Shown: piece by piece, positions 1-64,000 of the stretch
Numbering within the stretch: the stretch's first letter is position 1
How the letters are laid out: each line of letters begins with the position of its first letter
Sequence record: NC_021531.1
Length of the DNA: 64,000 bases
Reading direction: 5' to 3' (one strand)
Made by a program: the position numbers and the translations under genes
The notes under the pieces: generated by a model
Told to the model about the DNA's origin: nothing
The model's input: the letters and a program-made list of their open reading frames with translations, nothing else
Databases searched by the model: none

Positions 1-68
1 AAAACGTATGATCCGTTCAGTAAAACAGCACCGGTTAACTGGTACCCACCGTATGCTTGAGGTGAATC

Positions 69-2237
69 ATGGCATTTGAACCTGATTTAGTAACGGCCGT
101 TATACGGTCGCTAAACCGGAAAAATTTAGTCCCCTCCGCTAGGGCCGCTAATCCGAATGATGTGCGGCTGGTATCGGTTGTTGTCCGTGATGAACGTACA
201 CTCGATGTTACGGTGGAAGGCAAGTCAAATAAACCCACTTACGGCCGAATTACGGCACAAGTGTTTCGCCAAAACATTGCCGACTATTTTGCGAAGATAA
301 CGCTAACGGCCATCCCGACAGTTACGAGCGTGCATAAACTGCTGCCCGAGTTGGCGACGTTGGTGGGGTTGAGTTTTTTGCCTGAGGACTTTGAAGACTT
401 GCCAATCGTTTGGGTCGACAACAAAGCCAAAGTAACTTTCCAGTCAAAGCCGGGGAGTTATTTTTGGTACGGGTCTATAACACTGGATGTGGAAAACGGC
501 GATGTGGATATCAACACCGTGTACACGTACAGCAACTATAACCCGACGGCAAAAACCCTGAACAAACAGCAGTGGGTTGATAACTACTCCGCGTTATGCA
601 AACGAACACTCGATCTCAACAAAGTGGAAGTGAGTTTACCGCAGAAGCCGTCAGACCTCGGCATCAGTTCGGCGTATAACACCATTGTGACGTTAACTGC
701 GAAACCGAACTCCGGACTGTTTGGTGTAAAATACGTACATTTCACCCGTATCAACCTTGCCAGCTTTGAAGGCCAAACAACCGCGGTTCCTGATGATTTC
801 ACAGGTGACCTGTACGATGCATTAGCGACCGAAAATATTGGCTTTCGAACGTATCTTGATGTTAACGAGGTTGAGCGGTGCCCACTGGATACCAGTAGCT
901 GGCCTATTGACGTTCAGTTGAAAGCGAAACCCGACTCTTACAGAGCGGTCGGTGTCGCGAATATCAAAGTCGGGCGTTATGCGGACGATACAAAATCTAT
1001 CACGATAGACTTCAATAGCAACAACATCGCAATGACGGCAACAACCATTGCTGACATTTGTAGGGCACGGGTAGCTAAGGCCGCGCAAGTTAATTTAACG
1101 ATTAACGTCGCGGCGGGTGTTTACCTGGTTGGTGCAAAAGTCACCGATTACGCGTTAACTATCCCGTATATGTCCCAGTATGCCAACGTAAATGTTGTGC
1201 TCAACAACCGAGGTTTCATTACAGGACGCGGTGCGCAGGGTTCGGATACGGGCTGGCCAAACGCCGCAGGTAACGGATTATTTATCGATCCTAAATTTAA
1301 AGGCAGTGTGGCCATCAATAATCTCGGGACAATCGCCGGTGGTGGTGGCGGTGGTGGGATGTCGTCGGCATTGAATTACGTCGGTGGTGGTGGCGGACAA
1401 CCTTTAGGGGCAGCCAGCAATACTAAAGATTCTGGTAACTTCTATGCTGGTCCTGCGGCGACCCTGACTGCCCCAGGCGCGAGTCGTGAAGTCTGGAGGT
1501 CAGATACACTCTACTATTTCGGTGGGGCAGGCGGTGGGCTTGGGCAGCCCGGTAAGATTCCCGGGCAGCGTAACGGAAACCCGCCTTATTACGCCGTGAA
1601 TCAAACCACAGCGCCCGGCGACCCTGGGAAGTCAGTTGTCGATACGGCAAATATCGCGACTTGGATTACGGCCGGCATCGTTATGCCGCCTGTGGTTGAT
1701 CAGCAGGAGTTGCTTAATCAGTGGTTGGATGTTCAAGATGCGAGGGTCGTTAGCGACACCACGGAATTGGATTTACTCGAAGCTGACGGTAAATTTATTG
1801 TTCAGTTAGATAGTAAAACCAATTTCTATACCGATCGCGACGGTTGGACTTTAGCGTCTAAGTTGCAGTGTTACGGACAAGTGTGGGGTCAACCGGTCGG
1901 TAGAGTATTCTACTCGCGTATTCCGGGCATGCTTCAGCTCGGTATGGAAAATGAAAACGTTTTCTATTACAACTACCGAAAAAACAACCGGGTGTATTTC
2001 GAGTTTGAATCAACTCCTACACGGGTCGCGACTACGGGCATTTATCGTAACTTCACCCAAGGTCAGGCGTTGACTACTGCGCAAGAGCAAGTGCGGTTAA
2101 AACGCATTGTATATTACGACCCATGGCGCGGTTATGTGGTTGATGTAAACCCATATCTGAAAACCATAGAACGCTTCACTGGGTTCGTGTCCGATCTGTC
2201 GAAAGCCCAAGATACACTAGACGGGTTTAAAAAGTAA
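69..2237 (+). CDS. Virion tail-associated protein with an internal T-even gp38-like glycine-rich adhesin domain
   Basis: 722-aa ORF, SD GAGG upstream. Region ~990-1690 has LTINVAAGVYLVG, LNNRGFITGRG, INNLGTIAGGGGGGG, GGGGGQPLG and GGAGGGLGQPG, as in gp38 adhesins. N-terminal repeats of the type G.....Y/F.R..L are seen in jumbo-phage structural proteins. Confidence 0.7.
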   Translation: MAFEPDLVTAVIRSLNRKNLVPSARAANPNDVRLVSVVVRDERTLDVTVEGKSNKPTYGRITAQVFRQNIADYFAKITLTAIPTVTSVHKLLPELATLVGLSFLPEDFEDLPIVWVDNKAKVTFQSKPGSYFWYGSITLDVENGDVDINTVYTYSNYNPTAKTLNKQQWVDNYSALCKRTLDLNKVEVSLPQKPSDLGISSAYNTIVTLTAKPNSGLFGVKYVHFTRINLASFEGQTTAVPDDFTGDLYDALATENIGFRTYLDVNEVERCPLDTSSWPIDVQLKAKPDSYRAVGVANIKVGRYADDTKSITIDFNSNNIAMTATTIADICRARVAKAAQVNLTINVAAGVYLVGAKVTDYALTIPYMSQYANVNVVLNNRGFITGRGAQGSDTGWPNAAGNGLFIDPKFKGSVAINNLGTIAGGGGGGGMSSALNYVGGGGGQPLGAASNTKDSGNFYAGPAATLTAPGASREVWRSDTLYYFGGAGGGLGQPGKIPGQRNGNPPYYAVNQTTAPGDPGKSVVDTANIATWITAGIVMPPVVDQQELLNQWLDVQDARVVSDTTELDLLEADGKFIVQLDSKTNFYTDRDGWTLASKLQCYGQVWGQPVGRVFYSRIPGMLQLGMENENVFYYNYRKNNRVYFEFESTPTRVATTGIYRNFTQGQALTTAQEQVRLKRIVYYDPWRGYVVDVNPYLKTIERFTGFVSDLSKAQDTLDGFKK

Positions 2238-2248
2238 AGGGGTAACCA

Positions 2249-3778
2249 ATGGGTTATTACGACAAAACATCTCTCGACCTGTTAGGTCAACAGATAAACC
2301 GTGATAACCCCGTTCTTAAAGGCCAGCTGAGCGGGGCGAATATCATCGTGCTCGGCGGGCCTTATACTTCTGCTTTGGGGTCGAGCGGGCGCAATACTCG
2401 CATTGTCCTTAATGGGAAGACGGGGTCAGGCATTGTCGGTAAGAAAGAGTTTTTCTACGACCGCCTCAACATCGGTGCGCTCTTTAACGGCATCACTGTT
2501 GTCTTTGCAGCAAAAGGAGATTCTGCAACGGTCGCTGACCTATTACCGGCGCTTAATGAGCAGTACGGTTTAGGGCTAACGGCTGCAGACATCACCAACG
2601 GCGCTACAAAGCTCGGTACAGGGTATAAGCCCACACCGGTGACACTTACCATTGCTGCGACGTCACTGGCCTATACAGGCTCTCTGAACGTGATTTGGAC
2701 ACGTTCTCCAGTAGGGTACTTCCCAGACTCCGGGCCGGGTAGCAAATACCTGCTGGTTGGTTCGTTACAAGAAGGCTATTTCGGTACTGTTACCGATGCC
2801 GAACTTATCCGAACTGATATTCTGTTGTTCCGTTTGAACACTGCAGCCAAACAAAACTATGGCGCATCCACGGCGGCGAGTTCTGGCTTGTGGTATAAGT
2901 TCGCTAAAGATAATAAAATTTATTATCTGGCAGGTTCGCAGGCTTCGGTCATTCGCTGGACAGAACTGTATCAGCTAGGCGCGGTGTATGAAATAGATAC
3001 ACCGGAGCAAGACCATCGTCCGGTTGACGGAACCATTATTACGCAGGATGCGTTGGTTAACGTCACTGAAAGAGGTAAGTCATGGTACCTGTCACCGTGC
3101 TTACCGCTGTTGTCTGAAACCGACCCGTGGGATTATCTCCCTGCAAACGGCACACCTAACCCAACAGGTGACGTGGCGAGACTTTTCACCAAGATTAGTC
3201 GTAACACGCCATACGGTACGAGTGAATGGGAGTCGACTGCTTTAACAGCAGTCGCTGCAATCTTCCGTAACACGGACAAGAACGACCCGACCAAATACCC
3301 GATCTCCACGCTGTACGGAACCTCACAGTCACTGGCGGTGAAAGCAACCAGTCAGCAGTGGTGGGTACCGATGTTGGAGTTGGTTGATATTCAGGCAAAC
3401 CCGGTCAAACTCGAAGAAGTTAACTACGCCGTTATCGGCAGGCCACGTGCCCCGCTGTTAACGATTGACACGTCGCGTGACCCGAATATCCCAGTCCCTG
3501 TGACCGATATTCAGTCTACGTATAACCTGTCGATTCGTCGTCCGTTCCTGAAACCGTTCGTCACTGAACCGGTTAAGGCGGTATCCAGTGTTATTGCTAG
3601 TAGTCGTATAACGCTGCGCAGCTTTAAAACTTATAGCGTGGTGTCTAATCCACTTAAAGCAGTGCAGGACGTTCATCCAGTAAGAACACTGCGACCTATT
3701 GGTTTTACGGCAACCACAGTTGTGCGTGAAAAGATTAATCTCTCCACCACTTCCGGTGAATTAGACGGATTCATTTAA
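2249..3778 (+). CDS. Virion structural protein (jumbo-phage paralog family)
   Basis: 509 aa, SD AAGGGG. N-domain GKKEFFYDRL. Central GYFG..WYKF..YQLGAVY block shared with the next two ORFs. C-terminus LSTTSGELDGFI. Confidence 0.7.
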   Translation: MGYYDKTSLDLLGQQINRDNPVLKGQLSGANIIVLGGPYTSALGSSGRNTRIVLNGKTGSGIVGKKEFFYDRLNIGALFNGITVVFAAKGDSATVADLLPALNEQYGLGLTAADITNGATKLGTGYKPTPVTLTIAATSLAYTGSLNVIWTRSPVGYFPDSGPGSKYLLVGSLQEGYFGTVTDAELIRTDILLFRLNTAAKQNYGASTAASSGLWYKFAKDNKIYYLAGSQASVIRWTELYQLGAVYEIDTPEQDHRPVDGTIITQDALVNVTERGKSWYLSPCLPLLSETDPWDYLPANGTPNPTGDVARLFTKISRNTPYGTSEWESTALTAVAAIFRNTDKNDPTKYPISTLYGTSQSLAVKATSQQWWVPMLELVDIQANPVKLEEVNYAVIGRPRAPLLTIDTSRDPNIPVPVTDIQSTYNLSIRRPFLKPFVTEPVKAVSSVIASSRITLRSFKTYSVVSNPLKAVQDVHPVRTLRPIGFTATTVVREKINLSTTSGELDGFI

Positions 3779-3787
3779 GGAATTATC

Positions 3788-4831
3788 ATGGCTCTTAAAT
3801 TGACGTGGAAGAACAACAACGTTGTTGCTAACACAATCAAAATCTATCGTGGGGATGCTAAGCTCGACCCGGCTAACCTCCCCGCACCTTTGGTGGAACT
3901 TACTAACGGTGAAAACGAGTGGGTTGATACTACCGCAATCTACGGCAAGACGTATTTTTATATCTTAGCTGTAGTAACGGCAAACGATTTCATCCCGACT
4001 GCGAACCAGCAAATTCTGGTTGCGGATAACCGTGGTGCAGGTTCGTCAACACTGTTGTACGGTGATGACAATATGGGTTACTTCGGTCAAGTGTTGGCAG
4101 CGGACTTCCTGACCAACCTCGACATTGTGGCGGCGGCTATTACTACGGCTGGCCTGCCGTCTGCACTGGTGCAAGCACCATGGCATAAGTTCGTTCGCAA
4201 AGGCAAAATCCTGTATATGCCGTCAGCGCCGTTTGGTCAGGTGACGTACAACGCGCTGTATGCAGCAGGATTGGTTTACGGTGTGAATGCCTCAGCACCG
4301 CCGAATGCCTCAATCGGCGACCAGGCTGCGGTTAACCAGTATCGCCCTATTGAATTCAAAGGCCAGAAGTACATTCCTCGTTTGATGCGTGGTTTCAGTG
4401 ATGGTCCGCAAAACGACTGGCAGGGGTGGAACTGGGCACAGGACAGCATTCCTGACAACATCAACCCTATTGGTACTGTCAACGAGTTCAACGACCTGTT
4501 CTTCAGTACGCTGAGTTTCGTTCCGGAATGCCAACGCACTGAAAACTACGCTGAAGGCGATATTGCGACTTACGTAGGTTATGCCGGTTCAAGTTATGAC
4601 GACGTTAACGTATATCACCGTCCTAGCCGCATTATCTGCCAGGAGCGTAATACTGCAAACGTTAATGTGTTGGCTCGTGCACGACGCAGTTGGAACTACG
4701 GAAGTAACTCTGTTGGCTACAACAAAAACTATTTGCAGTTTATGTCTCCGCAATCGCCAACTCAGTCGTCAACGTGGGTGCCGGTGCTTGAACTTGAACC
4801 ACAAACCGCAACTGTCGCACTGAAGGGGTAA
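3788..4831 (+). CDS. Virion structural protein (paralog family, Fn3/Ig-like N-terminus)
   Basis: 347 aa, SD AAGGA. LTW..IKIYRG..YFYILAVV N-domain, then GYFGQV..WHKFVRKGKILYMP..LYAAGLVYG. Confidence 0.7.
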   Translation: MALKLTWKNNNVVANTIKIYRGDAKLDPANLPAPLVELTNGENEWVDTTAIYGKTYFYILAVVTANDFIPTANQQILVADNRGAGSSTLLYGDDNMGYFGQVLAADFLTNLDIVAAAITTAGLPSALVQAPWHKFVRKGKILYMPSAPFGQVTYNALYAAGLVYGVNASAPPNASIGDQAAVNQYRPIEFKGQKYIPRLMRGFSDGPQNDWQGWNWAQDSIPDNINPIGTVNEFNDLFFSTLSFVPECQRTENYAEGDIATYVGYAGSSYDDVNVYHRPSRIICQERNTANVNVLARARRSWNYGSNSVGYNKNYLQFMSPQSPTQSSTWVPVLELEPQTATVALKG

Positions 4832-4834
4832 TCC

Positions 4835-5722
4835 ATGGGTGTTAAATTAAATTGGGATGACCAGTCAGACCAGGGTCTTGATAAAATCGAGATATATCGC
4901 GCTGCCGCAAAAGCCGATACGCAGAAACCGGAGAATCTCCTGACCACTCTCTCAGGTTCAGCGACCAGTTACGAAGACATGACGGTCAAAAACAAAAACC
5001 TCTACTACTACCGTATTGCCGCTGTTAAAGGTGACGAGTACGCGTGGGGTGAACCGCAGTTAGCGGGGTATTTCTCAGAAACTGGGCCGGGTCGTGCGGT
5101 ACCGATACGCGGCGACTGGAATGCGGGCTTCATGGACCGTATCCCTGTGGCTAACTTTATTACCGGGCCTGACCTGCGTACCAAGGTTCCGGAAATGAAC
5201 AGCATGGGTGGTCTCTGGAACCCGAACAACTGGTACAAACTCGTCCATAAAGGCAAGATTATTTTCATGCCTGACTCTAACCTTGTGTCCGCCTCGTGGA
5301 ATGAACTGTACGCTGCGGGACTGGTGTTTGGCGTAGACGGGTTTGGACAACTGCCTACAGGTGTCGCGGGATCGAAAAACCAGAAGTATGTGATTAATAT
5401 CAACGGTCTGGAATATATCGTTCGTCTTCCTCGCCTGTCACCGTTACCGACCACGCAGTATATCACCACCACCGACCAACTGGTTGGGAGTGAGTGGAAA
5501 GACTGTATCAGTCGTCTGGTGTCTGCCAGCACTAACAATGATGCGACTGCGCGCACCCGCCTTTACGACCAATCAACCTCGTGGCCATCAGGTGGTCCGC
5601 ATCTTGCGAATGCGACACAGTGCGCTGTTGTGGTTGCGGCTAATAGCGAGAAAATCGGCACTCCGGTTAATATCGGTACCCGAATGACGACGCCGCTCGT
5701 GCTTGAGTTGATTATGCCGTAA
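4835..5722 (+). CDS. Virion structural protein (paralog of the preceding gene)
   Basis: 295 aa. LNW..IEIYRA..YYYRIAAV and WYKLVHKGKIIFMP..LYAAGLVFG align by eye with 3788..4831. Confidence 0.7.
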   Translation: MGVKLNWDDQSDQGLDKIEIYRAAAKADTQKPENLLTTLSGSATSYEDMTVKNKNLYYYRIAAVKGDEYAWGEPQLAGYFSETGPGRAVPIRGDWNAGFMDRIPVANFITGPDLRTKVPEMNSMGGLWNPNNWYKLVHKGKIIFMPDSNLVSASWNELYAAGLVFGVDGFGQLPTGVAGSKNQKYVININGLEYIVRLPRLSPLPTTQYITTTDQLVGSEWKDCISRLVSASTNNDATARTRLYDQSTSWPSGGPHLANATQCAVVVAANSEKIGTPVNIGTRMTTPLVLELIMP

Positions 5723-5778
5723 AAAGAAAAAAAGAACTACTCTCCCCAACGGGAGAGTAGTTACTTTATTTTTTTTTA
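5721..5778. terminator. Bidirectional intrinsic terminator between convergent genes
   Basis: AACTACTCTCCC-caac-GGGAGAGTAGTT stem with an A-tract on the left and a T-tract on the right. Confidence 0.85.
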
Positions 5779-6318
5779 CACGACAGCTGACCCCACTACT
5801 CCTTTAAAGCCGTCGAGCTCACCGTCGGTTGTGCTGAGGTCGGTTTTAACGATCTCCTGCGTAACCATATACGTTGCCAGTACACCCGGAAGGTATTTGA
5901 TGTTGCCATCTTTGACGCTGACAGTGATAACCTTCACACCGTCTTCACCGTCAGTGCGGTCGATAGTCAGCTCGCTCAGCGCAAACGCATCTTGCGTTCT
6001 ATCGGCGGCTATGACTTCGGCGTTAACGAATGCCAATACCTCTTCGTCGGTGTCCCAGTCTGCCAGGTCATCCGTTACTGGTTTATCGACAACGAAAGTG
6101 GGGGCCAGACGGGTGTAGTGCAGTTCTAGCGCACCGGTGAAGTGGACACTTTCTGCTTTCGCGGTGATGGTCAGTTTGCTGTTACGGCCAGCACTGCCAC
6201 CTTCCAGAGTTGCAACTGCACCAAAGTCAACATCAGCAACAGTCAATGCCTGCGCCAGAGAAGAGTTTTTAGTGTTAAACAGTGCAACCAACTGCTCTTT
6301 AAAAGATTTAATTGCCAT
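5776..6318 (-). CDS. Virion structural protein
   Basis: 180 aa, SD-like GAGGGA. HFTGALELHYTRL domain shared with ORFs 69 and 2249. C-terminal DLSTTDGELDGF. Confidence 0.7.
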   Translation of the reverse strand: MAIKSFKEQLVALFNTKNSSLAQALTVADVDFGAVATLEGGSAGRNSKLTITAKAESVHFTGALELHYTRLAPTFVVDKPVTDDLADWDTDEEVLAFVNAEVIAADRTQDAFALSELTIDRTDGEDGVKVITVSVKDGNIKYLPGVLATYMVTQEIVKTDLSTTDGELDGFKGVVGSAVV

Positions 6319-6363
6319 GATGCAAATCCCTCAGTTAACTGGTGGGTTGACGTACCTCGTCAT

Positions 6364-6403
6364 AAGAAATTAAAGAACCGCTATCCCCGTAAAGAGATAG
6401 CGG
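6364..6403 (-). terminator. Probable intrinsic terminator after the peptidase gene
   Basis: CCGCTATC/GATAGCGG stem followed on the minus strand by TTCTTTAATTTCTT. Confidence 0.6.
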
Positions 6404-6408
6404 CGCGA

Positions 6409-6933
6409 CTACAGGTGCTGAACCAATTTATTCCACTCAATCGGCTTCTGCTTAATCACCGTAACCACCCCACGGGTGGGCGACCACACAGTTAAGTCCG
6501 GCTGATTACGCACATCGAAATGGAACCAACTGATGTCGGTTTCAAGGAAGTGAATGAACGGGAACTCATTCGGGTTTTGTTGGATATACGCACGAACAGC
6601 TTGCGGGGTATAGTGCTGGAAGGTTAAGTCCATCGCACCGCCGTATTTGTGCATGCTGTCAGAGCTCGCGTAAAGCTCCAGGGCGCGTTCACGGTAATTG
6701 CCGCCCTTCGGTTGCTCTTGATTGATAAAGAACTGTAGCGTGCGTAAGGAGCGCTGTGTCATGCCTTTAGAAGGCGAGTTCACAATAATCGGTCCGAACT
6801 TGTTACGTAATTGCTGTAACGTAACCATTACCAGTGGGTTGATAATGTACGCAGCGTTAGCACCACGACGTTTAATGACATCGGGCGGCATCAGCTCTTC
6901 GAGTTTAAACTGGTTGGGGTTTGGCTGAAACAT
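6409..6933 (-). CDS. Peptidase M15-like zinc peptidoglycan peptidase
   Basis: SMHKYGGAMD (HxxxxxxD) and WFHFDVR motifs, plus TLQQLRNKFGPIIVNS. Start reassigned to MFQPN (6933), which has an AGGAG SD. Confidence 0.75.
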   Translation of the reverse strand: MFQPNPNQFKLEELMPPDVIKRRGANAAYIINPLVMVTLQQLRNKFGPIIVNSPSKGMTQRSLRTLQFFINQEQPKGGNYRERALELYASSDSMHKYGGAMDLTFQHYTPQAVRAYIQQNPNEFPFIHFLETDISWFHFDVRNQPDLTVWSPTRGVVTVIKQKPIEWNKLVQHL

Positions 6934-7597
6934 TCGTCTCTCCTGCGACTGGAATCGGGTACGTGAGGAACGCACGTTTAATGTTTAGGTAATGCACGTG
7001 AGCTTGCTGGTTGGTACGCACCATGGTCATATCTTGCGCGGGGATACCAACTGTTGGGAACTCACGAACAAACTCGTAATTGGCGTTCATGTTAAACGTG
7101 TACGCATTCGGCTTAAAGTAAATACATCCTTTGTTGTCATCAATAAACGACGTCAACCCAAAATGCTTTACTGCCAAATAAAAGGACTGTCGCGTAATCC
7201 AGTTCACGCCTAGTGCTTTCATGGCATACAAGAACATCCGGTCAGCAAAGTTCTTGTCAATCATGGCGTTCAATTTACCCGCCCCGTCGTTGTGGTAGTA
7301 ACCAATGATAGGGATTTTCTGATACAGCAAATCGTGCAACGCGGCAGCCGGGCCGTAATCACCTTCCGGTTTAAACAGAAACTGTAGCTGTGTGGGAATA
7401 GACGCTAAATCGGTTACAAACCCTTTCGGGGCAACCAAATATAAAGGCTTGTCGGCGCTCAGACCGGTTTCCTTTAAAATGACCTCGAGACGTGTCGGGT
7501 CGTCCTCATACAGACCAGCCAATGTAAAACCGAAGGTGTAGTCTTTCGTTAAGATAAACCACTGCTTATCCAAACGACAATACTCAAACTTGTCCAT
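6905..7597 (-). CDS. DUF1353 family protein
   Basis: PKGFVTDLASIP, AAALHDLLY and ADRMFLYAMKALGV motifs. Start MDKFEY (7597) with an AAGGA SD. Confidence 0.8.
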   Translation of the reverse strand: MDKFEYCRLDKQWFILTKDYTFGFTLAGLYEDDPTRLEVILKETGLSADKPLYLVAPKGFVTDLASIPTQLQFLFKPEGDYGPAAALHDLLYQKIPIIGYYHNDGAGKLNAMIDKNFADRMFLYAMKALGVNWITRQSFYLAVKHFGLTSFIDDNKGCIYFKPNAYTFNMNANYEFVREFPTVGIPAQDMTMVRTNQQAHVHYLNIKRAFLTYPIPVAGETNVSAKPQPV

Positions 7598-7629
7598 TAT
7601 GGTTATCCTTCGATTATTAAGGGGGGTCA

Positions 7630-7665
7630 TAAAAAAAGAACAAAGGTGTGCCCCGAAGGGCACAC
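7630..7665 (-). terminator. Intrinsic terminator closing the radical-SAM cassette
   Basis: On the minus strand: GTGTGCCC-TTCG-GGGCACAC then CTTTGTTCTTTTTTT (C-UUCG-G tetraloop). Confidence 0.9.
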
Positions 7666-7668
7666 ACT

Positions 7669-8325
7669 TTACAGCTCAGTTACAAACGTTGCTTTTAAAC
7701 CTTTGAGAGCGGTGTAGTCTCCGTTCTCAGCAGCAATCCGCGCAGTCTGTTTAAAGTCCGTCAGCTTTTCATGCAATGCGTTGGTGCGTGCAACGATAGC
7801 TTCATTCAACGCTTTCAATTCATCCAGCGTGAAATCGAACTTCGCGTTGTTAGCATCCACCCAGTAACCCGGGCTTTGTTCAGTGCTCAGGTAACGCTGA
7901 ATAGCTGCCAGCGCCTTTTCGTCAGTTTGGTAATTGCGCCCTTTAAACTCAAGAGGAGCAACCACCGCTTCACTGTACGCCTGATTTACCCAGCTGATTA
8001 ACTCAGTCAGTAAGCCATAGCACTTGCCGCGCGTAGAAGAACGCTCTGCCTTATGCTCGGCCAAATCAACGCCCAGCACTTCAGAGACGAACTTGTGCGC
8101 CGCTTTAATGGTGAACTTCACTTCTAACGGAGAAAGACCCTGAGTTGTCAAACCTGCGCTTAACTCTTCATCAGTCATCCCGTCCAGCAGGCGGTAGTGT
8201 GCCAGGCGCGCGAGCGTAGGGTTCCACGTCGCATCACTCAGTTCACCATCGACAAACTGTCCATGACGGTCCACCAGTTTACCGCTGTTATAGAAGCGGT
8301 CCTTTATTTCGCTATTACTAAGCAT
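7669..8325 (-). CDS. DUF4376-domain protein (tail-fibre assembly chaperone-like)
   Basis: C-half EFKGRNYQTDEKA..YWVDANNAKFDFTLDELKALNEAI matches the DUF4376 pattern. Overlaps the upstream gene by 22 nt. Confidence 0.7.
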   Translation of the reverse strand: MLSNSEIKDRFYNSGKLVDRHGQFVDGELSDATWNPTLARLAHYRLLDGMTDEELSAGLTTQGLSPLEVKFTIKAAHKFVSEVLGVDLAEHKAERSSTRGKCYGLLTELISWVNQAYSEAVVAPLEFKGRNYQTDEKALAAIQRYLSTEQSPGYWVDANNAKFDFTLDELKALNEAIVARTNALHEKLTDFKQTARIAAENGDYTALKGLKATFVTEL

Positions 8326-8867
8326 TCAGTTTTCCCCACGATGCCAATGTCTCTCAGCAGACCGTAGTCGAGGAATTGGTAGTCCCGGGCCAAGTCATAC
8401 TGCCAGACAAGATTGTTAACCTTTTTGTCGTCTGGGGTTTCAGTGGCCTCATTGAAGACACCAACCAAATCCCAGCACTCGAAATAGTTACACTGTTCCT
8501 GAGCATGACGAACAATCTTAATTTTGTTGTTCGGGAACGACTGCGCCAGAGCCACCAGAGAACCGATGCCCTTACCGTGTTTGGTACGATAAAGGATGGT
8601 CATCTTGGTCGCAGGCGTATCGAGGATACGCTGCTCCAGACCGGTGTTGCGCAGCTCAGCGTTAGCCAGTGAGTTATGGCCTTCTTCCACGCAGTCCAGC
8701 TCAACCATCACGTTCAGAGAATGACGGATCACCAGCTTCTTCACTGTTTCCGTGTAGTTCTCTGCTTTACACAGCAAAGACACGTCAAACAGTTTGTGCT
8801 TAGACAGGAACGCGTCAAGCAGCGTGGTATCAAGCCTCGTAAAATTGTGAATTAGCAATGACTTCAT
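8304..8867 (-). CDS. Hypothetical protein, probable accessory factor of the CXXX/radical-SAM cassette
   Basis: 187-aa ORF overlapping both neighbours. No recognised motif. Confidence 0.6.
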   Translation of the reverse strand: MKSLLIHNFTRLDTTLLDAFLSKHKLFDVSLLCKAENYTETVKKLVIRHSLNVMVELDCVEEGHNSLANAELRNTGLEQRILDTPATKMTILYRTKHGKGIGSLVALAQSFPNNKIKIVRHAQEQCNYFECWDLVGVFNEATETPDDKKVNNLVWQYDLARDYQFLDYGLLRDIGIVGKTECLVIAK

Positions 8868-10188
8868 TGGTCTTTTCCTGAGATTTGTGTGCGTGAGGTT
8901 GTTCGTGCGTTACTGGTTCTGCAATTGCAGGCTTGGCCAGCTTAGGCAGTTTGTTTTCCTGCGAGGCGCGAACACGGCAGTCATAGCAGTTACAGGTCAG
9001 CTCTTTGAACTGATTACCGTAAGAACCAAAACGACGTTCCCACCACTGTGCAGTTAACAGTTTAGCCGTAGTCCAACCGCACTGACGACGTTCGCCGTGA
9101 TACTGCTTACGTGCTTCTTCTTCACCGTCGCCATTTTCATACGCGGCAGCTACGCAAGATGCACAGATGTGTTTCGCTGGGCAGCCCATACAAGCGTCTG
9201 GGTAAGACTTCCACTGAGTCTTAACTTCTTCCAGCAGTTTGCCGCCGTCGGTGTTAACGATTTCACGACCAACAAGCTTAGCAATTGCCTGACGGGTGGT
9301 TACCGTAGACATGAAGCGGTTACAGCCGTAGATGTTACGGTCGAAGCCGAGACAGGTCATGTGAACGGTCGTACCGCAGTGTGGGCGCAGACGGTCTGGG
9401 TTATAACGTACCTGATCGTCGTGCAACAGTTTTTCACGCCAGTCTGGGTTCCACAGGTCATCGACGTTCATACCGTTTGGAGTGATGTGCCCCATTTCAG
9501 CAGTCGGGTCTAAGTGCAGCCCTTTACCAATCCAGTATTCCAACACTTCAATCATCTGGTTAGAAATACCCAGCGCCATGTCACGAGGAATGATATCTTC
9601 AAATACCATGTTCCCGTAGATGGTACCACCGCCCGATTGGTCGATTAACGACTTCATGGATGCAGCGTAATGCTTGAGCGTGTCGTGGGTAAAGGTCGCT
9701 TTGATACCGAGGTCGTTAATCTTCATCGACTTCAGATAGTGATACCCTTCCAGCGCTTTCTCGTACGAGCCTTTGCGCGAGGTAGTGAAGATACGGTGTT
9801 TGTCATGCGTCTCCGGCAGACCATCAATCGATACGCCGATAGAGAGACGCTTATACCAGCGCTCGATAATAGAACGGTTCAGCGGCTTATCAAACAGCGT
9901 GCCGTTGGTGGAGATAGAGAACATGTACGGGCGGTTATCCCGCGCCGCCAGCTCTTCTGCAGTTTCGAACGCTGCAATCAGCAGCTTCGGCTGCAGGAAC
10001 GGCTCACCACCGATGATATCGATGATAGCACCATCCACACCCGGCTTACCTTTATCGCGGTCAAAGCAGGCATGGATAAAGTCAACCACGTCTTCAACGC
10101 GGTTGTTACGCGGGAACTTGCGCTCGTAGCAGTAATCGCAATCGAGGTTGCAAGACAGGTTGGTAACTATTTGGTACGTTACGTCCAT
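8830..10188 (-). CDS. Radical SAM/SPASM peptide maturase (CXXX-repeat target type)
   Basis: CNLDCDYC triad, IIGGEPFL, ISTNGT, VSIDG. SPASM cysteines CGTTVHMTC..YGC and CMGC..HICASC..RQC. Extra CNCYDC near the C-terminus. Confidence 0.92.
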   Translation of the reverse strand: MDVTYQIVTNLSCNLDCDYCYERKFPRNNRVEDVVDFIHACFDRDKGKPGVDGAIIDIIGGEPFLQPKLLIAAFETAEELAARDNRPYMFSISTNGTLFDKPLNRSIIERWYKRLSIGVSIDGLPETHDKHRIFTTSRKGSYEKALEGYHYLKSMKINDLGIKATFTHDTLKHYAASMKSLIDQSGGGTIYGNMVFEDIIPRDMALGISNQMIEVLEYWIGKGLHLDPTAEMGHITPNGMNVDDLWNPDWREKLLHDDQVRYNPDRLRPHCGTTVHMTCLGFDRNIYGCNRFMSTVTTRQAIAKLVGREIVNTDGGKLLEEVKTQWKSYPDACMGCPAKHICASCVAAAYENGDGEEEARKQYHGERRQCGWTTAKLLTAQWWERRFGSYGNQFKELTCNCYDCRVRASQENKLPKLAKPAIAEPVTHEQPHAHKSQEKTNEVIANSQFYEA

Positions 10189-10198
10189 AATGGCCGCC

Positions 10199-11074
10199 TT
10201 ATGCTTGTGGCAAATTCAGGTAGTTATGCAGATACTTGTAAGCATCCACGCCGATGATAGAGGCTATTTTATTACAGCCTGAGTCCACTAACCATTCCGT
10301 GTTCTCACGCAGCCCAATATCCCCATTCGGTTCAACCATCTTCAGCTGACCACATGCGTTACAGTTCATGTTATCGAAGAACTTCTCTAAACGCAGTACC
10401 GTCGAGTAACCGTTCGCCGCGTTCATCTCAAACATCTGGGCTTCGAGCCGTTTCCATCCGTAGATGAAGTTCAGCACGTGGTCCTGATTGAGAGGTTTCG
10501 GCATTAACTTGTCGAACGTCAGCGATAACGCCGCCAAGTTAAGATGATGCAGAGAACTGTGCAGTTGAAGGATGTCTTCGTACCAGCGAGGTTTACTCAC
10601 CATCTCACGCGTCAATACGCCCCACACAGTAACCTTTTCCAGCTCATTGATTACTTCAAAAGCCTCTTGAGCACCTTCGTCAATGAATGCACGCAGGCTA
10701 CGCTCACCACCTTCGTACGCATCGATAGACACGACGATATGGTCAAACGTTTTCAAGAACTCAAGTTGCGACAACTTGAGTTTACGACCGTTGGTGAATA
10801 GCAGGTGTTTTGCGGAAGGAGCGCCACGCCGTGCTTCTTCAACGAAGTCAACCAACTTCGAATAGGAGAGCAGCGGTTCGCCACCAGTCCACAGGAATTC
10901 CTCTACCAGAGGATTTTCTTTTATAATGTCCACCATTGCCTCTTTATGTTTTGTTTTAGAGACATCGCCCTTAGCCATGTGAGCTGCCCCTCCACAGAAG
11001 GAGCAGTTTAAGTTACACTTAGCCGTTATTGCAACGTCAATCATCGTTGCGGATGATTTAGGGGTATCGTGCAT
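10199..11074 (-). CDS. Second radical SAM enzyme (short, Twitch-like C-terminus)
   Basis: CNLNCSFC triad, TGGEPLL, LFTNG, VSIDA. C-terminal CNACGQLKMVEPNGD..GC. Confidence 0.88.
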   Translation of the reverse strand: MHDTPKSSATMIDVAITAKCNLNCSFCGGAAHMAKGDVSKTKHKEAMVDIIKENPLVEEFLWTGGEPLLSYSKLVDFVEEARRGAPSAKHLLFTNGRKLKLSQLEFLKTFDHIVVSIDAYEGGERSLRAFIDEGAQEAFEVINELEKVTVWGVLTREMVSKPRWYEDILQLHSSLHHLNLAALSLTFDKLMPKPLNQDHVLNFIYGWKRLEAQMFEMNAANGYSTVLRLEKFFDNMNCNACGQLKMVEPNGDIGLRENTEWLVDSGCNKIASIIGVDAYKYLHNYLNLPQA

Positions 11075-11999
11075 CCGGATTTTTTCCCCATTGCTTGCTC
11101 ATAAACGAGAAGAGCGGGTCATCTTTACGAACATCTTCGCCGGGAACAATGAGTTTCGGGTCATTATACGCCTGCAGGATGGCGTCTAAGATTTTATTCC
11201 GGCTATTGATTCCGTTAAGTTCTTTCAAACTTACTTCACGGCGGATGAACGAGTCCATTACATGCTGCTCTTCGTCCGAAAGGAGACCGGCCTCGTTGAC
11301 TTTACCCACCAAGAAGGTCATTACTCGGTGCAAGTCAGCTGTGGTATTCGGTTGCTCCCCGTACTCGCTTTGAATCAGGTAGTTCGTCCACGGTTTGCGC
11401 AGTCGCTTGGTAATCTCGTGTGCATCCGTAATCGCTTCCCATCTCATACTACGATGGTTCCACGTAATTTTATACGAATACGCCATGAGGTCAGCCAGCG
11501 TATCGATGCCGAGTTCTTCGTAACCATCGACCGCATAGTAGCGTTCGGTATTGAAGTAATCGTCATCTGGCACTTCATCGCAGTCAACAACGGTGTAGTA
11601 GAACGGGAAGGCTGATGGGTATTCCCAGTTCCAGCCGCGTTGAATCATCGGCTTCATGTTGTTTTCTTTAAACGATGCAAACAGCAGCTCCAGCGGTGGA
11701 GCGTAGTTAAGTACCGCATCGGTAAAGTAGTATTTGTCGTTCACTAATTTACCGACGTAGTCTGTCGTCGCACCGGTACACTTGATGATTTTCACATTCA
11801 GTGTGTCAGAGATGTTGAACTCTTCCAGTACCGTTGACTTATACAGAATGTCGCGAGGACGCAGACGTGGGAACTCAACCGGGTTCATTGCCAGCAAACG
11901 CAGACGGTCATTGACGTGGTCATTAACCGCGTCAGGTAGCCCGATGTGAATCGGGTAGTTGAATGTAGTTCGGAATGCGTAATGCGCATTACTCTTCAT
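11058..11999 (-). CDS. Hypothetical protein in the radical-SAM cassette
   Basis: 313 aa, strong SD AAGGAG, overlaps the rSAM gene by 17 nt. Confidence 0.7.
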   Translation of the reverse strand: MKSNAHYAFRTTFNYPIHIGLPDAVNDHVNDRLRLLAMNPVEFPRLRPRDILYKSTVLEEFNISDTLNVKIIKCTGATTDYVGKLVNDKYYFTDAVLNYAPPLELLFASFKENNMKPMIQRGWNWEYPSAFPFYYTVVDCDEVPDDDYFNTERYYAVDGYEELGIDTLADLMAYSYKITWNHRSMRWEAITDAHEITKRLRKPWTNYLIQSEYGEQPNTTADLHRVMTFLVGKVNEAGLLSDEEQHVMDSFIRREVSLKELNGINSRNKILDAILQAYNDPKLIVPGEDVRKDDPLFSFMSKQWGKNPDARYP

Positions 12000-12010
12000 G
12001 AAAGAACTCC

Positions 12011-12220
12011 TTACGAAGGCCAGGTCACAGCTTTCGCGCCACCTGAAGACGTCCAGCTACAACTACCATTACAACGATAGCTGCCTGCTGCAATATTGTT
12101 TAAACGATTGGAGTTATTAACGGTACCGCGGGTAGCAATGTAGTTAATCGCACTAGCGGTGGTGATATAACCCTCAATCCTCGCGAGTTGCTGTCCAACC
12201 TCGTTTAATGAAACAGCCAT
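12011..12220 (-). CDS. MAVSLN-leader peptide C (short core CNGSCSW)
   Basis: 69 aa, SD GGAGG. Leader homologous to peptides A and B. Confidence 0.8.
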   Translation of the reverse strand: MAVSLNEVGQQLARIEGYITTASAINYIATRGTVNNSNRLNNIAAGSYRCNGSCSWTSSGGAKAVTWPS

Positions 12221-12232
12221 GTGACCTCCCTA

Positions 12233-12634
12233 CTACGGTCCAGAACAGCCGGAACAACCCCCAGAACATGACCCGGAACAGTTACCAGAGCATCTGCCTG
12301 AACACGTACCAGTACACGTACCAGAACACGTACCAGAACACGTGCCTGTGCAACCACCGGAACAACCACCCGCGCAACCACCTGAACAGCTCGACGAACA
12401 GCTAGAGCCACAGGTTGCACTACAGGTTCCGGTACAGCCGCCAGAACAGCCTGCGGAGCAAGTCCAGCTACACGTACCTCCGCAGTGGTAATAGTTCGCG
12501 TCATGACCTGCTAAGCGGTCTACGTTATTGGTAGTCTTGCCCGCAATGTACGATTGGACACCGGCTTCGGTTTTCAGAGCAGCGGCTTCAATGTTGTCCA
12601 GTTGGCCTTTTACAGCGTTTAATGAGACTGCCAT
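12233..12634 (-). CDS. MAVSLN-leader CXXX-repeat peptide B (putative rSAM substrate)
   Basis: 133 aa from MAVSLN (SD GAGGGG), 21 Cys in CXXX repeats, ends CSGP. Confidence 0.88.
   Translation of the reverse strand: MAVSLNAVKGQLDNIEAAALKTEAGVQSYIAGKTTNNVDRLAGHDANYYHCGGTCSWTCSAGCSGGCTGTCSATCGSSCSSSCSGGCAGGCSGGCTGTCSGTCSGTCTGTCSGRCSGNCSGSCSGGCSGCSGP
12301..12348. repeat. Four near-perfect tandem 12-bp units (AACACGTACCAG) inside peptide B
   Basis: aacacgtaccag / tacacgtaccag / aacacgtaccag / aacacgtgcctg. Confidence 0.85.
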
Positions 12635-12645
12635 GGTAATCCCCT

Positions 12646-13038
12646 CTATTGTGGCCCCGAACATCCGCCTGAGCAACTTCCTGAGCAGTTACCTGAACAC
12701 GCCCCACCACAACTCCTGCCACAAGCACCAGAACATGATGAAGAACACGCGCCGCCGCACGTACCCGTACAGCTACCTGAGCAACCTCCCGAGCAAGAAC
12801 TAGTACACGTGCCAGAACATGACCCGGAGCAGTTACCGGAGCAGCTGGAACAACCGTGGGAACAACCTGAAGAACAAGACCAACTACAACTACCGTTGCA
12901 GCGGATTTCTCCGGGGGACATCCCGCCTAAATTATTTGCGTTATACGCTTTTGTGGCCACCTGTCCATCAACCGAAGCGCCAGTTGCAATAGACAGTCTG
13001 GCCATACGCGCATTAACGTCATTGAGTGAAACGGCCAT
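12646..13038 (-). CDS. MAVSLN-leader CXXX-repeat peptide A (putative rSAM substrate)
   Basis: 130 aa, SD AAGGA, 21 Cys in CXXX repeats, ends CSGPQ. Confidence 0.88.
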   Translation of the reverse strand: MAVSLNDVNARMARLSIATGASVDGQVATKAYNANNLGGMSPGEIRCNGSCSWSCSSGCSHGCSSCSGNCSGSCSGTCTSSCSGGCSGSCTGTCGGACSSSCSGACGRSCGGACSGNCSGSCSGGCSGPQ

Positions 13039-13051
13039 ATGCTTCCTTTAA

Positions 13052-13079
13052 CGGGCGAACTTGACATAAAGTATCGCCC
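13052..13079 (-). promoter_or_regulatory. Inverted repeat enclosing a TATG late-promoter-like motif upstream of the peptide genes
   Basis: GGGCGA...TCGCCC arms around CTTTATGTCAAG (minus strand; TATG at 13068-13065). Confidence 0.4.
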
Positions 13080-13093
13080 TGACGTTATAAGAG

Positions 13094-14293
13094 TTACTTG
13101 GTGCCGGCAGCAGACTGAACGTCGCCGCGGGTAGTCAAGTTGGCGTTGACGTGTACGTTGGCTTGTACGACACCACCCGTGTTCTTGTTCAGATACTGGT
13201 CGTGCGGGTTCGCCGCCGATTTGTGGGCTGCGAGGTCAGCGTTGGTTTTCGCCAATGCCTGTTCCAAGGCCGCGATGCGATTTTCGAGACCTTGGTTCGC
13301 TGTGCCCATATCCGCAATCTGCTGCTTCAGGTTATTGGTTTCCTGATTAGCGGCTGCGAGTCCAGCACGCAGGTCATTGAGCTGCTGAGTCAGCAGACCG
13401 ACTTGCGTTTCCAGAATGAGAATCTCATCCATCAGTTCCGCAATCTGTAACTGCGTTTTCTGATAGTTCTGGTCAACCGTGTTGAGCTGGGTATTCCATG
13501 TGCCGATAGAACTGACCAGCGCTGCGATTTTCTGCGCCAAGTCGGTATCGGTCGCATTGAGCGTACCGATATCTTGCAACACGGAGTTGATGCTGCTTTG
13601 CACGTTCTGAATCAACGTACGGACTTCTGACGTGGAGTACACGTCAAGTTGGCCACGCGTCACTTTGTGAACGTTGCCTTCCGCATTACGGTGCTCATCT
13701 AACGCCGCCAGCATCTCTTGACGATACGCTTTGAGCATGTTCTGAATCTGCACCATTTCCGCAGACGCGCCCAAACGAATCGCTTCGTTGAGTTTCGCCA
13801 GCAGGGTAACGATGTATTCAAAACCAAAGAAGTCGCCCACGTCACGGAACGCAGGCGCACCTGCAAACTCATCCGGCACGTTACGGAGTTCATAGAAGTC
13901 GATAGTTGGGTCATCGAGTTCCAGTGATTCAATACACTGGACGATGTTATCGACGTTCGCTGCGTACGGACCACCGACAATGTGGGCGCTGGCGGTGATG
14001 TCGGACGGTACAGCCGAGCGAGTAACAACAATAGCAGTTGCCACTTCGCGGCCACCGGTCATTTTAGTCAATGACGGATGGAGGAGAATTACTTCGTAGT
14101 CGGTACCGCGAACGAGTGGTTTATTCGGCGCGTTCACCGGAGCTAATCGAAGCGTATCAACAAAGAAAGGACCTGTTGGGAATGCAAACGCCCGGTTAAT
14201 CGTTCCTGTGCCGAGTTTAATCGGGTGAGAAACGTTGTTACCGAGGATGGTTCCGAACAGGTCCAACGGGTACTGCATTACTGCCTTACTCAT
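13094..14293 (-). CDS. Virion/tail-fibre-associated protein with coiled-coil C-half
   Basis: 399 aa. N-domain homologous to the N-termini of the three giant fibres (LVRGTDYEVI). Heptad repeats. H..NPH motifs. Confidence 0.7.
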   Translation of the reverse strand: MSKAVMQYPLDLFGTILGNNVSHPIKLGTGTINRAFAFPTGPFFVDTLRLAPVNAPNKPLVRGTDYEVILLHPSLTKMTGGREVATAIVVTRSAVPSDITASAHIVGGPYAANVDNIVQCIESLELDDPTIDFYELRNVPDEFAGAPAFRDVGDFFGFEYIVTLLAKLNEAIRLGASAEMVQIQNMLKAYRQEMLAALDEHRNAEGNVHKVTRGQLDVYSTSEVRTLIQNVQSSINSVLQDIGTLNATDTDLAQKIAALVSSIGTWNTQLNTVDQNYQKTQLQIAELMDEILILETQVGLLTQQLNDLRAGLAAANQETNNLKQQIADMGTANQGLENRIAALEQALAKTNADLAAHKSAANPHDQYLNKNTGGVVQANVHVNANLTTRGDVQSAAGTK

Positions 14294-14317
14294 CGGAAAA
14301 CTCCTTGTGGTGAGTAA

Positions 14318-14345
14318 AGAGTGGGGAGCCGAAACTCCCCACTTT
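14318..14345 (-). terminator. Hairpin / weak terminator between the giant fibre and the 399-aa gene
   Basis: GTGGGGAG/CTCCCCAC stem with a short T-rich tail. Confidence 0.55.
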
Positions 14346-14347
14346 GT

Positions 14348-17300
14348 TTACGCGCTCAGGGTGGAATCATGAATCATAACATCAAGGACAACCGCGGTAG
14401 TCGCATCGTAGTAGATGTCGATATACCGGCCTCCTGCGAAGCTACGTTCCTCCGTCCAGAACATCACTGGGGCTTTGGTAATGGCTGCAGACTGACGCAG
14501 GGCCAGCATGTAGTCTTTACCCGTAGGCACGGTCAACGTGTACAGGCCGATAGCAGCACTGCCCGGAATAGAAGCAGGGGAAGCCGGGTTGGGTAACTTA
14601 ATCGCACCTAATGACGTACTTGAGGTAGCGAGTTTCGTTGTCCCATCCTGCACTAATTCAAACGCCACATACGTCGGTGAATTACCTGGATTTTCTCTTA
14701 CGACAAGCGCCAACGAGTTGGCTTGATTCAGCAACGCCCCGGTCAGTGTAACCGTTTGCGTAGCTGATGCGTTGTACGTAGTAGTCCCCTGCAACACACC
14801 GTTCAGGTATACACTACAACCGTCGTCGCTATTCACATTCAACATTAAAGAGTTGCTTGTTGGTGTGAAAGTTGTTTTTACAGCGAACACCTCGCCCGCT
14901 GCCAACAACTGAGCATATGGGCGAATCGCTGGCGATGCTAACGGACTGCTATACGCGTTGGTCGTCTGCATTGCAGGTGGCCACAGCTTTTCAGCATTGT
15001 TAGCTAGCAACATCCACGACGCGGTTATCGCAGGCAGGCTCACACGAGTGATGTTATCGAAGTTACCGGCGAGCTGGTTCGCTGTTTCCAGCGCCGCAGC
15101 AGTGCCGTAAGTCTTCGACAAATCCGCCCCCGGACGGGTGATGTTCCAGAATCGTGCCGCGTTTTGAGATGTAGCCCCGTAGCCAAAACGACAAGTGCGG
15201 GCAAATGTCGGGGCTGCAGTGGCCAAGTCAATCTCAACGTATTTGTACGTTGCAGAGTTACGCACCTGGCTCATCGACAACGTTTTCTTCGCCGCCACGA
15301 TTTGTCGGATGTTCGTGTCACGATCACCGGTTGTTGGCAATTGTGCATGTTCAACCGCAATATACAGCATGTTACCGCGCCGTTCAGCGTAGACATGCGC
15401 ATACCACTTATTCCACCCCAGTAAATCGGTGGTCGAAGTGTCTAAGGTGGCGATCGCCCGAGAAGATGACTGTCGGTAGTTTTCCTTAACCTGTATCCGA
15501 GACTGTAAATCAAGGTGCCCCTCGATTGAGTTACCGATAGCTAAGCAAAGCGTTTGTTCGCGCCCTACCGACGAATCTTCCTTCTTCAACGCAGCCAGCA
15601 CAATCGCGATGGCATCATTATCAGTGTCGTTAGAAGTGATAACCGTGTTAAACGTGTAATCACCAACCAGTTCATCCGAAATAAACCCAACGAACGTCAC
15701 TGTGTTCAACGTACATTCAACCACATCATCCGCGTCGATATATTTCCATGCTACGAGTTCAGACTCGTTTGCAGGCTGGGCCGACGTCGAGTTGTTGTGA
15801 CTGAAACGGTACCAGCTGTTGTAGATATCCTGGAACGACGGGAATGAGAACGTGTCGATGGTACCCATGTTCTCCATGTTCGAGTAGATAGACTCGGTCA
15901 AGGTCCCGCCTGCCAGATATCCGTGCGCGTACGGGTTGTCCGCGTGCGCCAACAGAGAACCAACTCGACCCAAACGTTTCACACGGTTGATGTTGACTTC
16001 AACGATAGCGTTAGTCGACGTCACCACGTACCCGATATAGAGGCGCGTAGCAGTGTCGCTAAGCAACGTTTTGGAAACGCTGTACTCTGCCTTACCTTGT
16101 GCGTTTAACTGCACGTAGAAGTACAGTGTGGCGTTCTGGTAGTCGCTTGGGAACAACGCTTTGAAGTCAAATTGCGAGGCTGGCGTATTGTGCTCTTCCA
16201 TGTTCGCAAAGAACGGAATGTCCTGCGTAATGTAAAGAATCATCCCCTCGGCCAGCTGTGGTCCGAACAGGATCACGTTACGTGCACTGCCAGTGTTGTA
16301 ATTACGACTGTTGTTGCTAAATGCTTGACCGCCGTAATACATCCCACCAGACAAGAACGTACCAACCAGAATCTCGTTCGTTTCAGGCAGATGGACAACG
16401 TCGCTTTCGCCATAGGACGGGTTAACCATTTCTCGGTTAAACGTCCAGTTTGCCATGTTCGCATCGCATGTCAACGTGAAGGTCATGTGACCCCCGCCAC
16501 CGACAGTCGCACAATGACATTGCGCATGAGGACGGATAATCCATCCGTCACTGCGTTTAATTAAACGCAGCTGCCAGTAATCCCCTGCATTGCTGATACC
16601 CGTCCACGCGAAATCGATACGGTCTTCGTTACCAATGTGCACCGCGTTGCTGTAATCCAGCGCCAGTACGTTGTTAACGAAGGTCATTGGGATGCGGAAA
16701 TAGTAGACGTACGCATACGTGACACCGTCCGCTTCTTTCTGACCAAACATCGCCGTAGCGATACACATGTTTGTACCGCCCAAATCAAACAGGTTTAACC
16801 AGCTTGTTTTGAAGATACTCGCCGCTTGTCCCCACTTCGCCACACGGGTCGTCAGCATCGACTGGAAATCATTCCACATCGCAGCATTAACAGTCACTGT
16901 GTCGTTGTGCAGCACTGCAGAACCGTTAATGTTTTTGTAATTACTGCTCCCAGCGGAGTTAAAAGCGGCCCCGTTGAGGTAATTACTGTTGCCGTTGAAG
17001 ATGTAGGCACAGCGGGTTAACACGTTGTACGTTGACTCGTTAAACGCGGTACGGTCATTCGAAGGACCCCAACCACCATAGCCCGGGAAGTTGTAAGAGC
17101 CTGCGGTGTCGTAAGCTATCTGGGCGCAATCGCTGGTACCCAGACGGCGCATCAGCACCTTTTTAACCGTGTTACCCAGCTGCACTAAACCACGCATGCG
17201 ATGTTGGTACACTGAGCCGTACGCCCCGTTTACTGCCATCTGGACACCCATCCGCCCGGTCAGCGGATTATCCCAACGCAGCGCATCGTACAACGACTTG

Positions 17301-20050
17301 CCGTTAAGACTGATACGCACACACTGGTTGTCACTGTTACTGTTGTCGTTACCGATACAGTCAATGTAACCAGCGCGGGGTGCGGTGGAGATGATCATAT
17401 TCCCGTAGAGGAAACCGTCAGAGTTGTCGGTGTGGTAATTCCCACCATTATCGGTGACACCGTTCTCGTCGAGTTTCATCGGCAGGTAATCGTTATCCAG
17501 TACCGCAGTCTTCGCATCGAGGTCGATAACGAAAGAAATCTGCCAGCGGGTACCGAAAGCAGTTGCGGAGTTCGAAACGTGTGTACTACAGTTTCCACGC
17601 ACACGAATCTTACGACCATTACGTCCAAGCATCCAGTTGCGACGTGCAGAGTGCACCACGTTGCGCGCACCTGTCCACTTCGCAGCACCCGCATCGGTGA
17701 TGTAGTAGAGGCTGGTCGTGGCCGGGTCTTTCGTATTCAGCGCATAGGTCGCAAAACGACCCACGTTACCATCGGCGTGTTTACCGGTCAGTTTGACAGA
17801 CTGGAACTGTACGTCTGTCTTACTGAGATCGTCTTTGCTGATAGACCACAGGCACGTAAAGAACTCCGTGTTGGTCAACGTGCTCTTAATGACATAGATG
17901 TCGTTATCGATAACCATCAGATAATCATCACTCGGTGTCGGAGCGAAGTTATACTGATTGGTTGCCCGAGGGGTCGGGGAATATGTCACACGAACGATGT
18001 CGGTATGCTTCGCAGCATCCGCACTACCGTTAAACATCACCAGATAGTAACGGTCGTCTGTGCCTAAGAAGATAGCACAGTCGTCGCCACAAACCACCAC
18101 GCGTTTAAGCTCAATACCCGGATACTTCTTCGCCATCCCCGCAGGAACGTACTGTACTGCTGTGGCCACATAATTCGAGGATAGGTTATTGGAACCCGCT
18201 TCGAACTCACGGTACCAATAGAACACGCGCTGCGAATCAGCATAACCGTCCCAACCGTTACGCAGAATGTAGAGACGGTTGTCTTGTTCAATCTGCATCG
18301 CGTTAAAGTTAGCATCGATCACAGACGCTGTCCCTTCATACTGCCCCATTGTTGGGATAGGCAGGAACCCGGAATCACCGTAGTAGGTGCTGTTCGCCAC
18401 CCAGCTCGGTAGCAGGTTCAGTGCTTTGTCTTCCGCAGCATCGATATCCAGTTTTAACTGGTAACCGAGTTTGGAGACCGCCGCTTTATTAGTCGTGGCA
18501 TCCAGCACCGTATACAGATACGTTAAGCCGGAAACCGTCGGCGAGGCAGTGGGTACGTTTTGCAAATCACTGGCAGTATGCGTGTGAACCTTCAGCGCTT
18601 TGTTGGTCAGCGCATCACGGAACGGCTGATGTACAGGCTTATCGGCGGGGGCGGTGTTGTTGACTTTATCCAGACCGAAAGACGCTGCGGTCAAGTTAAT
18701 CGTCTGCGTTGCACCGAAAGACGCTCCGTTGATTTTGAACGTCTCATCAACGTAGTTATTCAGTTTCAGCAACAGGTTGTTCACCCCTTTCTGCGAGAGC
18801 GCATAATTCGGAGCAATAACCTCAACACTGTCCGTCAGACGGAACAGGCCCTCAGTCGTCAGGGTCGCTGCCGGAGGGTTAGCCGTCATGTTTAACGGAG
18901 AGGCCTGTGAACCGTTACCACCCATACGCACCGTGTCAGTCGACTTAAAGGTCGGCTGCGCGTTGGAGTTCAGAGGGGCATACAAGTACAACCCTACTGA
19001 GTCAGGAGTAATCAAGAACGCACCGTTATAAATCGGACGGACGTCTTTGGCACCGGTTGCATTACCTTTGGACGGAACGAACAGCTCATCGTAACCCGCA
19101 CGTGAGGAAACCCCAATACCGCGCTGGTTATTATCGCTGTCAGCAGCCAGTTCAATCACCGCTTCTGTTCCGGTCAGGAGAATCTTACCCGCACTAAAGC
19201 GCAGGGCGGATTTCCCGTCTTGGGTCGCGTACACCACTTCGTCATTGTTAATCGCTTTGAAACGACCGAACACCTGACCCATGGTGTCATCAATCAACGT
19301 ATCGACGATACGCTGAGAGATTTTATTCTCGACCATAATCGCTACTAACTGCGCCAGCGTCTTACTGAACGCTTTGATGGCATTCGTAGCAGCATCACCT
19401 ACACCTAACGCCCCAATTTGGGCAGGGGTGTATTTGTGCTGATGTGGCGTTTTGTGGTGCTGTAACAGTTTGTCTGCATACAGTTTGTTCGCTGCGCGAG
19501 AGAGCGCCTTAATAGCCGTATCGATTTCAGTATCAAGCTGGCCGGCTTTCTCTTCGAGCTTTAAACGGATGTTGTTGATGGCTGCCGCAACCTCATCACG
19601 CGCAATGGCCTCGTCGATATTCGTCGGCGGGTCAATAGGCTCGATGGGAATTTGGTAGCGCATCAATGCTGACCAATCGATGTTGCGTGGTTCGGTCAGG
19701 TCGGGGTTAACGAGGAACTTGCCGATATCCGATTCAGGAACGGAATAAGACGAGCCGAGCACCTGCAGCTTATAGGTAATCTCGGTTTTCGTCAGCAGCA
19801 TTATCCCGCCGAAAAGCTGGGCATTCGCGGCGTGTGCACCGGCAGAGTAATACAACGCGAGGTAATAGTCGATACCTTCAAATAACAGATTCCCCGCCGT
19901 ATCTTTAATCTCTAATCCGTTACGAAAGAAGGGTGCCTCGAAAGGCACCACTAAGTTGAAACGGTTAGGATAAGTCGACGTACTGAGGGAACCTTCCGCG
20001 ATGTTATCGGGGCTTGTACCCGTCAAATCTTCGGGATAATGTTTTCTCAT
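14348..20050 (-). CDS. Giant tail-fibre-like virion protein (1900 aa)
   Basis: Fibre-type motifs HHKTPHQH, GLDKVNNT..DKPV, HTH, AT.T..G...L. Beta-rich distal domains, including SDDGCSVYLNG (jelly-roll/carbohydrate-binding type). Confidence 0.75.
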   Translation of the reverse strand: MRKHYPEDLTGTSPDNIAEGSLSTSTYPNRFNLVVPFEAPFFRNGLEIKDTAGNLLFEGIDYYLALYYSAGAHAANAQLFGGIMLLTKTEITYKLQVLGSSYSVPESDIGKFLVNPDLTEPRNIDWSALMRYQIPIEPIDPPTNIDEAIARDEVAAAINNIRLKLEEKAGQLDTEIDTAIKALSRAANKLYADKLLQHHKTPHQHKYTPAQIGALGVGDAATNAIKAFSKTLAQLVAIMVENKISQRIVDTLIDDTMGQVFGRFKAINNDEVVYATQDGKSALRFSAGKILLTGTEAVIELAADSDNNQRGIGVSSRAGYDELFVPSKGNATGAKDVRPIYNGAFLITPDSVGLYLYAPLNSNAQPTFKSTDTVRMGGNGSQASPLNMTANPPAATLTTEGLFRLTDSVEVIAPNYALSQKGVNNLLLKLNNYVDETFKINGASFGATQTINLTAASFGLDKVNNTAPADKPVHQPFRDALTNKALKVHTHTASDLQNVPTASPTVSGLTYLYTVLDATTNKAAVSKLGYQLKLDIDAAEDKALNLLPSWVANSTYYGDSGFLPIPTMGQYEGTASVIDANFNAMQIEQDNRLYILRNGWDGYADSQRVFYWYREFEAGSNNLSSNYVATAVQYVPAGMAKKYPGIELKRVVVCGDDCAIFLGTDDRYYLVMFNGSADAAKHTDIVRVTYSPTPRATNQYNFAPTPSDDYLMVIDNDIYVIKSTLTNTEFFTCLWSISKDDLSKTDVQFQSVKLTGKHADGNVGRFATYALNTKDPATTSLYYITDAGAAKWTGARNVVHSARRNWMLGRNGRKIRVRGNCSTHVSNSATAFGTRWQISFVIDLDAKTAVLDNDYLPMKLDENGVTDNGGNYHTDNSDGFLYGNMIISTAPRAGYIDCIGNDNSNSDNQCVRISLNGKSLYDALRWDNPLTGRMGVQMAVNGAYGSVYQHRMRGLVQLGNTVKKVLMRRLGTSDCAQIAYDTAGSYNFPGYGGWGPSNDRTAFNESTYNVLTRCAYIFNGNSNYLNGAAFNSAGSSNYKNINGSAVLHNDTVTVNAAMWNDFQSMLTTRVAKWGQAASIFKTSWLNLFDLGGTNMCIATAMFGQKEADGVTYAYVYYFRIPMTFVNNVLALDYSNAVHIGNEDRIDFAWTGISNAGDYWQLRLIKRSDGWIIRPHAQCHCATVGGGGHMTFTLTCDANMANWTFNREMVNPSYGESDVVHLPETNEILVGTFLSGGMYYGGQAFSNNSRNYNTGSARNVILFGPQLAEGMILYITQDIPFFANMEEHNTPASQFDFKALFPSDYQNATLYFYVQLNAQGKAEYSVSKTLLSDTATRLYIGYVVTSTNAIVEVNINRVKRLGRVGSLLAHADNPYAHGYLAGGTLTESIYSNMENMGTIDTFSFPSFQDIYNSWYRFSHNNSTSAQPANESELVAWKYIDADDVVECTLNTVTFVGFISDELVGDYTFNTVITSNDTDNDAIAIVLAALKKEDSSVGREQTLCLAIGNSIEGHLDLQSRIQVKENYRQSSSRAIATLDTSTTDLLGWNKWYAHVYAERRGNMLYIAVEHAQLPTTGDRDTNIRQIVAAKKTLSMSQVRNSATYKYVEIDLATAAPTFARTCRFGYGATSQNAARFWNITRPGADLSKTYGTAAALETANQLAGNFDNITRVSLPAITASWMLLANNAEKLWPPAMQTTNAYSSPLASPAIRPYAQLLAAGEVFAVKTTFTPTSNSLMLNVNSDDGCSVYLNGVLQGTTTYNASATQTVTLTGALLNQANSLALVVRENPGNSPTYVAFELVQDGTTKLATSSTSLGAIKLPNPASPASIPGSAAIGLYTLTVPTGKDYMLALRQSAAITKAPVMFWTEERSFAGGRYIDIYYDATTAVVLDVMIHDSTLSA

Positions 20051-20054
20051 TTAC

Positions 20055-23000
20055 TTATTCCTTTTCGAGCGCCACCTGTTGAATAGCAAACTCCCAGTTG
20101 CGCTGGGTGAGGTTCCACGGGTTTTGCATGGCAATAGTCGGGATATCACCGTATTCGGTAACGAACCAATCGGTATTGTTCGTCACAAACGTTTTGGTGC
20201 TATTGTCGTTGTACGTGATGGTAAACCGCGCTTTGACAAACGGTGTCGGCGCATTCGCAGTCGGACGACAGATAATGCTGAACACCCCTTTAGTGTCGGC
20301 GTTAGCTACAATATTGGCATTTGCCGTAAGTGTACCTGCGTTCCCCACCAAATCCGCGGCGAATACGTTCGCACCGTCAATAAGAGCCCCAATCGAACCT
20401 TGACCGGAAATCGCGACCGCTACTGACTTCGCATTCGTCAACAGGTCAGGTTTGTATGCAACCATTACAAACCCGCGACGTGAGATATAACCCAGACTGT
20501 AGGAGGACAACGACGTATCTCCAACATTGAGCATCTCATAAGCGACTTGCGGTACACGACCCTGCGTTAACAGACGCGAGGACTTCGGCCACATCGCATG
20601 CGGGACGGCATACGTGGCGCACTCATGTACAATGCCGTTAGCCTGCTCAGTAGTGATGACCTGTGTCGCCAACTCCATCGCCGCAAAGTCATTTGCACCG
20701 TAGTGCGCAGCCTTACCACGATGTAGCCCGTTCTGTTTTGCAGCATAGGCCGCTAACTCCGAACCACGGATATAGGACTGAATCAGCCCCGTATGGTAGT
20801 TCAAACGGTTCAGGTACTGTGGTGCGATAGAATGGTCGAAGAGAGACCCCATCAGACGGTAACCGGTTTTCGCTGAAGATGAATAGCCCACGAATGGACC
20901 TTCAAAGAAGCGGGACAGGTCTTGCTCGAACACCAGTGAGCAGAAACGATGTACCTCAGTACGCGTCGCATCACCCACTGCACCAATCAAGATGTTCAGT
21001 CGCTTCTCTGCCGGAATATAGCGATAACGAATCGCCAGCACCCGCGGCTTCTTCACACTAACCCCGTTGACGTGAGGTGGGAAGTTAAAGCTTGCAGCCA
21101 CATCGGTCTGTTCCTCGCGGACAAACGAAATCAAGTTCGTCCGTGGGATATCGGTAAACGGTAACGCAACCGGTTGCGGTGTGACTTCATTAACGAACGC
21201 AATCGAGGCTTGTCCGTCTGCGGGAACATCAATCGCGTACAGAGACAACACTTCATGACGACCGTTAATCGCAGTAGCTACGAACTCCAACACGCCTGAC
21301 TCGTTCGCCATGAATGAACCATCGTAGGTGACACGATTATTCGCCTGAGGGTTTGCCATGTTCTTCCAGCGATACGGAGACTGACCATCAACCCCAACCC
21401 AAACCCGTAACGGGGCAGCGGCGGCCGCGCCTTCTGCAACAACCAGCGTTCCCTGTGTACGTAATGTCATCCCTGCTGCGTCCGAGAACATGGCCACATC
21501 TGGCGCAGACGTCACTGACTTATCAGCAACACCATACGCTTCTGTGTTCTCCAGTCCAATCACTTTAACGTTAGCCGGGCTGTACTCTGGGCTGTTGATG
21601 TCCACGGTGTCGTGAGCATCCGGGTCTTCCATGTGGGTCTGCAGCTCTTTGAACTGGCCAAAGTCGATAATCTGACCGAACTGGATTGGGCCTCCCGAAG
21701 TGATAACTCCAGCATCGTTAGTATCAACGTGGCCTAAGTAAATCATCTCGGTATTAACTGCCCCTCCCGGTAGTGGAGAGCCTAACGCTTGGAAGCGTCC
21801 GCGCAGCACGTTACCGTAGATAAAGAAGCGGTTATTCTGCGCAGGTAGGTATGCACCAATTTCACCTACTGGGGTATTCGCGCTAGAGTTATAGATTAAC
21901 GAACCGCCATCCTGCACGTCGAATGCAACTGACGCGGGTTTGCTCGTGTCTTCACACAACGCACTGACCGCAATGACGTGGGTACCCGGTTCTAACCAGA
22001 ATTCTACTTCTGGGTTGTCCTGAGCATCCGCCATTAAGTTCTCGTCAATCCAGATAGAGACCTTCCCACTGGAACGAGCACGTACCTTAATCGCTTCGTC
22101 CGCGAACTTCATACGGACTTTGGCAGCAACAATCAGACCCGCCGTGCCCACTTTACCTACAGCAGTAGAGACTGCCTTTGCCTGAGGTAACGGGTTAGTC
22201 GGTTGAGTGGTATGTACAAAGCCGAGTTTCCAGCTTTTCTCTACGCCACAACCGATAGCATACCACAGGTTGGCAGGGACTTGGGTCAAATCGACCGCAC
22301 CGTCAAAAGTCCCTTCTGCTGAGTCCAGTGCGCGGGCTACGAAATAACGATACGTGGTAGTCGGGTTCAGTGTCCAACCGCTGACGTTAAACGTAGTCGC
22401 TTCTACCGTGGTGAATTCCAGCGTATCGCGGAACATTACCCCGAAGAAACGTTTGTTCAACTCAAGCAGTCGGTCGTTCAGTCCTTTCAACACTGCAGGG
22501 GCAACAGCCTGACCATCTTTCACCTCACTGTACGTGGACGCAATCTGAACAGTACCATACGCTTGACGCGTGGCCTGTCCAATTCGCAGCATTGGCCAGT
22601 CGTGTTTGTGGTTCTTTGCCACCAACGCATCAGTACGGGTTTTCTGCGGCGTAGAGAGCGGCTTGTTCAAGTCAGCCGTGTTGTCGACGGAGGCCAGATC
22701 TAAATCTGACTTATCGAGAACAATCTCTGTGCCAGACATCGGGTTGTTGTTAATGAGCACGTTCTTAGGAACCATGTCATTAAAGCCGTCATTATACGGC
22801 TTACCCGAATCCGGCGTCGCGGCCACGCCGTCAGCAACAGCGCCTGTACCAGAAACCAGTTTAACTTTACCCGGCACGGTTTTGGTGGCTTTCGGGATAT
22901 TCAACGCGCCTTCTAACGGAGAAGATGGCGTACCCTTGCCTTTGAACGTGATGTTCGTTGACTGGGCATTAAGCTGGACGTTTTCCGGGTCGCCGTTAAC

Positions 23001-24077
23001 ATCTTCAGACTGGTACTGTTTAACCGTACGACCAGTCAGCAGCGCTACCCCGTTCAGGGTGAGCTTATCAACACCGAGACTGTTCCCGTTCGTCGTAACA
23101 CGCAAGGTGTTCGTACCACAGACATATTCAACGTATTTGCTTCCCGATAAGTCCGTACCGGCTGCCGCCACAATCCCGCCCTGTGTGATGAGCTGAATCT
23201 TCGCAGCAGACAGTATCAGCTTGGTGTTACCCGTACTGTCCGAGATTACCGTTGATCCGTTCGCAAACTGGAACGTGCCTTTGACGTTCTTAGACAGATA
23301 GCGATGGATATACAGTTGAATGTCATTATCCGACAGTCCCTGTGAACGGATGTTCTCGATGAGCTGACGCAAGGTCAGCCCGTAAGTCAGGAAAGTATCC
23401 GGCACTTCTAACCCGACAGGGTGCGCGTTCAGCTGAGCTGTCGTCACGTCGTGCGGGTCAGTGTCGGCGATGTGCCCCGGATAGTTAAAGGTTTCAATGT
23501 CGGTGAACAGCTGGTTAGATAACCGCGTCAGTTCTTCCAACTCACCTTTTAAATCCTGCATGTCATCTTCAACGGCAGCATTAACATCATCTACCGCAGA
23601 AGCAACGTACTGTTTGTTTTTCGCATCTGACCAACTGCTATAGCTGGGCTTTTGCGGGAACAGTGCAGGAACCCCGTTAAGCGAACGGTAATCCGCGCTA
23701 CGAGGGTTATTGATGTACTTGATGAGATAGTCAAGGATTTCTGTCAGTGGGTCGTAGAAGTCCCCACCGAGCAGATTTCCATTGAATACCAGATTGCCGC
23801 TGATTTCAGGATTAATGAACTGGACACCGCAGTAGACCGGCGGAGCATCTGCTGCCAAAGCAGCTTTCAACGCTGACAGCTCATAGACGTATTCAAAGTC
23901 CACCCCTTCTTCAAGGGGCGTGGTGCTATTCCCGTTGAAGATTTCTAAAGCCCCGAAGAACGGGGCGTGGCTTAACATGACAACGCGGTCGCTGTTGTCA
24001 TTAGACTCGAGAATACGCTCCTCAGTGAAGGCATTCGTTGCAGCCTTCCCTGTAGGGTCGTACGGATATCTAGTCAT
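20055..24077 (-). CDS. Tail-fibre-like virion protein (1340 aa)
   Basis: Paralogous N-terminus YPYDPTG, H...DPH, LASVDNTADLNKPLS, ATRQAYGTVQ. Jelly-roll-like distal segments. Confidence 0.75.
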   Translation of the reverse strand: MTRYPYDPTGKAATNAFTEERILESNDNSDRVVMLSHAPFFGALEIFNGNSTTPLEEGVDFEYVYELSALKAALAADAPPVYCGVQFINPEISGNLVFNGNLLGGDFYDPLTEILDYLIKYINNPRSADYRSLNGVPALFPQKPSYSSWSDAKNKQYVASAVDDVNAAVEDDMQDLKGELEELTRLSNQLFTDIETFNYPGHIADTDPHDVTTAQLNAHPVGLEVPDTFLTYGLTLRQLIENIRSQGLSDNDIQLYIHRYLSKNVKGTFQFANGSTVISDSTGNTKLILSAAKIQLITQGGIVAAAGTDLSGSKYVEYVCGTNTLRVTTNGNSLGVDKLTLNGVALLTGRTVKQYQSEDVNGDPENVQLNAQSTNITFKGKGTPSSPLEGALNIPKATKTVPGKVKLVSGTGAVADGVAATPDSGKPYNDGFNDMVPKNVLINNNPMSGTEIVLDKSDLDLASVDNTADLNKPLSTPQKTRTDALVAKNHKHDWPMLRIGQATRQAYGTVQIASTYSEVKDGQAVAPAVLKGLNDRLLELNKRFFGVMFRDTLEFTTVEATTFNVSGWTLNPTTTYRYFVARALDSAEGTFDGAVDLTQVPANLWYAIGCGVEKSWKLGFVHTTQPTNPLPQAKAVSTAVGKVGTAGLIVAAKVRMKFADEAIKVRARSSGKVSIWIDENLMADAQDNPEVEFWLEPGTHVIAVSALCEDTSKPASVAFDVQDGGSLIYNSSANTPVGEIGAYLPAQNNRFFIYGNVLRGRFQALGSPLPGGAVNTEMIYLGHVDTNDAGVITSGGPIQFGQIIDFGQFKELQTHMEDPDAHDTVDINSPEYSPANVKVIGLENTEAYGVADKSVTSAPDVAMFSDAAGMTLRTQGTLVVAEGAAAAAPLRVWVGVDGQSPYRWKNMANPQANNRVTYDGSFMANESGVLEFVATAINGRHEVLSLYAIDVPADGQASIAFVNEVTPQPVALPFTDIPRTNLISFVREEQTDVAASFNFPPHVNGVSVKKPRVLAIRYRYIPAEKRLNILIGAVGDATRTEVHRFCSLVFEQDLSRFFEGPFVGYSSSAKTGYRLMGSLFDHSIAPQYLNRLNYHTGLIQSYIRGSELAAYAAKQNGLHRGKAAHYGANDFAAMELATQVITTEQANGIVHECATYAVPHAMWPKSSRLLTQGRVPQVAYEMLNVGDTSLSSYSLGYISRRGFVMVAYKPDLLTNAKSVAVAISGQGSIGALIDGANVFAADLVGNAGTLTANANIVANADTKGVFSIICRPTANAPTPFVKARFTITYNDNSTKTFVTNNTDWFVTEYGDIPTIAMQNPWNLTQRNWEFAIQQVALEKE

Positions 24078-24088
24078 TGCTGAATCCT

Positions 24089-27000
24089 TTATTTCGTCGA
24101 GCGCACCATCAGCATGGTGTACGCGGTATTAAGTGAGTAATAAGAACAGTTAATAGCGGAATACTTGATACCCCGCCCATCCAAAGTTGGAAGAACCGGT
24201 GTACCCACTTGTGCCTCAAGAGCTGACTGCGCAAGCGTAGCAGAGGTCAGTGTGCCTTTCGCCACACGAACCTTACCTAACGGCGAAACGTTGTCCACAA
24301 GACTTCCCAGCGTGCTGTACAGCTTAGTGTTGTCAACCGCAGGATGTAACTGGAACGTATAGGTGCTTTTCGACTTATACAGGCCCAATACACCTGTCAG
24401 CACACTACCGTGGAAGAAATCGGTAGCGATGCCTTTGGAGCGCAACAACGGCCCCAGCTGAGTCATTTTACTTTGACCGTTGCTGTTACTTGCAGTGACA
24501 GTTAACGCATCAAGGTCGATGACGAACGTATCCGAAATCGCATCCAAGCTACTGACCGCACCGAGCTGAACCGTGAACACATTACCCACACGAGTAATTG
24601 TTGCAGGTTTGACAACCAACTGAGAGAGCTTCTGGGTGGTTGAGCGACCAGTGACACCGGGAACAACAATCTGCGTACCTTTCCCCGCATCGATAACGAC
24701 GGCATGGATAACCGGCTGCCCAGAGTCGTTTGCCCAACCCCCAACGTCCGGGTTTGCAATGACCGAAAGGGTATGCTCCTCGGTCTTCACTTTCCGGTAA
24801 GCCAACAGCCAACCTAACCATCCGCCATTGTCGGCAGTGCTATCGGTGGAGATTGTACCACGCATGGTGTAATCGGCCTGCTTCTGGGAGTGGGCCAAAC
24901 CGATGACCGCGTTCTGCCCAGTACCGTAGCTGGCAAACATCAACTGCTGCCCGGTCTGTGTCCACGACGCATTACCGAAGATACCCTGCCAGTCACGAAT
25001 ACCGTTGGTGAACCCAACTTTATAGTTACTGATAGATGCAGGGATATTCCGAACGCTGGAAAGGCCCAGACTGTTTTTGTCTGCCACTTTCTCAATGTGC
25101 GCACTCGGGTTCTCTACGTGTTCTTCGAACTCGCGGAAATTACCCAGACGTGTGACGTTGTAGACGTTAGCACGGTAAATGGTGTCACCGTCCGTTGTCA
25201 CTTCGCCAATCTCGGTTAACGTGTCGTTCTCCTGACGGCGTGTCGCACTGATAGAGTGCACTGCCGTACCGGTTGAAGTCACATCAACGTAGAGATAGAA
25301 AGTTTTGTTTGTGTACGCCCCAGGGAACAGGTCAATCAGGTTGTACGACACTGCAGGTACAGCACGACGGTCACCGCAGTAGTAGAAGTTCGCAGGGATA
25401 GAGACCATGAAGTCTTCGAATTCCACGCCTTCGACAAACCCTGCGCCGGACGTGCCGTAACGTAGGATGTTGATTACGGCAGGTGTCATCGTATCCGAAG
25501 ATAACGTGTCGACTTGGTCCAAACGTGCTTTCTGCTCCAGCACCTCACGACCATCAAGAACAACGGTGTTGTCGTTCTCAATACCGCCGAGTTTAACCGT
25601 ACCTTTGACCGTGGTAGTTGCGGTAGTAATACCGAACATACTCGCCGGGTGGGTGTGGTTTGGATTGTCCTCGTAGTCGGCGATTAACGCTTCCATCGCA
25701 TCTGACATCGGCATCAGGATGTCCGAAATATCAACAACCTCAGACAGCCCGTACATTGACTTCGACAGCGTAATAGAACCGGCCAGTTTAATGCCGTTAA
25801 TGTTCGCTTTGTCTTTGAGAAGCTTACCTGTGAAGTTCGCAGCCAGCTTCGCAATCAACGCAGGTGTAGCCGCCAGCGCAGAGCTGGTTCCGAAGTCATC
25901 TGTCACCAGACGCATCGCTAACGTGTTGACATCCGCAGCGCTTGGCGCTTGCCAAGTCGCAACAAACGGGTTAGACCCGATACCTTTACCCGTTAAGGTA
26001 ATGGTTGCTGTGCTCACGCCCACGAAACCAAGTGCTGCAGCGCCCCCTTGAGGGATATACGGCCCGATGGTGTCGTGAGTGAGTAGTTTAGCATTGTTCC
26101 ACGTTAAACCGCGTGCGTCGTTATACAGACGCAACACGCCCGTACCGGATTTGATATCGATGTACTGCGCAGCCGTTACTGAGACGTTGTCGTTCCGTGC
26201 AATTAACCAAGACTGCAGCTTATCGAACTTCGCCAGAATACGAATGTTGTTTGCATCCGACCCTTGCGTGAACTGCGTTAAGCCTTCGACGCCAACGATA
26301 GTCCCTTTCAGTAAACGGCTAGAGACTTCACGACGCACTTTAGACAACAGGGAGTTCTGCGTCGGCGCTAAGCTGTTAACGTAGGTTGTCAGCTGTGGCA
26401 GCGTTCGTCCGTAAGCACGGACAGCGTCAGCAGAGATACCGTTACGAACCAGCGCACCAATCCAACCAGCTTCTTCGTCATGCGGGTTGTCTTTACGCAA
26501 AATGTGGTCGTGTGCAGGGGCTTGGTCGAAGCTTGCCCGCAGCAGGTTATACCACGTCTTTAGAAGACCCAATGTGTCTTCGGAAATATCCGCTTCGAAC
26601 CCGGGACAGTCGATGATCTGCATGTACCCGTTGAGTTTAACGCCAACCGAAGTGCGGATATCGGTGGCCCCTGCTAAGCGCGCAGCAATACCGTAATTGG
26701 TGTACACATTCAACAGAGAAGCAGGCGGGTTATTGTGGTTATACACAAGTTTACCGATGATGCCATCCGCATTACTAATGTACAACTCAAACCCGTTCTG
26801 CGCACGGTTGCGCGAGATACGCACTTTAAACGCTTTGGCAAACTTTGCTTTTGGGAAAGCAAAAGAGGCAATTTCCCACGATGTATACGCGCTATTCTCA
26901 CGACGGTTCAAAGTCACTTTGAACTTCTGAGTGGCATAATCGTAAATCAGGCGGCAATCAACGAAGTTAGAAGACCAACTGTTATTGAAGAAGATGCTGA

Positions 27001-27715
27001 AGTTGGCAGCGGTCGCCGTTTGCATACCCGGTAAATAGAACTCGCAAGTATACAGGTAGTCGGACACTGCAAAGCCTGAGTAACTACCAAAGTCGAAACG
27101 ATAATCACTGTTGTTAGTAAAGGCGTGTCTGCCGGTAGGGGCATCAAAACGCACACCGCCGTGTGAATAATCCTGCACGTAACCTTGCGCAGTAGTGACG
27201 GTTAACGGGTCTTTCTTAGGCGGCTTATATTTCAGCCCTTCGGCCAGCACACCTAAGGCGTCCATCAGCTCACGTTCACCGCACCAGTTATCCCAATCAA
27301 ACTGGATATCTACCGGTGGAAAATACGGGTCACCGACGACGTCTTCCCAATATTTATCAGTGAAGACGGTATTCCCGGCAATAAAAGCAGTTTTTTGTGC
27401 TGCCGTAGCAGCATTAATACCTACTGGATGGTAGGTCACTGTCAATGCACGGGAAACTGAGTCGTCAATAACCAAAATAGCGCCGTGAATACGGCGAGCT
27501 GTACGCAGCACCCCGGTGGCGTACGGCAACACTTTATAATAGTGCACCTGCTCTTGGAGTTCTTTTGTACCATCGAAAAGCTTAAACTCGAGGTCGGTAT
27601 AATACGGACCGTGAGTCGGGAAAATAAGTCGCGGGCCGGTAGCAGGCAGAGTTTGTGCTTCTTTTGTCTGCACGTTTTCCGCTACTGTCCCATGTGGATC
27701 AAACACGACAGACAT
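24089..27715 (-). CDS. Tail-fibre-like virion protein (1208 aa)
   Basis: FDPHGT N-terminus, H...DNPH, ATTTVKGTVKL, LGLSSVRN. Paralogous to the two downstream fibres. Confidence 0.75.
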   Translation of the reverse strand: MSVVFDPHGTVAENVQTKEAQTLPATGPRLIFPTHGPYYTDLEFKLFDGTKELQEQVHYYKVLPYATGVLRTARRIHGAILVIDDSVSRALTVTYHPVGINAATAAQKTAFIAGNTVFTDKYWEDVVGDPYFPPVDIQFDWDNWCGERELMDALGVLAEGLKYKPPKKDPLTVTTAQGYVQDYSHGGVRFDAPTGRHAFTNNSDYRFDFGSYSGFAVSDYLYTCEFYLPGMQTATAANFSIFFNNSWSSNFVDCRLIYDYATQKFKVTLNRRENSAYTSWEIASFAFPKAKFAKAFKVRISRNRAQNGFELYISNADGIIGKLVYNHNNPPASLLNVYTNYGIAARLAGATDIRTSVGVKLNGYMQIIDCPGFEADISEDTLGLLKTWYNLLRASFDQAPAHDHILRKDNPHDEEAGWIGALVRNGISADAVRAYGRTLPQLTTYVNSLAPTQNSLLSKVRREVSSRLLKGTIVGVEGLTQFTQGSDANNIRILAKFDKLQSWLIARNDNVSVTAAQYIDIKSGTGVLRLYNDARGLTWNNAKLLTHDTIGPYIPQGGAAALGFVGVSTATITLTGKGIGSNPFVATWQAPSAADVNTLAMRLVTDDFGTSSALAATPALIAKLAANFTGKLLKDKANINGIKLAGSITLSKSMYGLSEVVDISDILMPMSDAMEALIADYEDNPNHTHPASMFGITTATTTVKGTVKLGGIENDNTVVLDGREVLEQKARLDQVDTLSSDTMTPAVINILRYGTSGAGFVEGVEFEDFMVSIPANFYYCGDRRAVPAVSYNLIDLFPGAYTNKTFYLYVDVTSTGTAVHSISATRRQENDTLTEIGEVTTDGDTIYRANVYNVTRLGNFREFEEHVENPSAHIEKVADKNSLGLSSVRNIPASISNYKVGFTNGIRDWQGIFGNASWTQTGQQLMFASYGTGQNAVIGLAHSQKQADYTMRGTISTDSTADNGGWLGWLLAYRKVKTEEHTLSVIANPDVGGWANDSGQPVIHAVVIDAGKGTQIVVPGVTGRSTTQKLSQLVVKPATITRVGNVFTVQLGAVSSLDAISDTFVIDLDALTVTASNSNGQSKMTQLGPLLRSKGIATDFFHGSVLTGVLGLYKSKSTYTFQLHPAVDNTKLYSTLGSLVDNVSPLGKVRVAKGTLTSATLAQSALEAQVGTPVLPTLDGRGIKYSAINCSYYSLNTAYTMLMVRSTK

Positions 27716-27746
27716 GGATTACTCCTTTGTAAACTGGGCCACCGAG

Positions 27747-27761
27747 GGTCATATTATGACC
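27747..27761. promoter_or_regulatory. Palindromic back-to-back TATG motifs between divergent structural genes (putative bidirectional late promoter)
   Basis: GGTCATA-T-TATGACC in a 69-bp divergent gap. Confidence 0.55.
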
Positions 27762-27784
27762 TTTCTTCTAACGAGGAACCCCTA

Positions 27785-29032
27785 ATGGAAGCGATTTATC
27801 AAGTGCGGTCAGACAACGCTTTCGGCTATAATCGCAGTACCCGCATTTGGGAAAATGTTGATATCACGCTGCCGATTAAGACGTTGCTCGACCAGTATCA
27901 CGAAATTGAAGTCGGTGTTGATGACTTTAATAGCAAACCCTTTACTTTTTTTACCCGGTTGCATCTGTCCGACCTGAGCAACTTCACGGGCAATCTTCAG
28001 GCGTGGTTCACCTCGAAAGCCGGGGTAGCAATTACTACGTTGAAAGAAGGTTATCCGGTTCTGGAGTTCAATAAGGCATACTACCAGTCATTGTTCTGGG
28101 ACATCGGTATCAAAACCCATATCTGTCCTCCGGGTACACACTTCACGCAGGATTTCGCTATTGATGACGCGACAGACATTGTCGTTGAAATTGAGAAAGA
28201 GAACTCTGCACTTTACAACAATTACGCGTTGTATAATGTTGACGGGTACTGGGTACCGCATGTCTACGACGATGCTGGTATTCGCCTAACTGCGGCCGGT
28301 AAAATCGTTAAGCGTAGTGGCCGTGTCTCGGTTGGTTGTCTTGTGATGAAACATATCGCCAAGGTGAAGACCATACCGATTACTGACGATATGTTATTTC
28401 GCGTCGACACTTCGATGGACTGGACTTCGAATCTGCTGCTGAAAGTGGGTACGGGGCTAACCGGGAAAACGGTTGGGTTAGTAATTGGTGGGGTGTTGCG
28501 TTGGCTTAAACCGTCACAGATAATCTCTGACACCACCGCAACGGTTTCACTCTCTAACCTGAACCTGCTCAAGCAACTGCTGATGTCAGAAACGCATTAT
28601 GACTGGGATGCCCTCGGTCTAGGTGATTTCGCATCGCCTTCTGCAGTGGCTAAGCTGCGCAATACCGAAACGCTCCGTGCTTTGCTGAAACACGAATCCT
28701 CGTTCTTGGTGACCATTGATACCCCGTATCTGGAAATCAGTAACGACTACGTGAACCACACGGCTAACCCGGGCATCTTCTATTACGCCGACAAAAACGG
28801 TGACAAAACACTCGGTATCCTGACTAACGACTTGGGCAAGTGCATTGACTACTGGCCTATTTGGGAAGAAGGAGAGTGGACACTTAACACCAACGAGTTG
28901 TCTAACCCGAGTTATGTTGCCTTCACGTCAAAGTGGCAGAACCACCATGTAGTGAACGATGCGTTTACCCATCTGGACCGTTACCGTAAACCAATGGCGG
29001 TGATGCAGCAGTTCCGAGCCAGAAAAAATTAA
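27785..29032 (+). CDS. Virion structural protein (hypothetical)
   Basis: Start reassigned to MEAIYQV at 27785 (SD GAGGA), giving 415 aa. The upstream extension in the ORF track overlaps a divergent gene. Confidence 0.7.
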   Translation: MEAIYQVRSDNAFGYNRSTRIWENVDITLPIKTLLDQYHEIEVGVDDFNSKPFTFFTRLHLSDLSNFTGNLQAWFTSKAGVAITTLKEGYPVLEFNKAYYQSLFWDIGIKTHICPPGTHFTQDFAIDDATDIVVEIEKENSALYNNYALYNVDGYWVPHVYDDAGIRLTAAGKIVKRSGRVSVGCLVMKHIAKVKTIPITDDMLFRVDTSMDWTSNLLLKVGTGLTGKTVGLVIGGVLRWLKPSQIISDTTATVSLSNLNLLKQLLMSETHYDWDALGLGDFASPSAVAKLRNTETLRALLKHESSFLVTIDTPYLEISNDYVNHTANPGIFYYADKNGDKTLGILTNDLGKCIDYWPIWEEGEWTLNTNELSNPSYVAFTSKWQNHHVVNDAFTHLDRYRKPMAVMQQFRARKN

Positions 29033-29035
29033 AGA

Positions 29036-29077
29036 TAACTACTCTCCCATCGGGAGAGTAGCCTTTTACTTTTTTTA
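29036..29077. terminator. Intrinsic terminator (same stem sequence as at 5735)
   Basis: CTACTCTCCC-atc-GGGAGAGTAG then CCTTTTACTTTTTTT. Confidence 0.85.
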
Positions 29078-29281
29078 CGCGTCTGCTTTGTACACAATCG
29101 CGTTGCCGTGCATTTTGTTGTCACCGCCGGCAGCAGTGATAACGATAGCGTCGCCGCCCAGCTCTGCCGCTTTCGCTTCCAGTGCTTTTTCGACGTCGTT
29201 CAGAGTGGCCTGGCCAGAAACAGAAACATGACCGATTTCAGAATAGCCTGCCGGTACAGAACCTTTTGCGAACTGTTGCAT
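29075..29281 (-). CDS. DUF1471 (YdgH/BhsA/McbA-like) domain protein lacking a signal peptide
   Basis: IGHVSVSG..LEAKAAELGGDAIVITAAGGDNKMHGNAIVYK. SD GAGGA. Confidence 0.8.
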   Translation of the reverse strand: MQQFAKGSVPAGYSEIGHVSVSGQATLNDVEKALEAKAAELGGDAIVITAAGGDNKMHGNAIVYKADA

Positions 29282-29591
29282 AACTTCATCCTCAGTTGTG
29301 TTGCGAGTAACAAGACCCCATGTCTTTTACCCCATGTGCATACTAAGGCAAACAAATTAGAATTCCCCCTAGACGAGGTTGGCGCGAATCATTTATCGGC
29401 CGAAACAAGTCGTAGGGGGTATTCCGTTTTTTGGTCCGCTTCAGCAATCGCAATCGCTTATCGAATCCACAGGCGCGCACGCCAGTAATGGGCTAATGAA
29501 AGCCTCTTTCAGTTCCAAATTGTGGGCACTACTGTTGCTACCGATTAAACAGTGCATGTTGCATATAATAGCAACAACTGTTGTTATTGAA

Positions 29592-30500
29592 TTATTTCGG
29601 TTTAGATACGTCTTTACCGTCGCCCTGTTCAGTGTGGACGTGCAGACTAAAGGTGATACCCTTAATGACCGCTTCGGTAACGGTGAACGTACCTTTACCG
29701 GTTCCTTTCCCGTTGTAAGTGAAATCTTTACCAACGAGGAAGTTGCCGGTCGTTTCATGCTCAGGCGTATCGTGCGTTACTTTACTTGACGCTTTGACAG
29801 TTGCCGTTTCACACTCAACCAACCACTCTTTCGTCTTCCAGTGAATCTTATCCTTCGCTGTCCCGAATATCTCATCACGCACCATATGCATCTTGGTACC
29901 GAAAGAGTTCTCCGCGCCGATATCGCCTTCTTCAGAAGCCAGCCAGATTTTGTTACCGACGTCGTCCATGATGACAAACTTCGATTCTTCAGTGTCGAGC
30001 TGAATATCGTAACCAAACTTCTCACCGTTCATCTTCGACGTGTGGAGTGTGATATGTTTGTCTTCTGGAGAGAAGGCCATCCAGTAGGCGTTGGCAAGGT
30101 TATTAACGGTGCCGTTCTTCGGGTCAGCGCCAAAGGCAAACACGACATGCTCTAAACGCTTGGCGTTCATGCAATTCATGTCTTCCCAGTAATAGATATC
30201 CGTTTCACCCAAACGGTTAATGCGAACTTGGTCGCCTTTCTTCACGTCCGGGGAAGTTACACGGTTGCTGTTGAGATGCATCCACGTTGCGTCAATGGTT
30301 TTACCCATTGTGAGCTTCAGGTTGTCCTGTGCCCCCTTCGCGTTCTTGTAGGACATCTCAACTTCTTGTTCCTGAGCATCGATAGTCGTTGCGTTGGCGA
30401 AGTTCACCTCGATGGGGATGACTTTAATGACGTCCGTACCTCGGGGCTTGTCTTCCGCAACGATACCATAGCTGTAGGCTTTTAGTTGTGAAATTTCCAT
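29592..30500 (-). CDS. Baseplate central spike / tail-tip protein (gpV / phiKZ gp164-like)
   Basis: OB-fold-like N-terminus, PDVKKGDQV, beta-helix-type segment, C-terminal HVHTEQGDG (HxH metal-binding apex). Confidence 0.75.
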   Translation of the reverse strand: MEISQLKAYSYGIVAEDKPRGTDVIKVIPIEVNFANATTIDAQEQEVEMSYKNAKGAQDNLKLTMGKTIDATWMHLNSNRVTSPDVKKGDQVRINRLGETDIYYWEDMNCMNAKRLEHVVFAFGADPKNGTVNNLANAYWMAFSPEDKHITLHTSKMNGEKFGYDIQLDTEESKFVIMDDVGNKIWLASEEGDIGAENSFGTKMHMVRDEIFGTAKDKIHWKTKEWLVECETATVKASSKVTHDTPEHETTGNFLVGKDFTYNGKGTGKGTFTVTEAVIKGITFSLHVHTEQGDGKDVSKPK

Positions 30501-30696
30501 TAGTCACCTCGTTGTACGTTACATACTATCCCGCTACTCTCTTTTTTTACGTTACACCCCTAGTTTATAGAAGGATACGTGAGAACGGATTCTGGGGAGA
30601 GGGGGCTTTTAATACACGGAGCGTAGCGACATCCTTATTCTTGTTTTGATCCCTTTAACATAGCCTTCCTCCTTTTTTCTAGTGAATTTATTTTCA

Positions 30697-30715
30697 GATA
30701 TATATTACCTAAGTG
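30697..30715 (+). promoter_or_regulatory. Early promoter motif (contains TATATTAC)
   Basis: GATATATATTACCTAAGTG upstream of a run of small plus-strand genes. Matches the phiKZ early consensus as I recall it. Confidence 0.65.
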
Positions 30716-30797
30716 AATAGAACCATGTGTTCTTCAACTCCCCACTTTCCTTTAGTGAATTGATTGGGGTTAACTGAGACTACTAGAGGTTTTAGAA

Positions 30798-31892
30798 ATG
30801 AGTAATGAAAAACTGGTACGTGGTATTGAAACTCTGCTGAACGATATTGCAGATAAAAAAGATACTTTCGATAACTTTGCGCCGCGCCTGACAACTCTTC
30901 TAAGAAAAGAGGAAAACGCCAGCTGGGATTGCTTCTCAGTACCGACGGCTATTGGCCTATCGAATTTAGAAGAATGGCTGATTAAAGAGCATCAGCTTGA
31001 CTTAGATTACCTGTGTCCGACCAAAGAAGGTCTGCAGAAAATTCTACAAGGCGTTTCTGATGCCATTTACAAGCCTTATGGCGACAGCAAACCAACTTGG
31101 GAAGTTTACGAGGGTGGGACGTATAAACTCCTTATTCAGCGTATGCGCAACATTCCGTTGTACGCGGCTGTAATCAAGAGAGACAAATCGGCTGTATATG
31201 ACGAAACGGGGACACGACTGCAGACGACGCAAGACTTCGTTAACAAAATTAAGAGTCAGGTTATTGAGCTTTACGAACGACGTGTTAACCAGTCAGACGT
31301 TGTCAAGGATATTGCAGCGTTCATCGCACATGAAACAAAATCTCCTTGGAAGCCAACCTCGCTAAAACACCATGATTTTGAAACGCAGTCTCCACGGTTG
31401 TTTCCAGAAGACCAGCGGGATAAACCGTTTTTAATAGAAGCATGGAACGCGACAGCGCCGTCGGGTGCTTTGATGAGCGAGATTGCAGACGCCATTACTG
31501 CCGGCACTCAACACTATTACGACTTCCCCCTCAAAACCCGCTTCAGCGGTTGGTTGGGTAAGTCGGGCGAATCACGTTGTATACATTTGAGATTCTGCAC
31601 CGCGCCTGCTACGGGTGGGTGTCAAGATGTCTTGCAAACAAACATGATTCTTTCTCTGGACGAGGTGGAATCGAACATGGGGTCTCGGGAAGCACGCTAT
31701 GCGGCATTCCTTCCAGATTCCGGCGACCGGAGCCGTAATGAGCCGGTTTATTTGATGTCGGCGAAAGCCACACGCTCCCTAACTAACGGGCGACCGTTAA
31801 CTGCAGCCCTTGACGACATTCGCCATGTCGCAAAGCAACAGGGGTGGAGTGATGTGCAGGCTTTTGGACAGCAACTGCTGTTCATTAGCTAA
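30798..31892 (+). CDS. Hypothetical protein
   Basis: 364-aa ORF, SD GAGG, followed by a terminator. Confidence 0.75.
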   Translation: MSNEKLVRGIETLLNDIADKKDTFDNFAPRLTTLLRKEENASWDCFSVPTAIGLSNLEEWLIKEHQLDLDYLCPTKEGLQKILQGVSDAIYKPYGDSKPTWEVYEGGTYKLLIQRMRNIPLYAAVIKRDKSAVYDETGTRLQTTQDFVNKIKSQVIELYERRVNQSDVVKDIAAFIAHETKSPWKPTSLKHHDFETQSPRLFPEDQRDKPFLIEAWNATAPSGALMSEIADAITAGTQHYYDFPLKTRFSGWLGKSGESRCIHLRFCTAPATGGCQDVLQTNMILSLDEVESNMGSREARYAAFLPDSGDRSRNEPVYLMSAKATRSLTNGRPLTAALDDIRHVAKQQGWSDVQAFGQQLLFIS

Positions 31893-31904
31893 AACTATAA
31901 AACT

Positions 31905-31930
31905 GGAGGGGCGTAGACCCCTCCCTTTAG
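31905..31930 (+). terminator. Intrinsic terminator
   Basis: GGAGGGG/CCCCTCC stem followed by CTTT. Confidence 0.6.
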
Positions 31931-31961
31931 CATTATTCGTTGCAATAAAGAGGTATCCACT

Positions 31962-32249
31962 ATGTTTGACTTTATTAATAAACTGATTATCGCCGCTTCT
32001 CTTTCCAACAAGGAATCCGCAGCTTACCTCCGTGCTAACACAGAACTCGGACGTTGGTTGTTCCGCCGCGATAACCGTATCGATTTAGATAAAGTTCAAC
32101 GTTTAGTCAATGAAGACTACGACGTTCGGTTTATCACCCGCCACCCTGACTCACATGTGGCTAAGCGTGATGCTAATACTAAAACCGGCGACGTGGTTGT
32201 AATCAAACATAACGGGGCGGAGTTCGAATACGAATATCGCCTCGAATAA
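31962..32249 (+). CDS. Hypothetical protein
   Basis: 95 aa, SD GAGG. Confidence 0.7.
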   Translation: MFDFINKLIIAASLSNKESAAYLRANTELGRWLFRRDNRIDLDKVQRLVNEDYDVRFITRHPDSHVAKRDANTKTGDVVVIKHNGAEFEYEYRLE

Positions 32250-32264
32250 AATTTAAAATTCGGA

Positions 32265-32840
32265 GTGTACAAAATGAAAAAGATGTCCTTTAGTCGTTCT
32301 CTGTACGTTCGTGAAACTGTAGAGAATTATTCTGCAACAGAGCTGTGTGCTTTGATGAAGTCTATTGAAGTAAGTCGCGATGCAAGAGTAGTAGCGCTCA
32401 ACGGTACCCGTGAGATGCTGGAGGCCATCCTCAACACTCCGCAATTAAATTATTACCTGCGATGCAACTACAAGTCGGTTATCGATGCCGTCGAAATGGG
32501 GAAATGCAGTTTTAGAAAGTGGGGCGCTCCTGCACGTGCTACTGTCGTGGTAACTGACCACCACGAAGGGGTACGCGTAAGCATTCTGGGCACCGAGATG
32601 TCGGTGGTGGTACCAGATGGTTTCGTGGAGAAATATGATGTCGCTCAGAGCAGTGTGGACGGTGTGCTGTTAGACGCTGACCGCTTTGACTTTGTCTTCA
32701 CCTTCCCAGCCGCTATCTCTTGCTACTACCCGCTTATCAAAATGCTGCGCGAAGCATCACAGCACCTTGAGTGTATTGATGTCTTCCGCTTACAAGATGC
32801 GTCAGGACAAACGGAGAGCGCTCTGCGCCTTTTTGCCTGA
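32265..32840 (+). CDS. Hypothetical protein
   Basis: 191 aa from GTG (alternative ATG at 32274), SD GGAG. Confidence 0.7.
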   Translation: MYKMKKMSFSRSLYVRETVENYSATELCALMKSIEVSRDARVVALNGTREMLEAILNTPQLNYYLRCNYKSVIDAVEMGKCSFRKWGAPARATVVVTDHHEGVRVSILGTEMSVVVPDGFVEKYDVAQSSVDGVLLDADRFDFVFTFPAAISCYYPLIKMLREASQHLECIDVFRLQDASGQTESALRLFA

Positions 32841-32865
32841 CCCTAGCACCGAATGAGGAGTAATC

Positions 32866-33375
32866 ATGTTTACCTTTACCCGTATGAACAAATTTTCCCC
32901 TGCACAGTTAATGGCAATGGCTTCTACCATGTGTCAAATGCAGGATTTAGAGCAGCGTATCTTAAACGGTACAGGCAGCATTGAGAAGGCTGCGCGCCAA
33001 ATCAATATTCGTCTGTACACCGCTGCGCAACGTAGTGGAGCTTTCCACAAATCGTTGTTTGCATTGCCGATGGTTACTGCCTATCGGGACAACCACGGCC
33101 TGCCGTTCAATCGGGACTTCCCACTTCACCTTAGCACCTGCTTATACATTGCGTATAAGCCTGTTTTCGGTGACATCCGTATACGCAATATATTGACGGG
33201 TGAGGAGTTTCGCAGTACCGAACGCGGCACTCCAGTCATGGAGAAGTCGGAAGGGGTATTCGTGTTTAACGGCGCTAGGGTGCTGAACAATACGCCGTAC
33301 GAAGATATCAGTGGGGTCTACAGACCTGTGCTCGAAGTCGTAGAAGAGGACGATGACGAGCTGGTCATGAGTTAA
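32866..33375 (+). CDS. Hypothetical protein
   Basis: 169 aa, SD GAGGAG. Confidence 0.7.
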   Translation: MFTFTRMNKFSPAQLMAMASTMCQMQDLEQRILNGTGSIEKAARQINIRLYTAAQRSGAFHKSLFALPMVTAYRDNHGLPFNRDFPLHLSTCLYIAYKPVFGDIRIRNILTGEEFRSTERGTPVMEKSEGVFVFNGARVLNNTPYEDISGVYRPVLEVVEEDDDELVMS

Positions 33376-33407
33376 TGTGCCAACGTTTAGGTTCACGTTT
33401 GAACCGG

Positions 33408-33438
33408 GAGGACAGGGAATCTGTCCTCTTCTTTTTTT
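33408..33438 (+). terminator. Intrinsic terminator
   Basis: GAGGACAG/CTGTCCTC stem followed by a T-tract. Confidence 0.85.
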
Positions 33439-33465
33439 CTATCCAAATAATCACGTGGAGTTATC

Positions 33466-34278
33466 ATGCAAAATATAGACCGATTCTTTCCGAACCACTC
33501 TGAACTCGAACAGCGTGGAATCGTAGATGCTAGGGAGGAGATACTCACCATTAACAATATGCTGGTTTCCATGCTGGCCGACCCTGAAGTTCCAGATATG
33601 GTGAAACCGCTAATCTGGGGCGAGGTGAGAAAAGACACCCTTAGTCAAGATCAGTTCCAAAGCTTTCTGAATAATAAAACGGGCGCAGCAGATTGGTTAC
33701 GTAACAGTTTCCCGGAGATGGTAAAGGTTACGTTTCTTAATGACGATCGAAAAGCGAAGACCCCAGGCTTATCTAAAATAGGCGTTTACTTTGAAGTGAA
33801 AAACGGGCACATCATCGTGTACCCTATCGGCTTCAACCTCCCCGGTGGGAACGTGTTCAAATGCGCCGAACGTGGGGATTTGAATGGTTGTCGTGAACTG
33901 ACCAAAACCTTTGTGTTCTTCGGGCCGGATGCGCAGTTTGCGTGCGCGATGCCGCAAGATGTATTACAAGCGCTTCAGGGATTACGGGCAGAACTCTGGG
34001 AATTCATAAACCCTCGCATGCCGTATTTGAATGAAACGATTCACGCTCTTCGTGACGAGATAGATGCGCGACTTCGCTATCAGGCCGAGACTAGCGTGTT
34101 GGCACCGGTGTTGAGTTTGGCCGTATCTGCTTTAAACGACCCGACCAAAAGAAAAGACATGGGCCGCTGGCTGCGTAGTGAATATCTGAAAGACGAAATG
34201 GTTTTTAATCATGCCTGTAAACTGCTCGATATTGCAATTAACACGGGTAACGATGGTGTGACTGTACGCTATTTATAA
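33466..34278 (+). CDS. Hypothetical protein
   Basis: 270 aa, SD GGAG. Confidence 0.7.
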   Translation: MQNIDRFFPNHSELEQRGIVDAREEILTINNMLVSMLADPEVPDMVKPLIWGEVRKDTLSQDQFQSFLNNKTGAADWLRNSFPEMVKVTFLNDDRKAKTPGLSKIGVYFEVKNGHIIVYPIGFNLPGGNVFKCAERGDLNGCRELTKTFVFFGPDAQFACAMPQDVLQALQGLRAELWEFINPRMPYLNETIHALRDEIDARLRYQAETSVLAPVLSLAVSALNDPTKRKDMGRWLRSEYLKDEMVFNHACKLLDIAINTGNDGVTVRYL

Positions 34279-34284
34279 AAGAGC

Positions 34285-34309
34285 GGGACTTCGGTCCCTT
34301 CTTTTTTTT
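34285..34309 (+). terminator. Intrinsic terminator
   Basis: GGGAC-TTCG-GTCCC followed by a T-tract. Confidence 0.85.
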
Positions 34310-34351
34310 GTTTTTTACGGTACATGCCTAGAGTATAAGAAAAGAAAAGGT

Positions 34352-36871
34352 GTGAATATCATGTTCAAAGTAGACCGTATTGTTCTTAAGCGTTTCACAG
34401 GGATGTCGCTACATGAGATTGCTGAGTTCGACTTTACCATCAAAACGCCCATCACAATTATTCTCGGCGGTAACGGTTCCGGCAAAACCAGTCTCTTGTC
34501 AGTTTATTTCCCGGTCTGTCCACCGAAAGAAGATTTGATGGACGGTGGTTCGTACACCAACTACTGTCAGAAGGACGACACCAAATATAAGTGCCACGTC
34601 AAACGTACGGGCGGGACACTGCACTGCACCATCGTTAACTTGACCACCAATGAAGAAGTGGTATCTAAAGTTAACCCGAAAGTTTACAACGCGAATATCG
34701 AAGACCTGTTTGGTTTGAACCGTGAACGTAAAGAGCTGCTGAACGGTGAGAACATTCTGACCCGTGCAGGTACCGCACAGCGTCGTCAGTGGTTCACCAT
34801 GCTGTCTACCTCTAACCTGACCTACGCGCTGGGCTTTTATGCGCGTCTGCGTAAGCACCTGACTGCGCTCGGCAACCAAGCCGACTACGTCCGTGGTAAG
34901 ATTGCCGAAACCAAAGTCCGTGTGGTTGAAGACGAGTCTGAACGTCTACAGTTAGAAACCCGTTTACAGCAACTCGAGAAGGAAATCAATCAGCTGGCCG
35001 CATCATTAGCCAACACGCCTGCTACCGACCCGAATGTGGATGAGGATTATATTCGCCATCTCTTGGCGCAGTGTGGTGAAGTCAGCAAGTTCGTGGTGGG
35101 TAGTGAGTCCATTCCGGTGCAGGAAGACATTGACGCTGCGCAACTGACTATTCAAAACCTGAATGGACAGATTCAAACGTGGGGTGCTGTTTACAGTGAG
35201 CGTAATAAGGCGCTGTCACAGCTGATGGATGAGGAAGCTCGTCAGCAGTATCTGATGCGTAACCACACCGGATTAAAAGAACAGATGGAGAAGCTCACCG
35301 AAACTGTTCAAGGTTACGAAAACCGTCAGTACATGTTCCCCGGGCTGTTCGATACGCAACTGACTATCGGTGAATTAATTTCGGCTACTACTGTTGCGCA
35401 GGAGTTTACGCCTTTACTGCAATCGAATTTGGACGGACTAACAACTCGTGAAACCATTCGTGCGATTCAAGAGCGTCTCTTGCCCATTGAAAACCGCGTT
35501 TCTGAGCTGGCAGGTAAACGCATCAACTTAGAGCGCTTGCTTGGCGAAGACCGTTCCATGTTGCAGCACATTCGTGACACTGACGAGGTAAGTTGTCCGA
35601 ATTGCACACACACCTTTAAACCGGGCGTGGGTAAACTCACGGAAGGGGATTTACTGCAACGCATTCAGACCGGTGAAAACCACATCGTAATCGTCGCAAC
35701 AGAAATTGAGCAGCTGACTCGCGAACAAACGAGCTTAATTGAAGAGATGAAACGCCTGCAAGCTATCCGTGAGATTGTCATGACTTTCTCCCGCGACCGC
35801 GTATTAGGTATCCTCTTTAAGAAACTCACCGAGGAAGAAGCTTTCCGTCAGCATCGGTACAAATTCGGCGGTATCATGACCGTCTTCTTTGATGAGCTGG
35901 CAGAAGCGACTCATTACCTGCGAGCCTGCAAAGATTTGGACAAAACCAAATCAGAGTGGGCTGAGTTGGCGCGGGCGCAAGGCAATGTTGATACCACGCT
36001 GGAAGCACGTATCAAAATTCAGCAAGAAGCGGTTAATGAAGCATTGCAAGCGAAGTACGACGTTGAGGGAACGCTTAAGCAAGCGCAGGCGCATTTGTCT
36101 AGTCTGCAGCGTACCAAAACTGCGGTTGAGAACTTCAAGGTCTTAGAGGGGCGTTTAGAGTCTGCTCTGCGTCTTTACTCGAACAACCTTGCTGTAAAAG
36201 AAGTCGAATCATTGAGGGATTCTCGCTGGGACCAATTCTCGATTGCTCGTGAACGTTATCGTTTAATGCAGCAGGAGTTGGATAAACTCGCGGAACTCGA
36301 AAAAGAGCTGGAGCGTTTGTTAAAGCATCAGCACACGACCAAACTGATGGTGCAGAGTTTCTCTCCGGAGAAAGGTGTTCTGCGTCGTCACTTCTTTAAC
36401 TCAATTGCACGTGTAACCGAGATGATGTCCAGCTACATCGAACATATCTGGGCGTACCCAATGCAAGTCTTGCCGTGTGATATGTCTGAGGGTGACTTGG
36501 ACTACCGTTTTCCGTACCGTTTAAAAGACAACGCGGAACCGGTGTTCGATATCTGCAAAGGTTCAGCCGCACAACGCGATATCTTCGACTTGACTTTCCG
36601 CTTAACGGCGTATCGTTGCTTAGGGTTGAAGCAATATCCGCTACTGTTGGATGAGCCGGGCGCAACATTCGACGAAGCTCACCGTAACGAACTGGTAGAC
36701 TTCTTGAAAATGCTGCTGCACTCAGACGAGTTCTCACAAATCATCGTAATCTCGCATAACTCCGAGGTTCACTCGAAGTTAGTCGGTGCAGATTACTGCG
36801 TGCTGGAATCCGAAGGGATTACCCCGCCGCCTGTCTATAACCAAAACGTGAAGATAACGTACAATGACTAA
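34352..36871 (+). CDS. sbcC: SbcC/Rad50-like SMC-family ATPase
   Basis: Walker A GGNGSGKT, coiled coils with a CPNC zinc hook, signature KGSAAQR, Walker B LLLDEP, H-loop ISH. Confidence 0.9.
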   Translation: MNIMFKVDRIVLKRFTGMSLHEIAEFDFTIKTPITIILGGNGSGKTSLLSVYFPVCPPKEDLMDGGSYTNYCQKDDTKYKCHVKRTGGTLHCTIVNLTTNEEVVSKVNPKVYNANIEDLFGLNRERKELLNGENILTRAGTAQRRQWFTMLSTSNLTYALGFYARLRKHLTALGNQADYVRGKIAETKVRVVEDESERLQLETRLQQLEKEINQLAASLANTPATDPNVDEDYIRHLLAQCGEVSKFVVGSESIPVQEDIDAAQLTIQNLNGQIQTWGAVYSERNKALSQLMDEEARQQYLMRNHTGLKEQMEKLTETVQGYENRQYMFPGLFDTQLTIGELISATTVAQEFTPLLQSNLDGLTTRETIRAIQERLLPIENRVSELAGKRINLERLLGEDRSMLQHIRDTDEVSCPNCTHTFKPGVGKLTEGDLLQRIQTGENHIVIVATEIEQLTREQTSLIEEMKRLQAIREIVMTFSRDRVLGILFKKLTEEEAFRQHRYKFGGIMTVFFDELAEATHYLRACKDLDKTKSEWAELARAQGNVDTTLEARIKIQQEAVNEALQAKYDVEGTLKQAQAHLSSLQRTKTAVENFKVLEGRLESALRLYSNNLAVKEVESLRDSRWDQFSIARERYRLMQQELDKLAELEKELERLLKHQHTTKLMVQSFSPEKGVLRRHFFNSIARVTEMMSSYIEHIWAYPMQVLPCDMSEGDLDYRFPYRLKDNAEPVFDICKGSAAQRDIFDLTFRLTAYRCLGLKQYPLLLDEPGATFDEAHRNELVDFLKMLLHSDEFSQIIVISHNSEVHSKLVGADYCVLESEGITPPPVYNQNVKITYND

Positions 36872-36880
36872 GGAGGTAAA

Positions 36881-37222
36881 ATGGGCGGAACAGCTGTAGT
36901 AGTTGTCACAGCAGCAGCGGCTAATGCGGCCGCTAGTGCATCGTTAGCTGCGAGTAATGCGGCCCTAGCCGCCAATAGCTTGAACCATTCAGGTGGGGAC
37001 ATTGGTGAAGGTGGCGAGATTGCGCTTGCGATAATTCTGATTATTGCAGTGTTGCTTATTGGCGTGTCGCAGATACGAGATTATAAATGGGAGCGTGACT
37101 TTTACAGCGGATACGACTCCCGTAAGTCCGAGGTGGCTAGCCGTCGAATGACGGCAACGGCGGCGGTAATGTGTTTCGTGTTAGCGGCGATTTTAATTCT
37201 GGTTATAATGGCGGTGGCATAA
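36881..37222 (+). CDS. Membrane protein, Ala-rich N-terminus, two transmembrane segments
   Basis: 113 aa, SD AAGGAGG, two hydrophobic stretches. Confidence 0.7.
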   Translation: MGGTAVVVVTAAAANAAASASLAASNAALAANSLNHSGGDIGEGGEIALAIILIIAVLLIGVSQIRDYKWERDFYSGYDSRKSEVASRRMTATAAVMCFVLAAILILVIMAVA

Positions 37223-37314
37223 TGAACATCATGACTTTGATTGGCCGGGTTATTAAGGCGATCATACGTGCTATGTTTTCAAGGAAGAAAAATGAAGAAC
37301 GCAAAGAAAATTAA
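37222..37314 (+). CDS. Small hypothetical protein (30 aa)
   Basis: ATG overlaps the upstream TAA (TAATG). Sequence MNIMTLIGRVIKAIIRAMFSRKKNEERKEN. Below the ORF-track length cutoff. Confidence 0.4.
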   Translation: MNIMTLIGRVIKAIIRAMFSRKKNEERKEN

Positions 37315-37420
37315 AAAGCTTACCTCGTCTCTCCCTCGCTTCATTGAAGAAGTCGGGGGTAAGAAACTCAGTAAGTGGCAGCGAGATTTGATTAAACGCT
37401 TCAAACGGAAAGAAAAATAA
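37292..37420 (+). CDS. Small basic hypothetical protein (42 aa)
   Basis: MKNAKKIKKLTSSLPRFIEEVGGKKLSKWQRDLIKRFKRKEK, SD AAGGA. Confidence 0.5.
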   Translation: MKNAKKIKKLTSSLPRFIEEVGGKKLSKWQRDLIKRFKRKEK

Positions 37421-37424
37421 CTCA

Positions 37425-37443
37425 GATATATATCATCTTAGTG
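37425..37443 (+). promoter_or_regulatory. Early promoter-like motif
   Basis: GATATATATCATCTTAGTG, a near copy of the 30697 motif. Confidence 0.6.
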
Positions 37444-37468
37444 ACTATCAATCCTTTTGGAGCTAATC

Positions 37469-38164
37469 ATGTCTTATCCGTTTTTACTTGAACTAGAACA
37501 AGAACTGTTCCCTAATTTGTCTGTGAAGAAAATGTGGGAGAGTGACTACGCACAGTTCTTTTCTATTGCTGCACACGGCGGGCCTGAACGTTCGTGGGGG
37601 TTTTCTGCGGTTGATATTAAGATTCGTCTACGTGCTTTTGATGCGCTGTCAAAGTGGTGGAAACAATTCGGTTTAAGGGAGTGCTCTGCGGACCGTTGGG
37701 TTGCTACGTGGGACGAACACCGCTTTAAAGAAGCGTATGAAGAACAGCGAATGCATCAGCCGTTCGACATGCTCAGCTTCCTCACCGCGATGGACAGATT
37801 AACCGGCAACGATTTAATTCGCTTCCAAGGTGCGATTCTTCCGGAGTGGGTGCTGTCGCCGTCGTACAATTATGTCGATGAGCCGACTAAGCTGTACCGA
37901 GCGATGCGTGACATCTGGTATGGCCCGCGTCCGAAAAGGGAATACTTGGACTTCGGTGACGCCGCTATTCGTTACGCATGGCATCAACACCACTATTTCC
38001 CGTATCAGCCTGAGCCTGAACTCTGGATGTACGTGGCAATGAATGGTAAACCATCCTACGTTAAAGGCCGTTTGTATGCGTACAACAAGTATCGCGACGT
38101 AACGGTTCTCGAAGAAAAGTTCCTGAAAACTTTGGTGAACCTGAACATCACTAAACGAAAGTAA
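37469..38164 (+). CDS. Hypothetical protein
   Basis: Start MSYP with a GGAG SD. Aromatic-rich. Confidence 0.7.
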   Translation: MSYPFLLELEQELFPNLSVKKMWESDYAQFFSIAAHGGPERSWGFSAVDIKIRLRAFDALSKWWKQFGLRECSADRWVATWDEHRFKEAYEEQRMHQPFDMLSFLTAMDRLTGNDLIRFQGAILPEWVLSPSYNYVDEPTKLYRAMRDIWYGPRPKREYLDFGDAAIRYAWHQHHYFPYQPEPELWMYVAMNGKPSYVKGRLYAYNKYRDVTVLEEKFLKTLVNLNITKRK

Positions 38165-38282
38165 GGGTTTTACATGGACGGCTGGAGTGCTGAATTAATT
38201 GGGAGCGGGATATTTCTCGCTCTCTCTTTTCTCTTTCTTTACATTATACACAGACGAGATAAGAAATCTCGAAGGGGTGCGA

Positions 38283-38432
38283 ATGACAAACCGTAAAGCT
38301 ATTTTCGCTATCGTTATTATCGTGGCGCTGCTAATGAAACAGTGGTGGCTTGTAATGCCGATGTTGGGCTTCGCGTTGGGTTATATTGCCCGTTCAGAAG
38401 TAGAACGTCAGCGTAAAGGTAAGCGGGTATGA
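38283..38432 (+). CDS. Small membrane protein
   Basis: MTNRKAIFAIVIIVALL..., SD AAGGGG, hydrophobic core and basic tail. Confidence 0.6.
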   Translation: MTNRKAIFAIVIIVALLMKQWWLVMPMLGFALGYIARSEVERQRKGKRV

Positions 38433-38731
38433 ACCCGCTTTTCACACCGGTGAAAGACCCGGCACTATTACCCGTCGTCGTTGAACGTCCGCAGCTGCTT
38501 TCTGCGGACTTTGACGGCGATACACCTTCCATGTCTCTGCGAAGTCCGTACGGTACTACGGGTGTCCGTCTTGCAGAGTTATTAGCTTCTACCATCCGTA
38601 GTGTCGCAGGTGCGTGGCGGAAAATGGTAACCAGTCCTGAATTTATTCGTGCAGTAAATATTGAACGGAAGCAACGCCGTTTGAAAAACCAAAGACGTCG
38701 TCGCAAGTCTAAAGCGAACCGTAAAAAATAA
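38429..38731 (+). CDS. Hypothetical protein with basic KNQRRRR tail
   Basis: 100 aa, ATGA overlap with the upstream gene. Confidence 0.65.
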   Translation: MNPLFTPVKDPALLPVVVERPQLLSADFDGDTPSMSLRSPYGTTGVRLAELLASTIRSVAGAWRKMVTSPEFIRAVNIERKQRRLKNQRRRRKSKANRKK

Positions 38732-38774
38732 TACCGTAAAGACATATCTATCACTATACCGTGGAGCATTCAAA

Positions 38775-39662
38775 ATGAACGAACAAAAGAAAGTCACTTT
38801 GCCGGGTAGCATCTCTAACATCCCAACCACTAACTACGCCCGTGCTTACTCTATCGTCAGTACGTGGGCACATCACTACACACCTGATGAAATGAAACGC
38901 CTACTCATCGGCCGGGGTGTTGACATTAGCGATATCGATGTTGAGGCGATGCACAAAGTCTGCAGCGCTTCTCTGGAAGGTTTAACTGCACCTGCAGGTG
39001 GCCTTGAAATCACCTACGAAGACGGCACGAAGGAATCACGTTCCGCATCGGCCTCGTTGATGCAACCTAAGACGCCGGAAGAACAGGAGAACGCGTGGAT
39101 TGAACGTAAGCGTGGTTTGATTGTTGCGGCATTGGCACGCCATCAAGGGGATGTTGATAAACTTGCCGCTATTGATAAGTTAACCCAGCGTCTGTTTAGC
39201 AAAGATCGTACGGCTTCTGAGCACATGCGGGATATGCAAGAACTTGCGGATTTGTTGGGTGTTAACACGTTGAATGAAGACTCTGCGTGGGATGCTTTTA
39301 AATCAGAAGCACTGAAGGCGGTGCCCGGAATGCATCGTAACCCAACGCCTATTCGTTTGACTGGTGAAAGCGAATTCAGCCGCATCGGGGATTATGGAAA
39401 TCGTGGTCAAGGTTTCCTGAATCCTTGGAACTTGCAAGAGAGGAGTGGTCCGGGTGATGAACGCTTTTCAATTCACATGAGCAACCCGCAGCTTGGGGAT
39501 ATTTTCGGCATCCCTAAACCAGCGCCTGCTCATGAGAGCCCGTATGGACATGTGTTCCGTACCTACAGCGATGACTACCTGCGTGAAGCGTCCATCAAAC
39601 GTAAGGCGAAACGTATTAAGAATCAGCGTCGTCGTCGCAATGCGAAAGCACGGAGAAAATAA
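38775..39662 (+). CDS. Hypothetical protein with basic KNQRRRR tail
   Basis: 295 aa, SD GGAG. Confidence 0.75.
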   Translation: MNEQKKVTLPGSISNIPTTNYARAYSIVSTWAHHYTPDEMKRLLIGRGVDISDIDVEAMHKVCSASLEGLTAPAGGLEITYEDGTKESRSASASLMQPKTPEEQENAWIERKRGLIVAALARHQGDVDKLAAIDKLTQRLFSKDRTASEHMRDMQELADLLGVNTLNEDSAWDAFKSEALKAVPGMHRNPTPIRLTGESEFSRIGDYGNRGQGFLNPWNLQERSGPGDERFSIHMSNPQLGDIFGIPKPAPAHESPYGHVFRTYSDDYLREASIKRKAKRIKNQRRRRNAKARRK

Positions 39663-39844
39663 TGGAACAGGTATTTCAGTTACAACCGGTGCCGTTTATC
39701 GTACGCCCTCCTGAAGAACCAGAGCAGACGGTATTACGATACCGTACAAAAACGACCATTGCCGGTAAAGACTATCTCTTATACACCCCGGGTCCGCAAG
39801 ACGAGACTTCCGAGCTGGTGAAGGTGAATCTAAATGACTGTTGA
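39662..39844 (+). CDS. Small hypothetical protein
   Basis: 60 aa, TAATG coupling, SD GGAG. Confidence 0.55.
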   Translation: MEQVFQLQPVPFIVRPPEEPEQTVLRYRTKTTIAGKDYLLYTPGPQDETSELVKVNLNDC

Positions 39845-40022
39845 CGACATTCTGCTGTTTCAGAAGTTCCTCGGTGCGTTATGCATCGGGGTTGTTTTAG
39901 TTGTTGTTGCGTTAGCCGTTGCGGTTCTCGTCGACAAATACCGTAACCCTATTGTAGAGGAGGAATCCGATGAGTCAGCTGACGTGGCACACGAAGCACG
40001 AGCATTACCACACTCTGAATAA
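39834..40022 (+). CDS. Small single-pass membrane protein
   Basis: 62 aa with one long hydrophobic segment. Confidence 0.55.
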   Translation: MTVDDILLFQKFLGALCIGVVLVVVALAVAVLVDKYRNPIVEEESDESADVAHEARALPHSE

Positions 40023-40290
40023 CGAAATCGGCGAGTGGGCGAAAGTTAACGTGGGTCCGAACTGGGACTTAGAAACCACGTACACTTTTATTTGGTTTGA
40101 CGGTGAAGAGCATCTGTTCCGTGAAGATGTTCGTGAGAAGGTGATGAAAAAGATGGAAGGGCATCCGCCTATTCCTGAGAATCATCGCCGTCTCTATAAC
40201 CTCTACCAGAACTACAATCACAATCCGGTGAAGACGTACTTCACGTACATCGACGTACCGGCCGAAGACTGTTATCAGAAAGAGCGTTAA
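39970..40290 (+). CDS. Hypothetical protein
   Basis: 106 aa, SD GAGGAGG. Confidence 0.65.
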   Translation: MSQLTWHTKHEHYHTLNNEIGEWAKVNVGPNWDLETTYTFIWFDGEEHLFREDVREKVMKKMEGHPPIPENHRRLYNLYQNYNHNPVKTYFTYIDVPAEDCYQKER

Positions 40291-40292
40291 TC

Positions 40293-40790
40293 ATGCCATC
40301 ATTAAAGTTTCTCCGAGAGTCTGAAATCGGCGGGGATTTGTTCAACGCGCCTGAGACGTATAAAGTCGTTACGGTGAATCAGGTCGGTGCTATGGGTCGG
40401 GGCATAGCACTGGCGTGTAAAGAACGTTATCCCATTGTCTATCGGGAGTACCGTTGGGCATGTCGTGAGAAACTTTATTTCCCCGACGATGTCATGGTGT
40501 TTGACGAGGAGAAGGTGATTCTCCTCGCGACCAAGCACGACTGGAAGGACCCATCTACCGTTGAAATAATTACGAGAGGGTTATATGGTTTGAGTCGCCA
40601 GTTGCCCACGTTAAACGCATCCGTTGCCCTTCCGCCATTAGGAATGGTTAATGGGTGGTTGAAGAAATCTCAGCGTGCTGAGGTTTTTTCTTTGCTGGTT
40701 GAACTTTTCTACAAACAGGATTGTACAGTGAGAATGTACCTTCCAGATGTTTTGTATGAGGAGGTACATGCAATGTACCATTCCAAATAG
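40293..40790 (+). CDS. DarG/Poa1p-type macrodomain ADP-ribosylhydrolase-like protein
   Basis: GDLF, VNQVGAMGRGIALACKERYP, ATKHDWK and VALPPLGMVNGWL parallel the DarG macrodomain motifs. Confidence 0.85.
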   Translation: MPSLKFLRESEIGGDLFNAPETYKVVTVNQVGAMGRGIALACKERYPIVYREYRWACREKLYFPDDVMVFDEEKVILLATKHDWKDPSTVEIITRGLYGLSRQLPTLNASVALPPLGMVNGWLKKSQRAEVFSLLVELFYKQDCTVRMYLPDVLYEEVHAMYHSK

Positions 40791-40795
40791 GGATG

Positions 40796-40814
40796 GATAT
40801 ATATTCTCATTGTG
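40796..40814 (+). promoter_or_regulatory. Early promoter-like motif
   Basis: GATATATATTCTCATTGTG. Confidence 0.5.
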
Positions 40815-40944
40815 GCTAATAGGTTAGCCCGAGAACGTCTAATAATTAATCTCCGCAGGAGGCAGACTTAAGAACACCACGCCATTGGGGTAGTTGCATT
40901 GGCTACAAACCAGCGTTCAACAATTCGCACGAGGATAACCTTAA

Positions 40945-41799
40945 ATGAAACGTTTATTTTTAGGCTTAGCAATCCTGCTTACAAGCCTGCATGCAATGTC
41001 GTCGACGTCCACCGGCTCCCACTGGGACCGTCATAAGCAGACTGTCGTTAAAGCCGCCAAGAAAGTTGGCGTATCTCCAAAGCTCGCTACCGCTATCGCC
41101 AGTCGCGAATCAAACGGTAAAGCGAATGCTAAAAATCAATACTCGTCAGCATCCGGGCTGATGCAAGTTACGCGTCCTACTGGTAGAACAATGTTGCGTA
41201 AGTACGGTAAAGAGTTAGGACTCCCGTCTAACGCAGACATCATGAACCCAAAGGTGAACGCGCTGTTAGGGACTGTCTATTTAAGAGAAGTCCGTCAGGA
41301 AATGAATCAACGCTTGGGCCGCCCAGCTCGGGACCACGAAGTGTATCTTGCATATCACTTCTCACCCTCAAAAGCTGAGCGAATTATTAAAGCGCGTCCT
41401 TCTAAACGTATGGTTGATATTTACCCCGCTGCCGCCCGTGGCAATAAAGCGTGGTATTATCACAAAGGTGGAAAAGCAAAATCCGCAGCCGATGTTATCA
41501 ACATGGCGCGGGCAAAAGTCGGCAAAGAGTCGAAGTATGGTCACGAAGCTGTGTCAGTTGCCAAAGCACCGAAGGCAAAACCCGCGCCAACCGCTACCGC
41601 GAGCATGGGTACTACCACACCTGTCTGTTTTGCAGATTTGCAATCAGAGTCGTCAGAGCCTCGTGAACACCCTTTAACGGCAAAAGGTAAGTTAGGCAGT
41701 AGCGTCATATCGCGCTGCCGCGATACCGCTGCCATGGACCCGGAGTTTGATACTGCCATGGTGCAGTTTTCCTTGAAAGATAATTATTTGCGCTATTAA
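40945..41799 (+). CDS. Lytic transglycosylase (SLT) with N-terminal signal peptide
   Basis: IASRES (catalytic Glu), SASGLMQV, AYH motif. MKRLFLGLAILLTSLHA looks like a Sec signal. Confidence 0.85.
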   Translation: MKRLFLGLAILLTSLHAMSSTSTGSHWDRHKQTVVKAAKKVGVSPKLATAIASRESNGKANAKNQYSSASGLMQVTRPTGRTMLRKYGKELGLPSNADIMNPKVNALLGTVYLREVRQEMNQRLGRPARDHEVYLAYHFSPSKAERIIKARPSKRMVDIYPAAARGNKAWYYHKGGKAKSAADVINMARAKVGKESKYGHEAVSVAKAPKAKPAPTATASMGTTTPVCFADLQSESSEPREHPLTAKGKLGSSVISRCRDTAAMDPEFDTAMVQFSLKDNYLRY

Positions 41800-41812
41800 C
41801 TAGGAGCAGACG

Positions 41813-42286
41813 GTGAGAACGAAACAGCCAGCCTTTGTACGGCCAACGGGCGAGGCACTACGCCTGACCGCGAACCAGGCAGTAAGTCAGACATTGAAAA
41901 GTAACTTTGGCGTGAAGAGTACCTTCTATCGTGTGCACGATTGTCAGCACACCTTAGAGCGGGCATTAGAACGCCGTAACTTTGACTTTGACACAGCGTA
42001 CGGATTACTCTATTTGATGGGTCACCGTCCACAGCTATTAGAAACAGCCGATGGTTTTGCGCTGCTTCTCCTCCCGTCTGCAAGTTATAACCGCACCATC
42101 ACTCTTGACGTCGCGATTCAGGAGGCTAAAGTGTATCTGGCCAGAACGCTGAAGCTCGAAGATGAAACGAAGTCGGTGGTGAAAATGTTGAGTGTGTTCG
42201 GTAACGGTATGACGATACTGCGTGACCCGAATCTCCCTCGTGAGAAATTCCTGCTTGAGTTTAAACGCAATGAAATCGCTGCTTGA
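41813..42286 (+). CDS. Hypothetical protein
   Basis: 157 aa, GTG start with an AGGAG SD. Confidence 0.65.
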   Translation: MRTKQPAFVRPTGEALRLTANQAVSQTLKSNFGVKSTFYRVHDCQHTLERALERRNFDFDTAYGLLYLMGHRPQLLETADGFALLLLPSASYNRTITLDVAIQEAKVYLARTLKLEDETKSVVKMLSVFGNGMTILRDPNLPREKFLLEFKRNEIAA

Positions 42287-42317
42287 GTTACCCCGTTTTT
42301 ACAATCAACCGGATAGC

Positions 42318-42782
42318 ATGGAAATCCTAACCGTGACCATGCCGGTGATTGTAGAGGCGTGTCGTTTAGATGTGTCAATTGAACAGACCGGTGAGATGGC
42401 TCCAACAGTTGCCACCGCGTTTGACATTGATGCCTATCTTGATTCGCCTCACTTGGTTAAGCCGTACGAGATGCGAGTAGTGGTTGCACCTGAACACGGG
42501 GCGATTTATCAGGTTCCTCAACCTGCGCCATTGTTCGGCGATGCGTTATCGTTTGATGTCATGCGTGCAACATGGTTCCGTCCAGGTGTTGGGATGAGTT
42601 ATCGCAAGTGGGCTCTTGCGACGTGGGATGACAATGCAGACACAATCACTGTGTTAGCATCACTCATTGACTCACCACTCACGCCGGTAGACGTTGTGGT
42701 CAGCGATGTCGAAGGTCGAACTAACGCATGCATTATCACCCCTGATATTTGCTACGTACGCATCGACCCAAGCAAACAATAA
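42318..42782 (+). CDS. Hypothetical protein
   Basis: Start MEILTV (alternative 42270), ends at a bidirectional terminator. Confidence 0.6.
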   Translation: MEILTVTMPVIVEACRLDVSIEQTGEMAPTVATAFDIDAYLDSPHLVKPYEMRVVVAPEHGAIYQVPQPAPLFGDALSFDVMRATWFRPGVGMSYRKWALATWDDNADTITVLASLIDSPLTPVDVVVSDVEGRTNACIITPDICYVRIDPSKQ

Positions 42783-42842
42783 AAAAGAAACACCTCCGTA
42801 CCCTTTTGGGGTACGGGGTGCTCTTTTATTTCTTTTTATTTT
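42781..42842. terminator. Bidirectional terminator
   Basis: CTCCGTACCC/GGGTACGGGG stem flanked by A- and T-tracts between convergent genes. Confidence 0.8.
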
Positions 42843-43447
42843 TTGTCGCCGACGATTGCCAACAACTGTTCATTCAGCGCCGTGAGTTCGTCGTTGCGTT
42901 TCTTCGCTGACGCTAACTGCTCTTCGAGCGGGACGGCATCGCGAATATTCTTCTTACGCTTACTCTCCATTTCGATATGCTGGTCATTATTAACCTGACC
43001 TTCATAGCGCATGGTGGAGATATACGGGACAGGTTTAATCCCTAACTTCGATTGGACGAAGTTTGAGAAGTCCCCGGTGAAGGCACCGACATCAACATAG
43101 TCCGGCAGCAACGCCAAGTCTATCACCAACACATTACGGTTATACTTTAACCCGGTTAAACCCGGATACGAAGACAGATACGTATTGGGTACGTAACGTA
43201 CTTCGCCGTCATTGGCCTTGAACACCAGTATCGAAGCATTTAACGCGGCATCTGCCTTGTAGTCTGCCTGAGTGATGTTATGGGGCGCGTAGTACGTCGA
43301 ATAGACCGGCTTATTGTTGCGTTCAAGTTCCGGGAAGGTGCGTATCGCATCTAAGCGATAGATAACACCCTGCGGGAGCTCGAACGGTGAAAGGCAGACA
43401 AAGCTGCCCTCACAGTTGATAGGGGGCGTAAGTGGAGTACGCGCCAT
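42836..43447 (-). CDS. Probable virion structural protein
   Basis: 203 aa, SD GGAGG, coiled-coil C-terminus, co-transcribed with the 445-aa gene. Confidence 0.6.
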   Translation of the reverse strand: MARTPLTPPINCEGSFVCLSPFELPQGVIYRLDAIRTFPELERNNKPVYSTYYAPHNITQADYKADAALNASILVFKANDGEVRYVPNTYLSSYPGLTGLKYNRNVLVIDLALLPDYVDVGAFTGDFSNFVQSKLGIKPVPYISTMRYEGQVNNDQHIEMESKRKKNIRDAVPLEEQLASAKKRNDELTALNEQLLAIVGDKK

Positions 43448-43456
43448 TTATCCTCC

Positions 43457-44794
43457 TTAGACGACTTCCGGCCAGACCGAAGTACGGCTGAGTACACGGT
43501 ATTCCACATTTTCATGTTCGAAGATGTAGAACGCCAAGTCTTTGTTACTTTCATCAATGACCTTCACCACATCAGTGGTGCCGGCATACGGATGGTACTC
43601 TTCAGCCGCAATCAAAGCCTGGATGTACAGACGAATCCACTCGGTGGTGGGTTTCGACACACGTGAGATTTCACTGGACGACGTAGAGATTAACGCGTAG
43701 TCCGGAATGGTTTCATGCAGTGTCTTTTTATTGTCTGCGTTTTCAGGCCCACTGATACAGACCGCGCTAAGCGATTTGTACTGCGCAGGGATAATGCACA
43801 CATCAGTGGCTGGCACTTTATGCGGAATAGTTGTGTCTGATTCAGTCGCAGACCATTCGCCGAAAGTGTCAATGGATTTCAGGATGAAATCGTATGGAAG
43901 CATCGGGGAGTAGAGTGACGCAATATCTTCCATGTTGGGGATACCGCGAACCTGCCAACCCGGAATAAAAGTAAAGCGTGTAGTCGAGAAAAGATCGGGA
44001 AACACTTTCGCCCAATCCGCACGACTATATCCTGACTGCGACAGAACGGCGTTTTGATACGCCTCTTTGACGTATGTCGGGTTACGTCCCTGAGGGCCGT
44101 AAATGATACAGGTAAAGACGATATTCGGGATAGTGGATTCACTGTTCTCGCGGTCATGCCACGTGTAGTAATTCGTGTGGATGGCCGTATAAGGGAATTT
44201 ATTTGCCATTTCATTCACTTTATCGTGATGGTCTGGCAGATTCCATTCTTCTAATGCTTTTTCGACCACCGTCTTAACCGACTGGAATGTGTCGATAGGA
44301 TTCAGCATCAAAATGACTTCGATGTCAAAGCCACGATAATCCTTGGCAAAGTCGGCATCGGAGAACCAGAGACGGATTTCGTTCTCTTCCTGCCCTTCGA
44401 GCGTGTAGGCAATCCAACGTGGGAACCAGTTCCCCTTGCCTTCAATCATCGCGCCGGTAGACACTTTAGAGATTTTGGATGAAAACTGTCCGACCAGCAG
44501 ACGCTGGAATTCGACTTCGTCGTTTTTCAGCACGCCGTTAATCGCTTGTGAATAAATCCACTGCGTGACTGTTAATACGTTATCGGAGAACGACGACGGA
44601 ACAGTAATGGCTACCTTATCTCGTTTCGAGGTGAAGGCAACCAGTTCCACCTGCATGTTTGCTTTACTAAACCATTGTTTATCTTTAGCAAAGCTGGTAG
44701 CATACTCTGAGAGCTCCCCTACAGGAGCTGTAACACCGCCGGGTGTATTGTCTTTCAGCGGTCCAATATTGATGAACCCTTGTAAATCGTACAT
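43457..44794 (-). CDS. Probable virion structural protein (phiKZ-like conserved)
   Basis: 445 aa. The N-terminus (GFINIGPLKDNTPG.TAPVGELS) resembles conserved jumbo-phage structural proteins, from recall. Confidence 0.6.
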   Translation of the reverse strand: MYDLQGFINIGPLKDNTPGGVTAPVGELSEYATSFAKDKQWFSKANMQVELVAFTSKRDKVAITVPSSFSDNVLTVTQWIYSQAINGVLKNDEVEFQRLLVGQFSSKISKVSTGAMIEGKGNWFPRWIAYTLEGQEENEIRLWFSDADFAKDYRGFDIEVILMLNPIDTFQSVKTVVEKALEEWNLPDHHDKVNEMANKFPYTAIHTNYYTWHDRENSESTIPNIVFTCIIYGPQGRNPTYVKEAYQNAVLSQSGYSRADWAKVFPDLFSTTRFTFIPGWQVRGIPNMEDIASLYSPMLPYDFILKSIDTFGEWSATESDTTIPHKVPATDVCIIPAQYKSLSAVCISGPENADNKKTLHETIPDYALISTSSSEISRVSKPTTEWIRLYIQALIAAEEYHPYAGTTDVVKVIDESNKDLAFYIFEHENVEYRVLSRTSVWPEVV

Positions 44795-44814
44795 ATAACT
44801 ACTCCGAGGTAAAT

Positions 44815-45330
44815 ATGGTAGCGGGTATAATTAAGCTCCTACCACTATTGACGTTTCTGCTGGAAGTATTCAAATCTGATGATGGCAAATTCACGGCGAA
44901 AGCTAAAGCAGTTTTCCTCGCGTTTCTGGCAATTCTCAGCTTCTCTGCTTACGTTTCGTACGCATACGTTCAGCAGTTTCACGCTTTAGTGGAACTGAAA
45001 GCTCATCAGCAGTACCTGATAAAGTCCGAAGGCGACGCCAACGGGCGGGCACTCCGGTTAGAAAACCGGGTTACCGAGTTGGAAAACAAACTCGATGTCT
45101 GCCGCAACCGGCCGCCATATGATGGCGTGTCGGTGCGAACTCCAAAACCAACTCAGCCAGATATTATCTCTACGCCAGCCGCCGTAATTAAAACTCCAAC
45201 CCCTCCCAAACATCCAGTGCCGTATAAGCCAGATGTAATTCTGCCGACTACGGCTATTGTTTCACGGGAGGATAAGGAGAAAGGGCTTGCTGACCGTATG
45301 GATAAAATCACGCGACACATAAATAATTAA
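44815..45330 (+). CDS. Membrane-anchored coiled-coil protein, putative i-spanin
   Basis: N-terminal hydrophobic segments, coiled coil, Pro-rich linker. Followed by a lipoprotein gene. Confidence 0.5.
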   Translation: MVAGIIKLLPLLTFLLEVFKSDDGKFTAKAKAVFLAFLAILSFSAYVSYAYVQQFHALVELKAHQQYLIKSEGDANGRALRLENRVTELENKLDVCRNRPPYDGVSVRTPKPTQPDIISTPAAVIKTPTPPKHPVPYKPDVILPTTAIVSREDKEKGLADRMDKITRHINN

Positions 45331-45339
45331 GAGGTCGTT

Positions 45340-45786
45340 ATGCCGTGGGTAATATGGTTCTTAGTAATAATGCTAACCGGCTGTTCATCTTTCAGTGGGT
45401 ATCGTGACGGTGCGGTGTCGCAACTGAAGGATGGGCCGGACGTTACTGATTACCGTAACGCCGAATCCAGCGATGCCGTATTACGCGATTACGTGACAGA
45501 GGTCAATCTGTACGCGTTTTATGTATTTAACTACACGAAAGCACTGAACGAGTACGCAATGAAACACGGCTGGCATCCGTTACCGATACCGCCGGTTTGC
45601 GAACAGTACACGATGCCGGGATTAATGGACATTCCCGATTTTGTGTTCCGTCGCGGAATCAAATCCGATGACGAAGTTGACATGGCCTTAGCAAGTTATA
45701 TCCGCGCACTACGGGCAAGGATGAACGAAAATGCACTGCGCGTAAATAGAGCTTTTGCTAAGCACCGTGAGGCGTGTATTTACTAA
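45340..45786 (+). CDS. Lipoprotein, putative o-spanin
   Basis: Lipobox LTGC after a hydrophobic leader. Confidence 0.55.
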   Translation: MPWVIWFLVIMLTGCSSFSGYRDGAVSQLKDGPDVTDYRNAESSDAVLRDYVTEVNLYAFYVFNYTKALNEYAMKHGWHPLPIPPVCEQYTMPGLMDIPDFVFRRGIKSDDEVDMALASYIRALRARMNENALRVNRAFAKHREACIY

Positions 45787-45792
45787 TAAGAC

Positions 45793-45827
45793 GGCTGTCC
45801 TTCGGGACAGCCCCTTCTTACTTTTTT
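45793..45827 (+). terminator. Intrinsic terminator
   Basis: GGCTGTCC-TTCG-GGACAGCC followed by a T-rich tail. Confidence 0.85.
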
Positions 45828-45869
45828 ACGCTATACCGTATTACTGTGTATACATTAAGGAGACCCCCA

Positions 45870-46598
45870 ATGGCACATTACATTCCAAAGCTTCCGGCTA
45901 TCGTCCATGCTATCGATACCGAAACCAAGGCGTTACGACCGAATGCGTATATTCTTAGCATGGGTGGCTCGACCTTTGATATTGCTACCTTATCACTGCT
46001 GGGTTGTACTTACGTGGCAGTTGACCCTAATGACCCCGAAGCAGATAAAATCTTCGACACCGACTCGAGCACCGTGGCGTGGTGGAACGGTGAAGGTGAC
46101 CCGGCCTTTGCACCAACACCAGAAGCGAAAAAGGCAGCATGGTCGGGCACCACTAAAATCGATGTGGCGCTGAAAATCGTGGTCGAATACTTCGAACAGT
46201 TTAAAAAGTTCGACTCTGTACTGGTTAGTCGCGGCCCAGAATTCGATATGCCGATTATGTGTAATGCGTTAGTTGCATGCAACGTGTTCCAAGGTATCTT
46301 CCGTAAGTTCTCAGCCTGCGAATCAGACCGTACTGTCGAACGTCTGATGTTGGCGTTCGGGTTGGATATGAATCAGGCGGTGGAAGAGCACAACTGGGTC
46401 GGTAAAGGTCAGTGGGTTGAACATCACCCGAGCTTTGACTCTGCACGCAGTGCTTATCGTACGGCACGTGCCTATCATCTGGCGCATATTGCCAAGAACT
46501 ACGGGTTTGAGAAGATGCTGATTGCACATAAGGCGCTGTGTGAAGGCACTTATAACCCGGCTCTGGGATACAAAGGGGAATTCAATGGAGCAGGCTGA
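45870..46598 (+). CDS. DEDDh 3'-5' exonuclease
   Basis: IDTET (Exo I), RGPEFD (Exo II), HHPSFD (Exo III). Start MAHY with an AAGGAG SD. Confidence 0.85.
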   Translation: MAHYIPKLPAIVHAIDTETKALRPNAYILSMGGSTFDIATLSLLGCTYVAVDPNDPEADKIFDTDSSTVAWWNGEGDPAFAPTPEAKKAAWSGTTKIDVALKIVVEYFEQFKKFDSVLVSRGPEFDMPIMCNALVACNVFQGIFRKFSACESDRTVERLMLAFGLDMNQAVEEHNWVGKGQWVEHHPSFDSARSAYRTARAYHLAHIAKNYGFEKMLIAHKALCEGTYNPALGYKGEFNGAG

Positions 46599-48126
46599 TG
46601 TAGCGGTGTTGTATACGGACGGTAGCCATTTCCCTGACCCGCATGGGTCAGGTGCAGGCATCTTCGCGTACACCATCGACAAACTGGATGAAGGGTTTGC
46701 TGAGGGTTACAGTTTCCCGGGCATCCCTGAGGCTATCACGTCGGAAGGCTTTAAGCCAATGACCGTCTCTGACCCGAAACCTCTGTTGCCTGAAGGTCGG
46801 GTGAAGTTTTACGAGGCGGTAATTCCGGTGCGTCCCTCTTCTGCGCAGGTGGGTGAACTCGTTGCCTTCATTGCCGCGTTCGACGTTACCCCCTTCAAGG
46901 CGAAGAAATACATTATCTACGCCGATTCCAATTACATGATTAACACGGTCACGGATTGGATTTGGGGCTGGGAACGTAAAGGCTGGATGCGAGCGGACGG
47001 TACGCCGTGTGCAAACCTCGATTTACTCAAACGCATGATTACGATTCTGCGGGCGATTAAAGAGCAGGGTATCACGTTGATAGTGAGAAAAATCAAAGCG
47101 CACAACGGGCACTTTGGTAATGAAGCTGCGGATAAGTTGGCGAAGCAAGGTGCTGCTGCATCTGCATTAACCAACGAACACAACTTCACTCCGTTCTGGC
47201 GTGAGATTTATAACGAAGCGCCGGAAGACGAGGAAACGCCGGAGGTCTTCCAGAAACCGGAACTCCCGGGCGGCGGTATGGATATCACGTCACTGCCATC
47301 GATAATGTCGCACAAGTGGCATTACCTGCTGTCGGATGAAGAAATCCCGAGCATGACGCTCGCTAACGGCGAACGTTGGGAGTACGTTCTGTCTGGCCAC
47401 CACGCGAAAGACAAGAACGACTTGGTTCTGGTCGGTAAGTTCTTGCCGGACGCGATGTTCTCCGTGACGATGCACCGTGAAGCGCCGCGTAACTTGAAGT
47501 TCATCGTTGATGAGCATGCAAGACGTGCGTGGGAAGGTGTGCCGATGCTGAAACAGTATCGTGCCGTCACCATGATTAACGGCGATTACCTCAAACGTAA
47601 GAAGTTCGTTGAGGCAGCTAAGGACGGATTGCCGGTTGACCAGATGACGTTTAAGTCTGACGGTAACGCGTGGATGTTTGAAGACACCTGTATCAGTTAC
47701 ATGTTACGACCGGCTCTGCTTTCTTATCGGGCGCTGGAGATTCGCGATGAGCTGGCACAGATGTTGAAGGATGTTGTCGAAGGACATTCGAGTGTGGTCT
47801 TTAATGACATCACCGATAAGTTCTTCGATGAGGAACACAAACCGAGAAAGGACTACTACCGTAACGTAGACCGCAGCATTAAGATTGCGGTTAACTACCC
47901 GGGTAGCGAAAAGCCTATTGACGTGATTCTTTCACGTAGCATAGACATACCTTCTCGTACCGAGCTTAATCGCATTTATGAACCGGGCGGACGATTCGGT
48001 GTTGCGACGTGGCGACGGGACACACATTTAACTGTCTATGCTCTGGTGTATTTGGGCAAAGACGCACACGGCTTATGGATGGGATACTACAGCGCTAAAC
48101 GTATCCTGACGTTAGAACAAATTTAA
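46585..48126 (+). CDS. rnhA: Ribonuclease HI with long C-terminal extension
   Basis: YTDGS, QVGELVA, YADSNY, KAHNGHFGNEAADKLA. Confidence 0.9.
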   Translation: MEQADVAVLYTDGSHFPDPHGSGAGIFAYTIDKLDEGFAEGYSFPGIPEAITSEGFKPMTVSDPKPLLPEGRVKFYEAVIPVRPSSAQVGELVAFIAAFDVTPFKAKKYIIYADSNYMINTVTDWIWGWERKGWMRADGTPCANLDLLKRMITILRAIKEQGITLIVRKIKAHNGHFGNEAADKLAKQGAAASALTNEHNFTPFWREIYNEAPEDEETPEVFQKPELPGGGMDITSLPSIMSHKWHYLLSDEEIPSMTLANGERWEYVLSGHHAKDKNDLVLVGKFLPDAMFSVTMHREAPRNLKFIVDEHARRAWEGVPMLKQYRAVTMINGDYLKRKKFVEAAKDGLPVDQMTFKSDGNAWMFEDTCISYMLRPALLSYRALEIRDELAQMLKDVVEGHSSVVFNDITDKFFDEEHKPRKDYYRNVDRSIKIAVNYPGSEKPIDVILSRSIDIPSRTELNRIYEPGGRFGVATWRRDTHLTVYALVYLGKDAHGLWMGYYSAKRILTLEQI

Positions 48127-48144
48127 AATATATGTTATCGCGTG
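48127..48144 (+). promoter_or_regulatory. Early promoter-like motif
   Basis: AATATATGTTATCGCGTG followed by a GAGGAG SD. Confidence 0.5.
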
Positions 48145-48168
48145 ATACCAAAATGAGGAGTATTTGCA

Positions 48169-48945
48169 ATGCAAGTAGTAATGAGTTATGAATTGTCGAA
48201 ACTGAATGTTGAGTTTCGCAGCCTTTTAATGAAACACCTCATCACGCGATACTTTGAGGAGAACAAAATCCCGGACGTTTGGGCCGAGGAAAGCGAAGTC
48301 ATTATTGAAGAGCTGGACATTCCGGCTCAGTTGGTTATCAGTCGTCTGTTTGGCGGTTGGTTGGACGCAGTGGTCAACCACGTCAATCAGGGTACGCCGC
48401 TTAGCGCAGAAGAGCTGGTCGAGTACCCCCACCAGATGGACGACCTCTACGACTCGTACAGTTTCGAGTCTGAGAAAGAATACCACCGGGACTTCTCCGG
48501 TTACATGGACCAGACCGCGTGGGAATTCATGGCCAAAGCTGCCGAGTATCTGACCGAGGATGAGATGCTCGCGACGATTCACGAGTTGCTTTCAAGCATC
48601 GGTGCAGAAATCTACGGCACCTTCAAAGCGCTATCGTTGGGAAAAGTTGTCGGTCTGTGGCACTCAATGGAAAATTACGAGCAGCTTATCTGGCAAGGTA
48701 AGCCGGTGCTGTTCGCCATTGAAGCCGATGACTACGAGGTTCTGTATACAGGGCCGAAATCTGAGGAGTTCGCAGGTTCAGAAGAATCTAAGGTCACCAC
48801 GGGGCCGGGAGAATATTTCTATCTGTGGAACGGCAAACTCATCACGTACGGTAACCGCATCGTGAAAATCCCAGCTGGCGATACCATTCAAGTCTGCGAA
48901 CTGAAAGACGATGTGGTATCCAAAATCGAAAGGGCTTCTGAATGA
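48169..48945 (+). CDS. Acidic hypothetical protein (paralog of the next gene)
   Basis: 258 aa, D/E-rich. Confidence 0.75.
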   Translation: MQVVMSYELSKLNVEFRSLLMKHLITRYFEENKIPDVWAEESEVIIEELDIPAQLVISRLFGGWLDAVVNHVNQGTPLSAEELVEYPHQMDDLYDSYSFESEKEYHRDFSGYMDQTAWEFMAKAAEYLTEDEMLATIHELLSSIGAEIYGTFKALSLGKVVGLWHSMENYEQLIWQGKPVLFAIEADDYEVLYTGPKSEEFAGSEESKVTTGPGEYFYLWNGKLITYGNRIVKIPAGDTIQVCELKDDVVSKIERASE

Positions 48946-49748
48946 AGAAAGTCATCAGTGGCGTAATCACTTCCCTCAAAACTTCCATTCGTAATGAGTG
49001 GGATACGTGGTGGGAAAGTGAATTCAGCGTGGCAACACCTGAGCATTATCGACCGTACGTTGAGGGTATCAACATCTCCGGCCAGTTAAGTATCGAGCAG
49101 GTGAAGTCCCTGCCGTACTGGACGATGGCGAACGACGCGGTGCAGGAGTTCCAGAAACGTCTGTTCGAAGCGCTGTTCAAAGAGTATAACTTGCGGGACA
49201 CCTACGACCATTCGCATTTCATGCATGTGCTGTTGGATGTGTTCGGTGAAACGTGGGATAACGACCTGCAAGTGCTGCTCGACAAAGTGGATACCCACGA
49301 GTGGGAACACCGTGATGCGTGTGACGTGTTCGTTAAGAACATGATTACCACGTTCATGGACCAGCTTGTGGAAATCATGACGTCAGAGTGGTCTGAGGCG
49401 TTCTACTTCGGCTTCTTTGAAGAGATGGATGGGATTGAGGAAAGTCTGCCAGCGTTGGGTATCACACCACTGGTCGACCTGGCCGATTTCTCTGCTGACC
49501 CACAAAGTCGTATCTGCATCATTGAGAGCGACGATGTGTCTTACGAAGCCATTAAGACGTGGGACGGTTCACAAGACGTAATCGAATGGTTACGTCAGGG
49601 GCTGGAGAACGCGCATTTGCAACGCATCATCTGGCTGGTTAATGGGCAAGTCGAACTCGACATGGCTCACCGTACGCTGAACACTGGCGACATTATTAAG
49701 AAGTGCCTGTTAAAATTAGGAGCAAACCCAAGTGCAGTTAATCATTGA
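48942..49748 (+). CDS. Acidic hypothetical protein
   Basis: 268 aa, D/E-rich, ATGA coupling. Confidence 0.75.
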   Translation: MKKVISGVITSLKTSIRNEWDTWWESEFSVATPEHYRPYVEGINISGQLSIEQVKSLPYWTMANDAVQEFQKRLFEALFKEYNLRDTYDHSHFMHVLLDVFGETWDNDLQVLLDKVDTHEWEHRDACDVFVKNMITTFMDQLVEIMTSEWSEAFYFGFFEEMDGIEESLPALGITPLVDLADFSADPQSRICIIESDDVSYEAIKTWDGSQDVIEWLRQGLENAHLQRIIWLVNGQVELDMAHRTLNTGDIIKKCLLKLGANPSAVNH

Positions 49749-50265
49749 TTTTCGTAATAGTGACGTATCCGACGCGCTCCGCAATCTGAGCAACGGCATG
49801 AAAACCAATGTTATGCTTCTTATCGAAGAGGCATTGGGCATGACGGAAATCAAGTTGTCGGTTGACACGGGTAACGATCATGTGTTTATCAACAACGCTA
49901 ATTTGGCTGATATCGTGGAAGATGTCATCACCCGCGAACTGCAACGCATCTTCGGGCAAGCGGTAACGATTAACACCGGTAATTTCAACGACGTGTCTGA
50001 GTTCCTCGAACTATGCTCACAACGTTTCGGTGAAATCTTTAACCGACTGGTTACCGAAGCACAGGCCACCGAACTGACAGCCAAAATGTTGGTCGACGGT
50101 CAGGCGGCAGGCGACTTCAAAGATACCTTGACCAATCTGGTGCCAGCGGAAACGTGGGCGGGGATTGAGAAAGAATTCGATGAAGGCCGTCAGCAAGCTC
50201 TCCGTATAATGCGTACATCGCTGGAAAGTTTGATGGCATCACTCGAACCGGGGTCAGTCATGTAA
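49732..50265 (+). CDS. Hypothetical protein
   Basis: 177 aa, GTG start with an AGGAG SD. Confidence 0.7.
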   Translation: MQLIIDFRNSDVSDALRNLSNGMKTNVMLLIEEALGMTEIKLSVDTGNDHVFINNANLADIVEDVITRELQRIFGQAVTINTGNFNDVSEFLELCSQRFGEIFNRLVTEAQATELTAKMLVDGQAAGDFKDTLTNLVPAETWAGIEKEFDEGRQQALRIMRTSLESLMASLEPGSVM

Positions 50266-50275
50266 GGAGTGGCGT

Positions 50276-51103
50276 ATGCAATACGTCTTCTCGTTAGATT
50301 ACAACCAGCTCTCTATTCCCAACCGTCGTCATCTTCGCAATGCAGTGGCTCGCTTACGGCGAGCTGTTGCTTCGGGGATTGTGCTCAGTCATGGGAAAGG
50401 TCAGTGGAAAGGATGCAGTAAAGCAGTTGCTTGTCAAATGGCCGGTGAGGTTAAACCTCACTTAACAAAAACTCACACCGTTGAAATTAAACGCGTGGGG
50501 ACAGCGGAAGCGGTCTTTAAAATCCTGCGCGACGCTGCTAACCTTGAAGTCGTATTGCCTGACAATATCCAATTAGATGAAAAGACTGTACACGGTCTCT
50601 CGCCCGAAGCGAAAGGTCGTATGCAGGGTGCTTGGCACTACTTTCGTGATACCGTGAAATGGATTACGGAAGATGAGCTGCATGAGCAAGCTGAACGGAT
50701 ATACGGTCAGTTGATTGCCAAGAAAAATAAGAAACTGCCTACTACCCTCACGGGTAGTAGGTCGGTTTTATGCTTTATCTTTTTTTGCCAGCGTTTTGAT
50801 TTGGTCAGTAGTGGCGTTGATGCAGTTAGTCATCTCGTCAATCTGACGCATGAACAGGCCGAGCAGCTGAACCCACGCATCACACATGTCAACCAGTTTA
50901 ACCAGCTCTTTCGACACGTTCGGGTTCACATCCGCTTCACTGATAATCTCGCACGAGCCAGAGATAGACTCGACCAGACCCAGAGTGTCTTTACGCATCG
51001 ACTTAGAGATGGAGTCACGCAGTGCCTTAGCGCGGTGGAACGTGGATTCCAGTTCGCTGGCCGAGCGGTAAGTTTTCTCGAAGGCGCGTTGGTCAATTGC
51101 TGA
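50276..51103 (+). CDS. Hypothetical protein; probable true end near 50730 (in-frame stop absent)
   Basis: SD AAGGAG. The first ~150 aa look genuine; the frame then runs through a terminator and 336 nt into an antisense gene. Confidence 0.5.
   Translation: MQYVFSLDYNQLSIPNRRHLRNAVARLRRAVASGIVLSHGKGQWKGCSKAVACQMAGEVKPHLTKTHTVEIKRVGTAEAVFKILRDAANLEVVLPDNIQLDEKTVHGLSPEAKGRMQGAWHYFRDTVKWITEDELHEQAERIYGQLIAKKNKKLPTTLTGSRSVLCFIFFCQRFDLVSSGVDAVSHLVNLTHEQAEQLNPRITHVNQFNQLFRHVRVHIRFTDNLARARDRLDQTQSVFTHRLRDGVTQCLSAVERGFQFAGRAVSFLEGALVNC
50721..50785. terminator. Bidirectional terminator
   Basis: Perfect 10-bp stem CCTACTACCC-tcac-GGGTAGTAGG (50738-50761) with flanking A- and T-rich tracts. Confidence 0.8.
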
Positions 51104-51529
51104 CGCAATATAGTTCTTCGAGAGTTTGCTAACGAGATCGTCAGGGTTAACATTAGACAGTGGGTATTTGAAACCTGACATGCGAAACGCTACGGGAACC
51201 GTTAACATAGCCGGTGCATTAGCCAGACCTGCCAGTTCGTTGTTAACGGGTTTCAACACACCGTCAACCACACCTTCCAGCACTTTCCACACATCTTCGA
51301 GTTGTTTGATGTGGTCAAACACAAACGCGTTAAAGCCCGGCGGTACCGGAACCTGCATACCAAGGAAGTTGGCGTACTGCTCGCGTTTAATCCATTTGCT
51401 GACTTCGTCGACATCGCTGTAAGTGGCCAGAACGACGTCGTCTTTGGTACCACTAAAAAAGCGTGGGACGATAGTGGTCACGTTACTGACCATGGTGGCC
51501 ATAGCTGGCCCGATGTCACGGATATTCAT
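50768..51529 (-). CDS. Hypothetical protein (possible late/virion protein)
   Basis: 253 aa, SD AAGGA, AGTATG motif upstream. Confidence 0.7.
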   Translation of the reverse strand: MNIRDIGPAMATMVSNVTTIVPRFFSGTKDDVVLATYSDVDEVSKWIKREQYANFLGMQVPVPPGFNAFVFDHIKQLEDVWKVLEGVVDGVLKPVNNELAGLANAPAMLTVPVAFRMSGFKYPLSNVNPDDLVSKLSKNYIASAIDQRAFEKTYRSASELESTFHRAKALRDSISKSMRKDTLGLVESISGSCEIISEADVNPNVSKELVKLVDMCDAWVQLLGLFMRQIDEMTNCINATTDQIKTLAKKDKA

Positions 51530-51631
51530 TGGTAATCCTTCGGTTAAGGGTCGGAATCATACTAAAGACACTTTTTACAACTTGACGATAAGATATGTAT
51601 AACTAACCCCAATAATTAATGGAGCACTACG

Positions 51632-53110
51632 ATGGCTGGTCCGAAGAAGGCTACTCAAGGTGAGGCTATTCGCCCACGTTTTAACATCTGGACTATTTTT
51701 GACCATGCGCTGGGCGAGTATGTGAAAGGCGAAGACGGCCTTTGGTACCTCAACGGCGGCTTTGGACACATCATGGGTTTCGCAGGTCGTGGTAACACTT
51801 TTAAATCCTTCCTGCTCGACTACTGCATCATGACCATTCTGCTCCGCTACCGCGCAGAGTGGGCATCGAAGTACGACACCGAAGTTTCTGCACAGCTTTC
51901 TCGTATGCAAACCGTGGTACGTTGTATCTGTAATGCCAACGGCTGGGAATATGACTACGCGGAACATGCCGTAGAAGTCCTGATGGAAAAAGGCTGCTTC
52001 AACATGCAGTCTTCCGACCTCGTGCCGGGCGAGCAGTGGTGGGCCGACTACATCCGTGATGAAGTTGAAGACCGCTACAAACAGTACATGGGTAAAAAGA
52101 ACCTGCGCGAAACGCCGTTCCCTGACCCGATTCGTAAAGAAAACAAAAAGATGCTCAACCCATGGGCATACGGTTGCGACTCGCTTTCCGAATGGAAAAC
52201 GTCCAAGATGGAAGATGCGCGTGACGACTCTAACGTGGGTGACTCTGAACAGAACGCCTTGGCTGCACAAGACGCTAAGCAGAAGTCAGACATGATGGGT
52301 CGTTGGCCAAACGCACTGGCGCGTGGACACTTCTACATGGGCTTCGTGGTTCACATCACGGATAACATGCAGATGGGTCGTATTGAACCGGGCAAAAAGC
52401 TCGATGAGTTCAAAGGCAACATCAAGTTTGCTAACGTGCCGGGTCGTGCTGTAACCTTCCTCACTAACTCCCTGCTGGTTGCCACTCACTCTGGTGACTG
52501 TAAACAGCCTAGCAGCTTCAACTCCAAAACCGGTGTTGAAGAGCCGATGTTCCCTTCTGCGAAACAGAAAGGGAAAAGCAGTTCCGTTAACGATTTGAAA
52601 ATCATCCGCTATACCCAGTTCCGTGCCAAGTCCGGCCCGACGGGTGTGAAGATGGACATGATCTACTCTCAGGAACTCGGATTCATGCCGCACCTGTCTC
52701 TGTGGTATTACTTGAAAGAAACCTTAACCGGTGATTTCGGGTTTACACGTTCGGGGCATTTCTATGAGCTTAGCCTGCTGCCGGGTGTGAAGTTTGGTCG
52801 TACGACTATCTTCGACATGGCGCTTGAGAACCGTCGTTTACAGCGTGCTTTGGAAATTACTGCGGGTCTGGCGTATATCCAGAATAACTGGTTCCGCTTA
52901 GAGCCTGAGTACCATATCACGCCGCAGGAGCTTTACGATAAGGTGAAGGAAGCCGGGTTTGACTGGGATGAAATCTTAGACAACACCGTAGAATATTGGC
53001 AGTTCAAAGACCAAGAGACCAAAACCTCAAAACGTTGCGTCACGGTAAAAACCTTGCTGGACATGGCGTTAAAAGGTCTGAAGCCAAAGTTCCTCACAGT
53101 GAAAAAATAA
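51632..53110 (+). CDS. uvsX: UvsX/RecA-like recombinase (jumbo-phage type)
   Basis: Walker A GRGNTFKS, Walker B-like YGCDSL, RAKSGPTG. Syntenic with RNase H and the RNAP fragment, as I recall for phiKZ-like phages. Confidence 0.75.
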   Translation: MAGPKKATQGEAIRPRFNIWTIFDHALGEYVKGEDGLWYLNGGFGHIMGFAGRGNTFKSFLLDYCIMTILLRYRAEWASKYDTEVSAQLSRMQTVVRCICNANGWEYDYAEHAVEVLMEKGCFNMQSSDLVPGEQWWADYIRDEVEDRYKQYMGKKNLRETPFPDPIRKENKKMLNPWAYGCDSLSEWKTSKMEDARDDSNVGDSEQNALAAQDAKQKSDMMGRWPNALARGHFYMGFVVHITDNMQMGRIEPGKKLDEFKGNIKFANVPGRAVTFLTNSLLVATHSGDCKQPSSFNSKTGVEEPMFPSAKQKGKSSSVNDLKIIRYTQFRAKSGPTGVKMDMIYSQELGFMPHLSLWYYLKETLTGDFGFTRSGHFYELSLLPGVKFGRTTIFDMALENRRLQRALEITAGLAYIQNNWFRLEPEYHITPQELYDKVKEAGFDWDEILDNTVEYWQFKDQETKTSKRCVTVKTLLDMALKGLKPKFLTVKK

Positions 53111-53119
53111 CTTTTGGTT

Positions 53120-53141
53120 GGGTAGGGGGAAACCCCTACCC
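53120..53141 (+). other. GAAA-tetraloop hairpin without U-tract
   Basis: GGGTAGGGG-GAAA-CCCCTACCC directly before the next SD. Confidence 0.6.
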
Positions 53142-53156
53142 TAAAGGACTTTAAAA

Positions 53157-53468
53157 ATGCGTTATCAAGATGTGGTAATTGAGCGCCTGCGTCAAGGTCT
53201 GGCTAGCGTTGACCACGGCATCGCGCAAACTTTTGTTGACGAGTGTAGCTCACCGGCGAGTTCTCTGTACGAGTTCTCCGACCGCGTTAATCGTCACTTC
53301 GCTGGGCTGTTACAAACGTGCGGGGTTAAACCTCAGCCACGTGACTTCGAAGTACCGGAAGACAATGACGCAATCCCGTACTGGATTGAGGATTTGGAAA
53401 ACCGGGTTCATCCTGTCCTGAAATCAACCCGAGGTAAGAAAGATGGCACTGAATCAACAGCTGCGTAG
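53157..53468 (+). CDS. Hypothetical protein
   Basis: 103 aa, SD AAAGGA. Confidence 0.7.
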   Translation: MRYQDVVIERLRQGLASVDHGIAQTFVDECSSPASSLYEFSDRVNRHFAGLLQTCGVKPQPRDFEVPEDNDAIPYWIEDLENRVHPVLKSTRGKKDGTESTAA

Positions 53469-54114
53469 AAAGGCAGAAGCCTACATCTATTCTATCCTCG
53501 ACGCAGTAGACCCGTCAGGCATTAACACAAAAGTGGCCAAGGAATGTATCCCGGCAATGTCTGACGAGAAATTCGTCGAGATGGCGAAGATGGGTATTCC
53601 GATTTACCAACCGGTTGGCGGGAAAACCAAAATCGACTACAAGAATAACATCAAAGTAGCCGAGAAGATGGGTATTCCTCTGTCAGAGAAACTCTGGCTG
53701 ACGGAACCGAAGACCGGGTTAACTCACCTTACCCGTCACCCTCATCTGGTACTGCTGTTGCCGATTCGTCGACAAACGCAGATGCTGGAAAAGAAAATGT
53801 CTGTGGCCAAACACGATAAGATTCGTGATAAGCTTACAGGTCAGGTGACCGGCCCGTCAAAAGCGTCGGGGATTTCCTTCCCGGAAGCGTACATCATTTA
53901 CTCGGATAAACTCGATGAGTCACTGCAGGAGTTCTTGCATGCTCGTGGGGGTAACGAGGCGGTGAACCGTGCCTTCTATCAGGCGCTGCGCATGACAGGT
54001 AAAGGTCGTATTCACATTCCGGGTGCAGAACGCACGTCAGCGAAGTCTACCCGTACGTGGGGTGCTTTCTATACGGCGATGCACATCGGTAACAACTTAG
54101 GACGTCCGCAATGA
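53443..54114 (+). CDS. Virion RNA polymerase beta subunit, C-terminal split fragment (phiKZ gp149-like)
   Basis: LPIRRQTQMLEKKMSV..DKLTGQVTGPSKASGISFPE..LQEFLHARGG parallels RpoB LKLNHLVDDK.HAR..LVTQQP.GGKA..GQR.GEME..LQEML.VKSD. Confidence 0.8.
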   Translation: MALNQQLRRKAEAYIYSILDAVDPSGINTKVAKECIPAMSDEKFVEMAKMGIPIYQPVGGKTKIDYKNNIKVAEKMGIPLSEKLWLTEPKTGLTHLTRHPHLVLLLPIRRQTQMLEKKMSVAKHDKIRDKLTGQVTGPSKASGISFPEAYIIYSDKLDESLQEFLHARGGNEAVNRAFYQALRMTGKGRIHIPGAERTSAKSTRTWGAFYTAMHIGNNLGRPQ

Positions 54115-54833
54115 TTTTTACGCGTCGGTGTTTAGTTGATGTTAGTTGTTTTTTAGATGACCGCATTGCGCTGGTCGCTGTACGCCATCCTGAACTGATG
54201 GAAAAGCTCGACTACGATGCGTACCGGTTACGCATTACGGAAGTATGGGCCAAAATTATTGGTATCGATAACTTCTTAGCGGAATACAAAACGCGGGATG
54301 TGTCGGTACTGAAAGCTGCGCTACCGACGCAATTTATCAAAGCGTTCCGTGAGCGTCTCGAGGAAGACCTGTTAGCGATTAAGCTGTCAGCGCCAATCGA
54401 ACGACCCACGTTAACAGTCAACCTCTATCCTTACAGCCACTTAAGCGTCCCCGAACGTAATGCGTTCAGAGAGGTGTTCAGTGAGCTGTTCCCGATGGTT
54501 CAGGTCAACGTGGTGTGTATCTCGTTAGATGACTTAACACCCGAATACCTTCGCTCGAACTGGGATAGTTGGTTCACGTACGATTTTTATCCGTGGCTTG
54601 AGATAAACGCTAAGCGGTTATCCACACGCATTCCACGGTTTGTGATTCATCGTCCGGGTATCCTTACCGATGAGCTTACCCCAGAGACGATTGAAGCGAT
54701 TAAGCGAGATAAGGCCGATCCGTTTGCAGAGTCAAAAAAATTCCTTGCCGAGTACGTAGCTGTTGAAACGCTCAAAGCTGAGCTTTTCTGCCACGTACCC
54801 GGTTTGGACATTATGCCGAAACGTCAGATTTAA
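54111..54833 (+). CDS. Hypothetical protein (conserved next to the RNAP fragment)
   Basis: 240 aa, ATGA coupling. Confidence 0.7.
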   Translation: MIFTRRCLVDVSCFLDDRIALVAVRHPELMEKLDYDAYRLRITEVWAKIIGIDNFLAEYKTRDVSVLKAALPTQFIKAFRERLEEDLLAIKLSAPIERPTLTVNLYPYSHLSVPERNAFREVFSELFPMVQVNVVCISLDDLTPEYLRSNWDSWFTYDFYPWLEINAKRLSTRIPRFVIHRPGILTDELTPETIEAIKRDKADPFAESKKFLAEYVAVETLKAELFCHVPGLDIMPKRQI

Positions 54834-55278
54834 TCTTACTGAATTCGTTGTTCATGATTTCTTCAACGTCAATCGTTTCACCCACGGAGGAGAGTTCCCC
54901 GTCGATGTGATTGGCGGCAGGGATATCAGGAATTTCTGGGTGGTAATCAGCGTTGTTTTCTGGCGGTTCATCATGCCGTGCAATCTTCGCGCCCAGTCGT
55001 TCAGTGAGTACCTGATTAATTGCGTTAGCCAAGTCGCCCATTTTCTCGGACGATTTTTCTTGAGCAGCAATACGGCGGCGGTTTGTCACCTGTGTGTCAA
55101 TACCAGACAGCATTTTGTTCAGGCTATTGATTTCGTCTTTGTCCAGATTTGCAGCTGGCTTAGACATAATGGCATCAGCCACGGTGACACGTATCCGCTG
55201 GGTATGGCGCTCTAGCGCAACATCGTCGGCAATATCACCATCAAAGCTCTGATGCGACAGCTTTACATCCTCGCTCAT
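54811..55278 (-). CDS. Hypothetical protein
   Basis: Start MSEDV (55278) with a GAGG SD. Confidence 0.7.
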   Translation of the reverse strand: MSEDVKLSHQSFDGDIADDVALERHTQRIRVTVADAIMSKPAANLDKDEINSLNKMLSGIDTQVTNRRRIAAQEKSSEKMGDLANAINQVLTERLGAKIARHDEPPENNADYHPEIPDIPAANHIDGELSSVGETIDVEEIMNNEFSKIKSDVSA

Positions 55279-55302
55279 ACAGTACCTCTCTAAAAGGAAA
55301 CG

Positions 55303-55321
55303 GATATATGTTATCAATGTG
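55303..55321 (+). promoter_or_regulatory. Early promoter-like motif overlapping the annotated start
   Basis: GATATATGTTATCAATGTG. Confidence 0.4.
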
Positions 55322-55829
55322 CATGGGGTGGTTTAAAAAGCGTCTCTATAAACGTCGTAGAGAGCAGCTGTTAGCCACGTTTCATAAGAACAGTAACAAT
55401 CTATACCTGCACGTGATTACTGGCTTAGAACTGCTTACAGAGCCGTTAGAATTTGAATCGGAAAACTACATTCCCTTGTCGCTATTCGGCAACGTCGATA
55501 GTAGCGTTCCGCAATTCGACATTCTGCGTCAACGGCTCGAATGGCATTTAGAAAACTTTGAAAGGGTTATACGAGGAGGCGAATACCGGAACCTGCCTGA
55601 AGCGCTGTCGCGCAAAAACGATATGCCCCTGCCACGGTGGAAGGACCAGTTCTTCCTGACCACCAATTCCGATAATGTCCGTCGGCAACTGGCAGTTATT
55701 AGAGAACTTCTCGTCACGTACGAAGCTGTCTATGTACAGCGTCAGACGCGTCAGGAAGAAGATGTGTTGTGGCGACAAACCCAACCCGTCTTACGCGAGT
55801 TAGAGATCATAGTGGAGCACTTTCTCTAA
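55308..55829 (+). CDS. Hypothetical protein
   Basis: 173 aa (alternative start MGWFKK at 55323). Confidence 0.7.
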   Translation: MLSMCMGWFKKRLYKRRREQLLATFHKNSNNLYLHVITGLELLTEPLEFESENYIPLSLFGNVDSSVPQFDILRQRLEWHLENFERVIRGGEYRNLPEALSRKNDMPLPRWKDQFFLTTNSDNVRRQLAVIRELLVTYEAVYVQRQTRQEEDVLWRQTQPVLRELEIIVEHFL

Positions 55830-55861
55830 CATCACCGCCAACCTTGGAGCAAGGATGGAAA

Positions 55862-56683
55862 ATGGACGATATTCAAGACTCGATAGTTACCGGGACGCCG
55901 CAAGACCCGCCTACTGGTAAGTATCTACAGAAGTGTTTCTGGGAATTGTACGACCAATTAAATCCCGACCCGCGAATGTGGAAGCGATTGGTACGCGAGT
56001 ATGTAGAAGACGAACGCTTTATCGGCAAGTCGACTGCTTCACCCGAAGAACGTATCTCTCGACTGACCACCGCCCTGAGTCGTGGTAACATTAAGCATCT
56101 GCAACCCGATTTAACGTGGAAGCGTTTTATCGAGGGCTTGGTGTTCCTCAAGATTCAATCTCTACGCGTCACGGCAACTGCCTTTCGTGGCAACTGGAAA
56201 ACGAAGAGGACGGTATCCGCTGTCACTCGTCCTGAGACTGACCATCTCCGGGCTGTGAATAAAGAGGATGAAGAAGTGTTTGCTGAATCAGTCGGCCGAA
56301 CACTCAACCGTTACTTCGATAACCCAGAGAAAACCGCGACACGGGTTATGGAACACATCTTACTGAAATTATTTTGGCAGGCCATCGCCCAGTACAAGAT
56401 TGATAGCCGCATGTGGAAGGAACTGTTAATCGTTTACGTTAACAATCCGAAGAACTGTCCGCAAATCAAATCGCGTCGTAACGATGCCCGTCATAATCTC
56501 CAACAATCTATTCGTCGAACCAAAAAGTTAACATGGCGCTTCTTCCTTAAAGCAATGCAGGCGATTGACGTCCGCGAGCTTCGGATGGCGTTTCTCTTTA
56601 CAACCGAGAGCGGTAAAGAGGTGGAGTGTTACTTTGTTGTTGATTTGACGAAGCATACGTTTAAGAGCGGTAAAGATGAGTAA
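55862..56683 (+). CDS. Hypothetical protein with internal domain duplication
   Basis: Two copies of L.K.FW......D.RMWK.L...YV ... LTW..F. Confidence 0.7.
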   Translation: MDDIQDSIVTGTPQDPPTGKYLQKCFWELYDQLNPDPRMWKRLVREYVEDERFIGKSTASPEERISRLTTALSRGNIKHLQPDLTWKRFIEGLVFLKIQSLRVTATAFRGNWKTKRTVSAVTRPETDHLRAVNKEDEEVFAESVGRTLNRYFDNPEKTATRVMEHILLKLFWQAIAQYKIDSRMWKELLIVYVNNPKNCPQIKSRRNDARHNLQQSIRRTKKLTWRFFLKAMQAIDVRELRMAFLFTTESGKEVECYFVVDLTKHTFKSGKDE

Positions 56684-57926
56684 CCTACTTGATAGCGCAT
56701 TGGCAGGCGCAAAAGCAGGCTGGGGTGCCGTATCCGGTAGCGGAACATCGGCAGACCAGCTTACTAAAGCCGTGGGTGGTCTTTATGACCAAATCGCAAA
56801 GAAAGATGCAGTACAGCAGGCTGCGTCTGTAAGGGGGAGTGGTAGCGGGACAGGCCCGACTACTCGCCCGACTATCTTTGAAACCGACCCGACCGGGATG
56901 CTTCCGGAACTCGACCCGATTCTTCGTAAGGTAGCAGTGCCTTTCGAAGGGCTCGACAAGATGGGCAAACAGGTATTGGATTACCTTGACCCGTCGGGTA
57001 AGTTAACTAACCTCGCGAAGAAAGCCGCTGACGCTTTACCGGGGGAATTAAAAGAAGCGGGTACTAAACTCGCTCGAGGCGACATCGTCGACGCCGCAAA
57101 AGGAATTACGGGGCTAAACAGCTTCAAGGATGTGAACCAGTTAATCACCACAAAGGATGGGAAGTTCGGTTTGGACTTTGCGTCGGTGAAAGGTCGCATC
57201 GAAAAATCGTTCGGTATTAACGGCGGGTTGAACGGGCTATCACCGCAAATCCAAAACCTCATCGGTAAAGCCTCAACAGAAATGTACGGCGATGAGATGG
57301 GTGGGATATTCAACAGCGTTGTTGGTGCTGTTGTCAATGCGGACTTCGATTCGGTTTCTGGCGTTACTGATGTCATCAACCGTATCACGGGTCAGTCTAA
57401 ACTCTGGGATGTGTTCGATTTAGGTGCTGCGTCTGCGCTTATCTACGGGTTGACGGACAAGCTCATTGAGTGGGACACGCCAAGCCTCATTGATGGGGTG
57501 CTCGATAAAATCACTGATGTTAAAGCGCAGAAGGCCATGCTCGATGAGCTGGCAATTCGTGCCAGTGCATCAGGTTCACTGAAGTCCACCGAGTATTACG
57601 TGGCGAAACTCAGTGAGGAGCGCAAGAACGCGATTGCGGATTTGGTCATCAGTAACATGATGCGCAGTCTGAGCTTCTGGGCCTCAAGCGGTGACGAGGT
57701 TTCTTACGGTGATTACGGTCGTCGTCTGATAAGTCTGTTTGGCAGCCTGAATCCGAAGTGGGACCGTGACCCCTACGACCCCACTACCCCGAGCTGCTAT
57801 TATTTCACCCTCATGAACGAAACTGCTTACAAGTCATTATTGACCACGGATAAGCGTCCGTTCTGCGCCGTCTTCGGCATCGTTACGCGAGATGATGTGG
57901 ATACGATCATCTCCGATAGCTTTTAG
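56676..57926 (+). CDS. Probable virion structural protein
   Basis: 416 aa, Gly/Ala/Ser-rich N-terminus. Confidence 0.6.
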   Translation: MSNLLDSALAGAKAGWGAVSGSGTSADQLTKAVGGLYDQIAKKDAVQQAASVRGSGSGTGPTTRPTIFETDPTGMLPELDPILRKVAVPFEGLDKMGKQVLDYLDPSGKLTNLAKKAADALPGELKEAGTKLARGDIVDAAKGITGLNSFKDVNQLITTKDGKFGLDFASVKGRIEKSFGINGGLNGLSPQIQNLIGKASTEMYGDEMGGIFNSVVGAVVNADFDSVSGVTDVINRITGQSKLWDVFDLGAASALIYGLTDKLIEWDTPSLIDGVLDKITDVKAQKAMLDELAIRASASGSLKSTEYYVAKLSEERKNAIADLVISNMMRSLSFWASSGDEVSYGDYGRRLISLFGSLNPKWDRDPYDPTTPSCYYFTLMNETAYKSLLTTDKRPFCAVFGIVTRDDVDTIISDSF

Positions 57927-57937
57927 TGGGAGAAGTT

Positions 57938-58954
57938 ATGATTACCATTAACCCGAAAGTAGTACCGTTAACACGTCTGGCAGGGTTGCTGAGGGTGTTA
58001 ACGCTGGGTACGCGCTACGACCATTCTTGCCAAGGAGAAGGTAAAGAGAAAGTCATTGCCCGTATCAGACACGACATGTTGTTAGAGCAGGTGTTTCCAT
58101 CGAAGTTCGAAGAGGGGATGTCTGAGCTGGCGCTGCTCGAGATTTATAAAACGGGGAAATACGATGCGAAGTACGGCATAGCCATGGCACAGCGGAACGG
58201 CTTAAACCTGCCGAAAGCGAATGCCCACGACTACGATGTGACCAAATGCAGTTTGAGGTCGCTGAGCGTACATCCCGGACCGCTGCGTCATGACCGCGAT
58301 ACCGAACTGTTCGTGCATATGCGTCGTATTGGTGCGGTGTCGATTGTGGGTGAGCAGGAAGATGGTACTGACGGGGTTAACCATGTCAATATCTATTCGG
58401 ATGGGCGCACCATGGTAGGTCGTCTCGCCAGTAATTTTAGCGAAGGTCCATTCGAGACAATAGACGGTACGTTCTTCACGCTTGAAGGCTACTATCACTG
58501 GTTGCGCATTCGTGACTGGACACAGGCTACCAAATACGCTTTTAACATGGCGGCGATGGAAGACATGTATCCGGGCCTACGGAAACTGCGGACTGTGACC
58601 GGTACGGAAGCCATTCGCTTAGGGCGCACACTCAAGTCCAACATCTACGGCGGTACGAAATACCGTACAGGGCCTTTCTCGAAAGAGTCGTTGGAGCGTT
58701 TTCGTTGGGCGTTAGCCGGGAAGTTACACAAGCTGCGTTACAATAATGTGACACTGGGTAACTATTTGTCGATGATGGTGTATTGCGGTTTTCCGTTAAC
58801 GCATTACTACGTGTATAACGGTAAAGTGAAATACCCGGACTTCCGCGAGTGGTTGCCTAACTTATTGTCTGGCTTGTTGGAACATATAGACCCCAACGAT
58901 TCGGACTTCGATTTAGCTGCGCTACAAGCGAAAATAACAGAGGGTTCGATATGA
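57938..58954 (+). CDS. Protein with C-terminal NADAR / T4 gp30.3-like domain
   Basis: VNIYS..GRLASNFSEGPFETIDGTFFTLEGYYHW..GTEAIRLGR resembles T4 gp30.3 LSNFAQWPF.MDG..F..LEGF..GLAAQQAGR (from recall). Confidence 0.6.
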   Translation: MITINPKVVPLTRLAGLLRVLTLGTRYDHSCQGEGKEKVIARIRHDMLLEQVFPSKFEEGMSELALLEIYKTGKYDAKYGIAMAQRNGLNLPKANAHDYDVTKCSLRSLSVHPGPLRHDRDTELFVHMRRIGAVSIVGEQEDGTDGVNHVNIYSDGRTMVGRLASNFSEGPFETIDGTFFTLEGYYHWLRIRDWTQATKYAFNMAAMEDMYPGLRKLRTVTGTEAIRLGRTLKSNIYGGTKYRTGPFSKESLERFRWALAGKLHKLRYNNVTLGNYLSMMVYCGFPLTHYYVYNGKVKYPDFREWLPNLLSGLLEHIDPNDSDFDLAALQAKITEGSI

Positions 58955-59616
58955 CTTTTAGTCTGACTGCCATGCTCGAAGGGCTGGACAAAGACAAGGA
59001 GTGGGGTCATCAACAGGCTGCTCAGGAATCTATCTCGGTTGAGAAAGAGAAAGAGTATTGCCTGTGGGTGAAGCCAACGTCTGCAGGGTGGCAGTGGCTG
59101 GGTGAGCAACAGAGTACGCCGACACTGGATATTCTGATGCCTATCGAAGGGGCACGTCGTCGCTGCCGCATTCGTCCGGATGGGGCGAAGTTAACGTTGA
59201 AGCAACGTATCAACAATGAGACGGTGGAAGAGAACAGCGATATCGGTTTCGGTATGGCGTTGTCGTTCTACGCAGATGGGTTTAATGCTCACCTGTTCCG
59301 CCGTATTCATCTGGAAGCCGCTCCGGAATTAATGGAGCAGGGCGCGAAACACTGGGACATCGATATTTTCCATATCGTGCCACAGCATCCGCAACTGCCG
59401 GACATTCAGGCGCTGAACGATTTATCAGACACGCTTCGCCAGACCACCGCTTACGGTGATTTGGTAAAAGTGGAACTGGAGGTGGGGACGTTCTTCACTG
59501 ACAGCATCCGTGACCTACTGCCGTTTGAAGTCGAGGAGATTTATCCTTCTCGTCCGAAAGACGAAGAAACGCAGGTTATGTTGGCTGATTACTGGGATAA
59601 CATTACCAGTATTTGA
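58951..59616 (+). CDS. CYTH-like triphosphate-tunnel metalloenzyme
   Basis: EKEKEY (ExExK-like), CRIR..LTLK, EEN, WDIDIF, VELEV. Confidence 0.65.
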   Translation: MTFSLTAMLEGLDKDKEWGHQQAAQESISVEKEKEYCLWVKPTSAGWQWLGEQQSTPTLDILMPIEGARRRCRIRPDGAKLTLKQRINNETVEENSDIGFGMALSFYADGFNAHLFRRIHLEAAPELMEQGAKHWDIDIFHIVPQHPQLPDIQALNDLSDTLRQTTAYGDLVKVELEVGTFFTDSIRDLLPFEVEEIYPSRPKDEETQVMLADYWDNITSI

Positions 59617-59622
59617 TATACA

Positions 59623-59655
59623 CCCAGCCCCGGTGGGCTGGGTTTCTTTCTTTTC
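59623..59655 (+). terminator. Intrinsic terminator
   Basis: CCCAGCCC-cggt-GGGCTGGG followed by a T-rich tail. Confidence 0.85.
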
Positions 59656-59672
59656 TTCCTCAGGAGTATTCC

Positions 59673-60056
59673 ATGTTTCAGGTTAAAATCAGCAAAGAAA
59701 ATGTCTTGACCGTTAACGGTATTGAGGTTCCCGGTGGTTCCCAGCCGCGTTTCCTGTCTTTGTTCTCGCACATCACCCCGAATGCCAAAGTGGTTATTGG
59801 GACACCAAAAGGCCACAGTGTTGAACATCCGGATGCGGGTACGCACTACATCGCGTTTATCCGCGCTGACCAAGCAGCATTCGATATGCTGAAGCAGTTT
59901 GTCTCAACCGAGCCGGTTGACATGGAAAACGAAGAGACGGTTATCATTCGCGACGATGGTGATTTCCATGGCAAGCGCTATGCGGAAATCTATCACGTTA
60001 TCCGCCGCCCGAAAGCAGAAGTGGTTACCGACACCGCTGATTACGACGACGAGTAA
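59673..60056 (+). CDS. Hypothetical protein
   Basis: Start MFQVK, SD AGGAG. Confidence 0.7.
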   Translation: MFQVKISKENVLTVNGIEVPGGSQPRFLSLFSHITPNAKVVIGTPKGHSVEHPDAGTHYIAFIRADQAAFDMLKQFVSTEPVDMENEETVIIRDDGDFHGKRYAEIYHVIRRPKAEVVTDTADYDDE

Positions 60057-60253
60057 TTTTTAACATCACGGCAGTTAGTTATGTAAATACTGCTTTGTCG
60101 AGGCATAAGCTTAAATGCGCAAAAAGTTCTGGCGTTCGATTCTAACCATTTTAGTCATACTGTCCATCGCAGGTTACGTAAGCGCAACCCTGCAAGCACT
60201 AATCTGGTCCGGTGTATTACGAACGTCGACGTATCACACATCTCGAGGTTACA

Positions 60254-60709
60254 ATGAATAAATTCGACTTGACAGACGACTGGCGTATGACCCTAAACGG
60301 GATGACGTCAGAGCCTATCACGGAAGAGCACCGTGAGCTGTTCGCTCGCCTGAGAAAGGTGGTGAAGGGGCATGAGTTTAAAATCATCCTGACCACCAAT
60401 CCGTTAGCGCCGAACCCGAAAGCGATCGATGGCATTATCTATATGCCGGTTATCGCTGAAATCGCACCGAAAGAAGCTGACTTCATCCTGACCATGGGTA
60501 AGCTCACCAACGACGTGGACGGCGACTACGGTATGCACTGTCTGAAAGCCCGCACACCCGTCGTCAAAGACTGGGAAGTGCGTGGGGACGGTCGTGAAGT
60601 GCTGACCGGTCGTGACGTGGTACTGGCGTTCATTCCGGGTGAAGACGTTCAGGGTCGTACTTTCATTAACTTCTGGGACGACTTCGATGCCGAACAAACT
60701 GAGAATTGA
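60254..60709 (+). CDS. Hypothetical protein
   Basis: Start MNKFD, SD GAGG. Confidence 0.7.
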   Translation: MNKFDLTDDWRMTLNGMTSEPITEEHRELFARLRKVVKGHEFKIILTTNPLAPNPKAIDGIIYMPVIAEIAPKEADFILTMGKLTNDVDGDYGMHCLKARTPVVKDWEVRGDGREVLTGRDVVLAFIPGEDVQGRTFINFWDDFDAEQTEN

Positions 60710-61088
60710 AAACGACGAGATTGTCATCAATGACAAACCAATCGGCAATCTCAATCTGGCACGCTGGGTACTTGACGAGCTGGAAAACAAGTTCGGGCAA
60801 GATGAGTTCTACCTGACGGTCATCGGCGTGCCGCCGAACAATGACGCATGGAAAAACCGCATGCCGGTCATGCGCGAACTCAGTGAAGAAGGGTTCGTTA
60901 CGCTTTACAAAGCGGCAACCATCCGCGGGTGGATTAGCGACCCTGAAGTGGCGGCCCACCTTGCTATGGTAGCAAACAAAGCTGTCCCGTTTGCGAACGG
61001 TCACGTCCCTGCGGATGCGAACGACCTGCTGTTGTGGGCGAACCACGACATTGAAAATAAAACCACAACCTATCATCTCGTTTATTAA
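60687..61088 (+). CDS. Hypothetical protein
   Basis: Start MPNKL overlapping the upstream gene by 23 nt. Confidence 0.6.
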   Translation: MPNKLRIENDEIVINDKPIGNLNLARWVLDELENKFGQDEFYLTVIGVPPNNDAWKNRMPVMRELSEEGFVTLYKAATIRGWISDPEVAAHLAMVANKAVPFANGHVPADANDLLLWANHDIENKTTTYHLVY

Positions 61089-61097
61089 GGAAACCTC

Positions 61098-61529
61098 ATG
61101 GAGCAGTCAATGCTAAACACACTGGAGTACAGTGACGAAGACCTGTACGTTAATAACCTGACCATTGTGTTGGACAAGCTCGACCCTGAGTATCTCACTG
61201 GTCTGGTAAAGCGTTTCCCAGAGCCGGTTGCTATCGTACACCTGTCGCGCTTGGCGCAGATTCCTGAAAACTATGAGCTGGCCAATCTCATGGTGAAAGA
61301 AATCGCGTCTTACGAAGCGTCCGGCATTGTGAACTCATCCAGTGCTTATTCTTTGGTTGATGACCCGTCAATCAAGAAGGCCGTCTGCAAAGAGCTTATC
61401 GGTTCGCCGCATGATATGGTGATGGCCGCGCCACAGCCGTCTGCAGACTTCGATTACAAGAATGCGTTGTACATTGTCTTTACGGCAACCGACGCCGGTA
61501 TCGAATACGCATTAGCGTATTTTAAATAA
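61098..61529 (+). CDS. Hypothetical protein
   Basis: 143 aa, SD AAGGA. Confidence 0.7.
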   Translation: MEQSMLNTLEYSDEDLYVNNLTIVLDKLDPEYLTGLVKRFPEPVAIVHLSRLAQIPENYELANLMVKEIASYEASGIVNSSSAYSLVDDPSIKKAVCKELIGSPHDMVMAAPQPSADFDYKNALYIVFTATDAGIEYALAYFK

Positions 61530-61535
61530 CACAGG

Positions 61536-61565
61536 GGTGTCTCTTCGGGGACACCTAAATTTAAT
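61536..61565 (+). terminator. Probable terminator hairpin
   Basis: GGTGTCTC-TTCG-GGGACACC followed by an AT-rich tail. Confidence 0.6.
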
Positions 61566-61587
61566 TATTTTTCGTGAGGTATTCATC

Positions 61588-61971
61588 ATGTTAAAGAAAT
61601 GGTTAATTGCAATCTGCTGGTCAATGCTGTATTTCTCAAGCCACGCGTATGCGCTCTCTTTCAAAGAGGTCGCGAAATGGCCTGAACCGATACGACCATC
61701 GTTTAGTACGGTCGTTGGGATGAACGATAACAAAGTGGCAATACAGGCAGGCGCGTATATCCTGATTCGTGCGTATGCAGGCGACGCTTGTCCTGCCGGC
61801 CAGTATTTCTTGGCTAACACTGAACTGCGCACCGTTACGTCTGTTGAAATCGGGACCTGCGACGAAGATGAACTGAGCTTCGGGGTCAACAAAGCAAAAG
61901 GCACAGGCAATAACAAATCGATAGACGTATACAGTCACGGCGATTTAGCCGCCCGTATACCGGTCTATTGA
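61588..61971 (+). CDS. Secreted/periplasmic hypothetical protein
   Basis: Signal peptide MLKKWLIAICWSMLYFSSHAYA, two Cys in the mature part, SD GAGG. Confidence 0.7.
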   Translation: MLKKWLIAICWSMLYFSSHAYALSFKEVAKWPEPIRPSFSTVVGMNDNKVAIQAGAYILIRAYAGDACPAGQYFLANTELRTVTSVEIGTCDEDELSFGVNKAKGTGNNKSIDVYSHGDLAARIPVY

Positions 61972-62018
61972 TAAAAAAATAAAAGGTACACCCCCGGTTG
62001 GGGGTGTATTCTTTTTTT
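61972..62018. terminator. Bidirectional terminator
   Basis: TACACCCCC-ggtt-GGGGGTGTA with A- and T-tracts. Confidence 0.85.
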
Positions 62019-62023
62019 GTTTC

Positions 62024-64000
62024 TTACAGACGAGATGGGCCACCCATGAAGGCTGCCACCACACGAGCAGGCGGAGTATCCATTACCGAGTTGACAATGT
62101 TACTCACAGAAGCAGCAGACTTCCAACTCATCAGCCACTTGTTCCAGTTCATGTTAAACATCTCAATACCTTTAGTGCGCTGATGCAGAGAAGCCCCGCC
62201 CAGTACAGCCATAAAGTCTGAGAATTTGTTATCGTCATCGAACACACCCGGGTCAGTAACGAGCGGCATATGCATCACACGGGACAAATCTTTGATGGTG
62301 ACACTGATGTCAACACTCAATGGAATCCCGTCTTTACGCCAGCCTAAGTTACCCACACCGAACGTCATGCTCACGTTGGTTACCATTGCATTACGGAACG
62401 CAAAGCGACCGCGGGAGTAACATTCGAGATAGAACGGGTGGATATACGTTTGCTTACCGGTCGACAGTGGGCACACCGCCGCAATCCAGAACGCAATAGG
62501 CACGATGATTTCTTGGAACACGTCCAAGTCATTACCAGACCACGCGCGAAGTGGAATGTTCAGTGTGAAGTCGTCACCTGAGGTGTCAGATGAATCCCAC
62601 ACTTCCGGGAAGTCAACCACCGACTGACTGTACAGTGCAGCCAGCCCCGTTAAGTGGAGCGTATCCAGTGCACCACCCAACGCAGACTTAACGCCTTCGA
62701 TAGCACCATCCACAAAGTCCGCACCCGTTTTCCCGCCTGATGTGTTTACATCAAGACTACGGGCAGCAGAGGTCATACTGTTCACCTTGCCAGAAATCTC
62801 CGGCTCTTTGGTGGAGTTTGACCAGCTACGTTGTGTGGTATCACGTCCGTCTATACGCCATGTAACCCACTGTGCGCCGTCTTGTAACTCAGACAATGCC
62901 TGAGTAGAGATTTTAGTGGCGAGCGTCTTCACGGCCTTCTCAGCCCCGTCTACGAACTCACCCATCAAATCCCCGAATGACTTACCGCCGGTTTCGTCGT
63001 TAAACTTCTGAATCTCTTCATCCGTTAACCCACCGGTTGCCAGCTTCTCGACGCCAGACGTCGTCATAGTCGGTTCAGGGGCGGTACCGTTCTCAACGTT
63101 CTGAGCGGTCTGGTCCTGGTTGTAGTTCGAACGCAGCTGGTTAAGGGTAGCCGTCGCCTCCTCTTCCTTCGCGTCCTCAATCCCGATATACCCGGCGTTC
63201 TCTTTGTGATACAGCTCGAGGTCAGCCAGAGAGATTTCATACTTCTGTGCCGCTTCACGGACCTGCTGGGTATAACGGGCGTTACGATAGAAACGCTCAA
63301 GCTTCGCCTGCACGTCTTCGATACTGCTACCGTCATTGTAAATCTGCTCCAGCATAGTCGCCTGATAGTTGGCGAGAGTCTGGTAACGGTTAATCATCTT
63401 GTAGACGTCAAACTCACCGTTAGACTTCCAGATGCCCGGCAGCATGTTATACAGGTCTTTGCGGTCACCGTAGTATTTGTTCTCCGGCTGGTCAATCCCT
63501 TTCATCTGCGCTTGCTGACGTTTGTCGTCGTAGATGTTCCACTGGCCGAGTGACTGAATAGGAACCAGTTTACGGTACAGCAGCTGGGTGTTGATGATGT
63601 TCTGCACAGCACGTAGATACAGGTGCATCGTCGGCTTGACGTAGTAATACTTCGACGTCTGTTTGTTCAGCACCATTTTGATGATGCGCGGGATAATAAG
63701 AATCGAAGCAAAGGCCACGGTTCCCACTGCAGCCCAGATTGCGGCTCCCGTTACCCACGATGCCACGGTACGAATGATACGGGTGTAATCACCGGTACGG
63801 GCCAGATACGCAAGGTTCGAGTCGTACATGTTCGCAAAGAAGGCGACCACGCCCAAGTATTTCGGTTTCCCGTAACGACAGTGGACATAGAAGGCGTTCT
63901 CTTCGATAGACTCTTGGTAGTACGTCCCTAAGGTGTACGAGCCGGCTTCTGCTTGTGCTTGTATCTTCTCCTGTTGGTCCCCGCGGCTGTAGTTAAGCGG
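62024..64000 (-). CDS. Large virion structural protein (baseplate/tail-tube-like C-domain); 5' end outside the window
   Basis: The frame stays open to position 64000. C-terminal FPEVWDSS..PFYLECYSRG..MVTNVSMTFG..LSVDISVTIKDL resembles tube/baseplate-type folds. Confidence 0.65.
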   Translation of the reverse strand, partial: PLNYSRGDQQEKIQAQAEAGSYTLGTYYQESIEENAFYVHCRYGKPKYLGVVAFFANMYDSNLAYLARTGDYTRIIRTVASWVTGAAIWAAVGTVAFASILIIPRIIKMVLNKQTSKYYYVKPTMHLYLRAVQNIINTQLLYRKLVPIQSLGQWNIYDDKRQQAQMKGIDQPENKYYGDRKDLYNMLPGIWKSNGEFDVYKMINRYQTLANYQATMLEQIYNDGSSIEDVQAKLERFYRNARYTQQVREAAQKYEISLADLELYHKENAGYIGIEDAKEEEATATLNQLRSNYNQDQTAQNVENGTAPEPTMTTSGVEKLATGGLTDEEIQKFNDETGGKSFGDLMGEFVDGAEKAVKTLATKISTQALSELQDGAQWVTWRIDGRDTTQRSWSNSTKEPEISGKVNSMTSAARSLDVNTSGGKTGADFVDGAIEGVKSALGGALDTLHLTGLAALYSQSVVDFPEVWDSSDTSGDDFTLNIPLRAWSGNDLDVFQEIIVPIAFWIAAVCPLSTGKQTYIHPFYLECYSRGRFAFRNAMVTNVSMTFGVGNLGWRKDGIPLSVDISVTIKDLSRVMHMPLVTDPGVFDDDNKFSDFMAVLGGASLHQRTKGIEMFNMNWNKWLMSWKSAASVSNIVNSVMDTPPARVVAAFMGGPSRL

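Follow-up and report, generated by a model that had tools for sequence, protein, structure and literature searches.

Several described systems share features with the locus analyzed here. In the CXXX-repeat system (TIGR04114/TIGR04115), a substrate in which Cys recurs in tandem at every fourth residue has its gene next to that of a SPASM-type radical SAM (rSAM) enzyme; a literature search found no paper on the function of this family or on a phage or tail-fibre context for it. In Methanococcus voltae, the SPASM rSAM CrpC installs thioether cross-links on the large Cys-repeat protein CrpA, so that the rSAM acts, as is proposed below for this locus, on a protein of Cys-rich repeats and not on a short peptide, and the paralogous substrates have a common N-terminal segment of about 47 residues (PMC13692751). 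The ranthipeptide and sactipeptide maturases include PapB (NF047865) and CteB (5WGG), the best-scoring characterized relatives of the larger rSAM described below, with which they have in common the radical SAM core and the SPASM Cys set. The His-Xaa-Ser system (HxsB/HxsC, TIGR03978/TIGR03977) pairs a SPASM rSAM with a smaller non-SPASM rSAM and also has a short tandem repeat as its substrate; we know of no phage or fibre context for it. Finally, in fibre-plus-chaperone modules (P2 H/G, Mu S/U, Alteromonas V22 gp26/gp27), a fibre gene is followed by a dedicated chaperone gene. To our knowledge, no such module contains redox enzymes that covalently modify the fibre, and none was found in a literature search.

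The window, a stretch of 64,000 nucleotides, is 100% identical to the genome of Cronobacter phage CR5 (NC_021531), an SPN3US-like jumbo phage (window position equals record position minus 124000). A sequence-only reading of this DNA had described a cassette of eight minus-strand genes, with overlaps at three junctions, between a TATG-containing inverted repeat near 13065 and a strong terminator near 7650. All eight genes were recovered at these places in an ORF listing, with overlaps of 17, 38, and 22 nt and remaining gaps of 10–12 nt, and both flanking signals were present. The terminator that closes the cassette (7636–7665, minus strand) consists of an 8-bp G+C-rich stem with a 4-nt loop (7646–7665) and a T-run; its fold (−19.4 kcal/mol, z = −5.2) was equaled in 0 of 200 shuffles. 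At the other end, the 55-nt spacer between the fibre gene CR5_158 and the first cassette gene, pepA, folds at −16.3 kcal/mol (z = −3.1) and contains a hairpin (13053–13079, minus strand) with TATG (13065–13068) in its loop. This hairpin was kept in place in 7 of 7 phages compared, in which the stem sequences differ and the apex TATG is invariant. It is a possible late-promoter and/or terminator signal.

The first three genes of the cassette encode Cys-repeat proteins, each with a match to phrog_6085: pepA (12646–13038, 130 amino acids, 5e-35), pepB (12233–12634, 133 amino acids from its ATG, 9e-38), and pepC (12011–12220, 69 amino acids, 1.6e-23), all on the minus strand. A purine-rich ribosome-binding site lies just 5′ of the ATG of each of these genes and of the gene for the 313-amino acid protein that follows them. 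In PepA, the N-terminal segment spans 46 residues, and the remaining 84 carry 21 Cys that recur with a 4-residue period. Its paralogue PepB has a 50-residue segment followed by 83 residues with 21 Cys, and PepC is a short paralogue that has the common N-terminal segment and the junction motif but contains just 2 Cys and lacks a long repeat. The three precursor peptides of the sequence-only reading were thus confirmed as paralogous Cys-repeat peptides. PepA and PepB (31.5 and 33.7 bits) also score above the curated TIGR04114 cut-off of 20.

The CR5 record leaves pepA and pepB unannotated and calls a plus-strand ORF, CR5_157, over them. In orthologues, substitutions concentrate at third codon positions (for example, 53 versus 19 and 12), and 20–21 of the 21 repeat Cys are retained in every pair compared (21 of 21 for PepA); therefore, the frame of the named pep genes is the coding frame. 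Across 14 orthologues, a unit running from one Cys to the next has a length of exactly 4 residues in 238 of 279 cases, a regularity beyond chance. The repeat is 25% Cys, with Gly and Ser, no acidic residues, and a single Lys or Arg. This composition, and the presence of two iron-sulfur enzymes next to the pep genes, would also fit intracellular helpers, for example, metal or iron-sulfur scaffolds or transient fibre-folding caps that are later discarded rather than built into the virion. The strict four-residue period and the conserved number of Cys better suit a regular structural element, and we regard such a helper role as unlikely.

Two rSAM enzymes, one of the SPASM type, had been claimed for the cassette, and both have Pfam Radical_SAM matches. 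The first, rSAM-1 (8830–10188, minus strand, 452 amino acids; 1.5e-12), has a SPASM-type set of seven C-terminal Cys; when it was aligned with 13 diverse relatives, C13, C17, and C20 and C271, C289, C333, C336, C342, C345, and C370 were invariant. The second, rSAM-2 (10199–11074, minus strand, 291 amino acids; 8e-12), does not have a full SPASM domain; C20, C24, and C27 and the GGE and TNG motifs are invariant in its alignment, and C241 and C267 are nearly so. The annotated start of CR5_154 is too late and removes the radical SAM Cys motif, and the longer rSAM-2 of the sequence-only reading is the right one.

The sequence-only reading had named TIGR04114 and TIGR04115 as the target and maturase families and had suggested an HMM search against TIGRFAM and Pfam. 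That search supported TIGR04114, Radical_SAM, and DUF4376, and it bore out the link to TIGR04115 as one of the two best matches of rSAM-1, at a score below the family cut-off. The best NCBIfam matches of rSAM-1 were PapB (NF047865, 117.6 bits, curated cut-off 340) and TIGR04115 (112.9 bits, cut-off 350), and its scores lie far under the cut-offs of every characterized maturase family; rSAM-1 was therefore rejected as a member of either of these two families. Judged by sequence similarity, it stands on a distant branch of the CXXX-repeat maturases that is confined to phages, and it is the predicted cross-linking enzyme. Because PepA and PepB pass TIGR04114, and rSAM-1 best matches SPASM maturases that form thioethers or have CXXX targets, the substrate and enzyme families appear to pair. 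In the comparison with HxsB and HxsC, rSAM-1 scored 56.3 bits and rSAM-2 scored 46.7 bits (its second-best match), far below the respective cut-offs of 370 and 268, and the repeat chemistry of the two systems differs. Otherwise, rSAM-2 had only generic radical SAM matches in NCBIfam.

The sole PDB sequence match of rSAM-1 was to CteB (5WGG, 1.2e-07), and the alignment begins at CteB residue 106. Thus, rSAM-1 lacks the peptide-binding domain that CteB carries N-terminal to its core; it has no room for an RRE and differs in this respect from the ranthipeptide and sactipeptide maturases and from CrpC, for which a predicted RRE was reported (PMC13692751). This absence bears on whether the cassette makes a genuine RiPP, in which the N-terminal segment would be a leader and the Cys-repeat a core that, once cross-linked and cut off, is set free by lysis to act as an antimicrobial or signaling peptide. 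Known RiPP logic would fit the division into leader and core, the presence of three paralogous "precursors," and a SPASM maturase encoded next to them. In contrast, searches of Pfam, NCBIfam, and PHROGs found no protease, exporter or transporter, or immunity gene in the cassette, in agreement with what the sequence-only reading had noted; a substrate of 130 residues with 21 Cys and a location in a fibre cluster also set CR5 apart from ranthipeptide and sactipeptide systems.

The remaining cassette genes and their neighbors point toward tail fibres. The last gene (7669–8325, minus strand) encodes a 218-amino acid protein with the DUF4376 domain that had been claimed for it (PF14301, 45.8 bits versus a cut-off of 25). 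Experiments on Alteromonas phages V22 and A5 and on a Campylobacter prophage have shown that their DUF4376 proteins are needed as fibre chaperones, and such proteins have been likened to the C terminus of Mu Tfa (PMC7289586, PMC10579305, PMC7882524), and by its domain match the CR5 protein is a tail-fibre assembly chaperone. Upstream, beyond the interval of the sequence-only reading, lies CR5_158 (13094–14293, minus strand), a 399-amino acid tail-fibre-type virion protein with an N-terminal domain and a long coiled coil; it matches phrog_2163 over its full length (5.7e-100) as well as tail-fibre PHROGs, and we propose it as the carrier of the Cys-repeat tip proteins. A fibre gene and a gene for a fibre chaperone thus stand at the two ends of the cassette, and CR5 differs from the known fibre modules in that three Cys-repeat proteins, two rSAMs, and two uncharacterized proteins are encoded between them. 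Past the terminator, CR5_150 (6905–7597, minus strand) encodes a DUF1353 protein (PF07087, 69 bits) that matches phrog_1158, named "tail assembly chaperone." A DUF1353 gene also lies directly 3′ of rSAM-2 in a P2-like phage locus (L018), and CR5_150 possibly belongs to the same fibre module as the cassette.

The two uncharacterized proteins have narrow distributions. The 313-amino acid accessory protein (11058–11999, minus strand, phrog_8030) belongs to a small phage-only family that always adjoins the CR5-type rSAM-1 branch, with only 30 matching clusters among 1.84 billion representative proteins. Its AlphaFold2 model (pLDDT 91.8, pTM 0.88) had no fold match in PDB or BFVD except its own orthologue. 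The 187-amino acid protein (8304–8867, minus strand) matched only phrog_7988, with no Pfam, NCBIfam, or PDB match; it is confined to the SPN3US-like clade and is syntenic in all relatives examined.

The synteny survey that the sequence-only reading had called for showed synteny of the cassette throughout the 62 SPN3US-like genomes. Of these records, 62 encode rSAM-1 and 61 contain a pepC-like ORF, with identical gene order across five genera; pepC orthologues were present in all aligned genera of the clade. More widely, relatives of rSAM-1 are encoded in 366 genome stretches and 153 viral stretches. Among 90 rSAM loci, which form 51 groups at 90% rSAM identity, a same-strand Cys-repeat ORF lies within 1–5 genes of the rSAM in 69 loci and 43 groups (inspection of L017–L019 by eye would add more). 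Because similarity to rSAM-1 was the basis on which the loci were selected, these figures do not describe an unbiased sample. A fibre gene belonging to one cluster is found no more than two genes upstream of the Cys-repeat ORF in 31 loci.

These co-occurrences bear on the proposal that the Cys-repeat proteins are fibre parts held by disulfides or metal only and that the rSAMs act on the large fibre proteins, a cofactor, or a host target. In its favor, rSAM action on the repeat is itself a prediction, rSAM-1 is far from every characterized family, and rSAM-2 has only generic matches. Nevertheless, the repeat and the rSAM travel together in very different phages that share nothing else, and NCBIfam defines the enzyme family by this very pairing, so we consider another substrate highly improbable.

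In five other lineages (L009, L017, L018, L019, and L020), the Cys-repeat is the C-terminal end of genuine tail-fibre proteins, identified by PHROG tail-fibre matches, a P2 gpH-like N terminus, or collagen-like or His-rich fibre repeats. These belong to unrelated P2-like, lambda-like, and other jumbo phages. In each, the fibre-CXXX gene is followed by a gene of the 313-amino acid family and an rSAM-1 homologue, and homologues of the 313-amino acid protein adjoin fibre-CXXX proteins and rSAMs in L010 as well. Genes like rSAM-2 are present in L009, L018, L019, and L020 and absent from L017; in L019, the two rSAM homologues are fused into one 686-amino acid protein. The CR5 junction motif also occurs in L009 and L020. 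The P2-like loci L018 and L020 keep P2-like order and carry the enzymes in the interval that separates the fibre gene from the genes for sheath and tube, the usual position of fibre-assembly genes.

In gut-phage contigs, true members of the CXXX-maturase family (L050, L025, and L047; 434–474 bits versus the TIGR04115 cut-off of 350) are encoded just after a tail-fibre gene. The fibre gene 5′ of the CXXX proteins in these loci matches phrog_2163 (1e-50), as does CR5_158, a link at profile level only, as pairwise BLAST found one short motif. The CR5 locus differs from these in having a second rSAM, the 313-amino acid family, the 187-amino acid protein, and the DUF4376 chaperone, and in an N-terminal segment of another type. 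The CrpA system is archaeal and non-viral, with repeat units of 17 or 34 residues and a C-X-X-Q/D motif (PMC13692751), whereas the CR5 repeat has a 4-residue period and neither an acidic nor an amide acceptor.

Short Cys-repeat peptides of 72–94 amino acids adjoin related rSAMs in some bacterial MAGs and resemble classical RiPP precursors, which lends the RiPP explanation some support and suggests that not every member of the wider Cys-repeat family need be a fibre part. For CR5, the covalent place of the repeat in the fibre proteins of five lineages, and a cassette that invariably lies among the fibre genes and has a fibre-chaperone gene at its end, stand against a released peptide, which we judge improbable. 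The "precursor" label is also refined: PepA, PepB, and PepC look like small detached fibre-tip proteins more than leader-plus-core RiPP peptides. The suggestion in the sequence-only reading of a virion part, such as a fibre tip, over a secreted antimicrobial is favored by these comparative data, with the repeat fused to fibres beside the same enzymes elsewhere.

Published virion proteomics of SPN3US provides a further view of the module. The CR5_158 homologue, gp167, is an abundant virion protein; the virion list runs gp160, gp167, gp168, with abundant flanking fibre proteins, and homologues of the DUF4376, 187-amino acid, 313-amino acid, and both rSAM proteins are absent from it (PMC5694885 supplement). 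In SPN3US, two of the three pep ORFs have no annotation, and an incorrect frame was called for the third; because of this misannotation and the single Lys or Arg in the repeat, these data can neither find nor exclude PepA, PepB, and PepC. Their lack of virion detection so far, together with the finding that DUF4376 chaperones can be transient fibre-tip caps (PMC10579305), is compatible with the intracellular helpers considered above.

Because the repeat is fused to fibres elsewhere, and the CR5 cassette lies between fibre and fibre-chaperone genes, we think it reasonably probable that the cassette is a module for a tail-fibre tip and that radical SAM enzymes mature this tip by cross-linking it inside the cell. 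PepA, PepB, and PepC would be small fibre-tip proteins incorporated in virions. Their first 46–50 residues would be the counterpart of the stretch that lies ahead of the Cys-repeat in fibres that carry a fused repeat, and would probably serve both as a recognition handle for the maturation enzymes and as a joint to the 399-amino acid fibre protein. We infer roles in the cassette for the 313- and 187-amino acid proteins; the former may be a substrate-presenting partner, since rSAM-1 does not have a peptide-binding domain and the 313-amino acid protein accompanies the rSAM-1 branch in every lineage. In the infected cell, rSAM-1 would install covalent cross-links along the tract of Cys at every fourth residue, most likely thioethers from Cys sulfur to carbon, and rSAM-2 would add a second radical modification. 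The DUF4376 chaperone would then aid folding of the tip and its joining to the fibre, and the enzymes would remain in the cell. Through cross-linking of this kind, a glycine- and serine-rich tail would become a ladder of small rings that is stiff and resists proteases.

The 5.5-kb interval that carries the cassette is 100% identical to Cronobacter phage CR5 (223,989 bp, Derbicusvirus), a member of the SPN3US-like giant phage group. An ORF list of this interval matched exactly the layout of eight minus-strand genes proposed by the sequence-only reading, namely three peptide genes, pepA (12646-13038), pepB (12233-12634), and pepC (12011-12220), a gene for a 313-aa protein (11058-11999), two radical SAM genes, rSAM-2 (10199-11074) and rSAM-1 (8830-10188), a gene for a 187-aa protein (8304-8867), and a gene for a 218-aa DUF4376 protein (7669-8325), which is the last gene of the fibre-side block. 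The gene junctions were also as described, with overlaps of 17, 38, and 22 nt and gaps of 10-12 nt elsewhere, and a purine-rich ribosome-binding site is present for each of pepA, pepB, and pepC. The genes for the putative substrates and maturase lie 2-4 genes apart within this one operon-like block, which is opened by a hairpin with TATG in its loop (13053-13079) and closed by a strong UUCG terminator (stem at 7646-7665 plus a T-run, −19.4 kcal/mol, z = −5.2), both of which had been noticed from the sequence. Just past this terminator in CR5 is a DUF1353 gene (phrog_1158, "tail assembly chaperone", 6905-7597); a DUF1353 gene directly follows rSAM-2 in a P2-like locus (L018, 8023-8388), and this gene could also belong to the module.

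Several of the cassette genes are absent or altered in existing annotations. The CR5 annotation lacks pepA and pepB (12233-13038) and instead calls a plus-strand ORF, CR5_157, over them. In SPN3US (L002, 11997-13026), gp166, the middle peptide, was given the wrong frame and its two companions are unannotated. Substitutions between orthologues pile up at third codon positions, and 20-21 of the 21 Cys residues are kept in every pair compared, which rules out the alternative open frames created by the G+C-rich repeat. The longer rSAM-2 called in the sequence-only reading also proved right, since the RefSeq start of CR5_154 (window position 10978) cuts off the radical SAM Cys triad (residues 20-27); the annotated rSAM-2 proteins of relatives have the longer form.

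Seven phages (CR5 and L002-L007) have the hairpin between the fibre gene and pepA, and the TATG at the apex is invariant. The stem sequences diverge, yet pairing is retained (−13 to −26 kcal/mol, each folded singly); a T-run follows some of the stems. TATG is the late-promoter core of phiKZ-like phages, and this element may be a combined terminator and late-promoter signal. RNAalifold found no consensus in the spacer alignment, in which the stems are out of register as placed by MAFFT. A strict scan of the window for other perfect hairpins with a TATG loop gave one, against 2.6 expected, and so no enrichment. In the window as a whole TATG is strongly depleted (244 occurrences versus 398 ± 20 in dinucleotide-preserving shuffles, all of which were higher), a result compatible with avoidance of a functional signal. 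A scan for sigma-70 promoters, which is not informative for this phage type, found such sites to be rarer than chance.

By a synteny survey, rSAM-1 is present in 62 SPN3US-like records at 61-100% identity, from phages of Erwinia, Salmonella, Cronobacter, Escherichia, and Proteus. A pepC-like ORF accompanies it in 61 of these records, so that the observation named beforehand as evidence against a dedicated pathway, radical SAM genes routinely occurring without the peptides, was not made. Five genera (Derbicusvirus, Wellingtonvirus, Erskinevirus, Machinavirus, and Seoulvirus) have an identical gene order that starts at the large fibre genes and runs through to the DUF4376 gene, beyond which the genes vary. 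Among 50,697 deposited phage genomes, the system was found only in the SPN3US-like clade and in three uncultured faecal contigs. Proteins labeled "radical SAM" in Salmonella phages SPFM8, 9, 15, and 20 (P0083-P0087) align to 4-19% of rSAM-1 and have no Pfam match.

The pepA and pepB proteins share a layout in which an N-terminal segment of 46-50 residues is followed by 83-84 residues containing 21 Cys. This repeat tract has no Asp or Glu and one basic residue, with Ser, Gly, and Thr making up the remainder, and its 4-residue period is exact in 238 of the 279 Cys-to-Cys units of 14 orthologues. Both proteins exceed the cut-off of the TIGR04114 target model (31.5 bits for pepA and 33.7 bits for pepB; cut-off 20). 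The pepC protein is short in all cases, has 2-5 Cys, lacks the repeat tract, and gave no TIGR04114 match. All three proteins fall in one PHROG of unknown function, and in each the transition from the N-terminal segment to the first Cys is marked by a common, invariant junction motif; a Cys-Ser-Gly-Pro end is mostly common to pepA and pepB. Each of the three is a separate orthologue group that is conserved across the five genera.

The radical SAM Cys triad of rSAM-1 (C13, C17, and C20) is invariant in 13 sequences that reach down to 23% identity, as are C271, C289, C333, C336, C342, C345, and C370. These seven C-terminal Cys are the SPASM pattern for two predicted auxiliary clusters, and with its N-terminal three-Cys motif and C-terminal seven-Cys set rSAM-1 has the Cys motifs of SPASM radical SAM enzymes; the Pfam SPASM model was not listed for it at E ≤ 0.01. 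The two best family matches of rSAM-1 are the PapB ranthipeptide maturase family, NF047865, at 117.6 bits (cut-off 340) and the CXXX-repeat maturase family, TIGR04115, at 112.9 bits (cut-off 350), both scores falling far short, and three viral-contig enzymes used as positive controls are true members of TIGR04115 at 434-474 bits (L050, 474; L025, 434; L047, 446). By these curated cut-offs, rSAM-1 lies outside both the TIGR04115 and the PapB families. The link to the TIGR04114/TIGR04115 system suggested in the sequence-only reading holds for pepA and pepB, whose repeat passes the TIGR04114 model and whose genes adjoin that of the enzyme as in that system, but not for rSAM-1 itself, which is not a TIGR04115 member. 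From its sequence, we predict that rSAM-1 works like the PapB and TIGR04115 enzymes.

The only solved structure matched by the rSAM-1 sequence is the thioether-forming enzyme CteB, and the alignment starts at CteB residue 106. Because the radical SAM motif of rSAM-1 begins at residue 13, there is no room for an N-terminal peptide-binding domain, and no RRE/PqqD-type leader-binding domain was matched in any cassette protein with Pfam or NCBIfam. Residues ∼400-452 of rSAM-1 form a C-terminal extension of the jumbo-phage clade with an additional conserved Cys-x-Cys-x-x-Cys cluster and a Phe-Tyr-Glu-Ala end, both of which are absent in shorter relatives. In the second enzyme, rSAM-2, the radical SAM triad is accompanied by GGE and TNG motifs, and no more than two or three C-terminal Cys are conserved. 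Its family matches are generic, the second best being HxsC, the small partner in another paired radical SAM repeat system.

The family of the 313-aa protein is small: an exhaustive HMMER scan of 1.84 billion representative proteins yielded 30 clusters, and word-indexed protein searches had given only 5-6 proteins. With 29 sequences, AlphaFold2 produced a model with a pLDDT of 91.8 and a pTM of 0.88 (an earlier model from six sequences, pLDDT 49, was discarded), in which the N-terminal half is β-rich and the C-terminal half is helical. A Foldseek search with this model gave no significant match in the PDB and, in BFVD, only its own orthologue. The invariant residues in the family alignment are only M1, G214, A221, and D222. 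Protein kinases headed the PDB and BFVD hits; we rejected this assignment, for which the Foldseek values were at the level of noise (TM 0.12-0.16, probability <0.1, rmsd ∼19 Å) and kinase-type catalytic residues are not conserved in the alignment. Also rejected were a sequence-profile match to a de novo designed protein, the only one in the PDB (E = 0.36), and a relationship to small accessory ORFs at the loci of true TIGR04115 members (probability <1% in hhalign); these ORFs themselves have no NCBIfam match. The 187-aa protein has no match beyond its own PHROG in Pfam, NCBIfam, PHROGs, or the PDB, the best PDB hit of its family alignment (E = 0.07) having been rejected.

The 218-aa protein contains a DUF4376 domain (PF14301) at residues 108-200 (45.8 bits; cut-off 25). 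In Alteromonas phages V22 and A5, as well as in a Campylobacter prophage, working tail fibres depend on DUF4376 proteins, and these have been likened to the C terminus of the Mu fibre-assembly protein (PMC7289586, PMC10579305, PMC7882524). With this domain at its C terminus and its gene downstream of a fibre gene, the 218-aa protein is a predicted DUF4376 tail-fibre chaperone.

Distant relatives of rSAM-1 (29-38% identity) are encoded on other phage contigs, and on several of these (L009, L017, L018, and L020) a genuine tail-fibre protein carries the Cys-repeat as its C terminus. In a siphophage with a lambda-J-type protein (L009), the pepB junction motif and repeat (BLASTP 2e-11 to pepB) form the end of a 258-aa protein that has His-rich fibre repeats, and the gene for this protein is followed by a 313-aa homologue (7e-08) and three radical SAM genes. 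One P2-like locus (L018) has the order P2 gpI-type protein, 384-aa gpH-like fibre with a terminal repeat, 313-family protein, rSAM-1 homologue, rSAM-2 homologue, DUF1353 protein, sheath, and tube. In another (L020), a 401-aa collagen-like fibre, with the CR5 junction motif and 28 Cys at its end, is followed by rSAM-2, a 313-family protein, rSAM-1, sheath, and tube. A 482-aa fibre with many tail-fibre PHROG matches and a terminal repeat precedes a 313-family protein and rSAM-1 in L017, and in a 284-kb phage (L019) a repeat-bearing 451-aa fibre is followed by a 313-family protein and then by a 686-aa fusion (5131-7191) with an rSAM-2-like N-terminal half and an rSAM-1-like C-terminal half. A 178-kb contig (L010) has the order 2257-aa protein, DUF4376 protein, 120-aa CXXX protein, 313-family protein, and two radical SAM enzymes. 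Gene fusions are a classic sign that separately encoded proteins act together, and the L019 fusion suggests that the two radical SAM enzymes do so. The fibre fusions and their neighbors appear to tie both enzymes and the 313-aa family to the Cys-repeat and fibre context.

These arrangements bear on whether the cassette makes a secreted RiPP, the kind of product expected of sactipeptide and other RiPP clusters. We disfavor this explanation because the repeat is fused to fibres, because the fibre context is constant, and because, in contrast to such clusters, the CR5 cassette has no recognizable leader-binding domain, and no leader protease, exporter, or immunity gene was found in its eight genes and two neighbors with Pfam, NCBIfam, and PHROGs.

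A scan of IMG/VR identified 153 viral stretches with rSAM-1 relatives. In 69 of 90 radical SAM loci, corresponding to 43 of 51 groups at 90% radical SAM identity, a same-strand Cys-repeat ORF lies within 1-5 genes; these loci were picked by enzyme similarity, and L017-L019, which were not caught by the Cys-repeat regular expression, qualify by eye. The Cys-repeat proteins of this wider family reach 480-551 aa and have as many as 92 Cys; their N-terminal domain, ∼110 residues long, is in most cases of another type. In 31 loci, a gene from one and the same cluster occupies the first or second position upstream of the Cys-repeat ORF. The representative of this cluster matches phrog_2163 (1e-50) as well as tail-fibre PHROGs, and baseplate-wedge and P2-I-like genes lie ahead of it; the tail annotation is based on a small number of cluster representatives. 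Just upstream of pepA, CR5 encodes the 399-aa protein, which likewise matches phrog_2163 (5.7e-100). Pairwise BLAST of this protein against the gut-phage fibre proteins found a short motif only, and the link between the two therefore rests on the shared PHROG profile. It is possible in principle that the enzymes act on an unrelated substrate, but we consider this unlikely because the pairing of Cys-repeat and radical SAM enzyme recurs in otherwise unrelated phages.

When one genome per bacterial or archaeal species was scanned, the closest rSAM-1 relatives had only 29% identity, and Cys-repeat ORFs were present in 12 of the 80 loci kept, including 9 of the 12 closest. Among these ORFs are peptides of 72-94 aa that resemble classical RiPP precursors. 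Near distant radical SAM relatives on four MAG contigs (L097, L102, L104, and L116) are ORFs of 71-94 aa with a short N-terminal part and 8-16 CXXX-spaced Cys. Such sequences suggest that fibre proteins are not the only members of the wider family and that it has classical RiPP-like precursors as well.

Other features of the viral loci were recorded. A reverse transcriptase gene (phrog_1423, 3.7e-40) lies a few genes from the fibre/CXXX/radical SAM module in 17 IMG/VR gut-phage loci (for example, L036, 9902-11140), and it may be part of a diversity-generating retroelement that targets a fibre gene. On a 179-kb contig (L012), which also encodes a CXXX protein of 201 aa whose repeat tract contains 27 Cys, several genes, including the radical SAM homologue, have in-frame stops in the standard bacterial code, and the translation of the called radical SAM gene does not match the query, suggesting a phage with a reassigned stop codon. 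Another viral contig (L080) has Cys-repeat proteins of 140, 551, and 421 aa, four radical SAM-family ORFs, and a tail-fibre-cluster gene; the 140-aa protein has a Cys-Asp/Asn period of two residues, not four.

Published proteomics of SPN3US virions lists 86 proteins and runs gp155, gp158, gp160, gp167, gp168 onward; two abundant ones are gp167, which is homologous to the 399-aa fibre protein of CR5, and gp168 (PMC5694885 supplement). The latter is a tail protein related to a phiKZ baseplate-periphery protein (PMC5105663). As gp161-gp165 are missing from the list, the homologues of the DUF4376, 187-aa, rSAM-1, rSAM-2, and 313-aa proteins are not virion components. The peptides were undetectable in this data set because the right-frame ORFs were absent from the database and trypsin has only one site in each repeat. 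Instead of a place in the particle, the Cys-repeat proteins could have a helper or metal-binding role outside the virion. A preprint on the Goslar virion structure makes no mention of such genes.

Based on the above comparisons, rSAM-1 would cross-link the Cys-repeat, most likely through Cys-sulfur-to-carbon thioethers like those of its nearest characterized relatives and of the archaeal CrpA/CrpC system. In the characterized PapB substrate, an acidic acceptor residue lies at a fixed distance from each Cys, whereas the 83-84-residue pepA and pepB repeats have no acidic residue and rSAM-1 falls short of the NF047865 cut-off; since the repeat also lacks amide side chains, its acceptor atoms would have to be other than those of characterized cases. 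A second modification would be made by rSAM-2, the 313-aa protein may present the substrate, and the DUF4376 protein may help the tip to join the fibre of CR5 gp158 (the 399-aa protein), so that the product would be a stiff, protease-resistant distal element. A tentative extension, which we regard as possible rather than probable, is that the CXXX-repeat/radical SAM family serves mainly in the maturation of phage and prophage tail-fibre tips and that pepA, pepB, and pepC of the SPN3US-like phages form one heterotrimeric tip, a thin, thioether-laddered needle on the gp158/gp167 fibre that contacts the host surface.

The CXXX-repeat/radical SAM family has had an NCBIfam entry for about fifteen years, as an orphan RiPP-like system. 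The CXXX-repeat/SPASM pairing itself is already catalogued, and we found no characterization of it in the literature searched; within this incomplete coverage, no paper described the CXXX-repeat family or linked SPASM or other radical SAM enzymes to tail fibres. What is new is the phage tail-fibre context, the fibre-fused forms, and the extra conserved partners (a second radical SAM enzyme, the 313-aa family, and the DUF4376 chaperone). Phage tail fibres are stabilized by trimerization, metal ions, and chaperones, and we know of no phage tail fibre that is stabilized by enzyme-installed covalent cross-links. For thioether cross-linking at the scale of a protein, there is one recent archaeal precedent, CrpA/CrpC (PMC13692751).

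The fibre-tip reading would explain three conserved genes that were missed or misframed in SPN3US, a well-studied model phage, and its predictions can be checked in existing virion and infected-cell proteomes and in cryo-EM maps. If a tip of this kind exists, it would be the first virion receptor-binding structure made by radical chemistry. More broadly, radical SAM "RiPP" chemistry would build part of a virus particle, an orphan enzyme and substrate family would gain a biological role, and many metagenomic "RiPP clusters" of this family would in reality be phage tail modules.

Follow-up and report, generated by a model that had tools for sequence, protein, structure and literature searches.

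PapB, the SPASM enzyme of the PapB/PapA (freyrasin ranthipeptide) system, forms a series of small thioether rings on Cys residues separated by three residues, holding the substrate Cys with an auxiliary cluster and binding the leader by way of its RiPP recognition element (RRE) (PMC12373016). The acceptors of PapB have so far been only carboxylate-bearing, at CXXXD/E or the C-terminus (PMC12373016; PMC10739248). The TIGR04114/TIGR04115 pair, in which a SPASM radical SAM (rSAM) enzyme adjoins a protein with Cys at each fourth residue, was defined by comparative genomics, and no biochemical study of it was found in the literature searched. CteB of the CteB/CteA system (SCIFF/thermocellin; 5wgg, 5why) has an N-terminal recognition domain, and SkfB is among the "twitch" rSAMs with a single auxiliary cluster. 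The bacterial His-Xaa-Ser system presumably pairs two rSAMs, HxsB (SPASM) and the small HxsC, encoded with a repeat-bearing substrate; as far as we know, nothing connects it with phage tails, and the system is uncharacterized. Among phages, known tail-fiber assembly helpers are non-enzymatic folding factors, and T4-type fiber tips carry a His-x-His iron ladder, a metal-stapled tip. In the literature, we found no description of protein tailoring of the cross-link type for phage structural parts.

Here, we compare these systems with a locus of Cronobacter phage CR5, a giant (jumbo) phage. The window analyzed is a 64,000-nucleotide stretch of NC_021531.1, in which the record coordinate equals the window position plus 124000. 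A first-pass annotation had proposed that two different rSAMs lie in tandem in a phage late region. The enzymes, termed rSAM-1 and rSAM-2, are truly different, as their mutual identity is only 27% over 123 aa (E 0.006). Gene position is consistent with a late region, as both genes share the strand of a series of virion, fiber, and baseplate genes and are located at its end. That minus-strand run passes from a giant fiber/baseplate protein and a coiled-coil virion protein to three small "MAVSLN" proteins and a 313-aa orphan, followed by rSAM-2, rSAM-1, a 187-aa protein, a DUF4376 protein, and a tail assembly chaperone (Table 1).

Table 1. Genes of the CR5 cassette and its flanks, in minus-strand order (window positions)
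Feature	Position	Strand	Basis or remark
1900-aa giant fiber/baseplate protein CR5_159	14348..20050	-	ORF; context, head of gene run
399-aa coiled-coil virion structural protein CR5_158	13094..14293	-	PHROG 2163 'virion structural protein', E 5.7e-100
Cys-ladder protein A, 130 aa	12646..13038	-	TIGR04114 and PHROG 6085; absent from RefSeq annotation
Cys-ladder protein B, 133 aa from ATG at 12634	12233..12634	-	TIGR04114 and PHROG 6085
Short paralog C, 69 aa, CR5_156	12011..12220	-	Alignment with A; PHROG 6085
313-aa accessory protein CR5_155	11058..11999	-	PHROG 8030
rSAM-2, 291 aa, CR5_154	10199..11074	-	Radical SAM core and three invariant C-terminal Cys
rSAM-1, 452 aa	8830..10188	-	Radical SAM/SPASM without N-terminal domain; clade-specific C-terminal C-x-C-x-x-C and tail
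187-aa protein	8304..8867	-	PHROG 7988, E 2.9e-86; start overlaps rSAM-1 end by 38 nt
218-aa DUF4376 protein	7669..8325	-	Pfam PF14301, E 9.4e-12
Tail assembly chaperone-like protein CR5_150	6905..7663 (RefSeq start 7597)	-	PHROG 1158, E 1.8e-63; Pfam DUF1353

Synteny of the cassette holds in each related jumbo-phage locus examined (about 20), and the 187-aa protein keeps its place in phages SPN3US and Derbicus. CR5_159 has no Pfam matches. Its SPN3US counterpart, gp168, was detected as a tail protein by virion mass spectrometry, is described as a 'baseplate/tail fiber candidate', and resembles phiKZ gp131, located at the baseplate periphery (PMC5694885; PMC5105663). CR5_158 gives Pfam matches of the coiled-coil type, and in SPN3US virion mass spectrometry its homolog gp167 is abundant and has no head assignment. 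A terminator-like hairpin, recognized by consensus match only, follows the DUF4376 gene (7665-7646). At another locus (L006), a DUF4376 gene likewise adjoins a ladder gene.

Both rSAMs contain the expected core. In rSAM-1, the Cys triad lies at residues 13/17/20, and Pfam PF04055 matches with E 1.5e-12 (48.4 bits against a cut-off of 29.5). The SPASM Cys clusters previously claimed for it are borne out, as C271, C289, C333, C336, C342, C345, and C370 are invariant among 19 homologs. Membership of the SPASM subgroup calls for seven or eight conserved Cys in the C-terminal part, ligands of two auxiliary 4Fe-4S clusters; rSAM-1 qualifies, its seven being one short of the eight needed for full ligation of two clusters. 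The Pfam SPASM model returned nothing at E <= 0.01, and the last SPASM spacing is C-x2-C, which we take to be one residue shorter than the usual pattern. The extra C-terminal Cys motif and low-complexity tail noted earlier are also present, with C-x-C-x-x-C at 399/401/404, and are limited to the SPN3US-like clade. The two top NCBIfam matches fall below their curated cut-offs: PapB (NF047865), at 117.6 bits against 340, and TIGR04115, at 112.9 bits against 350, the latter aligning over positions 4-336 of a 359-position model. rSAM-1 is related to the CXXX-repeat maturases (TIGR04115) and PapB but divergent. It also matches the anaerobic sulfatase maturase (E 1e-13) and, less strongly, anSME structures (E 0.003).

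By sequence, the closest solved structure to rSAM-1 is CteB (5wgg, E 1.2e-7), although the SCIFF maturase HMM gives 46.7 bits against a cut-off of 425. The alignment begins only at CteB residue 106, so that the recognition domain of CteB is missing from rSAM-1. As the first-pass annotation had supposed, no recognition domain precedes the triad of either enzyme (the triads begin at residues 13 and 20), and HMMs of families having one align to the rSAMs from HMM positions 85-121. True TIGR04115 members have 30-70 residues ahead of the triad, which rSAM-1 lacks, and, in contrast to PapB, neither CR5 enzyme has a detectable RRE.

For rSAM-2, the triad at residues 20/24/27 (PF04055, E 8.2e-12, 46.1 bits against 29.5) and a short Cys tail had both been proposed, and C238, C241, and C267 are invariant among eight homologs. 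RefSeq instead starts CR5_154 at a later ATG, giving a 259-aa product that would delete the triad; comparison with homologs supports the longer ORF. With just three Cys after the core, rSAM-2 falls short of SPASM membership and is like SkfB and the other twitch enzymes, although the twitch-family HMM NF033640 scores only 31.8 bits against 170. All NCBIfam matches are below threshold, led by PapB (49.6 bits) and HxsC (46.7 bits). The AlphaFold2 model (pLDDT 71) has its low-confidence parts in the Cys-bearing loops. Foldseek placed CteB, SkfB, TigE, SuiB, and PqqE first (E 3e-9 to 3e-7; for CteB, E 3e-9 and TM 0.62-0.65), with viperin also listed at about 1e-6, and a PDB profile search returned TigE, CteB, and SkfB (6efn) on top. 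The nearest structures to rSAM-2 are peptide maturases. Sequence profiles match viperin, MoaA, and HxsC as strongly as PapB, so genomic association and fold ranking are the grounds for assigning it to protein modification. Collectively, the data support a peptide/protein-maturase type for both enzymes.

The combination of a SPASM enzyme, a smaller rSAM, and a repeat-bearing substrate is the architecture of the His-Xaa-Ser system, although the CR5 repeat is C-x-x-x rather than H-x-S. Scores stay below the family cut-offs (rSAM-1 against HxsB, 56.3 bits with a cut-off of 370; rSAM-2 against HxsC, cut-off 268); relatives of rSAM-2 match HxsC too.

Proteins A and B, two of the proposed substrates, lie about 1.2-2 kb upstream on the same strand. 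Protein A has a 46-residue N-terminal region followed by 21 Cys, with 19 of the 20 spacings equal to four; protein B also contains 21 Cys with a period of four. In each, Cys occupies every fourth position of an 84-residue C-terminal ladder. Protein C shares the N-terminal region of A but retains just the first ladder unit (2 Cys), and it is conserved in both SPN3US and Derbicus with a length of 68-69 aa. Both A (31.5 bits) and B (33.7 bits) pass the cut-off of 20 for TIGR04114 ('rSAM target Cxxx'). The sole PHROG matched by the three is 6085 (E 5e-35, 9e-38, and 1.6e-23 for A, B, and C), a cluster of unknown function. No PDB relative was found for A, B, or C, and matches to tail-fiber families were seen in relatives only.

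RefSeq omits A and B and calls a plus-strand ORF, CR5_157, at the position of B. Shine-Dalgarno sequences precede the start codons of A and B. Compared with Derbicus, A has pN 0.14 and pS 0.77, with all 21 Cys aligned; the corresponding values are 0.14 and 0.67 for B and 0.08 and 0.74 for C. A and B are genuine genes that evolve under purifying selection, and all of their Cys are conserved. In A, B, and C, the N-terminal region (46-50 residues) ends in Leu-x-Gly shortly ahead of the first Cys. The ladder core of A is rich in S/C/G/T. No Asp/Glu occurs in the cores of A, B, C, or their SPN3US and Derbicus counterparts, so acceptor chemistry would have to differ from that of PapB, which needs a carboxylate acceptor.

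The association between enzyme and ladder extends well beyond CR5. A Cys-ladder ORF was found a few kb from the rSAM-1 relative, on the same strand, at 77 of 80 viral loci (identity down to 25%). The loci are not independent, as Group I (29 loci) contains about 10 lineages and Group II many near-duplicates. As a control, ladders were present at 9/10 bacterial loci with a strong relative and at 1/67 loci with other SPASM enzymes. Group I comprises the 29 loci whose rSAM-1 lacks the N-terminal domain, and Group II the 54 others. TIGR04115 is the top match of all ten viral-contig relatives tested, with scores of 634, 586, 391, 385, 274, 220, 218, 188, 157, and 144 bits. Four pass 350, and CR5 rSAM-1, for which TIGR04115 is the top or second match, continues the range at 113 bits. 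Ladders contain from 8 to more than 70 Cys and always end 3-12 residues ahead of the C-terminus. The bacterial relatives include ladder peptides of 52-88 aa next to larger rSAM enzymes. At one locus (L005, 4682-5458), a fiber-like protein has a series of His-x-His units immediately ahead of its ladder.

Genes resembling rSAM-2 occur at 27/29 Group I loci and 0/54 Group II loci, and in the loci examined they are confined to ladder cassettes. At L031, rSAM-1-like and rSAM-2-like domains are naturally fused in one 686-aa protein. The earlier proposal that both enzymes act on the same substrates is very probably correct, given this co-occurrence beside ladder genes and the fusion. rSAM-2 is unlikely to act specifically on Trp, given that three lineages bearing rSAM-2-like genes have ladders without Trp.

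The 313-aa protein follows a similar distribution, with related genes at 28/29 Group I, 0/54 Group II, and 0/80 bacterial loci; CR5 differs from true TIGR04115 members in having both this orphan and a second rSAM. Relatives form only 21 representative clusters among 1.8 billion proteins. Its AlphaFold2 model is confident (pLDDT 89, pTM 0.86), and searches found no neighbor in the PDB (best E 0.099), its own ortholog alone in BFVD, and no resemblance to recognition-element folds in either.

What sets the CR5 substrates apart from the TIGR04114/TIGR04115 pair as described is their placement in a tail-fiber module. The P2-like contig L028 encodes a protein whose N-terminal part is a Phage_tail_fib domain (PF12571, E 1.8e-40) and whose C-terminal end is the ladder. 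Gene order there runs baseplate J, gpI-like, fiber with ladder, 313-like, rSAM-1-like, rSAM-2-like, tail assembly chaperone (PHROG 1158), and sheath, so that the entire cassette occupies the fiber/chaperone slot. Ladder proteins of L026, L027, L031, and L032 match tail-fiber PHROGs, and PHROG 6085 itself matches the C-terminal ends of tail-fiber-domain proteins in L026, L031, and L032. Across at least five other lineages, ladder-bearing tail-fiber proteins measure 267-482 aa. L039 and L049, which hold true TIGR04115 enzymes, have their ladder genes after tape measure and baseplate wedge genes. A PHROG 1158 chaperone closes the cassette in both CR5 and L028, and the cassette takes the post-fiber position typical of Tfa-type chaperones. 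Unlike the known tail-fiber helpers, the CR5 arrangement interposes two radical enzymes.

Virion proteomics of SPN3US can be read in the same light. Mass spectrometry detected gp167-gp173 and did not list gp163, gp164, or gp165, which are the two rSAMs and the 313-like protein. The SPN3US enzymes are absent from the virion, which fits assembly or maturation enzymes. The ladder proteins would have escaped this experiment because their ORFs are unannotated and their cores contain at most one Lys/Arg. The best reading of these data is that the substrates belong to the tail-fiber module and are not free bacteriocin-like peptides; the earlier interpretation missed this context.

Given these results, we lean toward a model, with somewhat better than even confidence, in which the two rSAMs are the catalytic part of a tail-fiber maturation cassette that cross-links ladder proteins before virion assembly. 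The substrates would be A, B, and C, encoded just upstream of the enzymes. By analogy with CteB and PapB, rSAM-1 may bind a ladder Cys at an open iron and, in the host cytoplasm, cross-link the ladder along its length by sulfur-to-carbon (thioether) bonds; thioethers are the probable chemistry. rSAM-2, with its single predicted three-Cys auxiliary site, would add a second modification to the same proteins, and the 313-aa protein may replace the missing substrate-recognition domain or act as a scaffold. The modified proteins would then join the fiber/baseplate apparatus, presumably within the virion, as rigid parts resistant to reduction and proteolysis.

The substrates and structural role could be right and the chemistry different. 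The ladder might chiefly bind metal ions or iron-sulfur clusters, by analogy with the His-x-His iron ladder of T4-type fiber tips, or form disulfides after lysis, with the rSAMs performing non-thioether work such as epimerization, Cys/Ser oxidation, or inter-chain cross-linking. Ladder cores devoid of acidic acceptors would suit this alternative, as would the His-x-His units of the L005 protein, the sulfatase-maturase match of rSAM-1, and a weak match of rSAM-2 to the YydG epimerase. We nevertheless judge it unlikely: PapB and CteB, the top-ranked relatives of rSAM-1, form thioethers; seven, not eight, conserved auxiliary Cys fit a substrate-Cys-binding site; and the strict pairing of a ladder with a SPASM enzyme favors covalent tailoring over metal loading alone.

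A classical diffusible RiPP is what the NCBIfam names 'peptide maturase' and 'rSAM target' would imply. Under this explanation, A, B, and C are precursors with a leader and a Cys-rich core, matured into a released bioactive peptide that serves the phage as an accessory trait with an antimicrobial, signaling, or host-manipulating role. The proteins are small (69-133 aa), the region ending in Leu-x-Gly is readable as a leader, and the short bacterial ladder peptides conform to the same picture. Yet Pfam, NCBIfam, PHROG, and annotation revealed no classical RiPP peptidase or exporter in or beside the cassette, a search that remote homologs could escape. Together with the position of the cassette inside a syntenic fiber/baseplate run, the fusion of ladders to tail-fiber proteins in at least five lineages, and the fiber/chaperone slot of L028, this makes a released peptide unlikely.

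Neither enzyme is an NrdG, QueE, or MoaA, with all such matches far under cut-off: rSAM-2 scored 27.8 bits against 260 for QueE, 33.4 against 131 for NrdG, and 38.4 against 284 for MoaA, and none of the three is among the 25 best NCBIfam matches of rSAM-1. The reported lack of an adjacent nrdD or que partner can be extended, with no nrdD, que, or moa annotated within the 64-kb window. Action of one or both enzymes on a nucleotide, cofactor, or cell-envelope component beside an incidental ladder is therefore very improbable, as the weak viperin, MoaA, QueE, and NrdG matches of rSAM-2 and its relatives (27-55 bits) span just the shared core of about 100-150 residues, peptide maturases outrank viperin (also a Foldseek match) and MoaA in fold and profile searches, and rSAM-2-like genes keep to ladder cassettes, once fused to an rSAM-1-like domain.

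Returning to tail-fiber maturation, we put forward more tentatively a broader possibility, that RiPP-type rSAM cross-linking builds parts of the phage particle. The ladder would be a stapled C-terminal fiber module, and TIGR04115 might, largely or originally, serve phage fiber maturation and not a bacteriocin pathway. In jumbo phages, the system would amount to a distinct three-protein machine, in which a SPASM enzyme that has no recognition domain is joined by a second rSAM and a new-fold accessory protein.

If the two enzymes do cross-link ladder proteins that are built into the fiber apparatus, no earlier case of a virion structural protein modified by radical SAM chemistry is known to us. 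The finding would join RiPP enzymology and phage host recognition, two fields so far apart. It would provide a new enzyme set, with a recognition-domain-free SPASM enzyme and a new-fold partner, that tolerates ladders of such widely differing Cys number. It would draw attention to genes left unannotated or mis-framed in many phage records, including those of CR5 and SPN3US, and consequently invisible to proteomic studies. On our model, an enzyme/substrate family so far known from genome mining alone would gain a biological role. The model would also explain the two conserved "radical SAM superfamily" genes of all SPN3US-like jumbo phages, unexplained since their first annotation.

The window derives from Cronobacter phage CR5 (NC_021531), a 223,989-bp jumbo phage of the genus Derbicusvirus and a relative of Salmonella phage SPN3US; adding 124000 to a window coordinate gives the record coordinate. 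Both radical SAM (rSAM) ORFs lie where the first-pass annotation had placed them, and both pass the Pfam radical SAM threshold (rSAM-1, E 1.5e-12; rSAM-2, E 8.2e-12). Because they share just 27% identity across only 123 residues, they are not recent duplicates. The Cys triad occupies residues 13/17/20 of rSAM-1 and 20/24/27 of rSAM-2. No domain precedes either triad, in keeping with the first-pass remark that neither enzyme shows an obvious N-terminal RRE, and the alignment of CteB to rSAM-1 begins at CteB residue 106. Seven further Cys of rSAM-1 (271, 289, 333, 336, 342, 345, 370), constituting the SPASM set, are invariant in an alignment of 19 homologues reaching down to 23% identity; rSAM-2 has three invariant C-terminal Cys (238, 241, 267). 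The C-terminal extension of rSAM-1, comprising C-x-C-x-x-C at 399/401/404 and a tail, is found only in the SPN3US-like clade, with no counterpart in more distant relatives. The last residues of this tail are conserved. RefSeq starts rSAM-2 (CR5_154) 32 codons downstream of the long ORF start, and since that ATG lies beyond the triad, the annotated protein would lose CX3CX2C. Comparison with homologues supports the start of the long form. The database cluster P0099 (259 aa) matches the shortened RefSeq protein in length.

The top NCBIfam matches of rSAM-1 are the PapB ranthipeptide maturase (117.6 bits) and the CXXX-repeat maturase TIGR04115 (112.9 bits), both far under cut-off, and its closest solved relative is the thioether-forming CteB. 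Close homologues (54–90% identity) reside on contigs of SPN3US-like jumbo-phage size or on short fragments, and distant ones (23–38% identity) on other large contigs. Ten relatives scored against TIGR04115 form a continuous range from 634 to 144 bits, with four above the cut-off, which places CR5 rSAM-1, as judged by sequence, at the divergent edge of that family. rSAM-2 and its relatives give only sub-threshold NCBIfam matches (for rSAM-2, PapB, HxsC, tungsten-cofactor maturase, viperin, and MoaA), and sequence evidence alone assigns it weakly. The structures closest to its AlphaFold2 model (pLDDT 71, pTM 0.72) are CteB, SkfB, TigE, SuiB, and PqqE, with viperin and anSME ranked behind; a profile search of PDB sequences returns TigE, CteB, SkfB, and ChlB first and MoaA lower. 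The first-pass annotation had weighed a peptide substrate against clustering with QueE, NrdG, or MoaA. Family scores, fold ranking, and PDB profile ranking show no such clustering, and these identities are ruled out, as every score is far under cut-off and no partner genes are annotated in the window.

The two rSAM genes form the center of a tightly packed run of minus-strand genes (Table). Genes for a baseplate assembly protein and for two further giant virion proteins lie upstream of the cassette. In SPN3US, gp168–gp170 correspond to the giant proteins and are tail proteins described as "baseplate/tail fiber candidates", and gp168 resembles phiKZ gp131, located at the baseplate periphery (PMC5694885, PMC5105663). 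Hairpins that match the terminator consensus suggest that the cassette is one transcription unit ending at ~7650.

Table. Features of the CR5 cassette in window coordinates.
Order	Feature	Coordinates	Strand	Remark
1	1900-aa protein	14348-20050	-	
2	399-aa coiled-coil virion protein	13094-14293	-	
3	A, B, C	12646-13038, 12233-12634, 12011-12220	-	small paralogues, start MAVSLN
4	313-aa protein	11058-11999	-	orphan accessory protein (CR5_155)
5	rSAM-2	10199-11074	-	291 aa
6	rSAM-1	8830-10188	-	452 aa
7	187-aa protein	8304-8867	-	
8	DUF4376 protein	7669-8325	-	followed by terminator-like hairpin
9	PHROG 1158 "tail assembly chaperone"	6905-7663	-	
	rSAM-1 C-terminal extension	8830-9030	-	residues about 385-452
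	RefSeq rSAM-2, CR5_154	10199-10978	-	
	RefSeq CR5_157	12591-12803	+	inside the repeat of A and B
	Strong terminator-like hairpin	7665-7646		right after DUF4376 gene; consensus match
	Strong terminator-like hairpin	6404-6377		after 188-aa gene; consensus match
	Strong terminator-like hairpin	5762-5735		bidirectional, between convergent genes; consensus match

Proteins A (130 aa) and B (133 aa) consist of an N-terminal region of 46–50 residues followed by a ladder, in which Cys recurs at every fourth position: each has 21 Cys, and the spacing is four in 19 of the 20 intervals. Ser, Cys, Gly, and Thr make up almost the whole core, which lacks Asp and Glu and has at most one Lys or Arg. Both exceed the cut-off of 20 bits for TIGR04114 ("Cys-rich repeat, radical SAM target"), at 31.5 bits for A and 33.7 bits for B. 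Protein C (69 aa) shares the N-terminal region but retains the first ladder unit only; that unit contains two Cys in CR5 and the related phage Derbicus and four in SPN3US. A broken gene is ruled out for C by a length that holds at 68–69 aa across the three phages. The set of three genes recurs with matching lengths in Derbicus and SPN3US, and a ribosome-binding site directly follows the preceding stop codon of each. Against Derbicus, pN/pS is 0.14/0.77 for A, 0.14/0.67 for B, and 0.08/0.74 for C, with all 21 Cys aligned; by this measure protein C is under purifying selection. An origin of the ladder genes as a DNA-repeat artefact is ruled out by the weak 12-nt periodicity of the DNA (72–85% matches), pN far below pS, the conserved Cys, and the ribosome-binding sites, and we regard A, B, and C as real genes. 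A tblastn search of the window with their N-terminal regions recovered the three paralogues only, with no sign of an N-terminal anchor shared with other CR5 virion proteins. No solved relative of the ladder protein was found at E <= 1.

RefSeq/GenBank CR5 omits A and B and instead carries CR5_157, an opposite-strand ORF in the repeat that is probably spurious. Long ORFs arise from the Cys repeat on either strand and in several frames. In SPN3US (NC_027402 / JN641803; L002 6094-7123), a single annotated gene, gp100 / SPN3US_0166, runs in the wrong frame over gene B, and neither gene A (130 aa) nor the short gene C (68 aa) is annotated.

Scanning viral contigs with the rSAM-1 alignment yielded 309 relatives, from which we retained 80 loci. 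We counted a ladder ORF where a run of at least six Cys spaced 3–5 apart lay no more than a few kb away on the same strand. Such an ORF accompanies 77 of the 80 viral loci, with runs of up to 71 Cys, and two of the three exceptions are short contigs. With one genome scanned per species, bacterial and archaeal loci have a ladder ORF in 9 of 10 cases beside a strong relative versus 1 of 67 beside other SPASM enzymes; the association is therefore specific, and the detector rarely fires by chance. Among the cellular loci, proteins of ~660 aa bearing ladders of 58–69 Cys adjoin a 399-aa rSAM in Termititenax and Margulisiibacteriota (L089 6408-8411, L090 6674-8659, L091 3886-5874). Five Firmicutes genome bins (L092, L094, L095, L096, L098) encode rSAM variants of 706–728 aa, with ladder peptides of 52–88 aa downstream in all except L094. 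The 40-kb contig L005 encodes a 258-aa ladder protein with His-x-His repeats ahead of the ladder (4682-5458), three rSAM genes in a row (6306-9134), and downstream a 180-aa Cys-containing protein with a Pfam match to TSP1_ADAMTS (thrombospondin-type; 10876-11418).

HMMs built from our alignments split the viral loci cleanly into Group I (29 loci from about 10 lineages, CR5 included) and Group II (54 loci). The rSAM-1-like enzyme begins at the triad in Group I, whereas Group II has a single longer enzyme, and the four Group II members tested against TIGR04115 all pass. An rSAM-2-like gene is present in 27/29 Group I loci and a 313-like gene in 28/29, compared with 0/54 for each in Group II; the 313-like gene is likewise found in none of 80 bacterial loci. 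In L031, a single 686-aa gene product (8131-10191; triads at residues 23 and 299) fuses both rSAM domains, its N-terminal half fitting the rSAM-2 model best and its C-terminal, SPASM half the rSAM-1 model. The fusion gene adjoins the gene for a tail-fibre-like protein of 451 aa with a Cys ladder at its end. Two loci (L016 5545-6456, L024 5546-6457) have, besides the copy ahead of rSAM-1, a second rSAM-2 paralogue inserted between genes A and B. This co-occurrence, together with the fusion and the extra paralogues, links rSAM-2 and the 313-aa protein functionally with rSAM-1 and the ladder proteins. A Trp-directed role of rSAM-2 is ruled out as a general rule, given that L006, L028, and L031 combine an rSAM-2-like gene with ladders devoid of Trp. 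Ser-Trp after the second ladder Cys (residues 51–53 of CR5 protein A) occurs in eight lineages, each with an rSAM-2-like gene. Among 1.8 billion proteins, the 313-aa family accounts for just 21 representative clusters, and a reverse census with its alignment returned SPN3US-like cassettes only. We looked for a recognition domain in its confident AlphaFold2 model (pLDDT 89, pTM 0.86), which has no PDB neighbor and retrieves only its own orthologue from BFVD. The model may represent a new fold.

Several relatives connect the ladder to tail fibres. In the P2-like contig L028, the ladder forms the final part of a 384-aa protein whose residues 1–144 match the Pfam "phage tail-collar fibre protein" domain (E 1.8e-40). 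Ladder proteins of L027, L031, L032, and L026 (267–482 aa) match tail-fibre PHROGs, and three of the four additionally match, at their C-terminal ends, PHROG 6085, to which CR5 A, B, and C belong. The ladder terminates 3–12 residues short of the C-terminus in all 16 proteins examined. The L028 gene order (baseplate J-like, gpI-like, fibre plus ladder, 313-like, rSAM-1-like, rSAM-2-like, PHROG 1158 chaperone, sheath) puts the entire cassette in the fibre/fibre-chaperone slot, and the same chaperone family closes the cassette in both L028 and CR5. Elsewhere, a GpJ-like tail-tip protein precedes the cassette in L005, and a fibre-like protein of 2257 aa together with a DUF4376 gene precedes it in L006. 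Among true TIGR04115 members, the ladder genes of two lineages (L039, L049) come after genes for the tape measure, the tail, and the baseplate wedge; around L064 and L079, scanning against PHROGs gave nothing informative. Published proteomics of the SPN3US particle lists 86 proteins, among them gp167–gp173 and not gp163 (rSAM-1), gp164 (rSAM-2), or gp165 (313-like), which fits enzymes and helpers that work before assembly. These proteomics are blind to the ladder proteins, as the ORFs are unannotated and the cores give no tryptic peptides. From relatives and gene position, the CR5 ladder proteins would be located in the virion. A less likely reading, a diffusible RiPP, would agree with the small size of A, B, and C and with the peptide-maturase naming of their enzyme/substrate pairing; the fibre-fused ladders and the fibre slot speak for a structural product.

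That enzyme/substrate pairing, TIGR04115 with TIGR04114, is already catalogued. Our literature search found no paper that characterizes TIGR04115, links the pairing to phage tails, or ties radical SAM enzymes to tail fibres, which describes the literature searched and is not proof of absence. The nearest precedent found, from 2010, is a note of tail-collar-family proteins encoded in some dioxygenase operons (PMC2938197). The CR5 version differs from TIGR04115, PapB, and SCIFF in scoring under all three thresholds, lacking the recognition domain, and including two extra proteins, and for these reasons we do not count it as a member. In architecture, the nearest system is His-Xaa-Ser with its paired rSAMs, and both CR5 enzymes match HxsB and HxsC below threshold. 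PapB requires a carboxylate acceptor, a rule that is inapplicable to CR5 given ladder cores without Asp and Glu. A second rival, a metal-binding ladder paired with some other chemistry, would suit these non-acidic cores and the His-x-His repeats of L005; the thioether-forming relatives of rSAM-1 (PapB, CteB), its seven rather than eight conserved auxiliary Cys, and the strict pairing of the ladder with a SPASM enzyme favor covalent tailoring. A non-protein substrate, the weakest rival, could draw on the weak viperin and MoaA matches of rSAM-2 and faces the specific association of enzyme with ladder.

Most likely, rSAM-1 would bind a Cys of the ladder through a vacant site on an auxiliary cluster: its two clusters share seven conserved Cys, which leaves one position open, and in PapB a peptide Cys binds cluster AC1 (PMC12373016). 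By homology, rSAM-1 would then build thioether links along the ladder. rSAM-2, with its single three-Cys site, may add a second modification, and the 313-aa protein may provide recognition or scaffolding. The product would be a C-terminal fibre module, stapled in the cytoplasm, where the reducing environment should prevent disulfides from forming.

Follow-up and report, generated by a model that had tools for sequence, protein, structure and literature searches.

Proteins in which every fourth residue of a long array is a cysteine, encoded next to a radical-SAM/SPASM enzyme, are grouped as the CXXX-repeat system, with model TIGR04114 for the target and TIGR04115 for the maturase. To our knowledge, this system has a bioinformatic definition and no published biochemistry, and a literature search found nothing on CXXX repeats or on radical-SAM-modified phage fibres. 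Related enzymes are known from the ranthipeptide/SCIFF group (PapB/freyrasin and CteB), and the structure PDB 5wgg is presumably that of CteB. On the phage side, gp38 of T-even-like phages is a small glycine-rich adhesin at the distal end of the tail fibre. Here a locus is described in which features of these systems meet. In our estimate there is about an even chance that its three small proteins are tail-fibre-associated proteins, made of a retained fibre-stem front and a radical-SAM-modified cysteine array, and not precursors of released peptides.

Three tandem genes and the enzymes downstream

The window analysed was a stretch of 64,000 nucleotides from record NC_021531.1, which derives from the jumbo phage Cronobacter phage CR5. 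Its minus strand holds three tandem paralogous genes, pepA, pepB and pepC, at 12011-13038 (Table 1), separated by gaps of 11-12 nt. As the earlier note had read, all three start with MAVSLN written in different synonymous codons (ATG GCC GTT TCA CTC AAT, ATG GCA GTC TCA TTA AAC and ATG GCT GTT TCA TTA AAC), and each gene has its own Shine-Dalgarno-like site (AAGGAAG, GAGGGG and GGGAGG, 3-7 nt 5' of the respective starts). Promoter and terminator sites were no more numerous than in shuffled sequence. All three proteins matched phrog_6085, with E values of 5e-35 (pepA), 9e-38 (pepB) and 2e-23 (pepC).

Table 1. Features of the locus (positions in the window; residue numbers are those of the protein named)
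Feature	Position	Strand	Description	Basis
pepA	12646..13038	-	130 aa; pre-array part of 46 residues, then 21-Cys array	ORF, TIGR04114, phrog_6085
pepB	12233..12634	-	133 aa from its own ATG; pre-array part of 50 residues, then 21-Cys array	ORF, TIGR04114, phrog_6085
pepC	12011..12220	-	69 aa, CR5_156; pre-array part, single C-x-x-x-C-S-W, conserved 13-residue tail	ORF, phrog_6085
Conserved amphipathic helix	12575..12622	-	pepB residues 5-20	AlphaFold2, hydrophobic columns
Shaft-repeat-like segment, pepB	12488..12592	-	pepB residues about 15-49	profile search, reciprocal HMM, BLASTP
Shaft-repeat-like segment, pepC	12077..12181	-	pepC residues about 14-48	profile search, BLASTP
Coiled-coil virion protein	13094..14293	-	399 aa; adjoining upstream, candidate docking partner	phrog_2163
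Giant fibre or baseplate candidate	14348..20050	-	1900 aa; upstream neighbour	ORF
phrog_8030 protein	11058..11999	-	313 aa; conserved cassette member	phrog_8030 (E 1e-141)
Small radical-SAM enzyme	10199..11074	-	291-aa ORF	PF04055, PF13353
Large radical-SAM/SPASM-type enzyme	8830..10188	-	452 aa	sub-cutoff PapB and TIGR04115 models, PDB 5wgg
phrog_7988 protein	8304..8867	-	187 aa; homologue after large radical-SAM gene in L013	phrog_7988 (E 3e-86)

All SPN3US-like jumbo phages examined keep the triplet, as does one unrelated metagenomic phage. dN/dS for the pre-array region was 0.04-0.17 against the Erwinia-phage orthologues, and judged from these coding sequences strong purifying selection acts on its 46-50 residues. 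pepC, in which the array is absent and only two cysteines are present, retains 87% identity from end to end in Erwinia phages, and a short third paralogue of this kind also occurs in the unrelated phage contig L013. The possibility that pepC is a decayed copy was rejected because of its full-length conservation under purifying selection. A pepC carrying a 140-residue C-terminal extension was seen in one jumbo relative.

The arrays of pepA and pepB contain 21 cysteines each, at a spacing of four with one spacing of three, and the count of 21 is kept in two Erwinia phages. pepA and pepB scored 31.5 and 33.7 bits with TIGR04114 of NCBIfam (cutoff 20), and pepC gave no match to this model. On the strength of these profile scores, pepA and pepB are members of the CXXX-repeat radical-SAM target family TIGR04114 / PF27846 (tSAM_targ_Cxxx_rpt). 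The neighbouring large enzyme is related to the family's maturase and not an equivalog of it, as it scored 112.9 bits with TIGR04115 against a cutoff of 350. The same enzyme scored 117.6 bits with the PapB model (cutoff 340) and 46.7 with the SCIFF maturase model (cutoff 425); only the generic Radical_SAM domain passed, and none of the curated thioether-maturase models (PapB, SCIFF and others) did. Its CxxxCxxC motif is located at residues 13-20, and the best PDB match was 5wgg, with residues 12-172 of the query aligned to 106-265 of the chain. Its counterparts are 51% identical in L013 and 32-33% identical in L012 and L016.

The small radical-SAM enzyme likely starts at the second ATG, at about residue 11 of the ORF, and the CR5 record annotates a later start that leaves out the CxxxCxxC motif. 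In L004, L005, L012, L013, L014 and L016, CXXX proteins are followed by related small radical-SAM genes. Homologues of the phrog_8030 protein were found in L013 (26% identity, E 2e-26) and L016 (phrog_8030 E 1.2e-5). This protein had no Pfam, NCBIfam or PDB match, the best PDB profile match being a carboxypeptidase at E 0.33, and an AlphaFold2 model from six sequences was unusable (mean pLDDT 45.7). The conserved cassette probably ends with the phrog_7988 protein. The large enzyme has no N-terminal RRE/PqqD-like domain and no RRE model matched any cassette protein; an RRE acting in trans may be conceivable, as the phrog_8030 protein has no family assignment. No protease, transporter or exporter model passed among the cassette and neighbouring genes, where a single sub-threshold match to Peptidase_M15_3 was found on a lysin-like neighbour.

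Tandem precursor-like genes directly upstream of a radical-SAM/SPASM enzyme, with the PapB ranthipeptide maturase, TIGR04115 and PDB 5wgg as its best models, agree with a classical RiPP system. The front part would then be a leader that guides the enzymes and is removed, and the cross-linked cores would be free peptides, either intracellular or released at lysis. We consider this explanation unlikely. A protease, a C39 transporter and an RRE were not found in the cassette or its neighbours, cores of about 80 residues with 21 cysteines far exceed the typical core size, and pepC is conserved despite having almost no core. Furthermore, the genes stand closely spaced within a string of late structural genes. 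Antimicrobial, metal-binding or host-manipulating roles are suggestions that would go with such free peptides.

The front part and its likeness to a fibre shaft repeat

Helix segments at the same residue numbers as in pepB (Table 1) were found in pepA and pepC. Among 25 family members the hydrophobic share was 0.96-1.0 at positions 5, 8, 12 and 15 and did not exceed 0.16 in the intervening columns. AlphaFold2 placed a helix over residues 5-20 with a pLDDT of about 72-77, within a low-confidence monomer model (mean pLDDT 50) that gave the array no fold. An amphipathic heptad or coiled coil had been proposed in the earlier note; the conserved helix stands, but because it spans only about two heptads, the term coiled coil overstates it. 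The invariant C(N/G)G(S/T)CSW behind an N-x-x-x-L-x-G...Y segment was borne out, as both are present in pepA, pepB and pepC. C51, C55 and S56 are invariant in the 25 sequences, and G43 and W57 are conserved in at least 90% of them.

The claim that no Gly-Gly cleavage motif lies at this junction has to be divided. pepA does have Gly-Gly (as L-G-G) seven residues ahead of the first cysteine, and so do some pepB orthologues, but the dipeptide is not conserved. Elsewhere the position is occupied by A-G, N-N, S-G or N-G, and in the 25 sequences G43 alone of the pair is conserved, preceded by G, A, S, N or D. With no conserved G-G/A/S motif, and with no C39-type peptidase found by profile searches among the cassette and neighbouring genes, the proteins do not group with the double-glycine leaders. 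A conserved helical N-terminus of leader-like length, the Gly-Gly of pepA and a conserved junction that could be an enzyme recognition site are points that a cleaved leader would account for. Cleavage by a prohead protease of the SPN3US type was rejected, since its A-x-E sites are absent in all three proteins when the sequences are read by eye.

A profile of the three pre-array regions was searched against 1.84 billion proteins. Beyond its own family it found three large proteins, P0140, P0141 and P0145, in each of which profile positions about 9-47 repeatedly match a tandem unit of about 38 residues. The three proteins have 445 aa with six matched stretches, 1746 aa with 16 and 648 aa with five (E 3.9e-5, 5.6e-5 and 4.1e-4, respectively). 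Thus the shaft unit is present in 5-16 copies per tail-fibre protein and in one copy in each CR5 protein, and the CR5 proteins, at 69-133 aa, do not have the tandem repetition of a long fibre protein. The segment of pepB ends with N-N-x-x-x-L-x-G-x-x-x-x-Y-Y immediately before the first cysteine, and that of pepC shares 43% identity with two units of P0145 across 35 residues (BLASTP). Reciprocal searches with all three fibre proteins gave pepB or pepC as the top match. When an HMM of 30 repeat units was run against 363 ORF segments of the window, E values of 0.0029, 0.82 and 2.5 were obtained for pepB, pepC and pepA. In sequence terms, a repeat-unit match is moderately supported by these results, with the best support for pepB and pepC.

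The shaft-repeat proteins occur in a phage structural context or have a C1q-like head that pelagiphage tail genes also encode. In the gene lists of L065 and L066 no radical-SAM gene neighbours these fibre proteins, so the shaft motif also occurs apart from the enzymes. In the PDB the pre-array profile met no solved fibre, only designed coiled coils with non-significant E values. The CR5 proteins of 399, 1900, 1340 and 1208 aa contained no unit like the pre-array segment and no Pfam domains. The profile search with the front part, a check that the earlier note had named, thus yielded three tandem-repeat fibre-like proteins, but none in the PDB or among the window's own fibre proteins. The supposed resemblance to fibre shafts fared in the same way, with forward E values of 4e-5 to 4e-4 and a reciprocal match that is significant for pepB only.

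An explanation for the likeness could also be composition or convergence, the pre-array region being a family-specific N-terminal domain of no fibre ancestry. Single units matched with 9-21 bits, significance came from the summing of repeats in sequence rich in N, A, T and S, pepA was not recovered reciprocally, and PDB fibre matches were absent, all of which would fit. We nevertheless regard this as very improbable. All three of the non-family matches among 1.84 billion proteins show many tandem stretches, two of them (P0141 and P0145) lie in a phage fibre or structural setting, and what is matched is one contiguous unit of 32-39 residues in register. The longer relatives give fibre context independently.

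Relatives, neighbours and virion data

The homologous segment of longer relatives does not start the protein but lies inside it, behind tail-fibre-like domains of 100-290 residues; position 5 of the phrog_6085 profile falls on residue 92 of P0017 and position 8 on residue 96 of P0012, two proteins whose N-termini match a tail-fibre PHROG. Where relatives share the junction, the median pre-array length is 118 residues, with values up to 155, and 289 in L016. These long pre-array regions contain a T4 gp34/gp12-type repeat (PDB 9f4a_Le, E 0.0023) and match tail-fibre PHROGs. Gly-X-Y tracts that look collagen-like by eye were also seen in them. Matches of P0017 to T4-like gp34 genes (E 0.4-0.9) were set aside, as the aligned part is the gp34-type repeat and does not include the junction motif. 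A leader that is internal, behind such domains, and that resembles a structural fibre repeat speaks against the RiPP explanation. In terms of relationships, the earlier note's view that this is no classical RiPP leader is supported by the shaft-repeat likeness and the internal position in relatives; since the proteins belong to a radical-SAM target family, calling them not RiPP-like would overreach.

Phages of four types (jumbo, T7-like, lambda-like and P2-like) carry the cassette in their tail modules, where it follows a T7 tail-fibre adaptor or lambda J, or lies in the tail fibre-sheath interval of a P2-like contig. Five jumbo-phage genera keep the order fibre genes, 399-aa virion protein, three peptides, phrog_8030, small radical-SAM, large radical-SAM and phrog_7988. 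In L013 the cassette recurs from the peptides through phrog_7988, and the genes upstream of it are not fibre genes. A locus search with the close pre-array alignment gave one locus, L016. A back-translated DNA pattern run on IMG/VR gave 48 stretches, of which the real ones were jumbo-phage relatives only and the rest out-of-frame chance matches; tblastn of P0006 against phages found nothing. The 399-aa protein is a phrog_2163 virion structural protein with coiled-coil-type matches over residues 180-370.

pepA and pepB are unannotated in the CR5 record, and all three genes are unannotated in SPN3US. In CR5, SPN3US and several Erwinia phages, Cys-rich genes of this kind are either overlooked by the annotation or have spurious ORFs in their place, on the opposite strand or out of frame. 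The SPN3US virion proteome is blind to the three proteins because their genes were not annotated. By gene order and size, gp167 of SPN3US is the counterpart of the 399-aa protein (a 412-aa ORF, annotated as a virion structural protein, beside the 5.2-kb gene gp168), and 25 unique peptides of it were found in virions (PMC5694885, supplementary table 1). By position and size, gp168 is the counterpart of the 1900-aa protein and is listed as a virion baseplate/tail fiber candidate (PMC5694885). gp161-166 are absent from the virion list (PMC5694885). By gene order, the counterparts of the radical-SAM enzymes and of the phrog_8030 protein fall in the range gp163-165.

This absence could mean that the proteins and their enzymes act during fibre assembly only and stay outside the particle, possibly serving the giant fibre proteins as scaffold or chaperone, or as a carrier of metal or iron-sulfur. 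Such a role would be in keeping with the downstream neighbours, a record-annotated 'tail assembly chaperone' matching Pfam DUF1353 and a DUF4376 protein, and with cysteine arrays as plausible metal ligands. It is, in our view, improbable: the peptides were never searchable in the SPN3US proteome, and the relatives fuse the array to fibre-like N-terminal domains, in one case beside a T7-tail adaptor, an architecture that belongs to a structural fibre and not to a chaperone.

According to the reading preferred here, the three small proteins are associates of the tail-fibre module and belong to the CXXX-repeat radical-SAM-target family. Their front part of 46-50 residues would consist of the two-heptad amphipathic helix followed by one copy of the shaft repeat, as a minimal version of the longer fibre-like N-terminal regions of relatives. 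We infer that it stays on the mature protein, where it would serve oligomerisation and/or attachment, and that the proteins are present in the virion. Possible forms of such a role would be trimerisation, as the earlier note had suggested, and docking onto the 399-aa or giant fibre proteins. The two radical-SAM enzymes encoded just downstream, probably assisted by the phrog_8030 protein, would act on the 21-Cys rear of pepA and pepB. The many closely spaced cysteines of this rear part make thioether formation the most plausible chemistry, and the enzymes most likely install many intramolecular cross-links of the thioether type, by which a rigid, protease-resistant distal module would be formed. 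pepC, with a single C-x-x-x-C, would be a conserved third partner, and the three conserved paralogues, two long and one short, may form one hetero-oligomeric tip. With somewhat less confidence than for the CR5 proteins themselves, we suggest a portable cassette used by several morphotypes for radical-SAM cross-linking of a Cys-array module in, or docked on, a tail fibre, with the CR5 'leader' as a retained minimal stem.

If this is true, phages use peptide-natural-product chemistry to build part of their host-recognition apparatus, and RiPP-type chemistry acts on a virion structural protein and not on a secreted peptide. It would explain the radical-SAM genes inside jumbo, T7-like, lambda-like and P2-like tail modules and would give the uncharacterised CXXX-repeat family its first biological setting. 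Should the reading fail and the front part be cut off, the phage would still encode a RiPP-like system, one whose substrates are unusually large. The results also flag a systematic failure to annotate Cys-rich genes, so that existing virion proteomes are blind to such proteins.

Comparison with known systems

The shaft repeats of P0140, P0141 and P0145 align in register with CR5 residues about 14-48. They differ from the CR5 segment in being tandem (5-16 units against a single copy) and in what comes after, a C1q-like head in place of the Cys array. The T4 gp34/gp12-type repeat (PDB 9f4a and 9f4b) is present in longer relatives upstream of the same junction. gp38 is comparable by functional analogy only, as a small protein whose gene adjoins fibre genes and which combines N-terminal attachment with a repetitive, Gly/Ser-rich distal region. 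However, it has no Cys arrays and no radical-SAM partners, and no sequence or profile similarity to the CR5 proteins was found.

The ranthipeptide/SCIFF systems share with CR5 the best-scoring models for the large enzyme and a Cys-rich, short-spaced substrate. The CR5 large enzyme is below the family cutoffs and lacks a counterpart of the N-terminal ~100 residues of 5wgg, the CR5 substrates have 21 cysteines compared to about six, and the setting is a phage tail module in which a leader protease or exporter was not found.

The CXXX-repeat system shares with CR5 cysteine at every fourth residue in long arrays and an adjacent radical-SAM/SPASM enzyme for which TIGR04115 is the second-best model. 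The maturase of CR5 falls well short of the TIGR04115 cutoff (112.9 against 350), and CR5 adds a second, small radical-SAM enzyme, the phrog_8030 and phrog_7988 proteins and the array-less pepC. The bacterial CXXX members seen have signal-peptide-like starts (e.g. P0069), whereas the phage members start with fibre-like modules. In our assessment the CR5 locus is a phage-borne form of the known but uncharacterised CXXX system.

Tandem peptide genes of CR5

Cronobacter phage CR5, a Derbicusvirus jumbo myovirus of 224 kb, matched the region 8800-14300 with 100% identity; window positions correspond to CR5 record positions minus 124000. The peptide genes pepA, pepB and pepC are real genes. They are arranged head to tail with intergenic gaps of just 11-12 nt, and all three products matched phrog_6085. 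The region 8800-14300 was 77% identical to that of the Erwinia phages EarlPhillipIV and Derbicus. Two long peptide genes and a short one occurred together in all the SPN3US-like genera opened (Derbicusvirus, Wellingtonvirus, Machinavirus, Erskinevirus and Seoulvirus), and likewise in L013, an unrelated phage contig from a metagenome. Towards the Erwinia orthologues, the part preceding the cysteine array gave dN/dS values of 0.04-0.17, and synonymous sites were almost saturated; the constraint is at least as strong as that on the array. pepA and pepB are unannotated in the CR5 record, which instead holds a spurious CDS, CR5_157. The SPN3US record lacks all three peptides and has an out-of-frame CDS overlapping pepB, and the annotations of Phobos, Huxley and Caitlin place opposite-strand ORFs where the peptide genes belong.

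The sequence observations of the earlier note were confirmed: all three proteins start with MAVSLN, encoded by three different codon strings, each gene is preceded at 3-7 nt by a purine-rich sequence resembling a Shine-Dalgarno site, and C-(N/G)-G-(S/T)-C-S-W is common to the three. In pepA and pepB, C-x-x-x-C-S-W leads into an array of 21 cysteines at four-residue spacing, a count also found in two Erwinia phages. pepC ends with a single C-x-x-x-C and a 13-residue tail.

Positions of features in the window and in related loci (L, contig coordinates)
Feature	Position	Strand	Description
pepA	12646-13038	-	ORF, 130 aa
pepB	12233-12634	-	ORF, 133 aa
pepC	12011-12220	-	ORF, 69 aa
CR5_157	12591-12803	+	spurious CDS across parts of pepA and pepB
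399-aa coiled-coil protein	13094-14293	-	SPN3US gp167 counterpart
CR5_154	10199-11074	-	small radical-SAM enzyme
DUF4376, DUF1353, DUF7941 genes	5776-8325	-	downstream of cassette
Second-class CXXX gene	L003:6217-6840		example of the class
Fused radical-SAM enzymes	L012:9330-11336		668 aa
Whole cassette	L013:7621-12085		metagenomic phage contig
P0136	L067:6001-6633		pepC orthologue, 210 aa

The front part and its likeness to fibre shaft repeats

The amphipathic helix proposed earlier for the front part is real, but its length is only about two heptads. Across 25 sequences, the share with a hydrophobic residue was 96-100% at positions 5, 8, 12 and 15 but no more than 16% at the positions between them. 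AlphaFold2 on pepB (23 sequences) predicted helices at residues 5-20 and 23-32; the model was poor overall (mean pLDDT 50) and gave no confident fold for the array.

A profile of the three pre-array regions (alignment A4) was searched against 1.84 billion representative proteins. The 23 matches comprised 20 family members and three large repeat-bearing proteins, each matched in several stretches: 6 in P0140 (445 aa; E 3.9e-5), 16 in P0141 (1746 aa; E 5.6e-5) and 5 in P0145 (648 aa; E 4.1e-4). Profile positions ~9-47 matched a tandem unit of ~38 residues in these proteins. The C-terminal domain of P0145 is common to pelagiphage tail-region genes and a phage gene 'c1q globular head like', and the neighbours of P0141 are phage structural genes (Peptidase_S74, T4 gp13-like, phiTE_241_C); no radical-SAM gene was among the listed neighbours of either. 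In the reciprocal search of 363 window ORF segments, pepC or pepB came top for each fibre protein query (E 0.006-0.035). An HMM of 30 repeat units ranked pepB first (E 0.0029) and was not significant for pepC (E 0.82) or pepA (E 2.5). The profile matched no solved fibre structure and none of the window's own fibre proteins. A merely compositional resemblance to fibre repeats is very unlikely, and there is moderate evidence from sequence that residues ~14-48 correspond to a single unit of a fibre shaft repeat.

The junction N-x-x-x-L-x-G-x-x-x-x-x-Y-x-C-x-x-x-C-S-W was shared by ~23 of the 120 best homologues, with pre-array regions of 49-155 residues (median 118); the CR5 front part aligned to the final 50 pre-array residues of these proteins. 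phrog_6085 profile position 5 fell on residue 92 of P0017 and position 8 on residue 96 of P0012, two homologues whose N-termini matched phrog_5073, 'tail fiber protein'. P0017 also contains the repeat seen in the proximal subunit of T4-type long tail fibres (PDB 9f4a_Le, E 0.0023). A 401-aa protein of the P2-like contig L016 combines tail-fibre PHROG matches with the same junction and array, and by eye its Gly-X-Y tracts look collagen-like. Bacterial members have signal-peptide-like N-termini, for example P0069, named 'Cys-Xaa-Xaa-Xaa repeat radical SAM target protein' by NCBI. The family's N-terminal module is thus exchangeable, with a fibre-like version in phages.

Of the 120 best homologues, ~67 (P0009-P0013 among them) belong to a second, larger CXXX-array class. 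This class has an N-terminal domain of ~107 residues and a different junction without N-x-x-x-L-x-G; one such gene adjoins a homologue of the large radical-SAM enzyme on a 45-kb phage contig. The metagenomic protein P0142 (187 aa), with a pepA-like front part, an array start and a fragment resembling a bacterial solute-binding protein, is probably an assembly chimera.

Putative modifying enzymes and genomic neighbourhoods

pepA (31.5 bits) and pepB (33.7 bits) scored above the 20-bit cutoff of the NCBIfam model TIGR04114 (Cys-rich repeat radical-SAM targets); pepC did not pass this model. Most metagenomic homologues carried Pfam PF27846 'tSAM_targ_Cxxx_rpt'. Downstream on the same strand follow phrog_8030 (313 aa), a small radical-SAM gene, a 452-aa radical-SAM enzyme and phrog_7988. 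For the 452-aa enzyme the top-scoring models were PapB (117.6 bits) and TIGR04115 (112.9 bits), both far under their cutoffs. Its closest solved structure was 5wgg; the alignment begins at query residue 12 and chain residue 106, so that the N-terminal domain of 5wgg has no equivalent in the phage enzyme. The annotated start of CR5_154, 10978, lies 3' of its CxxxCxxC motif; a start at 11074 or at a second ATG near 11044 is supported by the ORF and by orthologues, which are 291 aa in Erwinia phages and L013.

Among relatives, the T7-like contigs L004 and L012 have the order nozzle, internal proteins, T7-tail adaptor, small ORF, CXXX protein, radical-SAM genes. Fusion of the small and large enzymes in L012 suggests that they act together. 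The order in lambda-like L005 is M, L, K, I, J, CXXX protein, radical-SAM gene. In L016 a baseplate wedge, tail protein and tail fibre precede the CXXX protein, which is followed by small radical-SAM, phrog_8030 homologue, large radical-SAM and tail sheath. The L013 cassette holds two long and one short peptide, phrog_8030, both radical-SAM genes (the large enzyme 51% identical to that of CR5) and phrog_7988; instead of fibre genes, a nucleotidyltransferase and an Acb2/Tad1-like hairpin gene lie upstream of it. L067, a metagenomic jumbo-phage contig of 222 kb, shares the gene order of CR5; its pepC orthologue, P0136, has an additional 140-residue C-terminal domain without a family match.

Upstream of the CR5 peptides lie the 399-aa coiled-coil protein and then proteins of 1900, 1340 and 1208 aa. 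Gene order and size equate them with SPN3US gp167 and gp168-170, all virion proteins (PMC5694885). Among the non-head virion proteins gp167 is fairly abundant: it had 25 unique peptides, and its normalised count exceeds those of the giant fibre candidates (PMC5694885). The CR5 record annotates the DUF1353 gene downstream of the cassette as a 'tail assembly chaperone'. Peptidase_M15_3 gave a weak match in the same group, a gene content consistent with a fibre-assembly and lysis neighbourhood.

Proposed role and comparison with known systems

The stalk interpretation of the earlier note was partly supported. In the likeliest mechanism the front part would stay on the mature protein, serving as a minimal stem in oligomerisation and/or docking. 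The two radical-SAM enzymes would cross-link the arrays of pepA and pepB, which would thereby become a rigid distal module. The PapB/5wgg-like enzyme makes thioether formation the most plausible chemistry. Accessory factors could be phrog_8030 and phrog_7988, and pepC a conserved third partner, possibly in a hetero-oligomer. A classical leader, cleaved to release the peptides, is unlikely. pepA does have a Gly-Gly seven residues before its first cysteine, where the earlier note saw no such motif, but the dipeptide is not conserved in the family; protease, RRE and transporter models gave no passing match for any cassette or neighbouring gene. The peptides could also be non-virion assembly factors, which we consider rather improbable. 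No gp161-166 were detected in SPN3US virions (PMC5694885); published virion proteomes are uninformative on the peptides because the genes were absent from the search databases. The readings differ in whether the mature proteins keep residues 1-45 and whether they form part of the virion.

In the literature searched, no description was found of radical-SAM-modified phage fibre proteins or of these phage genes. The front part resembles the shaft repeat of tandem-repeat fibres, but the protein is not itself tandem-repeat. The CR5 maturase is not an equivalog of TIGR04115 or PapB, pepC lies outside the TIGR04114 model, and no RRE turned up in the cassette. The system works like the radical-SAM-modified Cys-repeat proteins, with pepA and pepB as TIGR04114 family members, and the CR5 locus is a new phage-borne form of a known but uncharacterised system.
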